Of a stretch of DNA of 64,000 nucleotides, positions 1 through 64,000 are shown piece after piece. Origin of the DNA: Nemertoderma westbladi (Eukaryota; Animalia; Xenacoelomorpha); NCBI GenBank assembly GCA_032718475.1, contig JAUCBJ010004176.1, positions 1 through 64,000 of the forward strand. The letters are read 5' to 3'. The notes below the pieces were generated by a model, which was given only the letters and a program-made list of their open reading frames with translations, was not told the origin of the DNA and did not search any database. The translations under genes were made by a program, and so were the position numbers. Position 1 is the stretch's first letter; each line of letters begins with the position of its first letter.

Positions 1-37
1 TGCGCTTAAGCTCTTTCTCAACTTTATCCTTTCTTTT
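1..37 (-). CDS. RPGR: RPGR exon 14 (runs off the window)
   Basis: ttttctacag|AAAAGAAAGGAT, KRKDKVEKELKR. Confidence 0.65.
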
Positions 38-215
38 CTGTAGAAAAAAATAGATCTTTGCAATTCAAGGATATCACAATGTAGATTGTTTGTGATACGG
101 AAAGTATCAGTATCATGTCTGAAGCCGATCACCTACCATGGGTTATTGGATTACAATAAAATCATAATTAAAATTTTAAAATCATAAAACACAAAAACAG
201 AACATAATTACTAAC

Positions 216-305
216 CTTTTCTTTCTTCTTTTTATCTGATTTCTTCTCCGCAGAATGTTCATCTACCTCCTTATCAGAATAATCACTTTCATTATCATCA
301 TCCTC
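216..305 (-). CDS. RPGR: RPGR exon 13
   Basis: ttttgtag| and AAG|GTTAGT, 90 nt, phase 0-0. EDDDNESDYSDKE... Confidence 0.75.
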
Positions 306-1540
306 CTACAAAAATCCAATCCATTACACGGGAACGGGAAGTTACATTGGGGAGGATTGAACAAATAAAAATATCATAAAAACAATTATAGAACTCCGAT
401 AAAGGAGATATCACCTTAAATAATTATTATTATGTACAAAAAAATAATAATTTAGTATTATTTATAATTTTTTTTAAAATAAATAATTAATTAAAGAGAT
501 AAAATCACTTTCCTGTTCATAACTTTGTAAGAAGTTTGTTCTGAACCTCACAAAGCTTTCCGAACCTTACTGGAGCGATATAGATATGCAGAAAAGTCGC
601 CAAACTAGTACTTTTATTTTTCAAAAAATAAAGTTTCTCAAAACCCAAAATTGAGAGCGAGTATTGTCAGAGCTTAAATATAATATGGAAAAAATATAAA
701 CCGCTTACATGTCAATTTGCTTGTAACGATTAATTATTTCAATACATTTTATAGGATAATTTGTGACAGGCGTGAGAAATTTCCTGTGACCCACAATGCA
801 AATGTTATGAGAACCAGATTACAGGCGGGGTTTCATGCGGACAGTTTTTATGGTACGAATGACGCTGACAAACACACATTGTAAGCGCTGCGTTGACTAT
901 TTTACAACGCAACGCGATTTAAGAACTGTTATTTTTGCACTGGGGTACCAATTTCAGGTTTATTATGCAATGCTATTGGTTATAACGCTGGTTACAGGAG
1001 GGGACAGTTTATGGTTTTCTGTCTCGATCCGTGACCTATTAATATATGGGGCCAAATATCATGTGATTGAAGGTAAATAGACTGTAGGGTGTTGTACCGC
1101 GGTAATGTGTAATATGTGTAATAAATGTAATCCTGGTTATATTTGAATTATTTAATTTGTTTAACTTGTTTTCTTGAATTTAACAACATTCTTTATTAGG
1201 GTATTTAGATTCAAAATTCTGAAATTCTAGAACATAAACATAAACGCCCCCACCCGAACCACACAATTAGCATCTTAAACAGCTTCACCGAATAAACGCC
1301 TCCCCAATTAGCAATTTCTAAACTTAAAACGCCCGGGCTCTTTTTTCGAAGAAAATACGGTATGTTTACAGTCTTATAGTTTAGCAAACACGGTAACCTA
1401 GATTCCTGACGAAATATCTACCTGTAACATTTTATTTCATGAAATTTAATTTTGTAGAAATGGAATTAGACTGTCATTGTCTCACTTTTTGGTATATTTT
1501 GGCCACTTTTCTGTGTATTGTGCCTTCTGATTCCACTAAC

Positions 1541-1600
1541 CTTACTACTTTTATCAGTCTTACTTTTCTTCTTCTTCCCCTTCTTTTCGGTTTTAGATTT
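1541..1600 (-). CDS. RPGR: RPGR exon 12 (Lys-rich)
   Basis: ttttcag| and AAG|GTTAGT, 60 nt, phase 0-0. Confidence 0.75.
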
Positions 1601-2203
1601 CTGAAAAGAAATTAAAATAAAATGAAAAAAAATAATCAAAAATTGAAACAAATATTTTTACTCCGCTGGTTTCAACAACGACACGTTAAGTTGTATATAT
1701 AGAGCTGGCCCCCACTGTTGTTTATCAATAAATTAATGGAAAGGAACTGGTTACATTTATTCAAACCAAAACAATAAACGAGAGCACAAGTTATCATATA
1801 ATTTCTGACCAACTGGCATTTCCGTCGCCCATGATGGAGTGAGTTCAATATTTTACCTGCGTAAAGGTCCATCTGTCTGTACCCCCAATTATTTCCTTAT
1901 TAATGCCGTTTTAAAGAATTGTGAAACATAATTTATATAATTCAATGCGATTCTTAAAATTGTTTTGAATCCAAAACTCGGCTAGGACGAGTAACGTGAT
2001 AAAGCCGCCGTTTGGGGAAAAACTTAGAGATCAGATGAAGACGATCAGCTGCTACCAGATCACCTACAATACCAGTGTAAACCAGTAGACATCGCAAGCA
2101 GATGTTAATGAACCAGATGGAACAAACAAAGTCATAATGTAAATAATTCACCGTAAAACATGAATATTATCAATTAAATAAGAAGATGCGCAGTGATCCC
2201 CAC

Positions 2204-2283
2204 CTTGGGTTCTTTTTCTTCGGTTTTATCCTCAAGTATATCGCTCGTATTTTCAGCTACATCATCAGCTTTATTCACAACGT
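2204..2283 (-). CDS. RPGR: RPGR exon 11
   Basis: tttcag| and AAG|GTGGGG, phase 1-0. DVVNKADD...EEKEPK. Confidence 0.7.
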
Positions 2284-3456
2284 CTGAAAGAATTTGCGAT
2301 ATAGTTAAATAAACAAACGTAAGAAATTAAAATATAAGGGTGCGAACCTATCTCATACTGAGTATTTTTTAAAAACTAAACAATGGATAAAAATAATGTA
2401 TAAGTATGATAATATTCAAAACTTATGTTCATTCATACACATTTATAAACACACAACCAATATTATACATTTTGAAAGGATGTCTAACCATATAAAGATA
2501 ATGTTAGTTTAACCTACATATTGCCAATGCGGTAGCAAAGTGAACTGTTCACTGTTAGTGAGCACTACAACAAACATAATTAAAATTTAAGGAATATGAA
2601 AAGAAAAACAAATTGTGTCAGCGAGTAAGTAGAGAGTATAAGTAAATATTAAGTTTTGCTTACCAAAATGTAGACGGCGGGACACACAGTAAAGTAGTAT
2701 ATTAATAAAATTTTCAATAGCTGCATGGAGTTTTGCAACTTCATGGTGTAAAATGCCACGCAGTGCAATACGCGACAGCTAAATACCTGAATTTCGGTTA
2801 ACTGTCTATCTCTATAGACGGCATGTGACATTGCCACCACAGAAGAAATCTGTGCTGGATTTTCAACAAAATGCGCCGCAACAAATCCCTATCACCCAAG
2901 ACTTTCGCGAGATTATCCGCATCTTCTCGATCAGTGCCCTTTAAATCCGTCTCAAAAAACCCCTTCACCTAAAAAAAACGTTTTTAGGTCTTTCGAGAAT
3001 GATCTCCATGATCCGAAGTAGCAGAAATCACCGGCATGCTTTGCTTAGCACACCGTCCGTAGAGGTTATCCTCATACGGTCAGACATTACCTTATTTCTG
3101 GTACAATAATACGTCTCTATGGTAAAAGGTAACATTTGAAGCACCACATTCAAAGCAAAGTGATTGGACTCACCTTGTCTATCACATGAATGACTATAGT
3201 TGTCATCAATATGATTATATTTACAAATTAGTTTCAAACAGTTGGTAAAAATAATATACAAAAGTATGTCTAAATGTCTAATAATATACAAAAACACCCC
3301 ATCTAACAGTAAGCTGCATGCATTGGCCACTGGCCAGGCCATTCGCGAAAATCGTTCAAAACAATAGTAAGAAGGAAAATAGAGAAAAAAACAATAAAGC
3401 GGAATGTTAAACAATATTTTTAGTGCACCAAAAACGGGGCTTGTTGTCTTGGTTAC

Positions 3457-3996
3457 CTGGATCTTTTTCATCATCATCTTTAATTTTTCCTGATTTTTTC
3501 TTCTTTTCTTTTCTCTCTTCATCTTTCTCCTTTTTATCTTGCTCTTTCTCCTTTTTCTCTTGCTCTTTCTCCTTTTTCTCTTGCTCTTTGCGTTTCTTTT
3601 CTTCCTCTTTTTCTTTCTGTTTTCTCTGCTTCTCTTCCTCCTTTAACTTTTTCTTCTCTTCTTTACTAAGTTTTTTATTTTCCGATTTCTCAACCTCGCT
3701 GCCGCTATCATCCTCGTTGTCCTCCGACTTTTTAGATTTCTTCTTCTTATGTTTTACTTTCTTTGATTTACTTTTCGACTCAACATTCTCATCATCCTTA
3801 CCAACTTCCTTCTCGCTCTCACTGGCGAGTTCCGCAATCTGCTTTGTCTCATCCTCATCATCATCAACCTGTTTGGATTCATCATCAACACCATCACGCA
3901 ATTCTCTCTGGGGCTCCACGTCTCCCAGACAATCCACTGGACCATCCGCATCTCTGAGAGGGACCTCGCCGTTCGCCAAGGTATTCACCAATGTTC
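3457..3996 (-). CDS. RPGR: RPGR exon 10, large Glu/Asp/Lys-rich exon
   Basis: taccag| and |GTAACC, 540 nt, phase 1-1. Purine-rich, charged low-complexity sequence. Confidence 0.85.
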
Positions 3997-4278
3997 CTGG
4001 TAGAGGAACCAAGAACAACCAAAAGGTCAACTTTCTTTACCCAATAATTAATTCACGATTACATAACAAGTAACAACTATTATTAATACATCTATATACC
4101 ATTTAATTAACATATTTTTGAGTATTTTCAATAATTAACAACAATTAATTTGGGATAGAAGGGATAGGTTATTATCAGAAACAATTAATAATTGACAGGG
4201 GCAATGACATTCATTGTTAAAGGACAAAGAAACGTTTAACATTTATACGACGAATTTTAAAACATTTACATGGCGGCG

Positions 4279-7200
4279 GTTCTACATAATCAAAATTACC
4301 AATTATTGGGTGTTCTACTTAATCAACATTACCAATTATTGGGTGTTCTACTTAATCATTACCAATTATTGGGTGTTCTACTTAATAAAACAACTTACCA
4401 ATTATTGGGTGTTCTACTTAATCAACATTACCAATTATTGGGTGTTCTACTTAATCAATACCAATTATTGGGTGTTCTACTTAATCATTACCAATTATTG
4501 GGTGTTCTACTTAATCATTACCAATTATTGGGTGTTCTACTTAATCAACATTACCAATTATTGGGTGTTCTACTTAATCATTACCAATTATTGGGTGTTC
4601 TACTTAATAAAACAACTTACCAATTATTGGGTGTTCTACTTAATAAACATTACCAATTATTGGGTGTTCTACTTAATCATTACCAATTATTGGGTGTTCT
4701 ACTTAATCATTACCAATTATTGGGTGTTCTACTTAATAAACACTTACCAATTGGGTGTTCTACTTAATCAACATTACCAATTATTGGGTGTTCTACTTAA
4801 TCAATACCAATTATTGGGTGTTCTACTTAATAAACACTTACCAATTAGGTGTTCTACTTAATCAACATTACCAATTATTGGGTGTTCTCTTAATCAACAT
4901 TACCAATTATTGGGTGTTCTACTTAATAAACACTTACCAATTGGGTGTTCTACTTAATCAACATTACCAATTATTGGGTGTTCTACTTAATAAACACGTA
5001 CCAATTGGGTGTTCTACTTAATCAACATTACCAATTATTGGGTGTTCTACTTAATAAACACTTACCAATTGGGTGTTCTACTTAATAAACACTTACCAAT
5101 TGGGTGTTCTACTTAATAAACACTTACCAATTGGGTGTTCTACTTAATAAACACGTACCAATTGGGTGTTTTACTTAATCAACATTACCAATTATTGGGT
5201 GTTCTACTTAATAAACACTTACCAATTGGGTGTTCTACTTAATAAACACTTACCAATTGGGTGTTCTACGTAATAAACACTTGCCAATTCCGTGTTCTAC
5301 TTAATAAACACTTAACAATTGGGTGTTCTACTTAATAAACACTTACCAATTGGGTGTTCTACTTAATAAACACTTACCAATTGGGTGTTCTACTTAATAA
5401 ACACTTACCAATTGGGTGTTCTACTTAATAAACACTTACCAATTGGGTGTTCTACTTAATAAACACTTACCAATTGGGTGTTCTACTTAATAAACACTTA
5501 CCAATTGGGTGTTCTACTTAATAAACACTTACCAATTGGGTGTGCTACTTAATCAACATTACCAATTATTGGGTGTTATACTTAATAAACATTTACAAAT
5601 TGGGTGTTCTATTTAATAAACACTTACCAATTGGGTGTTCTACTTAATAAACATTTACCAATTGGGTGTTCTACTTAATAAACACTTACCAATTGGGTGT
5701 TCTACTTAATAAACACTTACCAATTGGGTGTTCTACTTAATAAACACTTACCATTTGGGTGTTCTACTTAATAAACACTTACCAATTGGGTGTTCTACTT
5801 AATAAACACTTACCAATTGGGTGTTCTACTTAATAAACACTTACAAATTGGGTGTTCTATTTAATAAACACTTACCAATTGGGTGTTCTACTTAATAAAC
5901 ACTTACCAATTGGGTGTTCTACTTAATAAACACTTACCAATTGGGTGTTATACTTAATAAACACTTACCAATTGGGTGTTCTACTTAATAAACACTTACC
6001 AATTGGATGTTCTACTTAATAAACACTTATCAATTGGGTGTTCTACTTAAGAAACACTTTCCAATTGGGTGTTCTACTTAATAAACATTTACCAATTGGG
6101 TGTTATACTTAATAAACACTTACCAATTGGGTGTTCTACTTAATAAACACTTACCAATTGGGTGTTATACTTAATAAACACTTACCAATTGGGTGTTCTA
6201 CTTAATAAACACTTACCAATTGGATGTTCTACTTAATAAACACTTACCAATTGGATGTTCTACTTAATAAACACTTATCAATTGGGTGTTCTACTTAAGA
6301 AACACTTTCCAATTGGGTGTTCTACTTTATAAACACTTACCAATTGGGTGTTCTACTTAATAAACACTTACCAATTGGGTGTTCTACTTAATAAACACTT
6401 ACCAATTGGGTGTTCTATTTAATAAACACTTACCAATTGGGTGTTCTACTTAATAAACACTTACCAATTGGGTGTTCTACTTAATAAACATTTACCAATT
6501 GGGTGTTATACTTAATAAACACTTACCAATTGGGTGTTCTACTTAATAAACACTTACCAATTGGGTGTTCTACTTAATAAACATTTACCAATTGGGTGTT
6601 ATACTTAATAAACACTTACCAATTGGGTGTTCTACTTAATAAACACTTACCAATTGGGTGTTCTACTTAATAAACAGTTACCAATTGGGTGTTCTACTTA
6701 ATAAACACTTACCAATTGGGTGTTCTACTTAATAAACACTTACCAATTGGGTGTTATACTTAATAAACACTTACCAATTGGGTGTTCTACTTAATAAACA
6801 CTTACCAATTGGGTGTTCTACTTAATAAACACTTACCAATTGGGTGTTCTACTTAATAAACACTTACCAATTGGGTGTTATACTTAATAAACACTTTACC
6901 AATTGGGTGTTCTACTTAATAAACACTTACCAATTGGATGTTCTACTTAATAAACAGTTACCAATTGGGTGTTCTACTTAATAAACACTTACCAACTGGG
7001 TGTTCTACTTAATAAACACTTACCAATTGGGTGTTATACTTAATAAACACTTACCAATTGGGTGTTCTACTTAATAAACACTTACCAATTGGGTGTTCTA
7101 CTTAATAAACACTTACCAATTGGGTGTTCTACTTAATAAACACTTACCAATTGGGTGTTATACTTAATAAACACTTACCAATTGGGTGTTCTACTTAATA

Positions 7201-7834
7201 AACACTTACCAATTGGGTGTTCTACTTAATAAACAGTTACCAATTGGGTGTTCTACTTAATAAACACTTACCAATTGGGTGTTCTACTTAATAAACACTT
7301 ACCAACTGGGTGTTCTACTTAATAAACACTTACCAATTGGGTGTTATACTTAATAAACACTTACCAATTGGGTGTTATACTTAATAAACACTTACCAATT
7401 GGGTGTTCTACTTAATAAACACTTACCAATTGGGTGTTCTACTTAATAAACAGTTACCAATTGGGTGTTCTACTTAATAAACACTTACCAACTGGGTGTT
7501 CTACTTAATAAACACTTACCAATTGGGTGTTATACTTAATAAACACTTACCAATTGGGTGTTCTACTTAATAAACACTTACCAATTGGGTGTTCTACTTA
7601 ATAAACACTTACCAATTGGGTGTTCTACTTAATAAACACTTACCAATTGGGTGTTATACTTAATAAACACTTTACCAATTGGGTGTTCTACTTAATAAAC
7701 ACTTACCAATTGGATGTTCTACTTAATAAACACTTATCAATTGGGTGTTCTACTTAAGAAACACTTACCAATTGGGTTTTCTACTTAATAAACACTTACC
7801 AATTGGGTGTTCTACTTAATAAACACTTACCAAT
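4279..7834. repeat. 31-bp minisatellite, about 114 copies, containing the exon 9 donor site
   Basis: Unit TACCAATTGGGTGTTCTACTTAATAAACACT; the minus strand reads ATTG|GTAAGT. Units at 4279-5050 include longer or shorter variants. Confidence 0.97.
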
Positions 7835-7996
7835 AACCTTATCATTATCTTCGGCGACGATATCTGTGACGTCACCGACTCCATCAACTCCTTCTTCCGA
7901 GCTTTGTTTCTGTTGTTTCTCCTCTAATCTTTTTTTTCTTCTAAACGATTCTTTCGGTTTCATTTTCTCGATAGTCCCAGATCGAGAAAAATGAGT
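7831..7996 (-). CDS. RPGR: RPGR exon 9
   Basis: tttcag| and |GTAAGT, phase 0-1. THFSRSGTIEK...DNDKVI. Its donor seeds the 31-bp satellite. Confidence 0.85.
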
Positions 7997-8679
7997 CTGA
8001 AAATTAAATAAATAAATATAAATCAAGATGTAAATATTTAGGAACCGTAGGTTGCTTGTCACAAGTCAGCACTGAAAGGAATCTGTGTTGATTGAATGAA
8101 TGAGTGAGTGAGTTATCAAATTCAAACCGGCTCTAACGATTTTACAAATATTTTCAAAACTGGTAGATACCCTAAATCTAAGGTCACTCACAAATGTTCA
8201 GACTCAGGAAGTCAGGTGTCTAGCAATGGGATGCTCCAATTATTGGCGAATATTGAACTTCAACGCCGCTAGGTACATCTCGCACAATATATTCGGGACA
8301 CATTACGAGGGTCGAGATAAACTAATTACTTATAAAAAATCTGCTACATTTTCGGAACAAACACGGCAACTGCGATGAGTAAAAGAAGAATCTAATATAA
8401 TAGGGCAAAGAAATTTAGGCGATTGCGTCATGTTTATTTTTCACAATGATAATTAATTATTAAGCATTGAACGTAGGCTCTACCTACTTTACTAAGTAAA
8501 TTTGTTTTTGCCATGTACTTAGGTTATTAGTAGAGTAACACTCACAACATCTTACAACATCTGTTGTAGCCTTCTAACACTGATGCGGTGGTACCTTAAC
8601 ATCGGATCGAGGCGTGTCTATATAGCGATTCACAGTTAAAACACACAGATTGACTAGGGTGGGTGGTAGTGGATTGGGC

Positions 8680-8970
8680 TCTGAGTCTATCAGATAGGGG
8701 GGGGGGGGGGGGGGGGGGGGGGGGGAAACTGGACGCGATAAAAATTCATCCCTCTCCTGGGGAAATTGGACTCAAGTAACAGCTGATTACTATCAAAAAT
8801 AAAACTGTAACCTGTTCTATTGTGTTTAGTTTATTGTTTTGGTTAAAATATTGTGCCACTGTAACCTGCTCCTTTCCCTAAATTGAGAATTTAACATTGA
8901 GGCGGGTTATTAATTCGCCAAGGCGGGTTTTGCGTCGAGTTTCCCCCCGCCTGTCTCGAGTCTATAGAGC
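8680..8970. mobile_element. MITE-like dispersed repeat carrying a shared ~100-bp core
   Basis: Core AAAATAAAACTGTAACCTG...CCACTGTAACCTGCTCCTTTCCCT recurs at about 19594, 20936, 18445, 23685 and 36465; imperfect inverted arms. Confidence 0.6.
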
Positions 8971-9171
8971 AGCCTGGTGTAGCTTGGGATGAATGTAACG
9001 GAATTTAACACGGGGCTGTTTGTGGCTAATAGTGCGGCTCAGATTTGCATAATTTGAGATACTTTAACCAATATATAATAATTGATGACTTCCAAAAAAA
9101 TAGAAATACAAGAATCGTAAAAAATGTTGAAAAAATGTGTAGGAGATAGAGAATATCTGATAAACGATATG

Positions 9172-12100
9172 AGAACCTGCGTAGTTACCCGGACCACACG
9201 AACTCACCACATTAAATAGATCCATTGTGAACCTGCGTAGTTACCCGGACCACACGAACTCACCATATTAAATAGATCCACTGTGAACCTGCGTAGTTAC
9301 CCGGACCACACGAACTCACCACATTAAATAGATCCACTGTGAACCTGCGTAGTTACTCGGACCACACGAACTCACCACATTAAATAGATCCACTGTGAAC
9401 CTGCGTAGTTACCCGGACCACACGAACTCACCACATTAAATAAATCCACTGTGAACCTGCGTAGTTACCCGGACCACACGAACTCACCACATTAAATAGA
9501 TCCACTGTGAACCTGCGTAGTTACCCGGACCACACGAACTCACCACATTAAATAGATCCACTGTGAACCTGCGTAGTTACCCGGACCACACGAACTCACC
9601 ACATTAAATAGATCCATTGTGAACCTGCGTAGTTACCCGGACCACACGAACTCACCATATTAAATAGATCCACTGTGAACCTGCGTAGTTACCCGGACCA
9701 CACGAACTCACCACATTAAATAGATCCACTGTGAACCTGCGTAGTTACCCGGACCACACGAACTCACCACATTAAATAGATCCATTGTGAACCTGCGTTG
9801 TTACCCGGACCACACGAACTCACCACATTAAATAGATCCATTGTGAACCTGCGTAGTTACCCGGACCACACGAACTCACCACATTAAATAGATCCACTGT
9901 GAACCTGCGTAGTTACCCGGACCACACGAACTCACCACATTAAATAGATCCACTGTGAACCTGCGCAGTTACCGGGACCAAACGAACTCACCATATTAAA
10001 CAGATCCACTGTGAACCTGCGTAGTTACCCGGACCACACGAACTCACCACATTAAATAGATCCACTGTGAACCTGCGTAGTTACCCGGACCACACGAACT
10101 CACCACATTAAATAGATCCATTGTGAACCTGCGTAGTTACCCGGACCACACGAACTCACCACATTAAATAGATCCATTGTGAACCTGCGTAGTTACCCGG
10201 ACCACACGAACTCACCACATTAAATAGATCCACTGTGAACCTGCGTAGTTACCCGGACCACACGAACTCACCACATTAAATAGATCCACTGTAAACCTGC
10301 GTAGTTACCCGGACCACACGAACTCACCACATTAAATAGATCCATTGTGAACCTGCGTAGTTACCCGGACCACACGAACTCACCACATTAAATAGATCCA
10401 CTGTGAACCTGCGTAGTTACCCGGACCACACGAACTCACCACATTAAATAAATCCACTGTGAACCTGCGTAGTTACCCGGACCACACGAACTCACCACAT
10501 TAAATAGATCCACTGTGAACCTGCGTAGTTACCCGGACCACACGAACTCACCACATTAAATAGATCCATTGTGAACCTGCGTTGTTACCCGGACCACACG
10601 AACTCACCACATTAAATAGATCCATTGTGAACCTGCGTAGTTACCCGGACCACACGAACTCACCACATTAAATAGATCCACTGTGAACCTGCGTAGTTAC
10701 CCGGACCACACGAACTCACCACATTAAATAGATCCACTGTGAACCTGCGCAGTTACCGGGACCAAACGAACTCACCATATTAAACAGATCCACTGTGAAC
10801 CTGCGTAGTTACCCGGACCACACGAACTCACCACATTAAATAGATCCACTGTGAACCTGCGTAGTTACCCGGACCACACGAACTCACCACATTAAATAGA
10901 TCCATTGTGAACCTGCGTAGTTACCCGGACCACACGAACTCACCACATTAAATAGATCCATTGTGAACCTGCGTAGTTACCCGGACCACACGAACTCACC
11001 ACATTAAATAGATCCACTGTGAACCTGCGTAGTTACCCGGACCACACGAACTCACCACATTAAATAGATCCACTGTAAACCTGCGTAGTTACCCGGACCA
11101 CACGAACTCACCACATTAAATAGATCCATTGTGAACCTGCGTAGTTACCCGGACCACACGAACTCACCACATTAAATAGATCCACTGTGAACCTGCGTAG
11201 TTACCCGGACCACACGAACTCACCACATTAAATAAATCCACTGTGAACCTGCGTAGTTACCCGGACCACACGAACTCACCACATTAAATAGATCCACTGT
11301 GAACCTGCGTAGTTACCCGGACCACACGAACTCACCACATTAAATAGATCCATTGTGAACCTGCGTTGTTACCCGGACCACACGAACTCACCACATTAAA
11401 TAGATCCATTGTGAACCTGCGTAGTTACCCGGACCACACGAACTCACCACATTAAATAGATCCACTGTGAACCTGCGTAGTTACCCGGACCACACGAACT
11501 CACCACATTAAATAGATCCACTGTGAACCTGCGCAGTTACCGGGACCAAACGAACTCACCATATTAAACAGATCCACTGTGAACCTGCGTAGTTACCCGG
11601 ACCACACGAACTCACCACATTAAATAGATCCACTGTGAACCTGCGTAGTTACCCGGACCACACGAACTCACCACATTAAATAGATCCATTGTGAACCTGC
11701 GTAGTTACCCGGACCACACGAACTCACCACATTAAATAGATCCACTGTGAACCTGCGTAGTTACCCGGACCACACGAACTCACCACATTAAATAGATCCC
11801 TTGTGAACCTGCGTAGTTACCCGGACCACACGAACTCACCACATTAAATAGATCCACTGTGAACCTGCGTAGTTACCCGGACCACACGAACTCACCACAT
11901 TAAATAGATCCACTGTGAACCTGCGCAGTTACCCGGAACCAAACGAACTCACCATATTAAACAGATCCACTGTGAACCTGCGTAGTTACCCGGACCACAC
12001 GAACTCACCACATTAAATAGATCCACTGTGAACCTGCGTAGTTACCCGGACCACACGAACTCACCACATTAAATAGATCCATTGTGAACCTGCGTAGTTA

Positions 12101-15100
12101 CCCGGACCACACGAACTCACCACATTAAATAGATCCACTGTGAACCTGCGTAGTTACCCGGACCACACGAACTCACCACATTAAATAGATCCATTGTGAA
12201 CCTGCGTAGTTACCCGGACCACACGAACACACCACATTAAATAGATCCACTGTGAACCTGCGTAGTTACCCGGACCACACGAACTCACCACATTAAATAG
12301 ATCCACTGTGAACCTGCGTAGTTACCCGGACCACACGAACTCACCACATTAAATAGATCCACTGTGAACCTGCGCAGTTACCCGGAACCAAACGAACTCA
12401 CCATATTAAATAGATCCACTGTGAACCTGCGTAGTTACCCGGACCACACGAACTCACCACATTAAATAGATCCACTGTGAACCTGCGTAGTTACCCGGGC
12501 CACACGAACTCACCACATTAAATAGATCCCTGTGAACCTGCGTAGTTACCCGGACCACACGAACTCACCACATTAAATAGATCCACTGTGAACCTACGTA
12601 GTTACCCGGACCACACGAACTCACCACATTAAATAGATCCCTGTGAACCTGCGTAGTTACCCGGACCACACGAACTCACCACATTAAATAGATCCACTGT
12701 GAACCTGCGTAATTACCCGGACCCCGGACCACACGAACTCACCACATTAAATAGATGCACTGTGAACCTGCGTAGTTACCCGAACCACACGAACTCACCA
12801 CATTAAATAGATCCACTGTGAACCTGCGTAGTTACCCGGACCACACGAACTCACCACATTAAATAGATCCACTGTGAACCTGCGTAGTTACCCGGACCAC
12901 ACGAACTCACCACATTAAATAGATCCATTGTGAACCTGCGTAGTTATAGTTACCCGGACCACACGAACTCACCACATTAAATTGATCCACTGTGAACCTG
13001 CGTAGTTACCCGGGCCACACGAACTCACCACATTAAATAGATCCACTGTGAACCTGCGTAGTTACCCGGACCACACGAACTCACCACCTTAAATAGATCC
13101 ACTGTGAACCTGCGTAGTTACCCGGACCACACGAACTCACCACATTAAATAGATCCACTGTGAACCTGCGTAGTTACCCGGACCACACGAACTCACCACA
13201 TTAAATAGATCCACTGTAAACCTGCGTAGTTACCAGGACCACACGAACTCACCACATTAAATAGATCCACTGTGAACCTGCGTAGTTACCCGGACCACAC
13301 GAACTCACCACATTAAATAGATCCACTGTGAACCTGCGTAGTTACCCGGACCACACGAACTCACCACATTAAATAGATCCACTGTGAACCTGCGTAATTA
13401 CCCGGACACCGGACCACACGAACTCACCCCATTAAATAGATGCACTGTGAACCTGCGTAGTTACCCGGACCACACGAACTCACCACATTAAATAGATCCA
13501 CTGTGAACCTGCGTAATTACCCGGACCCCGGACCACAAGAACTCACCACATTAAATAGATCCACTGTGAACCTGCGTAGTTACCCGGACCACACGAACCC
13601 ACCACATTAAATAGATCCACTGAGAACCTGCGTAGTTACCCGGACCACACGAACTCACCACATTAAATAGATCCACTGTGAACCTGCGCAGTTACCCGGA
13701 ACCAAACGAACTCACCATATTAAATAGATCCACTGTGAACCTGCGTAGTTACCCGGACCACACGAACTCAACACATTAAATAGATCCACTGTGAACCTGC
13801 GTAGTTACCCGGACCACACGAACTCACCACATTAAATAGATGCACTGTGAACCTGCGTAGTTACCCGGACCACACGAACTCACCACATTAAATAGATCCA
13901 CTGAGAACCTGCGTAGTTACCCGGACCACACGAACCCACCACATTAAATAGATCCACTGAGAACCTGCGTAGTTACCCGGACCACACGAACTCACCACGT
14001 TAAATAGATCCACTGTGAACCTGCGTAGTTACCCGGACCACACGAACTCACCACATTAAATAGATCCACTGTGAACCTGCGTAGTTACCCGGACCACACG
14101 AACTCACCACATTAAATAGATCCACTGTGAACCTGCGTAGTTACCCGGACCACACGAACTCACCACCTTAAATAGATCCACTGTGAACCTGCGTAGTTAC
14201 CCGGACCACACGAACTCACCACATTAAATAGATCCACTATGAACCTGCGTAGTTACCCGGACCACACGAACTCACCACATTAAATAGATCCACTGTAAAC
14301 CTGCGTAGTTACCCGGACCACACGAACTCACCACATTAAATAGATCCATTGTGAACCTGCGTAGTTACCCGGACCACACGAACTCACCACATTAAATAGA
14401 TCCACTGTGAACCTGCGTAGTTACCCGGACCACACGAACTCACCATATTAAATAGATCCACTGTGAACCTGCGTAGTTACCCGGACCACACGAACTCACC
14501 ACATTAAATAGATCCACTGTGAACCTGCGTAGTTACCCGGACCACACGAACTCACCACATTAAATAGATCCACTGTGAACCTGCGTAGTTACCCGGACCA
14601 CACGAACTCACCACATTAAATAGATCCACTGTGAACCTGCGTAATTACCCGGACACCGGACCACACGAACTCACCACATTAAATAGATCCACTGTGAAGC
14701 TGCGTAGTTACCCGGACCACACGAACCCACCACATTAAATAGATCCACTGAGAACCTGCGTAGTTACCCGGACCACACGAACTCACCACATTAAATAGAT
14801 CCACTGTGAACCTGCGCAGTTACCCGGAACCAAACGAACTCACCATATTAAATAGATCCACTGTGAACCTGCGTAGTTACCCGGACCACACGAACTCAAC
14901 ACATTAAATAGATCCACTGTGAACCTGCGTAGTTACCCGGACCACACGAACTCACCACATTAAATAGATGCACTGTGAACCTGCGTAGTTACCCGGACCA
15001 CACGAACTCACCACATTAAATAGATCCACTGAGAACCTGCGTAGTTACCCGGACCACACGAACTCACCACATTAAATAGATCCACTGTGAACCTGCGTAG

Positions 15101-18100
15101 TTACCCGGACCACACGAACTCACCACATTAAATAGATCCACTGTGAACCTGCGTAGTTACCCGTAGCACACGAACTCACCACATTAAATAGATCCACTGT
15201 GAACCTGCGCAGTTACCCGGACCACACGAACTCACCACATTAAATAGATCCACTGTGAACCTGCGTAGTTACCCGGACCACACGAACTCACCACATTAAA
15301 TAGATCCATTGTGAACCTGCGTAGTTACCCGGACCACACGAACTCACCACATTAAATAGATCCACTGTGAACCTGCGTAGTTACCCGGACCACACGAACT
15401 CACACATTAAATAGATCCACTGTGAACCTGCGTAGTTACCTGGACCACACGAACTCACCACATTAAATAGATCCACTGTGAACCTGCGCAGTTACCCGGA
15501 CCACACGAACTCACCACATTAAATAGATCCACTGTGAACCTGCGTAGTTACCCGGACCACACGAACTCACCACATTAAATAGATCCATTGTGAACCTGCG
15601 TAGTTACCCGGACCACACGAACTCACCACATTAAATAGATCCACTGTGAACCTGCGTAGTTACCCGGACCACACGAACTCACCACATTAAATAGATCCAC
15701 TGTGAACCTGCGTAGTTACCCGGACCCCGGACCACACGAACTCACCACATTAAATAGATCCACTGTGAACCTGCGTAGTTACCCGGACCACACGAACTCA
15801 CCACATTAAATAAATCCACTGTGAATCTGCGTAGTTACCCGGACCACACGAACTCACCACATTAAATAAATTCACTGTGAACCTGCGTAGTTACCCGGAC
15901 CACACGAACTCACCACATTAAATAGATCCACTGTGAACCTGCGTAGTTACCCGGACCACACGAACTCACCACATTAAATAGATCCACTGTGAACCTGCGT
16001 AGTTACCCGGACCACACGAACTCACCACATTAAATAGATCCACTGTGAACCTGCGTAGTTACCCGGACCACACGAACTCACCACATTAAATAGATCCACT
16101 GTGAACCTGAGTAGTTACCCGGACCACACGAACTCACCACATTAAATAGATCCACTGTGAACCTGCGTAGTTACCCGGACCACACGAACTCACCACATTA
16201 AATAGATCCACTGTGAACCTGCGTAGTTACCCGGACCACACGAACTCACCACATTAAATAGTTCCACTGTGAACCTGCGTAGTTACCCGGACCACACGAA
16301 CTCACCACATTAAATAGATCCACTGTAAACCTGCGTAGTTACCCGGACCACACGAAATCACCACATTAAATAGATCCACTGTGAACCTGCGTAGTTACCC
16401 GGACCACACGAACTCACCACATTAAATAGATCCACTGTGAACCTGCGTAATTACCCGGACACCGGACCACACGAACTCACCACATTAAATAGATGCACTG
16501 TGAACCTGCGTAGTTACCCGGACCACACGAACTCACCACATTAAATAGATCCACTGTGAACCTGCGTAGTTACCCGGACCACACGAACTCACCACATTAA
16601 ATAGATCCACTGTGAACCTGCGTAATTACCCGGACACCGGACCACACGAACTCACCACATTAAATAGATGCACTGTGAACCTGCGTAGTTACCCGGACCA
16701 CACGAACTCACCACATTAAATAGATCCACACTGTGAACCTGCGTAGTTACCCGGACCACACGAACTCACCATATTAAATAGATCCACTGTGAACCTGCGT
16801 AGTTACCCGGACCACACGAACTCACCACATTAAATAGATCCACTGTGAACCTGCGTAGTTACCCGGACCACACGAACTCACCACATTAAATAGATCCACT
16901 GTGAACCTGCGTAGTTAGTTACCCGGACCACACGAACTCACCACATTAAATAGATCCACTGTGAACCTGCGTAGTTACCCGGACCACACGAACTCACCAC
17001 ATTAAATAGATCCATTGTGAACCTGCGTAGTTACCCGGACCACACGAACTCACCACATTAAATAGATCCACTGTGAACCTGCGTAGTTACCCGGACCACA
17101 CGAACTCACCACATTAAATAGATTCACTGTGAACCTGCGTAGTTACCCGGACCACACGAACTCACCACATTAAATAGATCCATTGTGAACCTGCGTAGTT
17201 ACCCGGACCACACGAACTCACCACATTAAATAGATCCACTGTGAACCTGCGTAGTTACCCGGACCACAAGAACTCACCACATTAAATAGATCCATTGTGA
17301 ACCTGCGTAGTTACCCGGACCACACGAACTCACTACATTAAATAGATCCACTGTGAACCTGCGTAGTTACCCGGACCACACGAACTCACCACATTAAATA
17401 GATCCACTGTAAACCTGCGTAGTTACCCGGACCACACGAACTCACCACATTAAATAGATCCACTGTGAACCTGCGTAGTTACCCGGACCACACGAACTCA
17501 CCACATTAAATAGATCCACTGTGAACCTGCGTAGTTACCCGGACCACACGAACTCACCACATTAAATAGATCCATTGTGAACCTGCGTAGTTACCCGGAC
17601 ACACGAACTCACCACATTAAATAGATCCACTGTGAACCTGCGTAGTTACCCGGACCACACGAACTCACCACATTAAATAGATCCACTGTGAACCTGCGTA
17701 GTTACCCGGACCACACGAACTCACCACATTAAATAGATCCACTGTGAACCTGCGTAGTTACCCGGACCACACGAACTCACCACATTAAATAGATCCACTG
17801 TGAACCTGCGTAGTTACCCGGACCACACGAACTCACCACATTAAATAGATCCACTGTGAACCTGCGTAGTTACCCGGACCACACGAACTCACCACATTAA
17901 ATAGATCCACTGTGAACCTGCGTAGTTACCCGGACCACACGAACTCACCACATTAAATAGATCCACTGTGAACCTGCGTAGTTACCCGGACCACACGAAC
18001 TCACCACATTAAATAGATCCACTGTGAACCTGCGTAGTTACCCGGACCACACGAACTCACCACATTAAATAGATCCACTGTGAACCTGCGTAGTTACCCG

Positions 18101-18192
18101 GACCACACGAACTCACCACATTAAATAGATCCACTGTGAACCTGCGTAGTTACTCGGACCACACGAACTCACCACATTAAATAGATCCACTG
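9172..18192. repeat. 56-bp satellite, about 160 copies, made of the exon 8 end plus donor
   Basis: Unit GTGAACCTGCGTAGTTACCCGGACCACACGAACTCACCACATTAAATAGATCCACT; period confirmed at 9241 and 9297. Confidence 0.98.
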
Positions 18193-18268
18193 ATTTGTTG
18201 TCTTCGTCGCTTGCTTCTTCTATTGGAAGTTTTCGACCCGCTCCACCAAAGTCGGTGACATCGGAACT
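18173..18268 (-). CDS. RPGR: RPGR exon 8
   Basis: tttcag| and |GTGAGT, 96 nt, phase 0-0. SSDVTDFGG...KSVDLFNV. Its 3' end seeds the 56-bp satellite. Confidence 0.85.
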
Positions 18269-18514
18269 CTGAAATAACAGTAAATACTGAAAGTAACTGC
18301 AGTATTGGGAAATAGGCAATAGGAAAATTAGGTAAAAAAATCGTTTGGAAAAACGCAATTGGATCGGGAGTTCTTAATAGCGCAAAATAACAATCGCAAA
18401 GAGCGTTTAAAGGAATTAATTTAATATAATTTAAAATATTAAGAGGTAGGAGCAGGTTTCAGTGGCGGTGTTTTATAACCAAAGCATGGGGGGTCGGTCA
18501 AATATTGAACTAAC

Positions 18515-18706
18515 CCTAGTGGGTGAGAATGTTTGGCTAAGTTTGGGCAGTTCTATCTTTGTAGCTGTTGTGAGTAGAGGCGGCAGGGTGTTGCTGAGTT
18601 CGTCGGAAACTTTAGCTCTGCGTCGTTCGCGCGGCGTCAACGCACCCAGACCGGAGTCGCCGCCAGCTGAATCACCCCTAGACGGAGATCTGTTCAACGT
18701 GTTCAA
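18515..18706 (-). CDS. RPGR: RPGR exon 7
   Basis: cgcag| and |GTTAGT, 192 nt, phase 0-0. LNTLNRSPS...LTPRERRR...TLPPL. Confidence 0.85.
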
Positions 18707-18854
18707 CTGCGGACAGATAAAGTTTAACTTTTATTATCTAACCGAAAAGGAAATACAAATAATATAAAGTGGGAAAATATGAGGCTGATTGAAGTTATAA
18801 AGAGTATAAATTATTTCAAATAAAGCGCGCAGCGCTGTGATTCGCGAAAATTCA

Positions 18855-19030
18855 TGGGAAGTTTTTGCCGTGAACTTCTGCCATGAAAATTGACGGCAAA
18901 TTTAATTTGCCGCAAACTTCTGCTGTGAAATTTGACGGCAAATTCAATCTGCCGCGAACTTCTGCTGTAAAATTTGACGGCAAATTCAATCTGCCGCAAA
19001 CTTATGCCGTGAAATTTGACGGCAAATTCC
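18855..19030. repeat. Short ~39-bp tandem repeat
   Basis: AAATTTGACGGCAAATTCAATCTGCCGC repeated about four times. Confidence 0.8.
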
Positions 19031-19505
19031 TATTGGCTATTTTCCATATTGTTTTGTGTCGGAAAGTCACCCTTATAGAGCTATGCTACCCTGTATCCTT
19101 GGCTGCTGCATGTTGTCAGTATAGTATAGTACAAGCAAGCACAGGCTAAGCTGCATACCAGGGCCAGGGGATACTATCAGTTTGATTACACATTCTAATT
19201 CTATAATTTATATTTCTAAACTATTCCTCAGCCAAGAAACAAATTACAGAAATGTGTATTAGCAGCACAATAGAATATAATAGCACATGCCGACAGTCAA
19301 AACAATATAATCTTTGGGTACATTAACTATTAATAATTAACTTCAGATGCATATTTAAATGACTTTATAGAAATAACTACATACTTATTTGTCGGGGCGA
19401 TGTACAGAAAAGTGGTCAGACTAGAGCCATGAGGGTAAGAAACTCGAGTTGCTTATATTAAAGTCGCAGAGAAAAGGTAAGGGGACAGTTTAGTAGGGTC
19501 AGAGA

Positions 19506-19716
19506 AAAACGCGGATCCGGATCCGGATCCGGATTCTACATTTAACATTGTCTCTACGGAAGTCGATTTTCTTTACATTTTTATAACTCCCAAAAATAAA
19601 ACTATAACCTGTTCTATTGAATTTAGTTTATTGTTTTGGTTAAAATAACGTGCCACTGTAATCTGCTCCTTTCCCTTAATTGATAATTTTGGAATCCGGA
19701 TCCGGATCCGCGTTTT
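19506..19716. mobile_element. MITE with (GGATCC)n terminal inverted repeats
   Basis: AAAACGCGGATCCGGATCC...GGATCCGGATCCGCGTTTT flank the shared core. Confidence 0.7.
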
Positions 19717-19724
19717 ACACCTAC

Positions 19725-20230
19725 CCAGTTTAGTATAACGTGCGTTTCTTCATCACATTGACAAACTCTCCAGTGGCGGAACGCGCGGCGCCATCTACCG
19801 GTAGCTACACGAAGTTTGTGTGAGATTAACCGTAGAGCTGAAATATATTCAGCTCTATTATTATGGTATAAATCGTGGCTACGCAGATCTGGGTTTGGAA
19901 TCGTCCTGTACGTGATGAACTTTGTCGCCGTGTCTGGTTTAGCAAGGATTCTAGAACGAACAGCTCCCCAGGTGTCTGAGTCATCGAACTCAATTGATTT
20001 TTTGAAGAAATGGAAACCAGGGGATTCTGCTCTCTTGCACATCAAACACCACATGGAATGGAATTTAATAAACTGGATTTCTAAACATTTTCAATAAAAA
20101 TATTTTCCTAGAGCGCGAGACACTGTAGGGTAATGGGTATACCGGCTTCTAAAAGGCAGAAATCAGTTGGGGTTTGAATACGGAATGACAGCAAACATTT
20201 TAATATTTTATCAAAGTACTTTTGGGTAAC
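19725..20230 (-). mobile_element. Degenerate 3' fragment of a non-LTR retrotransposon ORF2
   Basis: ISALRLISHKLRVATGRW...RVCQC..DEETHVIL is a typical LINE C-terminal CCHC region. Confidence 0.7.
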
Positions 20231-20682
20231 GGAGTAGTTATTCCCGTGTCATGATTCGACAGCGTATATAGTAGTGTTGCCATCACAGTCACAGAAGCCC
20301 CAAATACCTGAAGCTTAATAGCAAACGGTACATCAGCGTTTTTAGCCAGAAAATATAAAATTTGTTGGCTGTTTCTACAAACTTTGGTTGAAGCTCTCTA
20401 AACATTGTGGTTAAACTACCGCCACCAGTAAACATCGCACCACGGTAAACACAACTGGTATATAGTTTTATTGATACATTATCATAAACCAAGGAATTAT
20501 AACCGTCCGGTTCACCGGCAACGGCGAATACAAAAAACCTTTAATTACTTACAACTTTAATATCTAAAGCTGCGCGACTGGTGGCTAAAATTACCGTGTC
20601 ATCCATTAACAGTAACAAAGCAAATACTCCTAGAAACCCATCCCTACAGTAAGGACACCCTATAGATCCCGTTTATATTAAC

Positions 20683-20802
20683 CTTGTCTGTCCGCATTGT
20701 CGCCTCCAATAAACTATCTTCGCTGCTACCACTGGCCATTCCGTTGGACATGCGACTACGTTTCGTCGCTAATACTATAGAGTGACAACCACCACAAGCG
20801 AT
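20683..20802 (-). CDS. RPGR: RPGR exon 6, end of RCC1-like domain
   Basis: gccag| and |GTTAAT, 120 nt, phase 0-0. IACGGCHSIVLA resembles RPGR VACGGCHMVVFA. Not in the ORF track. Confidence 0.9.
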
Positions 20803-21211
20803 CTGGCAGGATATAGAATAAAGGTTTTAATCAAGTAATATGTGTGAACAAAAAACAAAGGATAATTTACCATTCCTACGGGAGATGGGATTCTCTTCGG
20901 GGAAATTAGTGGCAAATGTTAGCTAAAAACGAGAAAAAATAAAACTGTATTTTGTTTATTGTTTTGGTTAGAATGTCATACCACTATGCGTAACCTGCTC
21001 CTTTCCCTTAATTGATAATTAACATTTTTAATCGCCGAAATGGGATTTGCATCAAGCCCCCTGTCTGGTTTCCTATAAACAGAGTAATAAATTATTTAAT
21101 AATTTAATGTTAAAGATATTTCGATAGAAAATAAAATTAGATATTATATATGTGATATAACAATTTATTATTACTAAAATGGTTGTCACGTATTTTAACT
21201 ATAACGCTTAC

Positions 21212-21495
21212 CACGGAAACGAAAAAATCTCCGAATTCGGTAACTTTCTGAGGTTTGAACTGATTGGCCAGGTTGTCCTCCCCCTGTATAAGCTTGCCGT
21301 GACGTCCGTCGCCCATACTGTATAGGATTCCCTTTCGGGAGAGAGCCATAGTGTGCGAGTCTCCACAGGACACGGAGGTTAGACGGACATTGGATAGACG
21401 GCTGACTAGAGTCGGGGTCTGGGTTTCTAGAACGTTGGGACCGAGTCCCAACTGTCCACATTGCCCTTCTCCAAAAGTGTAGAGTTTCCCTGACT
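21212..21495 (-). CDS. RPGR: RPGR exon 5, RCC1 repeats
   Basis: tacag| and |GTAAGC, phase 1-0. SGKLYTFGEGQCGQLGLG...CGDSHT...GDGRHGKL. Confidence 0.95.
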
Positions 21496-23879
21496 CTGTA
21501 ATAATTAACACTTTGAATAGATTCTAAACTATAATGTGAATAAATGTGCTGAAATATTACTAAATAAAAAACTAATTACAATAATTTTGTTTTAGAACCA
21601 CAATTATTGTTTTAATTTTTCATTGGTGTTTAGTCGGCCAAGTACAGTAGGGTTGAGCACTGTGGCAGCAGATTATTGTATTGACAGATGGGAGGCCGTG
21701 AGGAGGTAAATTGCGGACATACCTAAGCCGCTAGCTGAATGGTTAGAGGGTTAACCCGTAGGTCAACACGTTCGTGGGGCCTTCGCGCAGCACGAGGCCC
21801 AGTTATGAGATACAAATTAAAATTGAGCGACTGTATCACAAAATCAGGTTTTGAGAAATTTACCCACACCACCAATCAATCAAAGAAAGGGGGACAGTAC
21901 GTGTTCACCCCTTTTAATCCCCCCCCCCCCCCCCCCCACCCTTCCCAACCACCAATACATAACCGCGACATCTACCACCCACGGAAGGGTAGCACGAACT
22001 TATTTCCAATCGCACGTTCAATATGCAAAGCCAGGTGGTTTATAGGAATATAATAAACGCAGTACTCGTATTCATTATAAGCCTCGTTGCGTTCGTCCTG
22101 TTTTGTATTTAAATATATTTCTTAAACGCAGGCTAGGACGTTCTTTATAATAATAATAACTAGGGATGCGATCAATATGTGAAGCCAGGTGGTTTATATA
22201 ATAATTTAGTCAACGCAGTACTCGTCTTCATTATATGCCTCGTTGCGCTCGTCGCTTGTCCTGTTTTGTTATAAAATATTTTTCCTAAACGCAGACTGAC
22301 GATCTTTATACAGTTATAACTATGCGAAGTTTCGAAACTGTGCGAGTAACTGTTGATACATCTATGTGGATATGTGTGATATGTGGAGATGTGTGATACA
22401 ACGCCAACGCATCTTATGCCGATGTAGTAATATGGGTATTGAAATAATATTAAATTAATGTACACTCTTAAAGCTGCAGCGAAAAAATGTAGCTAATTTC
22501 CTAGGTTACATATAAAATAATAATATTATTTTTAAGAACATTAATTTTACTACTTTGCAAAAATTCAATTAAAAAATAACCAGACATATATATACATTGT
22601 GGAATAAACTATTTCAGAAGCCTACACAACAGCCATGCCATGGATAGTATTTATGTTATGATATCTGTCATTCACCTGAGATAGCAATACAACATTTATA
22701 GTGAATTTAAAGAATGCTGTCTGGGCTGGAATAGCAATACTGGTTGTCTATTACTATTCCTCTCTGGTTAGTCTTAGCAACAACTCCCAGCCAGCAGCAG
22801 AGACTTGACCAATAATGGGAAGGATTAAATTTGTACTCAATAATTGTGCGGTTTAATTACGTTTAGATCAATTAAAGACACAATTATTAAAGCAAATCAC
22901 TTGAACTAATTAAAAACTATAATAGAATGGCGTATGGGGATTACATCTGTATAATTTTTAATTATAATTATTTAAATCTTATACTGTAAAACAATTAATT
23001 TCCTTTAAAAGGCAGGTTGAAAATGGTGTTTTTACCGTAATAACTTAATTAACTAATTAACTGCTATTATCTTAGCTTCTCGAAGGCCACACTGAAATTC
23101 TACTTAGAAAATTTCTAAACTTTTGCCAAACAACATGTGTACCAAGTTTGGATAGATTTCATCAAAGATTGGCCGAGTTATTAACGTTTAAAATTGAACG
23201 CGACAGAACGACAGAACGACAGAACGACAGGTTGATTAATGGTACCACTACGCTAAGGCTCACTCACTTCGTGGCTCGCCCCACAGTTCGATCCCACCTG
23301 GACATCATTGCCGACTTTGCAAAGCTGTACCCAACAAAACCTTACAATTATTGTGGGTCACAGGCACTGTTAAAAAGGTTGATATAAAAGTGGATATGTG
23401 AATCTAGGGCTACTACTTTTTTCGATTCGAGGCTCTACGTTTATTCTTGGTGTGGCGATCTGTAATTTGGCCGAACTTTGTTCCTCTACTTGCGAACTAT
23501 GTTCCTATCGAATTTTCAAGGATAATTATGTTCTAATTATTGCGAACTTTGTTCCTATCAATGCGAACTTTGTTCCTATTATTGCGAACTTTGTTAGAAT
23601 CTCTGTAAGTTACTTTCAGTTTGTGGAAAGGATTATTTAGTATATCTAACTTAATGAGTAGTTCAAGTAGTTAAGAACATTAATGGAAAGGAGCAGGTTA
23701 CACTGGCGGTGTTTTCTATCCAAAACAATAAACTATAAATAATTTCACTTGCGGTCAATTTGTGCTGAGGATTACTATTTTCAATTGCGCTCAATGTGCG
23801 TCACTATCTGATTATGTGATGTATTAGGCCTAGGAACAGGCGGAATACGTAGTGAATGGAAATTATGGTCTCAAAAAAA

Positions 23880-24075
23880 ATTATTGGGCAAGTGACTTAT
23901 TCTGTAAGTCGAATATTGGGCAAGTGACCTATTGGTAAAGTTAACTACTTTCGGTTAAAAATGAAATATATTGGGCAAGTGACCTAAATATTTTTTAATG
24001 GGCAAGTGATTTATTGGGGAAGTGTCCTATTGGGCAAGTGATTTATTGGGGAAGTGACCTATTGGGCAAGTGACT
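23880..24075. repeat. Dispersed/tandem ~20-bp motif ATTGGGCAAGTGAC (transposon subterminal type)
   Basis: About eight copies visible. Confidence 0.7.
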
Positions 24076-24408
24076 GCATACCTATAATATTACGCTATAA
24101 TGTTTAATGTCAAAATTTTATTAAAATAAAAAAATTACCCATTCGAATCAATAATTATTAGAATTTGATGACTTCAGTTTGCGTTATAGGAAAAGGATAT
24201 AGGTTTGCGCTATGAAACTGAATGATTGGGTGTTTCAAATGTTTACTTTTAATTTCAAAGTCGCAAACATTACCTTAATTATTGTTATTCTTTGGGACAT
24301 AGGATAATCTGACACTAGGGCACGTATTACTAGTATGTACGTTACGTACAAACTAAGTATTCTTAGTAAATCAATATTAAAATAATTTATTATTGAAATT
24401 GGCTGGAC

Positions 24409-25589
24409 ATGTCTGAGGCAGATATCTTCTTTAAGTATAAACACAAATGTCTCAGTCTGTCCCATGTCTGAGGCAGATATCTTCTTTAAGTATAAACACA
24501 AATGTCTCAGTCTGTCCCATGTCTGTGGCAGATATATTCTTTAAGTATAAACACAAATGTCTCAGTCTGTCCAATGTCTGTGTCAGATATCTTCTTTAAG
24601 TATAAACACAAATGTCTCAAGTCTGTCTCATGTCTGTGTCAGATATCTTCTTTAAGTATAAACACAAATGTCTCAAGTCTGTATCATGTCTGTGTCAGAT
24701 ATCTTCTTTAAGTATAAACACAAATGTCTAAAGTCTGTCTCATGTCTGTGGCAGATATATTCTTTAAGTATAAACACAAATGTCTCAAGTATGTCCCATG
24801 TCTGTGGCAGATATCTTCTTTAAGTATAAACACAAATGTCTCAAGTCTGTATCATGTTTGACGTCTGTGGCAGATATCTTCTTTAAGTATAAACACAAAT
24901 GTCTCAGTCTGTCTCATGTCTGTGGCAGATATCTTCTTTAAGTATAAACACAAATGTCTCAGTCTGTCTCATGTCTGTGTCAGATATCTTCTTTAAGTAT
25001 AAACACAAATATCTCAGTCTGTCTCATGTCTGAGGCAGATATCTTCTTTAAGTATAAACACAAATGTCTCAGTCTGTCTCATGTCTGTGTCAGATATCTT
25101 CTTTAAGTATAAACACAAATGTCTCAGTCTGTCTCATGTCTGTGTCAGATATCTTCTTTAAGTATAAACACAAATGTCTCAGTCTGTCTCATGTCTGTGT
25201 CAGATATCTTCTTTAAGTATAAACACAAATGTCTCAGTCTGTCTCATGTCTGTGGCAGATATCTTCTTTAAGTATAAACACAAATGTCTCAAGTCTGTCT
25301 CATGTCTGTGTCAGATATCTTCTTTAAGTATAAACACAAATGTCTCAAGTCTGTCTCATGTCTGAGGCAGATATCTTCTTTAAGTATAAACACAAATGTC
25401 TCAGTATGTCTCATGTCTGTGTCAGATATCTTCTTTAAGTATAAACACAAATGTCTCAGTCTGTCTCATGTCTGAGGCAGATATCTTCTTTAAGTATAAA
25501 CACAAATGTCTCAGTATGTCTCATGTCTGTGTCAGATATCTTCTTTAAGTATAAACACAAATGTCTCAAGTCTGTCTCATGTCTGTGTC
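24409..25589. repeat. 53-54-bp minisatellite, about 22 copies
   Basis: Unit ATGTCTGTGTCAGATATCTTCTTTAAGTATAAACACAAATGTCTCAGTCTGTCTC. Confidence 0.95.
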
Positions 25590-26075
25590 CAGCAAATGCC
25601 TGGTGATTTCTCACATCAAACACCGCCGGCTTTCAGACAAATATGTCATCAGACTGTCTGAGTCTGAGCTCAGACTCTTGTCTGACATCAGACGAAGTAT
25701 AACAGGTACTTGTATTAACTGGTACTGGTATTATTGGGATGGTATAACAGGTATTTTTTTGTTCCTCTTGATATTTTTGCGAATTTTGATCTATATTAAT
25801 TATATATTAATATCTATATTAATATCTATATTAAATCTGTATTAAGATCTATGTTATCCTGGATAAATGCATCATCCTATGCAGATAAATATAATATTAC
25901 GCTAATGTTTAATTTCAAAATTGATATAGTAGTTGTCCATTGGGGAGTTGTAGGGCCCTATAACGTTACCCAGTTGAGGAGCCATGTTACCCAGTTTCGT
26001 TTATCTACTGTAGGACTAGTTACTGCAGTACTGTAATTGTGAGTGAAACAAATTCTCTGTCACAGGAACAAAATT

Positions 26076-26121
26076 AGCGCTACTGATGAGGCCTGATAGG
26101 CTGAAACGTACGTATAGCGCT
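26076..26121 (+). ncRNA. Minimal type I hammerhead ribozyme, copy 1
   Basis: AGCGCTA-CTGATGA-GGCCTGATAGGCT-GAAA-C-GTAC-G-TA-TAGCGCT. Stem I 7 bp, conserved core, palindromic loop 3, predicted cleavage after GUA at 26114. Confidence 0.9.
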
Positions 26122-26426
26122 GGTTCAATTCCCGGTGACGCGCTTTCTCTTTTTTTCCATTTCTGAACAAAACCAAAATATTACATCTTTAATTACAGTT
26201 GCATTAACAGCTCAACTCCAATTTATTTATTTAATATCACCTGGCAGCAATACTCGAGCTGAATATTTATTTAATTGTAGGCCTACTTTCCTCCTGTTTC
26301 ACTCTAGCATACTTGAGGCCGGTAGGTCCGCTGTTAGAGATAGGATATGCAACTTAAAGACTGCCTGTTCAATAGAAGTGGATTAGGTGGGATAGTGAAT
26401 GTCAGGGGCAAGTGGCTGAACTGGTT

Positions 26427-26472
26427 AGCGCTACTGATGAGGCCTGATAGGCTGAAACGTACGTATAGCGCT
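26427..26472 (+). ncRNA. Minimal type I hammerhead ribozyme, copy 2, inside a tRNA-like unit 26401-26490
   Basis: Identical to copy 1 and 351 nt downstream; predicted cleavage after 26465. A-box TGGCTGAACTGG (26413-26424), B-box GGTTCAACCCC (26473-26483), T6 at 26502-26507. Confidence 0.9.
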
Positions 26473-26624
26473 GGTTCAACCCCCGGTGACGCGCTTTCTA
26501 ATTTTTTCCATTTCTGAACAAAACCATAATAAAGTCAATAGGACAGATTACAGTTTTATTTTTGAGAGAAATCAAATATTATTCGTGTCGATTTTCTCCT
26601 GGAGAGGGACTATTGTCCCTCTCC

Positions 26625-26855
26625 ATTTAGTTTGATGCCGTTATGTAGTTTGATGCCGTTATTTAGTTTTACGAGCCACATAGTGAGTGAGCCTCATAGT
26701 ACGAGTATCATTGCTGCATATAGGGGGTGGGGGACTTTCAACTAATCCAATGTTGCGAATCTGCAGCAATGATAATCGTACGATGAGGCTCACTCACTAC
26801 GTGGCTCGTAAAACTAAATAACGGCATCATACTAAATAACGGCATCAAACTAAAT
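26625..26855. mobile_element. Palindromic MITE with ~94-bp inverted arms
   Basis: ATTTAGTTTGATGCCGTT...TTGCTGCA and TGCAGCAA...AACGGCATCAAACTAAAT. Confidence 0.8.
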
Positions 26856-28446
26856 AACACCTAATTATGAAGTGATGATCAACAACCATGGCGGAAACGA
26901 TAATACAATTAAAATAAAGCAGCATAATAATAATATGGCCTCATGAAATATTTATGATGGATATTCGATGGATATTACCAATTCCAATTGACAAGCTCTG
27001 CCCGCATATATTATTTATGTTGAACCAGCAGCCCGAAGACAATAATATTTTATTATTAAATAAAGTCGTAAGTCGTTCTTGGATTAAACTAAATCGAACA
27101 TACTATAAAACGGAATACCGAGCAGTATAAACCAAGTATATTCAAATTATTCTCATTATGTTACGGATGATAGGTGTCTTGTTTCGTTGCCAAACCCAAG
27201 GCTGTGTCGTTTTATAGACAAATAGCATAAATAATTGCCAATTGTATTTAATGCAGCTGCTTAATTCACATATTTTTGACTCAGACTTGTCCATTTGTCA
27301 TTTTATATTATAGTTTTAGCTTATGGCAATTTAATGTTGTTTACTACAAAATAATGTAGACTTGTCTTGAAATTGTTATTTTCCAGTTGTAGGACCTACT
27401 GGTAATTAAATTATATTTATTGAAACCTGTGACATTTCTTTACTCAGGTGACTTCAAAACAGGCGGTAAATAATCGATCACTTTTTACAAACAGTTATTT
27501 ATATAATTGGGCGAACTAAGTTCATATCATATTCATCTTAAATTTATACATTAATTGTGGCCCACGCCGAGATCTTGGGACGTTAGTGACTGCGGGCACT
27601 AACGTCCCCCAATCCATGCCGATCCCGGTCTATAAGAGTTCCGATGCAGCAAGGCTTGCATCTTGGATCTCGGCCTGCTACTGACATCGTGCGATATGTT
27701 CTGATGTTAATGTACTGCATTCCCTTCTAAATTAATCACTCTCCGTATTCTTTTTCGAACTTATTCCATGCCATGTCATTGGCATGGGAAGCGCTTTATA
27801 CAATTACATAATGAGTTGTTTGTTTTACAATTCGAAAGAAATCATAAAAAGTGGTACCCGCCATGCCATAAAGTAGTAAATAGTTTAAAAATGAGAATAG
27901 TTGAATATAATATGCAATATATCTAAATGGCTAGACAGGTCTTCATGTATATGGTTGTATAGCAGGGACGGTAACCTTTGAAGAAATGATAGATGAAAAA
28001 TGTAAATTAATATAATATATGACTTTACTAGTCACAATTAAATTTATAGTATTTACTTTAGGAAATCTCAGATTAGAGTATAATTCCTTATCTAGATCAA
28101 TCAAAAGTCTGCCCGTTTATGCGACGGTCACTGTGGTACCGGTATACTTCATATCATTTATATTGCCAATCAGTTTTAATCACGAGTTACATACTCTCAG
28201 AATCTTAGTATTGTTAGTTGATATTTGATTTACCATCTACTGTTTAAATAACGTTTGCTCAATCACAGCTCAAAGTCACACCGATACCTTCTGTGTTAGT
28301 AAATATGTGTTGTACATTAATCTGAGTCACATAATATATACAGTTTTTAGTTGTTACTTTACTATACAAAGTTTTTTGATATAGATAGTACCGTACCGTA
28401 TCCATAAACCATGTAATAGTTGAAATTTTCGGTATGAAAATTCATA

Positions 28447-30816
28447 ATGAGTCGCATTCATTTACAACGACTTGGAATTTTAATATTTGTTTGTTTTCGC
28501 GAAATTAACTGTATAAATAATTGCGTTGTCAATACGTCCACCATTGATACTGTGGAACCGGCCAACTGTATACCCATCATTACTATTAAAAGCCAAACAC
28601 CAGCTAACCGACCACAGTGGTACGGGAGTGGAGTCGCTGGAACAAAGACCAGTTCAATTCAATGTGTCGGTCAGCTTAATAAATCGGACAATGTGGAACT
28701 TTTATATAATTACGTTAAAACTAAACAACTCGATGTAAACAACGCATTGCCTATTAACCAACCCGAAAGCGCCGGCATCTATCAATGTGTATCCAAGAAC
28801 GCATTGGGGACATTTATGTCCAGTTCAATGATATTCGATGTTATTGGGGAAGATCATGATGTTATCAACAACCGTTCAAATGAATACAACGCAACAGTTG
28901 GACTACCTTTGTACATTCAGTGCCCATTGTGGCGGAAAGGCATTAGCATTACTTGGGACTTATTGGATACAAGCGATGATAGGGACATACGTAGAATCCC
29001 AGATGATAAAGGCAATCTGAACATTGTTAAAGTTGAAAAGGCGGATGGAGATGGAATCAGCTGCGTAAGATATTCATTTCTCGAAACCGGAGCCCAAGAT
29101 CCAGTAGCCAAAAAGTTTCATTTTAAGATTAATGTTAACGAATCTCCTACCGATAATTATAATACAGATGAGAGCGATTTTGTTGACAAAGGCGAAACAT
29201 TGGTAGAACTTAAAATCCGTGTTGGATACAAAAAGAGATTGTCCTGCCCGTTTTCGCAACATGGTGATGTTTTATGGTACAAAGACGGTCAACGTATTAA
29301 CGAAATAGAAGACAAATTCATTAAAATAGATGAGCTATCCCCACAAATATTAAATTTAGAAAACGTGACACTAAATCACAGTGGTAGTTACATGTGTGAG
29401 CTCAATAATACAGGAGTAAAACGCACATTCAATGTTACAGTACTTACTCCTCCAATATTCAATATGCCCATTTTATTGCCCAGTGAACGGGCTTTCTATA
29501 ATGGAACGATAACAGCAATCTGCACTTTACAAGATAGACAGTACGAATTCCCTGAGAATGGTATTAAACTGTTAGCTAATGGAAAGGAAGTTACCAAAGA
29601 TTGCAAATCGGGATGTCCGATCGTAACCACCTCAGATAAAAATACCCTCATTATTACGATACACACCAGAAACAGAGATGAGACAACAGTGCTGCAATGC
29701 GCGGCAAAAAACACCCAAGGGACAACAATTGTACACGTAGTTACCGTCGTTTCAAGGGAGGGACCTCTCGGTGTTGCCAACATTACCGCTTTCCCCTTGG
29801 CCTGTGGTATGACTTTATGGTGGGATGAACCGTCATTAAGTGATATATTTTTCCGGATTACGTATAAGAGTAAATCCGGACAAAGAGTTCTGAATATCCC
29901 AGTGGAAGTAAATAGTACAAAGAAGTACTACACATTTCGGGGGTTGGGATGCGATGTCGAGTACATGTTCTACGTCAGATCGCTGAATAAAACATCGGGA
30001 TTGGCAGGAGAAACTGTGACACTTACAAACAGAACATTAAAGGGACAACATTTTTTTGATCTGCGCAAACCCGATAAACCAGAACTATTGAGTTACAACG
30101 ACGGAGTAATGAAACTTGTAATCCAGAAGTGGAATGGGAAGGGTTTGGCCCCGGAGGGACACTTTATAGAGAAGAGGAAATCGGAGAAGTCCGATAAGAA
30201 GAGAAGCGCCGACAATGAATGGACAGCGTCGAGTGATGTGCATCGCTGGAGTCGCAATCAAACGGTCGAGTTTGATGGACTTACAACTGGGAAATACTAT
30301 GAATTCCGCGTAGTTGCGTATTCGAATCCGCAATCTGTAAGAATTATGAAGCTGGGAGAAAGTAAAACATTCTTAGCCAAGGAAATTACAACGGAAAGAG
30401 GGAAGATGGAAGATGGGAAGATTGAAGAGAGAAGATCGAGACAAAGCTATGTAGCAGTAATAGTGGCAGTTATAATAGTAGTTATTCTCATTCTTCTACT
30501 CGGTTTACTTCTCACTCTAAAGTATAGCAGACACCGGGCCTCGTATCCCCTCAAAATTTATGAGAACAAATTTAGACATAAAGACGCTGTAAGTTATCCT
30601 TTGAAGGACGATAGAGGTGTGTTTCTAGAGATGGAGAAAATTCGTAGACCCCGGGGCAGACATGTGATTCACCGTGGATCGGCTATGGGAGAATCCGACA
30701 GCGAATCTTTGAATGAATACGATTGCGATAATACGAATAGTTTCTATAACGAAAACGGGAGTTTTATAGGACAATATAACAGACAATCGTGGCCGGGTGT
30801 TCCTCATGTGGTATGA
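28447..30816 (+). CDS. L1CAM/neuroglian-family cell adhesion molecule, short form, intronless, nested antisense in RPGR intron 4
   Basis: Signal peptide, about 4 Ig domains (WYKDG, SGSYMC, GIYQC), 2 FN3, a transmembrane helix, and the cytoplasmic ankyrin-binding motif NENGSFIGQY. Confidence 0.9.
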   Translation: MSRIHLQRLGILIFVCFREINCINNCVVNTSTIDTVEPANCIPIITIKSQTPANRPQWYGSGVAGTKTSSIQCVGQLNKSDNVELLYNYVKTKQLDVNNALPINQPESAGIYQCVSKNALGTFMSSSMIFDVIGEDHDVINNRSNEYNATVGLPLYIQCPLWRKGISITWDLLDTSDDRDIRRIPDDKGNLNIVKVEKADGDGISCVRYSFLETGAQDPVAKKFHFKINVNESPTDNYNTDESDFVDKGETLVELKIRVGYKKRLSCPFSQHGDVLWYKDGQRINEIEDKFIKIDELSPQILNLENVTLNHSGSYMCELNNTGVKRTFNVTVLTPPIFNMPILLPSERAFYNGTITAICTLQDRQYEFPENGIKLLANGKEVTKDCKSGCPIVTTSDKNTLIITIHTRNRDETTVLQCAAKNTQGTTIVHVVTVVSREGPLGVANITAFPLACGMTLWWDEPSLSDIFFRITYKSKSGQRVLNIPVEVNSTKKYYTFRGLGCDVEYMFYVRSLNKTSGLAGETVTLTNRTLKGQHFFDLRKPDKPELLSYNDGVMKLVIQKWNGKGLAPEGHFIEKRKSEKSDKKRSADNEWTASSDVHRWSRNQTVEFDGLTTGKYYEFRVVAYSNPQSVRIMKLGESKTFLAKEITTERGKMEDGKIEERRSRQSYVAVIVAVIIVVILILLLGLLLTLKYSRHRASYPLKIYENKFRHKDAVSYPLKDDRGVFLEMEKIRRPRGRHVIHRGSAMGESDSESLNEYDCDNTNSFYNENGSFIGQYNRQSWPGVPHVV

Positions 30817-31269
30817 GACATGCGAAGAGAAGCATCAGTGATAGAACAATGTTCACAAAGGCCCAATTACCGACCAATTGTCCGCGGTTCAATAATTGCG
30901 GCATGATGGCCACCATTCATTGACTATTTATTATCGAATTGAGATAAAACTTGGTACGCATGTATATATAACCGGAATTGCAGCTTCGCGCCGCTAAAAA
31001 TATTATGATTAATAATCAAGACGTCAATGAAATTCAGCAATACTTTATGATATTTTTTGTTCTCGTGCAACTCAAAGTTCCACGAACCTTTTTTTAAATG
31101 TTTTTTAATAAGTTGGTTTATAACCTTGTGCTGTGTTTTATTACAATATGTTATTTATCGGAAATATAATAGAGTTTGTGTGCGAAAAAATAGTATATTT
31201 AGAAACAGATAGAGTTGTTTACTTAACAAACAAATTCCGTGACCTATGGTGGTCCTATTATGTAATAAA

Positions 31270-31497
31270 TTAATTGTATTGTAGTTGAGCTGTTAATGCA
31301 ACTTTAATGAATGATGTTGTAATAAGTTGTTCAGAAATGGAAAAAAAATGAGAAAGCACGTCACCGGGGGTTGAACCAGGGCTATGTACGTTTCGGCCTA
31401 TCAGGCCTCGTCAGTAGCGCTAACCAGTTCAGCCACTCTCCCCTGACACTCGCCTTTCTATTTATTCCAGTTCGAGTGGACAGGCAGTCTTTAGCAA
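31270..31497 (-). mobile_element. Third copy of the hammerhead/tRNA-like element (ribozyme 31378-31421, probably inactive)
   Basis: Minus strand GTCAGGGGAGAGTGGCTGAACTGGTTAGCGCTA-CTGACGA-GGCCTGATAGGCC-GAAACGTACATAGCCCT-GGTTCAACCCCCGGTGAC then a T-run; 2-nt deletion at the cleavage triplet. Confidence 0.8.
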
Positions 31498-31827
31498 CCC
31501 CCCCCCCCCACCCTCCGTGTGATTGCACCTATTATGTAACTCACCAGTAACGACGGCGGTGTGATTAATTCCGCAACCCCCCCCCCACACCCTCTGTGTG
31601 ACTGCACTTATTATGTAACTCACCAGTAACGACGGCGGTGTGATTAACTCCGCAACCTCCCCCCCCCCCCCCCCCCTCTGTGTGATTGCACCTATTATGT
31701 AACTCACCAGTAACGACGGCGGTGTGATTAATTCCGCAACCCCCCCCCCCCCCCCCCCCACACCCTCTGTGTGACTGCACTTATTATGTAACTCACCAGT
31801 AACAACGGCGGTGTGATTAACTCCGCA
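31498..31827. repeat. 79-89-bp tandem repeat (about 4 units) of the RPGR exon 4 end plus donor plus poly-G
   Basis: ACTG|GTGAGT donors at 31796, 31707, 31623 and 31544. Confidence 0.92.
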
Positions 31828-32096
31828 CTGTACCGACTCCGCATTCTCCCCCAACTCAACCAACTCGGGTCGCATTAACGAGTTCTCCGAGTAACCCAGC
31901 TTCCCTTTATCCGCCTCCCCGAACGTAAAGACCTGACCCCGACGGGTGACCACAGCCGAGTGGTAGTAACCGCAGGATATACCGACCACCGGGGAGTCCA
32001 ACGCCGGTAGTTCGGTGGGAGTTGGCCGATCGGTGCGGTTTCTGGTACCGAGTTGACCCTCAGTGTTGCTTCCCCAGACGTAAACCCGACCGTCGT
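31797..32096 (-). CDS. RPGR: RPGR exon 4, RCC1 repeats
   Basis: ttag| and |GTGAGT, 300 nt, phase 1-1. DGRVYVWGSNTEGQLG...ISCGYYHSAVVT...CGVNHTAVVT. Confidence 0.95.
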
Positions 32097-32395
32097 CTAA
32101 AAATAAAAAATAACAATCATTTATTTAACACAAACTTACTTTTTTCCTTGGGGGTAATAAGTTCAACTTTTTCTCCCGATTTTGGGGCATATTCGAGCGA
32201 AATACTAATAAACCAAAGCACTTTTAAAAACCAAAATAATAATCTTAAAAATTAGTACAGTAATACAGTAAGCTGGTATCGAGTATTGCTCATGTTTGGT
32301 TAGTGGTTTACCCCACCATCTCTAAAAATGTTTCTGTCAACACTCAATCTATAACTAGCTAAAATAATATAAAATTATTCTAGAATGCAACAAAA

Positions 32396-32467
32396 GGGCT
32401 TGTCCGGGAGTCGAACCCGGGACCTCTCGCACCCAAAGCGAGAATCATGCCTCTAGACCAACAAGCC
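32396..32467 (-). tRNA. tRNA-Pro(TGG) in RPGR intron 3
   Basis: GGCTTGTTGGTCTAGAGGCATGATTCTCGCTTTGGGTGCGAGAGGTCCCGGGTTCGACTCCCGGACAAGCCC; 72-nt cloverleaf followed by a T4 terminator. Confidence 0.97.
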
Positions 32468-32694
32468 GCGATGGAACTTATTTCGGAAATAACGATACCA
32501 TGCAATTCGAAGTTAAGAAGTCAATTAAGGAAATATACAGACGGGTAGGCATAGTAGTAATGTACGATGTAACATATGGCTGATAACCGAAAATAAACAA
32601 TATAAAGGCATGTGGGGGGTTAACATAATGTATTACTGTATAACAACACTACGAACATCTGTTACCTAGTAACCAACCACATCCAACAACTAAC

Positions 32695-32913
32695 CAGTGA
32701 GTGCCATGGAGTGGTCGGCGCCAGCAGCCAGATCCCTGTAGGTCTGATGCTCTAGATGGGTGATTAGTAGAGGTACGTCGGATTTATTGCGGCTACCGGT
32801 ACCCAACTGGCCGTCTTCCCCAGCCCCGAACGCGTAAATCTTACCGGTGTTGGTAGCGGCGAGCGTGTGGATTCTACCGCAGGTTACATGAGTTATTTTT
32901 TCGTGCTTCAGAG
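32695..32913 (-). CDS. RPGR: RPGR exon 3, RCC1 repeats
   Basis: ttttag| and |GTTAGT, phase 1-1. LKHEKITHVTCGRIHTL...GQLGTG...AAGADHSMALT. Confidence 0.95.
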
Positions 32914-32987
32914 CTAAAATAAACAAAAAAATATACAAATGAAAAAAAGAAAACCTTAGCATTGGTGACATTGGTGGCATAACTATT

Positions 32988-33128
32988 TACATACTTGTGT
33001 GTAAAGTAGCACTTTACAGTGTGATGATCCGAGTGGCTTTGTTACACGAACGAACGTTAGTGAGTGAGTGAGTGAAAATAAAGCCACGAGGATCAGAACA
33101 CTGTAAAGTACTTTGCAACAAGTATGTA
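32988..33128. repeat. Imperfect palindrome, probably part of a MITE
   Basis: TACATACTTG...CTTTACAGTGT...GTGGCTTT paired with AAAGCCAC...ACACTGTAAAG...CAAGTATGTA. Confidence 0.65.
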
Positions 33129-33699
33129 TGTAGTTTTATTCCAAAATTTTAACATTACGAAATGATTGTACATATACATTATAAGTGATAGAAACTGCAC
33201 GAATTATATTAGTTGCTGTATAAATAAATGTAAAAATGACATAAATTATGTTATAAATAAGTTAGTTTATATTTATCGCGGCGTTTTGGAGCCGTTATAA
33301 TAATATAGCTAGGCCCTACTGGTTATTAATAGCTATACCCCACCTACCGGTAGGTAATGCAGTAGGCCTATCTGGATGTGAGGCAAATTTCCACCTATTA
33401 TTTACGTGGCGTTAAGTAATGTCCAATAAGGGGACATTACTTAACTGATAACACCAAATACGATATATCGTATTTGGCATAAATTATCACCCATATCGAT
33501 TGACTGAACAGTGAACCTGAACAGTACAAATACTTCTACGTAAAGTCGGCCTAGTTACTTACCAGTTTAGTCCACAGAGCAACGTAATTTGTCTAACCAT
33601 TTAATCATTTTATTGCCATTTTGGTTGGTACAATATAGGGAGCTCAACGCGAACCGTACCGTACCGCGCCTATCAGATTAGGCGCCCTAGTTCCTACAT

Positions 33700-34225
33700 T
33701 ACACCACCGCATCATATTATAATCGCATCAGGGATCCCATTGATAGACTGCTCCATGGAAATCAGAATGGGTTCCGTAAAGGTCGTGGGACCATGGAGCC
33801 CATTTTGGCACTTAGAAGGATAATTGAAGAGTTATCAAAAAAGAAAGACAGGCATCTGGCTGTTATCTTTGTTGACTTCTTCAAGGCCTTTGATTCAGTC
33901 TCTCGCTCACGTATGTTCAGCATACTTTCATTATATGGGATTCCTGGTGAAATTATTGCAGCAATCAGATCAGTATACGATGGTTCGACAACATTTGTGT
34001 CTACTGTTGACGGTGACACAGAACCATTTGTAGTGCTATGGGGAATCATTAGCTCATTAGAACATGCTGCTTCTAGTGTTGGTCTTTTTATTAACTCCAA
34101 AAAGACCAAAATTTTGACAGTTAACTTTGAAAGTCCTCAGCAAGTCTCTGATCGGATGAGCATAAGCTCAAAGGATGGTATGCTTGAGCATGTGGATGAC
34201 TTCTTTTACCTGGGATACGTGGCGG
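33700..34225 (+). mobile_element. RTE-like LINE reverse transcriptase fragment with an internal deletion
   Basis: QNGFRKGRGT...FVDFFKAFDSVSR...GLFINSKKTKIL...DFFYLG; the QG and YADD motifs are missing. Confidence 0.85.
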
Positions 34226-34883
34226 CGCAATTTTGTCGACAAGCCGGCACAGCATTTTTAATATATATGTAATATATATATAATGCAGCTGCAATGCAGC
34301 ATGCCGATCCTAGTACTGTAGTAGTAGTACATTACACGCTTGTAGCTAAAGATTGAAAGCAAAAATAAAAATTCTGGCTCACCAACTAAGCAGGATGAGG
34401 GTAGTGGAACTAACTCTGTTTCAAATTTCATGCTATCTCATTAAGGGTCATTCGTGGGGGGGGGGGGGGGGGGGGGGGGGGGGCATGTACCTGAATAACG
34501 ACACTACATTCCAGGACAGGGTGTAATATTTCAACAATTTGTTATCTCTGTGGCAACACCAAAAAATATGTTAGAGGCCGTAATTTTTTTGAAAATGGTT
34601 TTTATCGCATTCTTTAAAAACACATTGTAGAAAAGTAACAATCATTATTTTAAGGAAATTAAAATGTTTTTTTTTCAAAATTTTGATAGACTGATGGCAA
34701 CCGCAGCAATAAATGTTTCAAATTTTTAATCAGGGGTTTAACTGTAATTACTGACTTAATAAACTCAATAAACTAAACTCAATAAGATTTCTTAGATTAG
34801 AGCCTCATTACTAAATATTTACGAACATCGCGTAATTATAGCCAAACAGCTGCATTATATACATTTATTTACGACGGACTTAC

Positions 34884-35102
34884 ATTTAACGCAACTTGGT
34901 TTGGTAACGGGTCGGGTGTGTCCCAGTCCCAACTGACCCCACTCGTTCGCACCCATCATGTAGAGTTTACCCAACGAGGTAACAATGGCAGTGTGTTCGT
35001 CGCCACAGACGACCTGTACAACGGGGTCATTGCGGATCCAGAAGCGACCGGGTTGGTTGTCGTTGAACCGGGTCTTACCGTAGGTAAATACAGCGCCGTA
35101 GT
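34884..35102 (-). CDS. RPGR: RPGR exon 2, start of RCC1-like domain
   Basis: ccccag| and |GTAAGT. Translates DYGAVFTYGKTRFNDNQPGRFWIRNDPVVQVVCGDEHTAIVT...GQLGLG...KPSCVK, a characteristic RPGR N-terminus. Confidence 0.95.
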
Positions 35103-35905
35103 CTGGGGAAATAAATCAAAGAATGAAGTTTCGGGCCAGTGTAGTAACAGGTTACATTGACGCCCGTGTGAAGTATATCAGAGTTTACTGCTGTTATATT
35201 TCACCCCGGCGTCACGGTCTGAGCCCCCCCCCCCCCCCCCCCCCCCCCCGAAGTAAAAAAAATGGGGCCACCGAAATAAAACAAAATTGGTCCTCTGAAA
35301 GAAAAAAAAAAAGAGAAATATTCCGAAATATATTTCCAAAAGATTTGACAATATTCTGTCAGCCAGGCTGCATCCAGGTCACCCACTATTAAACATTTCC
35401 TTCTATAAGTGTAATAATTTATATTATTAATTTTTAATGGATAATAGGCCAGGCTTAATTAAATGGCTTTTTGCGAGCCTTCGCAGCAGCAAATGTATTA
35501 ACTAGTTTTTTTGATATTTAGATTCGTGCAGTATTATGTTCTATTGCTATTAATTGTTGCCAGTGCTGACATTCTAGAAATAATTGGTCATTGTTGTTCC
35601 GAGGTCCGTTTTTATTAGTTTCAGTTTGTTAAAGCTTCTCTCAGCACCCGCTACCGTCACTGGGATAGTTAAACCCGTACAAGTCTAACCCGCAACAGTT
35701 CGCGCCCCTGAGTATGCCTAGTCTATTGTGTTCAAATTGTGACTCCCCCCCCCCCCCCCCCTTTGGTTTGGCTGTTGCCATATGTCTCGTATTGAAGTAT
35801 TGGCTATGTCAGTATGTGGGGCCCTGGCGTGCTCGGGCCCCTAACGCCGCCACTACTACCCCCCCCCCCCCCCACCCCCAATCAACATTTGATTAAAAAA
35901 CAAAC

Positions 35906-35936
35906 CTGGAATTTCCTCATCGTCCGAGAATGTCAT
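35906..35936 (-). CDS. RPGR: RPGR orthologue, coding exon 1 (MTFSDDEEIP)
   Basis: ATG at 35936, donor CAG|GTTTGT, phase 1. Joins to give MTFSDDEEIPDYGAVF, resembling the human RPGR start MREPEELMPDSGAVF. Likely 5'UTR intron 35964-36267. Confidence 0.85.
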
Positions 35937-36057
35937 TGTGAATAATAAATTAACAGTGTTCACCTGAAATCATTGTTATTGCAACGTGAACGATAATAGG
36001 CCTAACGTAATATAAAAGGCTGAATATAAATTATATGCGTTAAGAATAACAGGGAAA

Positions 36058-36260
36058 TTATCAATATAGATTGATAACTTATCAATATAGATTGATAACT
36101 TATCAATATAGATTGATAACTTATCAATATAGATTGATAACTTATCAATATAGATTGATAACTTATCAATATAGATTGATAACTTATCAATATAGATTGA
36201 TAACTTATCAATATAGATTGATAACTTATCAATATAGATTGATAACTTATCAATATAGAT
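36058..36260. repeat. 21-bp hairpin-forming minisatellite, about 10 copies
   Basis: TTATCAAT-ATAG-ATTGATAA-C, with a perfect 8-bp stem per unit. Confidence 0.95.
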
Positions 36261-37065
36261 TTCTTACGGTGCGCGAGATAAGGTCAATAAGAAGTATAAA
36301 CCGGTACTGGAGCAGAACATTTAGACCAACTCGCTTGCCGTTACCGGTAACCGAAAAATGCAACCCATAAATCTGTGGCTGCGTGGGCTGTTCTGTCGAG
36401 TCAATGGCTCAAAATGACCGCAAAGCAAGGTTAGTGGGTTTGATAAATGAATTTAAAACATTAAGAGAAAGAAGCTGGTTACAGTGCGGCGGTGTTTTCT
36501 AACAAAAATAATAAACGATAGGCCTACGTTATTTCCCTTGCGGTCAATTTGCCCTGAAGATCACAATTTTGACTAGCGGTCAATTTAATGAATCCGTTAA
36601 CAACGACCGTTAACCGTTCTGTTTCCGGTCACTGGGTCAATCGTCAATGTCTGCTGGCTGGCTGGCTGGGGAGGGTTAAGGTTCGTCAACGACGTAAGGA
36701 TACCGGTTCTGCGGTTTACGCGGAAAACAAAGGCGCGGTAGCCTAGAAGAGAACAATAAAATCAGCAAATATATGAAATGCCAAAATGAACAACGCAGCA
36801 CTCGTTAGGCTGTTAGGTAGGTATCGGTACCGTAGTTAGAACTTAGAAGAGCAGAACCGGTACCGGTATAACAAACAGTATAAACGGTAGGCTGGTAGGT
36901 ACTGTAGTTCTCACATAATTCACTATCAGGCAATGTGATGTTTCTAGGCAACGGATATGAAAATGGTGAATAAATTTGATGTATTTAATTTCTGAATTTA
37001 AATTTAATTATTCCTTTAGTTACCAATATATTCCACTGTTGCATTGGGTTCCACTTTGAATATAT

Positions 37066-37611
37066 TCCGTCCGTAAGTTACACACTCGTGGGGCCTTCGC
37101 GCAGCACTCCGTCCGTAAGTTACACACTCGTGGGGCCTTCGCGCAGCACTCCGTCCGTAAGTTACACACTCGTGGGGCCTTCGCGCAGCACTCCGTCCGT
37201 AAGTTACACACTCGTGGGGCCTTCGCGCAGCACTCCGTCCGTAAGTTACACACTCGTGGGGCCTTCGCGCAGCACTCCGTCCGTAAGTTACACACTCGTG
37301 GGGCCTTCGCGCAGCACTCCGTCCGTAAGTTACACACTCGTGGGGCCTTCGCGCAGCACTCCGTCCGTAAGTTACACACTCGTGGGGCCTTCGCGCAGCA
37401 CTCCGTCCGTAAGTTACACACTCGTGGGGCCTTCGCGCAGCACTCCGTCCGTAAGTTACACACTCGTGGGGCCTTCGCGCAGCACTCCGTCCGTAAGTTA
37501 CACACTCGTGGGGCCTTCGCGCAGCACTCCGTCCGTAAGTTACACACTCGTGGGGCCTTCGCGCAGCATTCCGTCCGTAAGTTACACACTCGTGGGGCCT
37601 TCGCGCAGCAC
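37066..37611. repeat. 42-bp minisatellite, 13 copies
   Basis: TCCGTCCGTAAGTTACACACTCGTGGGGCCTTCGCGCAGCAC; 546 bp equals 13 x 42. Confidence 0.97.
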
Positions 37612-38599
37612 AAGGCTCAGTTAAACATCATTTATTTATCAATAAATTTGTAGAATTTCGTAAACCATCTAACTGCAAACCGGATAGGGATGCTTCAGAC
37701 ATGATTTAATAATTCGTACCAAAGTTAGTGTGGATCATTATTATGAAATACTAATGAGAATTCAAAATAATTTTATTGATTAGATGCAAAAATGAAACTT
37801 ACAATATGTATTTGGATACCTGTGTTTTGTCGGTCGTTTAGTCTCTTTTTGATATGAAACCACGACACCGCTATAACCTGATCCCTTTCCCAAACTACAT
37901 ACTTTAATTCAGATACAGGGCATTTTCTATAACAACACTTTGGCCTACCGTCAAATAAAAGGGCAGTAAAGTGGCTAGTAACGGTAACCATCTCCAACAA
38001 AGTGCTTCGTACGCGGCCACTGATTAATAGTCAAAACAAAGGTTAGTAATATCGGGTAATAATAACACTAAAAATTAGTGCCGTAGAGTCCCAGCAAATA
38101 CCGACATGTTAAACCCAGTGACCCACTTAGCTATGGAACGATACCGCCCAGCTCATTTCGATAAATTATGGTTTTCTTACTTAATTTTCCCTCAGCCATT
38201 CTATCGGTGCGGTGCAGTGAAAATTTCCACCACCTTAAAAATCCACGTCCCGTTTAAAATTCCAGTGTATTTTCACAGATTAGAATTAACTAGGGTATTT
38301 TCACCCCCTGGTTAGAATTCACTACTCTAAGTGATGTTTTAGTGAAATTTAACCCCCCCTCAGTGTATGTTAACCCCCATGATATTTTAAATTTCAATAT
38401 TAATTTAAATACGACAAGCAGGCCTCATACTGTATCATATCTTTCATATCACCCAGGTATCGCCGCATAGGCCTACACATCACCTAATGCAGTTGTAGGC
38501 TATCATTAACGGTTAAATGTACAGGCTGAGATGGCGAGCACAACGAGGCTTGTAAATGATACGAGTTAAATACAATAATAACACACTCCGCTAAACTCA

Positions 38600-40060
38600 T
38601 CTTCATTTTCTTTGTTGTGTATTTATCGTAACGGACGTAATTTGTGTAGAATTATGTGTAGGCGAGGAAATTCATACAATGACAATTACCGGTCCTGTGG
38701 TGTTTTTAGGCATTATTGAGGACTGTTGAATATAAATTAAGTGAATCAGAACATAAATAACAATAATTAATGGCAAGAATTTGGGACAAAAATTTTAAGT
38801 ATTGCAACAATTTTAGTTTCCCGAGACAGGTTGATTTTCAGAAAACAACTTTAAGTTTTCTGTGATATGATAAACCCTTAACATTGTATACTTTCATTTT
38901 TGTACTCCCGTTGGACCTGCTTTCCACCATATAAATGTTACCAATAGCAATAAATGTAATATATTAGGCTCATCATTAAAAACAAAAACCATGCTAAAAT
39001 TGGAAGTAATTCATAATATAGGTACCAGTGTGGTTGGTTATAAGAGCAGTAACCTTTTAATGGGGAGAATGGATAAATATAATAACAAATTACTGACAGA
39101 AAAACTAATGGAGATACAGTGAAGGAGTCTTGGTGACTTCAAATATAGGGTATCATGTTCTACTATGCGGTTGTAATAGACCAAGTCAAAAATTACGTCC
39201 GTTACGGAAAAAGGGAAAATTTTGAAAATATTAGAGGAAGGGGTGATGTATTCGACTCATTGCTTTTCAGTGCAAAGCAGACTTATTTATTTATTGTCTA
39301 GTAACTTGACAGAAAAAACTATCATCATTGCAGTAAGTCGTTGCTGGGTATTTGTCGTAACGAACGTAAATGGTTAGCTATAGTGCAGTAACCATCTCCT
39401 AACTGATAGTAAAGCTGCCTTTATTGCCTTATCCCAAAAATTCGCTCTTCTGCACCTCTAGACTTCTTTTTATCCAAAATACAACTTAAATATTCAGTGT
39501 GACTTAAGTAATGGATTTGCGCACTTGTTTAGTTGAAAACATCAATTTACACGTAATTGAAAGTAACACCATGTAACATAATTGCACAGTTACCTCCGTT
39601 ACAGGAGATGGTTACGTCCGTTACGAAAATCAATTGCAAACTGCATGAAAACCAGTGGGCAGTAGCCCTAAATTGTTTTATTGATGTGTTCGGCATCTAT
39701 TCTGCCATCATTACTAAGAACAAGAAGGGTTTGTCAGAACATTGCTTCAATTCGCACGAATATTGAGGAGAACATGGCTACCTCAGAAATCGCATTTTGT
39801 GCGATTACGTCCGTTACAGGTGTATTAGCTTGCCCTATAAGCACATGCAATTATTTAATAATAATCTGTGGTATTTACGTTATAGTACTCAGTGGTCCAG
39901 CAAAACCACACAAAATATTTATAAAAAATACTCAGTGCTATTCGCAGTGGAGGCCTTTAAACTCTGTTATAGTTACGTCCGTTACTGTGGAATTGCCTAA
40001 TTGTCATTTCTTCACAAATAAATTGCCCTTTACTCTAATTCTTCCATAATGAACACTTGT
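38600..40060. mobile_element. Probable decayed DNA transposon
   Basis: Motif TTACGTCCGTTAC recurs in both orientations (about 38628, 39193, 39612, 39806, 39973); no intact ORF. Confidence 0.4.
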
Positions 40061-40616
40061 CACGTAGCTCAACATATTTGAGTGGGATGATTGTGGGAAT
40101 TTGGTGACAATTATTAGACGATGTGGCCATCGTTTTTGGACGAATGCGCTTTAATGCTATTGTAACAAATATGAAACGATGGAATTTTAATTTAATACGA
40201 GATAAAAATTATCTACGCCTTTATTGTTTATGTAAAACATGGCGATAGGGCTTATTTCGAATGAAGGCACCTCTCTCTGTAAGAAATAAATGTATTATCT
40301 TATTGGTGGGTCAATTTATCAAACCTAATGCTTGTAATACAATCGACTGTAAGAGGAAGGCACTGAAAGTAAATTACTGCAGTTTATCTGCACTAAATTC
40401 ATTACCTCGGATCGTAAAAACAACACGACCCATCAGTCAGCCAACATACCAACACCCAACCTACAATCTCCCCACCACTCGACAACAATTACTAGAAGAA
40501 ATGCTTCACAGTTGTTGTTCACCTGTCTTCTAGACTCAATAAGTACCGATGTAATTCTCCAGTCTTGTATCAAATGATAACCTATTCTACGGTAATCAGT
40601 GATGTAACGTAATGCT

Positions 40617-42557
40617 TTATGTTTCCGCTCGCGATTTCTTCTTCTTCGGCGATACTGGAACCGCCACGATTTCCTCGATTAAACTATCATCCTGTTTATC
40701 TTTCTTCTTCTTCTTCTTCTTGGAAGCGCTCCGGGACTCTTCCGGACAGATAACGCGACACGGAGACGTCGGAATACCTTCCACAACATCAGCCGTTGTA
40801 TCGCCGTTCAAGGATATATCTTTATCTTTCTTCTTCTTCTTCTTTTTGGATGATAGCGACACAGCCGATGTTTCTAAACTATCAATAGTGACGTCAGCCT
40901 CAGAAACAGTGACGTCACCTACATTATCCTTCTTTACTTTCTTTTTCTTCGATGACTTCGGTTCCTCAACTACCGTCTTTTCGGTAACGACCTCAAAGTC
41001 TTGACTCTCGTCAACCTTCTCACGCTTTACTTTCTTCTTTTTCTTAGAAGTTTCCGACTCGTCAAGAGGTTCCCCTACATCGACCTCGGGTTCAACCACA
41101 TCAGCCGGAATCTCTTCAATTAATCGTTTATGTTTCTTCTTCTTCGTCGGAGGTTCCGAAGTTTCAACGTGGCCGATATTCCGCTTCACTCCACCCGACG
41201 TCCCCCCTTCTCCCTCATCCGCCCCCCTTTCCCCCGCGGAGGGGGCCACGGAGTCTCCACTCGCGTCGTACACCTTCCCGGGCCCGATCTTCGCCACGAA
41301 CTTATCGTGCTGCCCCTTGACCTTGGCCAACCCGCTCACTCTGTGCGTCCGCCCCTCAACCAACTCCCGTATGCGCTGCTCCAACCGAGCGCGATGCTCC
41401 ACCCCCATCATGGAGTTACTATCGTCGGAGAGCGCGTCGTACCGCACCGCCAATGCCGTCTTGGTGGCCATCATCCGGGAGACCTTCCCCTTGTGGTTGG
41501 CCGCTGTCTGACTGACCATGGACGCGTGGTAGATCAACCCGTACTTGGGCGTCGCGTGGTGCGTCTTGAGGGCGCGGAACAGCGCCTTCTCCGAGCCCAT
41601 TATCTGCACGGTGGAGGCGGGACACTTCGCGAGGTTGGTGAGCGAGCCCGCGTGGGCGATCAACCGCGCGCCCACCAACTCGCCCGCCATTATCGACAGG
41701 TTGGGGGCGACGGTCATCATCCTCGAACTTATGTAATCGTGGAGCTGCACGCGGTAGGCCGTCATATCGATGACCTGCTGACACATGTAGGATATATTGG
41801 CGATGTCTTCGGGGGCGATCTCCGAACCCATGGAGACTTCGGCCGCCTCTTTAATCTGCTCCTCGACGTCGCTAGGCAATATATCGGAGAAGTCCAACCC
41901 CGCGGCGTTCTCTTTCATTCCCATTAGACGGATTGTTTTCGCGTAGATCAGTTGATCGCTTATGATCTTTCCCATCTCCGGGAAGTGCCATCCGTACCAC
42001 TCCCGACAGCGCATCGCGTAGTTGTTGAGTTCTTTGTCGAGATCGTCCAGCAGTTTTATACCTTGTATGATCATGGTGTCTATCTTGTCGGCGCTGAACT
42101 TCAGCTTATAACGGGACAGCCCGTGGGCCAACCCCAAGGCCATCGCCGCCATCTCCTTGTGTGGGTAATCGGCGATCAAGGAGTCCATCTGGGAGCGGAT
42201 GCATCGCATCAGTTCCTGGACGCCGGTGTTGTAAACGCAGTTTAAATCGAATTTCTCGCGGATTAGGTTGCCGAGTTTGGCGTCGGCCACCGCTAGTTTC
42301 TCATGCGGATCCTTCGCCACCAACCGTTTTACGAGTTTCTTTAAGGATTTACTTAATTTGCTCTCGACGGCGGCAGTAGCCGCAGCCAACGCCTCCGTTG
42401 TGTCTTTAAACTTCTCGAAACATTTGAGTTTGACGACTTTGCTCGCAGTCTCTACCGATTCGAACTGTTCATAGAGATTATCCACAGCATCGATCTTGGA
42501 GTCGTCGATGAGTTTAAATATAGCGTAGCCGCCTGAGGTTTCGAACAAGACCAACAT
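40617..42557 (-). CDS. NOP58: Nucleolar protein 58 (box C/D snoRNP), single-exon CDS
   Basis: MLVLFETSGGYAIFK start, DLDKELNNYAMRCREWYGWHFPE, GSEKALFRALKT...TPKYGLIYHAS, Lys-rich tail. Confidence 0.97.
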   Translation of the reverse strand: MLVLFETSGGYAIFKLIDDSKIDAVDNLYEQFESVETASKVVKLKCFEKFKDTTEALAAATAAVESKLSKSLKKLVKRLVAKDPHEKLAVADAKLGNLIREKFDLNCVYNTGVQELMRCIRSQMDSLIADYPHKEMAAMALGLAHGLSRYKLKFSADKIDTMIIQGIKLLDDLDKELNNYAMRCREWYGWHFPEMGKIISDQLIYAKTIRLMGMKENAAGLDFSDILPSDVEEQIKEAAEVSMGSEIAPEDIANISYMCQQVIDMTAYRVQLHDYISSRMMTVAPNLSIMAGELVGARLIAHAGSLTNLAKCPASTVQIMGSEKALFRALKTHHATPKYGLIYHASMVSQTAANHKGKVSRMMATKTALAVRYDALSDDSNSMMGVEHRARLEQRIRELVEGRTHRVSGLAKVKGQHDKFVAKIGPGKVYDASGDSVAPSAGERGADEGEGGTSGGVKRNIGHVETSEPPTKKKKHKRLIEEIPADVVEPEVDVGEPLDESETSKKKKKVKREKVDESQDFEVVTEKTVVEEPKSSKKKKVKKDNVGDVTVSEADVTIDSLETSAVSLSSKKKKKKKDKDISLNGDTTADVVEGIPTSPCRVICPEESRSASKKKKKKKDKQDDSLIEEIVAVPVSPKKKKSRAET

Positions 42558-43200
42558 GATTGCACAAAAGTAATCGTAAATAATAAACTATAGAAAATCA
42601 CAATAAGGTTCCCCTTTGATACAATAAAAATCCGAAATAATACGGAATGGAGAGTTATATTATATTATTTAAATTTCCAGCATATTCATTCACTTCATTC
42701 ACCTTAAGTTTACTATGTATGTCCAGAATGGGACCACATCATAAAGTGGAGAGAATTAGGGACATAAAAATGTGAATTAAATGTTTCATTCCTTACCAAA
42801 CAGCTTACATAACAACAAGGAAGCCCATATTTGACAGACTCACACTTCTAGATAGTTAACTATACCAAATTATTATTTAAATATTTTCATTTGGCTGGTA
42901 CAATATAGGCGGATAGTGTTTGTATTAGCAGACCGCCTAGAGAGCCTGAGCATAGCTCAATAAGCTGAATTTTACATTAATTGTAATTCAATATATATAC
43001 GGATACAAAACTTACTTAGGTCTATATAATCTTATCCGACTGGATATAGATAGAATAAAGGAAATTTTGAGATTATCTGGTGTAATTGAAGTTGCAGATT
43101 ATTTTATTGTATCAGTTAGGGGACATAAATGTGAAGTAGAGATTTACGAATGTTTTAGTTTCAGAATCGATTGATGATCAAATAAAATAAAACAGTTTAT

Positions 43201-44147
43201 TCAGGAATCTTGCATAAATGGATTGGGAATGGATTCCATACCATCCTGGGGACAAATTAAAACAACACTGATTCCACGACACACCAGTAAACCGAGAGAT
43301 CGGGTGTCTTCCGTTAGATTATCGTCAGCGTCTCGCAAATACTCGCAACAATTATCCAACACTAGGTTCTGCAACGGATCGAATCCCTTTAGAATTCCGC
43401 TAACTTCGCGACCTCCGGCAAATTTAACACGGATGTTTTTATCGAGGAACTTCGATATCTCAAGGAGTACGCTTTCTTTTTTTCTTTTTTCCTAGAAAAT
43501 AAAGAAAAATATAAGTAAAAAACAATAAACGAAGATTATTGTTAAAATCAGTTGCGTTTTACTGGGATAGGCTCCTGGGATATACTGCAATAACCCCCAA
43601 TAACGCAATCGTGGAAGGGGTACGTTTACATTCGTGTCGAAACGAAAACTGTCGAAAACCCACGACCTCCTTAGAGATGTGAATTCAATACTACAACACC
43701 AAGACGGCAATATGGGACATTGGGACTGACTGACTGAATGAAGCACTGAACAAACGCAGGAACGGAACGGTCTGACGGTAGGTACCGCGTACCGGTACCC
43801 GTACGGCATCTTCAGATCTTCTTATTATTATTTCTGGAGGATCGTGGTGCGTGGAACCGTCTGACCGTGGATCTGATCCCATTCGGTTACTGCTACTGTT
43901 ACTGACAGACTTGTACTGCGTGCTGTGGTAGTCTAGCCAGACTGCCAGAAACCCTGACACCACACTACCGACAGACCGGGCAGCCGGAAGCAAGACATCA
44001 GGGTGCCCGGCCAGGCCCAATCAGCCTGTCAGAGTCAGCCACTATACAGCCTATACTATCGACTTCGACTATAGCTACCGGTATAGGCAGATAAGGTAAT
44101 ATGATGACTGACTGATAATGATTCGAACTTACCACAGGTGCGGCCAT
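43201..44147 (-). CDS. LSM7: U6 snRNA-associated Sm-like protein LSm7; exons 44147-44133 and 43491-43201
   Basis: MAAPV|EKRKKESVLLEISKFLDKNIRVKFAGGREVSGILKGFDPLQNLVLD...TRSLGLLVCRGISVVLICPQDGMESIPNPF; GTAAGT donor and ttctag acceptor. Not in the ORF track. Confidence 0.93.
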
Positions 44148-46089
44148 TAGTTAGAATACTTGTCCGACTGTCCGATTCGCAGTTGTCTTACATTCAACAT
44201 ATTACCGGTCTACCGGTATTGTGTAGGCCTATTGTCAGATTGTACAATTGTGCCGGTAACCTATTATAAGACACTTGCAGACGAGACATACAGCAGACAG
44301 GCAGAGCACAGGCTGACAGGAGTATTACCGGCAATTCTGAAATTGTACGGTAGTAATTATCACCTACCGGCACCGGCTGACCGTGACCGGTACTACTGTC
44401 AGACTGTAGTACCTCACCTAGCAGCCTAGGTATCACCTAACTGCAGAGTGCCAGAGCAGCAGAGTCTGAGAGTGCAGTGGTGCAGACTCAGATGTCAGAC
44501 TGTGACTGCAGTACTGTCTACTTGCCACGTTGCCAGGGTGGAGGGTGGAGGGAGCTGAGTTCGGCTGGTTTCTGCGCCAGGCAAATATCAGAATATATAC
44601 GCCGGGCAGCCGCTGGCCGCAGCCGGGTCAATTTCTGCAGCGACGACGCCGGGCAGCCGGGCATATTTTGTATTTCAGTATTTTGACGTCTGCAGCGCCG
44701 AGCTGCCGACGCGGCATCTCTATCATTACCGGCCACATCTTTGCGCCGAACATTGAACATTACAGCATTAACATTCAGGCTCATTGCAGCATTGCCCAGC
44801 ACCTTTGGCCCTGCTGGCTGCTGCTACCCTGTCACTGTGGCCAGATTAGCAGATAGCACAGTAGCAAGCATATCTGCATACACAGACTGACAGATAGGCC
44901 TACAGGCATACTGCTACTGCTGTACTGCAACTGCCAGACTGCATATTCCTGTATTCCCTGTTGTTTGGATAGGTCTGTAGCTAGGCCCAAGCTGCCACTG
45001 TGCCATGCATGCCCATCGCCATCCTGCGCCTGCCATCACCTTATCTGCCTGTCACCTCACAGCCTCACCATCACATCAGGACCAGCCACCTACCCCTTCG
45101 CCTTCCCCTGGCAATGATAGGCCTGACTGCCTGACATGCAACTCCAACCCACCTATTGCTGTATTGCCTACTGCAGTACTGACTTAGGCGTTAAAGCGTT
45201 ACCGCTTACTAGTACTGCTGTACTGTTCCGTAAAAATCCGTACATCTGAAACTCACCAGTCAGGCCAGCAGTCAAGTCACGTGCTGATTGATGACAGGAT
45301 GAGTGATGAGATGACACTCTGCAGCTCTGATCCAGACAGGCTGACAAGTCAGCTATTTTCCTCAATCCTCACATACAGATACAGTACAACACATTTCTGC
45401 ATTTAGTGTTGAAATAAAAAACTTAATTTAAAATTAAAAAAAAGTAAAAGTACGAAACTAGTATAACTAGAATAACACTGATTGGGCTGCAATGATAAAA
45501 ATATATTAAAAAAAAATAACAACTTTTGGTTAACTGCTGCAACACAATCATTAGCTGTTTAGTCTTTTGGTTACACAGTATTGCACGGGGTTGGGGTTCA
45601 GTTAGAGGCAGGCCCAGGTTCGATTCAATGCTGGGGAAATGTTATGTTAGATTGAAAGGGATACACTGGACTTGAGAGAAACGAAATTGTGACTACTATG
45701 GAGAATAGGGAAGCCTGTAAGAATCTCATTTCAATTGTCCGAGCTCGCTCGACCTAGTACATAGTTAGGTGTCACGCTCAATCCCTTAGAATTAAATCTG
45801 TAACACTCGTGAGACCCGAATCTAATAAATTCCACAAAATTTATTAAATTAGATAGCCTCGTGGCTCAGGTTACAGTACATGTCAGTTTTAACCAGGGTT
45901 CGGGCCCAGTAGAGGTAGTGTATATTCCATATGTAAAATCTGGAAATCTGATAGGTGTCACAAATATGTAGGAGTTGAAAAATATTTAAGCATGTTGTTG
46001 TACAGTATTTAATTAGTAGGGCCTACTTACTGTATTACTATTGGCTTGCTGCATTGAAGCTTATTATATGTATTACATATACTGTATAT

Positions 46090-46230
46090 TATGTAAGAAT
46101 GCTGTGCCGGGTTGTCGACAACATTGCGCCGCCACAGCTCTCTATGACCCATGACATTTGTTAGATCATCCGCATCGTCAAGGTCAGTGTTCTTTAAGAA
46201 GCGTATCAAGAAAATCATGGGCTGTCCAGC
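46090..46230 (-). mobile_element. Short 3' remnant of an RTE-like LINE
   Basis: ...LKNTDLDDADDLTNVMGHRELWRRNV resembles RTE C-termini. Confidence 0.5.
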
Positions 46231-47726
46231 ACCATGTTTACTGTTTAAATGTATTCACTCCATGAGGCCGTCAAAGCACAAGATTATGCTGCATATATCC
46301 TGCAAAGCGGAGGTGGTTCCGCCCAATAAAATTATAACTTATTGTTTGGTCATTCAGGTACTCACTGTTTGAATTCTTAATCAATCACTAATGCTATTCT
46401 GATTTTATAACTTTGACTGCAAATCCTAGCTGCAGTAATTGTAAATTATGACAATATTGTAAATACACGTAAATTGTACAAGTAAATTGCACAAAATGTG
46501 AAAGTAACGGAAAACTGTCTATAAAGTTTGATTTTTGGAACCATCTGTAGAACCACTTGTCTCGTACTTCACTTACATCAGCCGTAACTACAGTAAAGTC
46601 GTGGGTCCAGGATACACCCATCGATCCGAAGAATGATAATTGGCAACCTCAATATCGACAAAGGAAACAATTCAGCACGTTAAGGTAATAGCAGTACCAT
46701 GGATAATTACCTACAGTTTATGTCAGTAATGTTGGAAGAAAGGTTCGGGAACAACAGAAACGTGAACTGAATATTATCTGGCCACTTCCGCCGAATGCGA
46801 ATAATAATGATGTTGATACGGAAAATGGCTTTCTATCAAGAGAGTGTGAGCTTGTAAACGGTCAACCCAGTCGACAAAATTATCTACAGTAGCTTAGAGT
46901 GTCGAAAACCACAAACCATCTACAGTATGTCTATTGTTAAACTCAATTCATATAATGCCAAGGCAACAACTCCTAGTTACGCAATTGTAGTGAGTGATCA
47001 CCCCATGTGGTATTGTCAATCACGACCTTACCAAAATCCAGGCTAAACAGCAATATGCACCGGTTAGCAAACTGCTACTCTTATGGCGGACCAACTCATA
47101 ACCCTGATGTTTCAGCACAAGACTCTTCCCCGGTTTTCCGCCCCGGCATCATTCAGCAGGGAACCATATATTCTTCTCCCACCAACCCAACTTTAAGACA
47201 GTGCTCACTAATCCGTCGACTATAATGCCACTAATTAAATACCAAACTAATTTAATGCCACTCATTAAATCCTATTACTGTATTTTCGCAAATCAGTCAT
47301 TTGTGCGGATATTATTTCATTCATTTTGAATTTGAATATACAGTAGGTTGGCACACATGTTTATGGGTAGGATAATATTTGTATTAATGACTTTAATAAA
47401 CTCCTTGCGTGTTAGTCGTATCGTAATTCTTCCAAACAATCCCTTTTCTGCTGCATTATCTACAATTGGTATGATTAATAGTTCGTTTATTCAGACTAAT
47501 AATTGTACGTCATGATCACAAAGGTAAATTAGAAATGTGACTATTTGTCTCACACTGTTTACAATAATTGCATTAATTATCGTCGGCCAAAGCGAACGTC
47601 ATTTGTTTATTTTATTTTATTGTATCAAATTCATTTTCTAATCCTTTTCATTTTCTGACAGATATAATCAGACAGAAATCATCCCATTGCTCGTTATCTT
47701 GTCTTGGTTTCTCCAATGGGAAGCAT

Positions 47727-47845
47727 GACAATTCGGTCCCGGACAATGCGGTCCCGGACAATGCGGTCCCATTTATTTAGGGTTTTGGGACCAAACTGTC
47801 CGGGGCCGAATTATCCGGACCGAATTGTCCGGGACCGAATTGTTC
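47727..47845. mobile_element. Small MITE built from inverted ~15-bp subterminal repeats
   Basis: (GACAATKCGGTCCCG)x3 followed by inverted (GGACCGAATTGTCC)-like copies. Confidence 0.7.
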
Positions 47846-48116
47846 TATTATGTTGTAAGATGAGAGATTAGAAAATGTATTTATTTACTTTTAATTTACA
47901 TTTAAATAAATCTATTCAAATAAACTGGAGATATTATAAGTAATAGTCCAAATAATAAATAATTATAATATAAAGTATAAAAATAGGTTTTGGCTGGAGG
48001 TGATAGATGTTGCTGATTTATGTAGCACATAAATAATATTACAGAATCACTTGCCATCGATACGCGAAACTGCTAGCGATTTATTTTTAACATTAATTTT
48101 AGTACCAAACATACGA

Positions 48117-48800
48117 TTAGTCCCTTCGCAATGACTCCAACCGGGCCTGTAAGTCTGCATCTACATCCGCGCTAGCCGCACCACCACCCTCCGCTTCCGC
48201 CTGTCTCGGTTTATTCTTAGCTTTCTCTGCCTCACGGACACTGGGCGGAAGAATTCCCATATCCTCCGTCATCTCCAACCCGAGCTCGTCGAGAACTTGA
48301 GCAACTATTTTATCAGACTCCTCTTCGTCCGCATCATCTTCCATAGCGTCGTCTATAGCATCTTCCATCATCTCCCCTTTCATATCCATAATCTCTGATT
48401 GTTTCTCGAATTCCATCATAATCTTCTGTATTTCCGGGAGGTTCATTACTTTATTCATTCGTTGCATCGCCTTGGTTACTCCCTTCATCGCATTGGCCAT
48501 CGAATTCTGACTTCTTAACGTTTGTATTTTTAAAGAAACCGCTTGAATATTCGCGCGCATCAACATGAACTTCTTAACATACCGTCGCGTACGAACTAAA
48601 TCCTTTGCCATTATCTTTACCGCGTCGTACTGTCCTTGGTTCGCCATTTTCTTTATATCCGCTATAGTTTTCTTCTCTTGTTGTTCCATTTTAGCCCGCT
48701 CTCTATCCAAATCTCGCATCGCCCGGTTCAACGCTCGCTGATTCTGCCGAAGCATCTCCTCTGGGGTTTTCTTCTTACCGAATAAAAATTCTAGAGGCAT
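48117..48800 (-). CDS. CHMP2A: Charged multivesicular body protein 2A (Vps2, ESCRT-III), single-exon CDS
   Basis: LFGKKKTPEEMLRQNQRALNRAMRDLDRER...DADLQARLESLRRD. Confidence 0.97.
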   Translation of the reverse strand: MPLEFLFGKKKTPEEMLRQNQRALNRAMRDLDRERAKMEQQEKKTIADIKKMANQGQYDAVKIMAKDLVRTRRYVKKFMLMRANIQAVSLKIQTLRSQNSMANAMKGVTKAMQRMNKVMNLPEIQKIMMEFEKQSEIMDMKGEMMEDAIDDAMEDDADEEESDKIVAQVLDELGLEMTEDMGILPPSVREAEKAKNKPRQAEAEGGGAASADVDADLQARLESLRRD

Positions 48801-50264
48801 CGTGGAAAATTCCTTAGTTCAAATCGCAGAATTGCTATAGTGCTGTAGTGTGCTGGTGTGGTGGTTTTGCTATTGGTCTCTAACGTTATAGCAGTACTGC
48901 AGTATAGCTGTATAGAGTCGGGATGACAGGATGACGGCAGGGCAGGACGGGTTACTAGTTGGGCTACCGTGGACCGACCCCGAACAGCAACAGGTGGAGT
49001 TGGCAGTTAGTGATCTGGTGGTAAGGTGATGGACCACTGCAGCACTGCTACCTGGCCACGGCTTTTCTGAAACTCGAGATAGGCCAGTAGGCCTGCGGCA
49101 GTACTGCAGTACAGCGGTACGGTGCGTAAAAATGAATGCAAAATAATACCTGTATCTAAAATCAAAGATAATGTTTGTAGATTCTGGATACTGGTATATG
49201 GGATAGGATGCGAGTCGAGTGCTGATAATTCCAGAATTCAGTAATTCATTTCACAGTCCAGCAGTGTTCCAGTGCAGGAGCTGAGCAGTGTTTACTAGTT
49301 AGTACTGTAGTAGTGTAGTACCGGTACACGGTATTACAGTATTACTGCAGTTGCAGTACTGTATTACAGTAGTAGTAATGAAGTAATCAGTAATGGACAA
49401 TTAATAGTCAGCGTATAACTGTATAAATAAAGATGACTATGCTACAACGTATCAATGGTGGCAGCTATAGAGATGCATGTTAAAGGCTTTAAGAATAAAT
49501 TGTGTGGAAAACTTTTATGTATCAGCACATACAGTACAGAATACGAAGGTCATTTATTTCTATCATTAAGTGAAAAATAAGCCGAGAGGATCCAAAACAT
49601 TATATATTATATTAATTCGTATGTGTAAGGTACAGTTACTTTAAATATTTTACCCGCATTAAAGTATTTATCGTCATTACAAACCCCACGGCCCACCTGA
49701 TAATTCGCGGCCCGAGAATGCAATCTCGGCCGGAGAAAGAATTTATCAATAAGACTTATATATATAATAATTACATAAGTCATACGTTACATACCCACAT
49801 TTACAGATGAAAATGGACGTCTTTATTATCGTTTAACAGCGATTTCGAATGACGACATCTGTAGACATAGCCATAAAGATGTAGGAGAGGTATATATAAA
49901 TGGGGCATTGGAAGCGCCAAATATTCGCATTCCTCGTTGGCGCCTGCGTGAACATTCGTGAACTGTTACAGGGGACCTTGATTGTCATAATGAACTTCAT
50001 TCATTCGCATTGCATTTTATTTCTAATGCCTAGAATCAAAAGACCATTAAACGAACTTCGCGGTCAACTGAATGAACACCCTATGTCGTCCATCATAATA
50101 TGTCGCCAAGGCAACTTTGGTCACAAAGTCAGCACTGTGGATTCAGTTAGAATTTCACAATGTTTCTTTCTTCTCAGTATGTATTATAAACACACAGGTA
50201 ACATAATGGTGGGGCCACAAGTCTGAACAAATATTGCCTTCTCTACGCGAGATCTATTCTAGAA

Positions 50265-50740
50265 TCCTGTAAAGGATGGTTGGTTGATAATATGCTATCC
50301 ATTAATTACGGTAAGACTGAAAGTATTTTATTTGGTTCCAAAAGAAAGTTAAAGAAGGGAAAAAAGTTTGAAGTCAACACTCAATAGTAATGGACATAAG
50401 ATTGAAAATAAAAAGGAAATTAAATATTTAGGTGTCACATTGGATAACTGCTTATCTGGAGAAAGCACAGTGAAAAATATTTTTTCGAAAGTTAACTGTA
50501 AGCTTAGGTTTCTATACAGAAATAAAAATAGTTTAAACACCGACTCCCGCAAGTTACTTTGCTCTTCTTTAATACAGTGTCACATGGACTATGCATGCTC
50601 TTCTTGGAATTAAAGCTTAACCAAACAGCTTAAATGTACATTACAAGTTGCTAAGAATAAAGTAGTACGATTTATTAAAGACTATAAACCTAGGCACCAC
50701 TTAACTCCAGATGACTTTCTGAATCTAGACTATTGTACTT
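50265..50740 (+). mobile_element. CR1/L2-like LINE RT C-terminal fragment, disrupted
   Basis: LSINYGKTESILFG...IKYLGVTLD...LIQCHMDYACSSW, with a frameshift and a stop. Confidence 0.8.
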
Positions 50741-51904
50741 AACTCAGATAGTAAAAATAAATCTTATTAAATAAATTAAGTTAAATTAATAAATTAAATC
50801 TGCAGTTAAATCTCACCTCCGTGTGCAATGTAAAAATAGGTACAATAGTCCTACAGTAAGTTATTAGTTTAGTAATTATTTACTATTTATACTGTAATTA
50901 CGTTTTATACTAAATTGTTCTGCACATTACATCTTTATCGTTGAGTCGGGCATTGTCACGCTCTCATTAAAGTAAAGGACCCCCTTGGAAATAAGCTGCA
51001 AAGCTTTAGGGGTAATCCTATATGTTATGTTGGACAATACCTACAGTATATACTGTACATTGTATGGTGTTTAGTATTTATTATTGTTTTTACATAATGT
51101 ATCCATCACTATACCTATCTATCTGTAAAACCGATCAGTTGCAAAGATACAAACATTGATAGTACTGCATGTCAACCGCAGAAAAATTGACATCATCCAA
51201 GCATGTACTGTACTAACTAATCGAAATCCCTCAAAACTTTCTTAAAGGACTGAGCCTCTTTTTGGGCATTATCTACTGTATTTTGAGCAGGGAATTTGAG
51301 AATCTTCTGAAAAGTTGAACCTGATGGTGTGCGGAATGATGGAGAATAAACTTGCTTCAATTCATCGATTGATCTAAACGTCTTCGAATGTTCTTAATTA
51401 TAAACAAAGTTTTCTGAACAACTTACTCGTAATATACAGTAGCTCTGAAGTATGGCATTAATGTTGTCTTTCGTAGGAATCCGACGGGAAGGTGCGGTGC
51501 TAGGTGCGCGTCAGGTACAAGCAATCCACGGCGATCTTTCAAGGATTGGGACATGTTGTTTAGACAAGAGTCCAAGAAAGATTCTACTGTAGTGTCATAC
51601 CGTATGTATCACACAGCATTTCCTCGTGGTCAACATCAAAATAACAATATTTGAAAATATTTTTATTTTAGTAAGCCAATACCCGAATTGATTGACACCA
51701 AAAGCAAGTATTGTACTGTACCAAATATAACTGCCGGATGCTATCTGTGAAATCATGAAAATGTTGGTTTTTCAGTTAAGCAACAATAACAGACCAGGCG
51801 GCACGGCAAGGTGTAGTGTACTGTATATTTGCAGAAAGCACTACAGACCATCTACAGGTAGTCAAGTGTCTAAGTACAGTACTAGCCTACTCTTCGGGCT
51901 TTGC

Positions 51905-52254
51905 AGTTAGCATTAGTACAGTGTGGGGAGTAGTCGAGTAGCACTAACAGTTAGCATTATTACGATGTGCGAAGTAGTCGAGTAGCACTAACAGTTAGCA
52001 TTATTACGATGTGCGAAGTAGTCGAGTAGCACTAACAGTTAGCATTATTACGGTGTGCGGAGTAGTCGAGTAGCACTAACAGTTAGCATTAGTATGGTGT
52101 GGGGAGTAGTCGAGTAGCACTAACAGTTAGCATTAGTACGGTGTAAGGATTAGTCGGGTAGCACTAACAGTTAGCATTAGTACGGTGTAAGGATTAGTCG
52201 GGTAGCACTAACAGTTAGCATTAGTACGGTGTAAGGAGTAGTCGGGTAGCACTA
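51905..52254. repeat. 44-bp minisatellite, about 8 copies
   Basis: AGTTAGCATTAGTACGGTGTRRGGAGTAGTCGAGTAGCACTAAC. Confidence 0.92.
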
Positions 52255-52720
52255 TGTACGCGCTTTTAAGACCTTTGGCAGTTTAACCCGCCAAATCTAT
52301 ATGTCTTCTAGGTTATAAATCTACTCCAGCCTATGACAAGTATTGAACACCTATAATAATTCTAACATTAGCCAAAGCCAGTCTGTGCGCGACCATTCAC
52401 CCGCTGGATATACCCGGGAGACTGGATTTGGATGCTTTAATTTGATTGCGGTGCAGGCCTACCGTACTATTCGATTGATCGTTAATATATAATCTCTGAC
52501 GAATATTATTCACTTTAGGGAAATATTAGCAGTTCCTTTAGGACGTGGCGCTCTATCTATTTAAACAGAGCTATGACTTACACTATACACAACAGTATGT
52601 CTTATAGATCACCAAAGTGCATTCTTTAGGAAATGCTTTGTTACTCGGTCAAGCACACACAGACTATTACACACAACTGCACACTGAATTGCCGACATTC
52701 ACTAATTTTAATCATATATG
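52255..52720 (-). mobile_element. Diverged, inverted partial LTR (3' part) of the neighbouring BEL family
   Basis: Reverse-complement similarity to about 54590-55054, for example TAGCTCTGTTTAAATAGATAGAGCGCCACGTCCTAAAGGAACTG; ends ...GCGCGTACA. Confidence 0.85.
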
Positions 52721-53786
52721 GGTTTATACATATCAGTTGTGTTCTGTTCGCTGGCAAGATGCGAATTCGTCCCAATTTTCTGTTAGTAACGGCGTTAGAC
52801 AAGGTTCTGTAATCTCGCCCATCTTGTTCTGCGTTGTCCTCAATATACTTATTGTAACTCTCAGGGCTGCCGGAGTCGGTTGTCATATTGGTTCGGTTTT
52901 TTATGGAGTGCTAGTTTACGCGGATGACATTTTGCTTCTTAATCCATCGGTGGTAGGTTTACAATTTATGGTAAATATATGTCTTACGTTCTGTCGTCGT
53001 TACAATCTTCGCCTCAGCACAGACATAGATCCGAATAAAAGTAAATCAAAATGTATACCTTTCAATGTTGTCTGGAATCCTCCCAACGTTAAAATTGTTG
53101 TTAATGGTCTATACCTACCTTGGGTTCGTGAGGCGCGCCATCTTGGGAATACTATCGACTTCAAATGTTCAATGTCCATCGATATAAATAGAAAGCGTGG
53201 CGAATTCTTTGGGAAGCTGGCTAATCTGAGACAGGAATTTAGTTTCGCTTCGCCAGGTGTCTTATCCCGTGTGCAACGTCTGTACTGTATGAATTTTTAT
53301 GGGAGCCCACTGTGGGACTTGTGGTCACCGCAATGCACTCAAGTACTTACTACATGGAATAAAAATATTAGGCGGGTTTGGGGATTACCGTTTAATTCTC
53401 ACCGTTTCATTGTTGAGAATATAGTAGATTTTTGTCATCCTTGGGTTATGCTTTGTAAACAATTCGTATCTTTTACATTGAGTTTACGTGCTTCTAATAA
53501 ATTGTGCATTCGCTTGTTAGCTAATCTAACGGAATTTGATTGTAGAACGAGAACTGGGTTAAATCTAAGGCGCATTGCCAATGTTTGTAATATTGATAAT
53601 CTATTTAATCTAAATGCTAAATGTGTTTCGTCTGTGTTGGTATATTCTAGAACTTCTAGTGATAACTTGTGGCGAATTGGTGTATGTAAGGATCTATGTA
53701 ATGTACTCGCCGGAGATAATATGTCTGTTGAAGGCTTCTCCAGAGTAGAGTTACTTGATATAGTGAATTACGTCTCATCTTATTAA
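52721..53786 (+). mobile_element. 5'-truncated LINE (RTE-X/Proto2-like) reverse transcriptase C-terminal half
   Basis: GVRQGSVISPILF...VYADDILLL...RHLGN. The N-terminal 35 aa of the listed ORF are LTR-derived. Clade assignment is tentative. Confidence 0.88.
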
Positions 53787-56700
53787 GCGTTAATCATTCC
53801 TCTTATTAATTTTAGTGGTATTATATTACTTACCTAATATAGACTTTTGTGCTAGGTTATATAACCATTATGTAAAAGCTTTTGTGGGATAACTGATACG
53901 TTTGCCTTTGCTGGCCAGTTCCCCCCAGTCGCTAGAATACTCTCAAAGGGATTTATAACTAAAATAGTGCAAGCTACCAGCTTATTGGCTGATGTGCTGT
54001 ACGGAGATATCTGGGCTCAGTTTAATCGGCCAACTAGCTTAGAGAGGTTGCCTTAGCCTTGCTGTTCGTGTCAGCCAATAGAATTTGCGTAGGCGTTGAT
54101 TTCGACCTATCCCAGCGCTACTGAACTGAATTTCCTATCTCACTGCTCATCCTCTGTGTTGAACGGGGCTTCGTGGAATAAGAGTTTTTGGTATACTCGT
54201 ATAGTAGTAGTAGTCACATGTTTCTGTTGTTGTGTTCCCATTTTTCGCCATAACACCGGCTTTTGGAACAACTCTAGTAAAACTGCTTAGATTATAGAAA
54301 GTATAACTGTTACCGGCGGTGTTACCTCACTTAATTTAACTGCACTAATCATATTGTTTGTACTGCTATTTACCGTCAGTTATTAATTGTATCTATTTGT
54401 TGATGGAAATATTGCTCTTTGGAGAATACGGATAAATCACCCAAAATTCCCAATTTTCTTGATACACTACAGGTTAGAGAGGCGGGCTATATATAACAAT
54501 TGCGATTTATATCAATGTGGTGTGTATTGAATCTAATGTTATTTAGTAGACACTACCTGAGTCAATTGCTGTTCTCTTTATGTGTGATCAAATATACTGA
54601 CGGTCGGCAGAATAGTGTGCATGATTGTGAGTGTGATGTGACTGGTAACAAAGCATTTCCTAAAGAATGCGACTTATACTTTAATCATAAGCCTTATCGT
54701 TGCGTTTAGTATAAGTCCTAGCTCTGTTTAAATAGATAGAGCGCCACGTCCTAAAGGAACTGTTAATATTTCCCGAAAGTTAATAATATCTGTCAGAAAT
54801 TACATATTAGCGATCAATCGAATAATACAGTAGGCTTACACTGCAACCTTACACTGCAATAATAAAATCTAAGCATCCGAATTCAGCCTCCCGGGTGTAG
54901 ATCCATCGGGTGAATGATCGCGCATGGGCTGGCTTCGGCTAATGTTTTGTTTATTAGCATAAAATATTGTCGTATGCTAAAGGTGTGTTAATTAACTAAA
55001 AGACATATAAATTTTGGCAGGTTAAACTGCTAAAGGTCTTCAAAAGCGCGAACAGTAACAGTTATAATCTTATTGCAGTAGGCAATAAGGTTGCAAAATA
55101 CCGTAATAACCGGTATTTCTGTAGGTCTGTAGGCCCAACTGTCCTAACCGGTACTGCTGTATAAGTACATTAGTATTATTCGATTTTGATTATTGTACAC
55201 CGGTAGGTCTTGATACTTAATCAGGGAACGGCCGCCCTGGTTTTTTATTGAGATTTTACTTATTTCTGTCGGTTTTATTTACTAGTAGGCTAATATTGAG
55301 CAGAAGGCGTGTGACCCTGCTCAGATTGTTCAGATAATTGTAGGCTGAGCTGCTGTCTGACTGTTGTTGGGTTTGGAGAGATTACGGCGTGTGTAGAGTT
55401 TGTCTGATAAAGTGCCGTTAGTAAGTTGGGGCAGCCATATGCTGTAAGGCCAATCCCCTCTTAAAGAATAAGTCGTACTACCGTGTTAGAACGCATACTA
55501 ACTAACTGTTTCAGAATCTGCACATACTGTAGTTTGTTTAGGCTTGATAGTAGTCTGCCAGCGTTTGGTTTGTATTTTGTTTGAGTATTCTGTACGGGTA
55601 GCGTAATATTTATTATTCAGAGTTTATGCGATTATTCGCAACATTCATGTCCCCAAGTTTATTCCTACAGTAATTGTGTTTGTTACACATACCGTTATAG
55701 TTAAATTAACCCCGGTACTACATCAGGGCTGCTTGGCGTAGGTAAAGACTGACGACTTTGTGCTTCGGTCACTCCAGCAGATGCCGTGGTTCTTTTAACT
55801 GTTCAAGTATATTTAACTACTGATTATTTGTTATACCGGTACTTGTACCTAATTTAGGGTTTAGTGTACAGTGCTTTCCGAAGTAATTAGTGTAGGCAGT
55901 ATATTTGTGTTGTAAAGTGGTTGATAGGCACATTCGTTAGCTCTATTAGCTTCTGGGTAGGAACAATCCGTGATACATAACGTAGTACCTATAGCGATAC
56001 GGATAGGTCGTCAGGCGGTGGTATTTTCCTATCTGGACAGTACAATATATTTACTACTACTTATTATTTCAAATACTGTAGTACCCTGTCCGTTGTAATA
56101 ACCAGAAATCTAACCCTTTGTTAGGCTGGTTTGTAGACTTCCTGTAAAATTACCCTAAAAATTCGTACGTAATATTTTTGTTGTGTTTAATTAGAGATTT
56201 AATCTCACTCGTATCGTAAGTAATTTGTAGATAAGTAACTTAGGCCAGTAGAATTATCTGTTTTAGTGTCTCAATAAGTAACACTTCACTGAGAGCGCAC
56301 AGCTTCTGTGTAGTGACTCCCCCAGAAATAATAACATTTATTTCAAATATTGACAAAAACCCATTTTAAACGGGTATATAAATATTATAAATCAACTCAA
56401 ACGATTTATAAATAGTAGGCCTGCCATACAACAACTAGGTCTCAATATCAGTTGGACTACTGCTTAAATAACGGTAATAAAGTAAGTTAAAGTAACCAAG
56501 TAACCCTAAAATATTCAGAAATTCAATTATTCTAAAATAATTGACATACCAGTATTTACCATAGGCTTATTATATTTATTTCTATAAATTTGAGCTGAAA
56601 TCATACCGGTACTCTGTAATTAATTCTAGTCCATAATTATACTTATATATACTATCAGTGTAAGCTGTATACCGGTATTCACGATAGGCCTATTATATAT

Positions 56701-56897
56701 TTATATATATTTGTGCTAAAATTATATACCGGTACTCTGTGACAAACCTAGTTTACAATACTTATATATACTATAAGTGTATACCGGTATTCTAATATAT
56801 TGTAATTAATTACCGGTACTAGGCTAACAGTGATACTGAATTACTAGACTTGCTTTGACTATAATATAGCAGTAGGCATTCAACTGTACAATCAAAC

Positions 56898-59800
56898 ATG
56901 TCTGACACAAAACGGGCACTGTCAGATAGTTCGGATCCCCTTCTCATCCTTCCTGTAGCCGTACTCAAAAGGGTATTGATTGCGGTGGAGGAGCACCAGA
57001 TGGATTGGGCGAAAAGTGAGCGATCGACCAAGGATAGTTATGCGGGATACACGAAGGAGGAACTGAAGTCTATTGTCGAGAAGCAATGGAATTTCCCCGG
57101 ACCCGGACTCCCGTTTGGCTTGTCGGGGGCTGGCTGGGGGGACTTGTACAGGATGGGGGTGGTATGGAACACTAGGGATTCGGCTGTGTGGAAGGGGTCG
57201 GTAGCAGAATATGCACAGAGATTCTTCAGCTCTCTGCGGCGATTGGAGGATCAGCTGTTTCAGCGGCCTTACGGACCTCGGGAGCAGGAAGAGCTGCTTT
57301 ATCAAGTTCGCGAACGAGTTCTGTGGATCAGACTAATTCTTTCAGCCTATGAGAAAGTCTCAAGGATAAGCCAAGATACGTCGTTGCGGGTCGCCATAAA
57401 GACTTTGTTCTGGCGTGTGAGTCTTAAAGTCCAAACAACGACTCAATGGAAAGCTCTGCTAACCGAGCACATGACCCAAGGAGAATCAACAGACGCCGTC
57501 TTTTCTCAAGTGGAAGGTGAAGCGACGGCAGAGAAACCTCAGAAGAAGGACGCAAGCGTTACGTCACCTGATGAAGGCGATACCACTGATCCTGAAGGCG
57601 GAGGAAATAGATCTCGTTCCAACAGACGTAGAAGAATGCCTCACCGTCAGAAATTGCCTAATCTGGCCCCAGCTGGGAGAAGGCAACTAGCTAGCACAGA
57701 CTTAGGTAGTACAGAACCCACAGACCAAATTATTACAGTAGAAAGACTCCCTACTGTAGTAGATGAGCCTGAAATAATTAGGCCTGTTCTTGAAATCACC
57801 CCTTCGGTGATAGAGACACCTGTGCTCCCAGAAACTGCCTATAAATTCCCTTTGTACAGTACTAAACTACCTGTGCCCAGTAGGACTGTTCCCGAGTCCG
57901 AACCCGTCCTGGACGCCGAGCGAGAGATCAAGAATTTATCGCCCGTCGTCTCTCGCTCGCCCGCTACTACGTTGGCGACTCCCGCTTCGGCGGTTGAGTG
58001 GGTAGCTGAGGGACGACGGGAGATGGGTCTCCTGCTCGAGCAGCTGAGGGAACACTGTTTGTGCTCCTCTCAGCAAGTCCGGGAAATGGAAGAGACTGTT
58101 CAGCAGCTCAAGGGAACAGTAAGGGAAAGTAGGTTAGAGTTGCAAAAAGTGCAGCAAAGTATCGCACTAGAATGCGACAAATTAGTCAACCTACAAAAGG
58201 GAATACCAATAACCCCTGTAACAGTGTGTCAGCCTGTTAGGTCTGAAGTATTACATGCGCAAGGTGTGGAGCCTACACGCATCTACACTGCTAGTGAAGT
58301 AGAAACTCCTATAGCAAACCCTATTAAGGGTGATTATACGCCTGTTGTTAATGACATTCCCAATAGACCTGATAATAATCCGAGAAATTTATATACCGAT
58401 AACTCGATATTCAATAACACGATGGCCCAGGAAAGTTTTACGCGTCAAATGGCTAGAACCGAAGCCCGTCAAGCGGTAAAGGTTGGAGAGATAGACAAGT
58501 TCAATGTAGATGAGATGAAATGGTTACCTTTTAATGAATATTATAAAGATAACATACAGAACTCTGTGTTATCCAACGGAGAGAAACTTAGATTCCTCAT
58601 CGAGTGCTTGGAAGGACCTCCCAAGTCAATGGCGTTAAAATTTATTGGACATCCAGATGGATTAAGACAAGTTTGGGATACACTAAACATCAGGTATGGT
58701 AATAGGAATAACATAGCTAGGTATTTATATGCGAAATTAATGGCCCCCCGAAAGTTTCTTAGCAGCGGGATTATAGAGTTTTCCGATGAGATTCAGGAGA
58801 TCTGTAGACAACTAGATTGGTTAGGTAAGTCTCATGAATACCAGAATTATATGGTTGTAGGAGCCTTAGCATCTACTTTGCCCAAGGGTGGAGTAGGTAC
58901 ACGCTGGGACAAGAAGGTGTTATATACGATGGAACAACAACAACGAGACCCTACCATGGCTGATCTCGTGTCATTCTTGGATGGCGAGGTGAAATTACAA
59001 CTCCTAAAGCAATCTAGAGAGAAAACACCGGAAAATAAGGTAAGTGAGAAACCCGTTTCTAGGAGAAGAGTAACACCGGTGTGTTATACTGATGACGGCG
59101 AAAGCCAAGCTTCTCAAGAAGAAGACAGCGGGAAAGACACCGAGAAATTTTACTATGTTAACAAGACCTCAAAGAACGTAAGTAAATCTAAAGCTCGAAC
59201 CCATGACAGGAGAGAACAGGTTGCTAAGACTCCTCTTCAGTTTCCTAACAGAGTACACGGAAGAAAGCCCGAAGAAAGAACTAGAGTGCATAACGTCACC
59301 CAAAATAAGGTGAGTAACATTAAACCCAACTGTGCGCTGTGCGACGGGCCCCACCGTTTGAGTGCATGTGCGGAATTCCTAAAGAAATCCCTTGTAGACA
59401 GACGTACAGTTGTGTGGGACAAGCGGTTATGCTATAATTGCCTCAGACGCGGACACCAGCGGCGAACCTGTTACTCCGACATAAAGTGTGCAAAGTGCGG
59501 TGCGAAACATCACATCTTGTTACAAAGTGAATTCGAACGAAACAGCCCGAGTCAGGTAAGTGAGCCCAAATCACATGTCCAATTCAGTGATGTGAACGAC
59601 ACTGACCAAAGTTCTGAGTGGGAAGGATTCTATACGGACGAATTCTCCGACGCCAACGAATCCTGTTACCTAATAAATACCGCAGTGTATCGAGCACTTA
59701 CTTACAAAAAGGACACCGACAATGAGTTCTCCCCAACTAACTTTGACAGACAACCATCCTGGAAACCTTCAACTTCCAACGTAGGAATCAGAGAATTTCC

Positions 59801-60764
59801 TGTAGTGCAGGTAAGAGTTCAGGGTCCTAACAAAAGTTACATAGTGAATGCCCTCCTTGACTCCGGCAGTACAGGAACATTCATCGATCAAGAACTAGCC
59901 GAAGACATCTTTGCTGGACAACCCAAATTCCGAACTAAGTTAAATATGTCAGGAGTTATACAGGTTTGGAAATCTACCATAATGGCAGATTACTATGTAG
60001 GTGCGTTGTCCACCCCACAGGATAAATTAGGAGAACAAAGTATAAGGTCAGTAAAAATGGTAGCTATAAAGAACTTCGCTAATACCCAAGTAGAGCCTTA
60101 TAACTGGAACGAGGACAAGAGCATCCAACAACTTAAAATACCTCGATTCCAGACGGATTATCCTGGAGTGCAAATACTTATCGGCCAAAACGCGCACGAG
60201 GCGCTCGAGACATTGGAAAAACGACCTGCTCAACCGCAGCCACTACAAACCTATGCGGTAAGAACTAGAGTAGGTTGGTACTTTACTGGCCCTTCCCGCA
60301 GAACTCTCGAAGAGAGACTACCACCAGAAAGAATATGCCAGATAAATGGTTGGGAAGTGGAGAGCAGTGAAGTGGACGAACTAACTGAGGGAACACCATA
60401 CTCCTCAGATAATGACGATATTAACTCCAATGAAGATCAATGGAGACATCGCCCCGAGATGATTAATCTAGCCGACATCGCTTCCAGAGGAGCGACTCCT
60501 CAAGAACGGATAGATACTCCCGGCTGGTTAGGTGGACCCGACTCCCTAAGTAAAGAAGAAGATGAATGGCCTCCCCACCTTAACCCGGCTGAGATTAGAC
60601 AGGCCAAGGGAGCGGAGAAAGTAACACGACAACCCAATCACCCAGCTGGTCGTTTATGTTTACTGGAAAGAGACCAAAAACTGTCCGGAAACTATGGAAG
60701 GCAAGATACTCTTCCTACGACCACTTCCCTAATCCGACAAATATCTAGGGACTCCATAACATAA
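56898..60764 (+). CDS. BEL/Pao Gag-protease polyprotein without RT, RNase H or integrase
   Basis: DUF1759-like LSNGEKLRFL..CLEG...WDTLNIRYG; three knuckles CALCDGPHRLSAC, CYNCLRRGHQRRTC and CAKCGAKHH; protease ALLDSGS, ILIG, TRVGW. Confidence 0.9.
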   Translation: MSDTKRALSDSSDPLLILPVAVLKRVLIAVEEHQMDWAKSERSTKDSYAGYTKEELKSIVEKQWNFPGPGLPFGLSGAGWGDLYRMGVVWNTRDSAVWKGSVAEYAQRFFSSLRRLEDQLFQRPYGPREQEELLYQVRERVLWIRLILSAYEKVSRISQDTSLRVAIKTLFWRVSLKVQTTTQWKALLTEHMTQGESTDAVFSQVEGEATAEKPQKKDASVTSPDEGDTTDPEGGGNRSRSNRRRRMPHRQKLPNLAPAGRRQLASTDLGSTEPTDQIITVERLPTVVDEPEIIRPVLEITPSVIETPVLPETAYKFPLYSTKLPVPSRTVPESEPVLDAEREIKNLSPVVSRSPATTLATPASAVEWVAEGRREMGLLLEQLREHCLCSSQQVREMEETVQQLKGTVRESRLELQKVQQSIALECDKLVNLQKGIPITPVTVCQPVRSEVLHAQGVEPTRIYTASEVETPIANPIKGDYTPVVNDIPNRPDNNPRNLYTDNSIFNNTMAQESFTRQMARTEARQAVKVGEIDKFNVDEMKWLPFNEYYKDNIQNSVLSNGEKLRFLIECLEGPPKSMALKFIGHPDGLRQVWDTLNIRYGNRNNIARYLYAKLMAPRKFLSSGIIEFSDEIQEICRQLDWLGKSHEYQNYMVVGALASTLPKGGVGTRWDKKVLYTMEQQQRDPTMADLVSFLDGEVKLQLLKQSREKTPENKVSEKPVSRRRVTPVCYTDDGESQASQEEDSGKDTEKFYYVNKTSKNVSKSKARTHDRREQVAKTPLQFPNRVHGRKPEERTRVHNVTQNKVSNIKPNCALCDGPHRLSACAEFLKKSLVDRRTVVWDKRLCYNCLRRGHQRRTCYSDIKCAKCGAKHHILLQSEFERNSPSQVSEPKSHVQFSDVNDTDQSSEWEGFYTDEFSDANESCYLINTAVYRALTYKKDTDNEFSPTNFDRQPSWKPSTSNVGIREFPVVQVRVQGPNKSYIVNALLDSGSTGTFIDQELAEDIFAGQPKFRTKLNMSGVIQVWKSTIMADYYVGALSTPQDKLGEQSIRSVKMVAIKNFANTQVEPYNWNEDKSIQQLKIPRFQTDYPGVQILIGQNAHEALETLEKRPAQPQPLQTYAVRTRVGWYFTGPSRRTLEERLPPERICQINGWEVESSEVDELTEGTPYSSDNDDINSNEDQWRHRPEMINLADIASRGATPQERIDTPGWLGGPDSLSKEEDEWPPHLNPAEIRQAKGAEKVTRQPNHPAGRLCLLERDQKLSGNYGRQDTLPTTTSLIRQISRDSIT

Positions 60765-62390
60765 TAACATATGGAGTGGGTGTGTGACTATATCATTTTA
60801 TATTTGTTTTTATTTTATATTTATGTATGTATTATTACGTAATTTTATTATAATCGTTTTCTTTAATTTTATTTAGTAGAATGTTATTTTAGCGATTATT
60901 TAGTAAATTAGTGCAATATATTAGTGTTTATTACGTACTTAATTACTTATAATATATTTAGTGCGACGGCAAGAAATAATTATTTTTTCTCTTTCCTTAC
61001 TGTCCGTATTATATTATAAATGCGAGACTATAGTAAGATGACATGTCAGTACTTATTAAAGTACAATAAAGCCACTACTATATTTAAGTATTATTGGTAG
61101 GCAGAGTATTAGGAATGCAAAGTTCAGATCCTCGAGTCTCGGCTAAACCAAGCTCTGGGTAGACCTTGGAAACGACTTGCCTCTTCACACTGACATTGCT
61201 TCGTGCGATATTGCTCTCATACCGTATATTAAATAATACATATAGTAGCGTGATGTCCCTCTAACAGTAGCGTAAATCGCAAATAAATCTGTTAAACTTT
61301 TTGACCATCTGTAATTCTAGTCGATTAAGATATCGCGGCACCCACCGATATACTTGAAAGACAAATTCTAGAATCAGTGGTTAACGTCCCCAGACAAGTT
61401 CTGGAATAAATCGGTGCCCATCCTAAATATTAATTTAATATTTATTGAAATCTGTAAAATCTCGATCCTTTAAAATTTCTAGTCAATTAAGATATCGCAG
61501 TATTTACCGATATTCTTAGAAGGACTATTTTATAGAATTAAGGATCCTAAGTCCCCAGATATGCTCTGGAATAAAATTTGTATCAATTTAACATCAAATA
61601 ATAAAATTCACGGGACTAAATTTAAATTCATATTCAAATGAATTTCATAAATTGTCATTTTGTGCAATTTATAACATTCCCAAAATTCCAGTAATTAATA
61701 GATCATGGGAGCGGAGATTCATATTGAGTGTACTAGAGTGCGAGAATCTCCAATATATAGTCAATAGCCGATAAAATTTATAAAATCATGCATAAAGAGG
61801 ATATTGACAATTAAAGAATTACTATTAAATAACATCCCAGATCTGTATGCATGAGGATTACCCTAATTCTACCGCTAGTTTTCCATAATGTCACCATGGC
61901 AACACCCACGCTAGAATTAGAAGCAAGTTAAAAGGAACAATAAAAAGCTTACCCCATTGCGTAGCATAAGAGTATATATAGCGCACTATTAGTATCCAAG
62001 GATACATAGTAATAACGTGACATTCTGGAAGACACTGACTAACGGACAAATGGCATGCATGTGTGCAGTAAGCAATGATTGTATGGAATTTGTGCGTTTA
62101 TAGGTGAATGTTACTACTAAAGTGTGTTTACAGTAGCTAATCGCAATTGTAAAATAGCCCTAACTCTACCGAGATAACCTCAAGTGGATTCAAGCCTTTG
62201 GGACGGACAGTGGTGGGACTTGTGCCGGTTATCGTTGTCGTGCTGTTGCTACATGTTGGCGTAAACACTGCGACAGCGGTACATCGGCGCTGAGAAACCC
62301 ACTGTCCGGGGGCAAAAGCCTAGTAGGCAGCGACGCCCGCTTGCCTAAAATATTAACTTATATTGATATTAATAAACTCAGATAGCAGAT

Positions 62391-63839
62391 ATGACGGAAT
62401 TGATAGAAGATGACCTTGGTATTAGAGAGTGATATACTCTACCTTTACAAGCGTTTGTGGATAGCTTGATACGCGGTGAAGCCGATCCGACTATTACGGA
62501 GGACGATGGTCGTTATATCGAACCGCCGATGTCCCAAGAGCAACTTACGCGTGAATTGGACTATTGAAAATTAACCGCTCGCTATACGCATCGTAATGGT
62601 ACGTATATGGACTTCTTAACTACCGGCCATCCTATCGATTTACATGATACGGACGATGTAGACACCGAAAGGGAAATGGTTCTATTTAAATATCATACCC
62701 AGCGGCGTCGTAACGATAAACCGAGAATAGATCACGAAAATTCTATTCGTAACAGACTGGGAAGACGAACCAATATGTCTAGAATCTGAGGAGATTCAGC
62801 CTATCGCGCTCGGAACAGCGACAACGATTACATCCTAGAATGGTATCAAAGTCCACAGTGTCTCACTGCGTACGATTATCGCCATGCCAACTATGTTTCT
62901 CGGCAACGTTGTCGGTTATGCGCATCGAGAGACCATGTTACGCCCATGGACACAAACGTCCGCTGTTCCTATTTCCACGAACAACCGGCGATGGAAATTT
63001 ATTGCGCGTATTGCAGATTTAATAATTTGCACATTTTTGCGGTTTGCCCTCAATTTATGACTCAATGTCACCATTGTCAACTAAAGGGACGCGCCAGTTT
63101 CGATTGCCCTTTTAGTAACGATTTGGAAAGCGTAGATGAAATGATCACACTACGTTACATCAGAGCTTGGGAAGCGAGCGCTGATTTACATTGTGATTCA
63201 CGCCATCGCTATTACCCTGGACGCGCTTACGAAGGAGTTTATGCGTTCCATCCTTATTTGTTTGCCTCCGTCGAGCAGAAATCACGCCTATCAAGTTATG
63301 AACTACTGAAGCGCGTTGGAGAATGTATTTCAACCAAATATGTACGCAAATTTCTCAGGAGCATTAATCCGAGTGACATCAATTCTTACAACTTAATAAA
63401 CTTTATCCGTCAAGATCCGGCCTATGGAGACTTATTTGTCAACTCACACCCCGAGTTACAGGAAGTATATCGACGGCCTTACGAGTACCGAGCCCGCGAA
63501 CGCGAGTTGGAAAGAACCATTAAACCAAGGAAGTTTCTAACTGCCTATGGTCCACCCACGGCCCTCGTTCAGACCACTCGTAAAGGACCCGTAAGAGCGG
63601 CTGTCTTGAAACGAGCTCTCAAAGCCGTTAGACCCCTCTCCCCCGACGTTGATGTCAATCAACTCGGCACTTCGACTGGCGGATACACCGACCATAATCC
63701 TATACCCTCTGATGCAATCATATTGCACCCTTCACCCAGGAGTTATAGCCCTCCTTGTAAAGTGGCTCGCCCCAAAGAGAAAAAGAGTCTGGCTAGCTTT
63801 AAAAAACTGCGTAAACGCCGTCCGCGCATGAAAGACTAA
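62391..63839 (+). pseudogene. Second, accessory ORF of the LTR element (482 codons, three in-frame TGA; open from 62790), zinc-knuckle-like
   Basis: ATGs at 62391, 62607 and 62946 share one frame; TGA at 62430, 62565 and 62787; motifs CRLCASRDH, CAYC..LHIFAVC and CHHC..SFDC. Confidence 0.65.
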
Positions 63840-64000
63840 CTGTTTAGAGTATTTTCGTATTTGAGAAACTGTGATTTTGTATATTTTATAGACTTAAATC
63901 CCATTTTCTGGGAGCGGTGTAAAAGCTTTTGTGGGATAACTGATACGTTTGCCTTTGCTGGCCAGTTCCCCCCAGTCGCTAGAATACTCTCAAAGGGATT

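Follow-up and report, generated by a model that had tools for sequence, protein, structure and literature searches.

What kind of element carries a hammerhead ribozyme between the two boxes of a tRNA-type RNA polymerase III (Pol III) promoter? The question is raised by a locus in a 64,000-nucleotide stretch of DNA from Nemertoderma westbladi (contig JAUCBJ010004176.1, hereafter the window). A sequence-only reading of this locus had placed a hammerhead between an A box and a B box and proposed, as the element itself, a Pol III RNA of about 105 nt. The unit that is repeated proves instead to be 351 nt long. Our preferred reading, to which we give a probability of roughly 0.58, is that this high-copy repeat is likely a retrozyme of the animal non-LTR type, with a predicted hammerhead between likely tRNA-derived Pol III A and B boxes that are themselves predicted to form the outer part of ribozyme stem I.

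The 351-nt unit and its copies in the window

The window holds three copies of the hammerhead repeat, designated A, B and C (Table 1). Copy A begins abruptly at 26074 and is joined to copy B, and the ribozymes of the two are exactly 351 nt apart. In the monomer delimited by the two predicted cut sites, the B box is found near the 5' end and the A box near the 3' end. The unit is non-coding; it contains a single stop-to-stop frame of 93 codons, which has no Pfam match. Similarity among the window copies extends from about 45 nt upstream of 26401 to about 75 nt past the T run. Copies B and C differ by 7 substitutions in 121 positions from 26401 on, versus 13 in 46 positions upstream (p=2e-4). 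A 2-nt deletion in copy C disrupts both stem III and the cut triplet, and its stem I carries a mismatch as well.

Table 1. Positions of the hammerhead repeat and its parts in the window
Feature	Position	Strand	Remark
Partial tandem (1.3 units) of 5'-truncated copy A and copy B	26074..26531	+	family depth from 26072 to 26531
Hammerhead A, intact core	26076..26121	+	predicted cut after 26114; A box lost by 5' truncation
Cut-to-cut monomer, 351 nt, 41% GC	26115..26465	+	spacing of two GUA triplets
B box of copy A	26122..26132	+	
T7 run of copy A	26150..26156	+	sole T run of at least 4 in the monomer
AT-rich stretch, frequent 3' end of family copies	26218..26235	+	putative priming site
Spacer upstream of predicted Pol III start	26236..26365	+	also high-copy, from depth and bridging contigs
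Purine-rich 5' arm of predicted rod	26366..26400	+	pairs with 26491-26520
Leader	26401..26412	+	conserved block begins here; Pol III start predicted nearby from A-box distance
A box	26413..26424	+	26417-26422 predicted paired with B box (distal stem I)
Hammerhead B, of canonical type I with a palindromic loop 3	26427..26472	+	predicted cut after 26465
B box	26473..26483	+	begins 60 nt after A-box start
Pyrimidine-rich 3' arm of rod	26491..26520	+	contains T6 at 26502-26507
Candidate 12-bp target duplication of copy C	31254..31265	-	partner at 31528-31539
Copy C, 5'-truncated at equivalent of 26355	31266..31493	-	both boxes intact

The partner of the candidate target duplication is separated from copy C's 5' end by 34 nt and falls within a host tandem repeat in which the same motif recurs, which makes the duplication uncertain. 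Copies A and B together show no clear target duplication, and their 3' end abuts another repeat. A search for their empty site, using the left flank, matched none of the six copies of a neighbouring repeat. All three copies lie between minus-strand RCC1-repeat exons, and they are probably situated in introns of one gene. Copies A and B are antisense to this gene, and the lone sense copy, C, is the one with the broken cut site, which is a single case.

The window has several other features. A second dispersed repeat family (26519-26609, 8749-8892, 19579-19689, 20946-21026, 23671-23795, 18428-18486 and 36450-36584) truncates copy B at 26531 with one of its copies. Directly after the copy B region, an inverted repeat of about 177 nt (26625-26855) with 81% identity and 18-bp subrepeats has a MITE-like appearance. 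Adjoining the 5' end of copy C are about four tandem copies of a unit of approximately 84 bp (31494-31827) that duplicates the end of an RCC1 exon and its splice donor. An intronless 792-codon frame resembling neuroglian/L1CAM (28438-30816, plus strand; Ig, Fn3 and Bravo_FIGEY domains) lies antisense between RCC1-repeat exons, and NOP58-like (40617-42587) and CHMP2A-like (48117-48818) frames on the minus strand are likewise uninterrupted, the best full-length protein matches of the latter reaching 76%. Long tandem arrays with periods of about 31, 56 and 55 bp occupy 4260-7834, 9170-18192 and 24408-25587. Two RT fragments, which we take to be LINE-like, and a DUF1759 gag-like frame, presumably of BEL/Pao type, are found on the plus strand at 33691-34272, 52608-53786 and 56865-60764.

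Ribozyme, boxes and predicted fold

The ribozyme of copy B consists of a 7-bp stem I (26427-26433 with 26466-26472), the core CTGATGA (26434-26440), a 4-bp stem II (GGCC/GGCT; 5 bp counting a T-A pair) followed by GAAA, and a 2-bp stem III with the palindromic loop GTAC, and its GUA triplet ends at 26465. Upstream, GTCAGGGG is located at 26401-26408, as had been stated, and GGTGAC is found 3' of the B box, followed by T6 at 26502-26507, a candidate Pol III terminator. The remaining motifs listed for the unit are likewise all present at the positions claimed for them. This includes the T run after the B box, whose length is six residues in copy B (T6), seven in copy A (T7) and eight in copy C (T8).

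Minimal type I hammerheads had been named for comparison; the ribozyme fits the canonical and not the minimal definition, as these are given in the available part of PMC4209133. Rfam misses it at gathering thresholds, although a weak match to Hammerhead_3 (E 0.24) is obtained for hammerhead B. The CTGATGA/CTGACGA and the stem II G-U/G-C variants had been suggested to keep the structure. Copy C, the source of these variants, is broken; G-C closure of stem II is nevertheless the family majority, with 72% of the summed depth in X1, one of the four DNA runs considered below. Stem III is predicted to be unstable as a lone hairpin (+2.4 kcal/mol), whereas between two copies it would form an 8-bp duplex of -9.8 kcal/mol, so that cleavage as a dimer or in trans is plausible from the modelled energies. 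A loop 3 variant that breaks the palindrome accounts for 13.5% of X1 depth. The sequence RNYA in loop 2 is a contact motif, and we left it out of the evidence.

A strict pair of A and B boxes is found twice in the window, both times in the hammerhead family, and in none of 30 shuffles. The estimated chance of such a pair per 351-nt unit is 6e-7, or 9e-6 when only those A-box letters are counted that are unpaired or weakly held in the fold, and the joint chance of the motif set is about 1e-5 or less. The strings used for matching are those we take to be the A-box and B-box consensus. As a control, a tRNA-Pro(TGG) gene in the window (32396-32467, minus strand), situated some 900 nt from copy C and flanked by RCC1 exons, fits the B pattern and a loose A pattern. 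The distance between the two boxes is 60 nt in copy B versus 43-45 nt in four control tRNAs. The start of Pol III transcription is set by its distance from the A box.

The predicted fold contains the proposed pairing of TGAACT in the A box with GGTTCA in the B box, which extends stem I across a GGTT bulge. The ends of the unit had also been expected to pair like an acceptor stem. An outer GTCA/TGAC pairing is indeed present in the predicted fold, but it is out of tRNA register. In that register the unit forms 2/7 acceptor, 2/4 D-stem and 3/5 T-stem pairs, compared with 7/7, 3/4 and 5/5 in the tRNA-Pro control. The 110-nt stretch folds no better than its shuffles (z +0.39), and neither ARAGORN nor Rfam calls a tRNA at 26401-26510. 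A tRNA-like fold of the 105-nt piece is not borne out by these results. A tRNA gene, with or without an intron, was rejected as well, since the cloverleaf stems are out of register and both programs are silent.

A longer rod is predicted from the pairing of the two arms listed in Table 1. In copy B this duplex has an energy of -24.6 kcal/mol versus -12.2 kcal/mol for shuffles, and 3 of 1000 shuffles are as strong; for copy C the number is 44 of 1000. In copy B the corresponding fold is significant (z values of -3.2 and -2.6), whereas copy C (-0.6) and the circular monomer (-0.7) show no significance. Between B and C, 18 of the 26 rod pairs are identical, five are changed on one side, three are broken and none is changed on both sides. 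In 24 variant rows from the DNA runs, which are unphased, seven keep the pair, seven break it and ten fall at unpaired positions. Support for the modelled rod across copies is therefore best called mixed.

Copies in four DNA runs and relatives elsewhere

We examined the family in four DNA runs of organism A (X1-X4), which represent at most three samples, one of them possibly the source of the window. Contig pieces on 26340-26560 number 2300, 1531, 1215 and 90 in the four runs, and those on 26030-26424 number 2894, 1813, 1553 and 141, with every bin covered from 26072 on. The unique flank at 26030-26057 is covered in X1 only. Summed depth over the unit in X1 is 10^3 to 10^4 times that of a single flank contig, which hints at a high copy number and is not a copy count. 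In many contigs the repeat reaches upstream of the predicted start by about 165 nt and continues for about 75 nt beyond the T run. Tail, spacer and head are bridged by contigs such as X2 record 12 (26220-26405) and X1 record 3 (26088-26347). A solo copy, X4 record 23, extends from 26218 to 26424 and continues from 26074 to 26234, and so covers the full length of the unit.

Loose 3' ends with unlike flanks cluster at 26229/26230, in at least 26, at least 19 and at least 19+15 contigs of X1-X3. Copy C and X1 record 1 also end within the AT-rich stretch. The 5' ends of copies vary (26074, 26304 and 26355), and opposite-strand joints are among those listed in X1-X3. Descriptions of Penelope-like insertions and of non-LTR retrozymes match this pattern. 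None of the listed X1 variants at 10% or more falls in the invariant core or breaks a box. The only one inside a box is 26420 A>G, which keeps the purine. X4 record 31 (26406-26527) is a deep (1108) contig of a divergent subfamily; among the variants of equal depth, stem I has gained 4 nt and the trailer differs in several places.

Relatives were sought in metagenome, viral and prokaryote collections, none of which is a set of animal genomes. A core plus B-box pattern was found at 118 metagenome loci (27/64 parts) and 19 viral loci, and none of these 137 has stems I and II of at least 3 bp. The A-box plus core pattern gave 120 viral loci (13/64 parts scanned). Only 2 of the 257 loci fit a loose A-core-B pattern, and by eye neither forms stem II. 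A profile search for a source tRNA found only three tRNAs within the 257 loci, and the exact family motif does not occur in the prokaryote genomes.

The arrangement had not been recognised from the sequence, and the literature searched likewise describes no A box-hammerhead-B box order; in their available parts, PMC6309819 and PMC6155905 contain nothing on the layout of boxes and ribozyme. Its novelty is provisional because some primary papers, a supplement, Repbase and Dfam lie outside that search. The combination of Pol III boxes with a hammerhead is known from Sm-alpha, and it is the interleaved order that provisionally sets this repeat apart.

Known elements and competing explanations

Metazoan non-LTR retrozymes, as far as the accessible parts of PMC7229834 and bioRxiv 10.64898/2026.07.22.740005 describe them, are non-coding repeats of 150-450 bp with less than 50% GC (PMC7229834) and a type I hammerhead, and they occur as tandem and solo copies in high copy number, with a proposed circle and Penelope-type mobilisation. 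The repeat described here shares these features. Each of copies A and B contains a type I hammerhead with its core and stems I-III, two complete ribozymes follow each other at the 351-nt spacing (the short contigs of the runs show no longer arrays), and GC content is below the 50% limit. Target duplications of retrozymes, when present, exceed 4 bp. We consider it very probable that the hammerhead repeat is a retrozyme. However, metazoan non-LTR retrozymes are described without promoters in the sections available of a 2020 review (PMC7761336), whereas in this repeat strict A and B boxes flank the ribozyme and T6 follows.

The Schistosoma repeats Sm-alpha and Sj-alpha combine a tRNA-derived Pol III promoter with a type I hammerhead in about 335 bp (PMC6765202, PMC2770079, PMC8490949; each in part). 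Unit length, tRNA-type boxes and type I hammerhead are thus similar, and we also count as a likeness that tandem copies are needed, the upstream promoter transcribing the next unit. The order of the parts differs. The portion of the review available draws the promoter and then the hammerhead, and in one Sm-alpha-like copy from part of the PMC8490949 supplement, read by eye, both boxes are ahead of the core. In contrast, the predicted cut site here lies between the boxes with the B box 3' of it, the boxes are predicted to form stem I, and T6 comes after the B box.

Penelope-like pseudo-LTRs, in the excerpts available of PMC4209133 and bioRxiv 10.1101/2021.04.23.441226, share with the repeat a type I hammerhead with palindromic loop 3, a truncated copy before a fuller one, and inverted pieces. 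Partial tandems, 5' truncation and inverted pieces are all found here and are not exclusive to Penelope elements. Unlike pseudo-LTRs, the unit has no reading frame and its ribozyme is canonical, and no Penelope partner (RT with GIY-YIG) was found among the 27 window ORFs scanned. The Helenus tRNA-promoter TRIMs, as partly available in PMC10886601, are similar in being non-autonomous elements with a captured tRNA-like sequence that lacks the tRNA fold and is thought to act as a Pol III promoter. However, they are of LTR type with a primer-binding site and polypurine tract, and that text mentions no ribozyme.

No paper on engineered tRNA-embedded hammerheads was among the literature matches listed. 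To express ribozymes from Pol III, they have been inserted into tRNA genes, between the A box and the B box; these constructs are artificial and act in trans. Vault RNAs have A and B boxes at their paired ends around a variable middle; Rfam gives no vault RNA match at E up to 10. In a classical tRNA-derived SINE, the tRNA head is the start of the element, and a LINE-like tail, either A-rich or made of simple repeats, is its end. This class was rejected, as about 165 nt of family sequence come before the head and no LINE piece of the window matches the tail.

How would such a retrozyme be transcribed and copied? Under the preferred reading, TFIIIC would bind the A and B boxes and Pol III would start near 26400. 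T6 would end most transcripts, leaving an RNA of about 105 nt, which is plausible. Since T6 is only about 37 nt past the cut site, Pol III would mostly stop well before the next ribozyme. Some transcripts from tandem loci would span two ribozymes, either because termination leaks or because transcription from outside reads through. In yeast, Pol III frequently runs past primary terminators, in the part of the source available, and by analogy leaky read-through past T6 is possible. Copy A has no A box, so at 26074-26531 only the short RNA of copy B is expected from Pol III.

Cutting of a two-ribozyme transcript would release a 351-nt monomer that has the B box first and the A box last, and from this layout only ligation or a tandem arrangement would restore the promoter. 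A host ligase would close the monomer and thereby restore both the ribozyme and the A-to-B order; RtcB closes other retrozymes in vitro. A Penelope-type reverse transcriptase, which is probably the enzyme that moves the repeat, would prime in the AT-rich stretch and take the circle, or a multimer that was not cut, as template, so that insertions would be permuted, truncated, tandem or inverted. The family copies span sequence outside the region from 26400 to T6 and end about 115 nt past the cut with the ribozyme intact. From this, the template has to be a circle or a multimer left uncut, and neither the 105-nt piece nor a cut linear monomer. A point against the preferred reading is that in Xenopus only 1/9 retrozyme dimers cleaved in vitro, according to the part available of bioRxiv 10.64898/2026.07.22.740005.

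We lean, from the sequence, towards a working Pol III promoter in the hammerhead repeat. The main alternative, which we regard as rather unlikely, is an ordinary promoterless retrozyme. Its boxes would be what remains of a captured tRNA or SINE head, retained as the distal stem I needed by the ribozyme, its T run would be structural, and all its transcription would come by read-through from host promoters. It agrees with the 2020 review, in whose available sections retrozymes seem to lack promoters and to rely on read-through (PMC7761336), and with the decay of the tRNA stems. The TGAACT/GGTTCA pairing also ties the boxes to the structure of the ribozyme, and part of the A box is accounted for by this pairing. 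In the rod, the T run pairs with the purine-rich arm that precedes the predicted start; this offers a second explanation for it, and a terminator function is not required. Between B and C the boxes have 0/23 changes versus 7/98 in the rest of the core, a difference that is not significant (p=0.34). However, A-box letters that are unpaired in the fold (26413, 26416, 26423 and 26424) still fit the consensus, the only T run of at least 4 directly follows the B box in the position of a tRNA-gene terminator, and the best-kept block starts at 26401, the predicted start.

The retrozyme with its own Pol III promoter around the ribozyme, in which cleavage permutes the promoter and ligation rebuilds it, can be taken a step further. 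An abundant RNA of about 105 nt could pair through loop 3 with rarer long transcripts and cut them in trans, including host pre-mRNAs with a sense copy. We consider this extended version doubtful.

Spread at the DNA level, satellite-like or aboard a DNA transposon, by a repeat whose ribozyme has lost its cleaving activity, seems to us quite improbable. The instability of the stem III hairpin would be expected, as would the broken copy among the three in the window and the variant without the loop 3 palindrome. However, the invariant core of the family is intact, the stem III formed by a dimer is stable, fixed 3' and ragged 5' ends together with inversions suit reverse transcription, and a coral retrozyme hammerhead of the canonical type I cleaves efficiently, as stated in the part available of PMC7229834. 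Least probable of all is the stand-alone model, in which a small-RNA gene or SINE-like unit that yields an RNA of about 105 nt constitutes, on its own, the element that moves or has a function. The spacing of A box, B box and T6 is that of a small Pol III gene and B/C conservation increases at 26401, but the repeat reaches well beyond the start and the T run, its main 3' ends are at 26229/26230 and not at the T run, and the 110-nt fold is unexceptional, so that contig extents largely refute it as the mobile unit and leave it only as a by-product transcript.

For the preferred reading of a retrozyme with interleaved boxes, the significance lies in how animal retrozymes are transcribed, as the 2020 review states in its available sections that they seem to lack promoters (PMC7761336); Sm-alpha is the known exception. 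In this repeat a candidate promoter is plainly identified and shares sequence with the ribozyme, which allows effects on promoter function and on catalysis to be told apart by single changes. Exact RNA ends are predicted near 26400, 26465/26466 and 26502-26507, along with a circle of 351 nt. If Pol III use fails, the repeat would be another retrozyme family that bears a tRNA relic. If Pol III use is true, the same sequence of a natural element would serve as promoter at the DNA level and as ribozyme helix at the RNA level. Cutting would then split the promoter and rejoining of the RNA would restore it, which is a testable idea on the transcription of likely mobile repeats.
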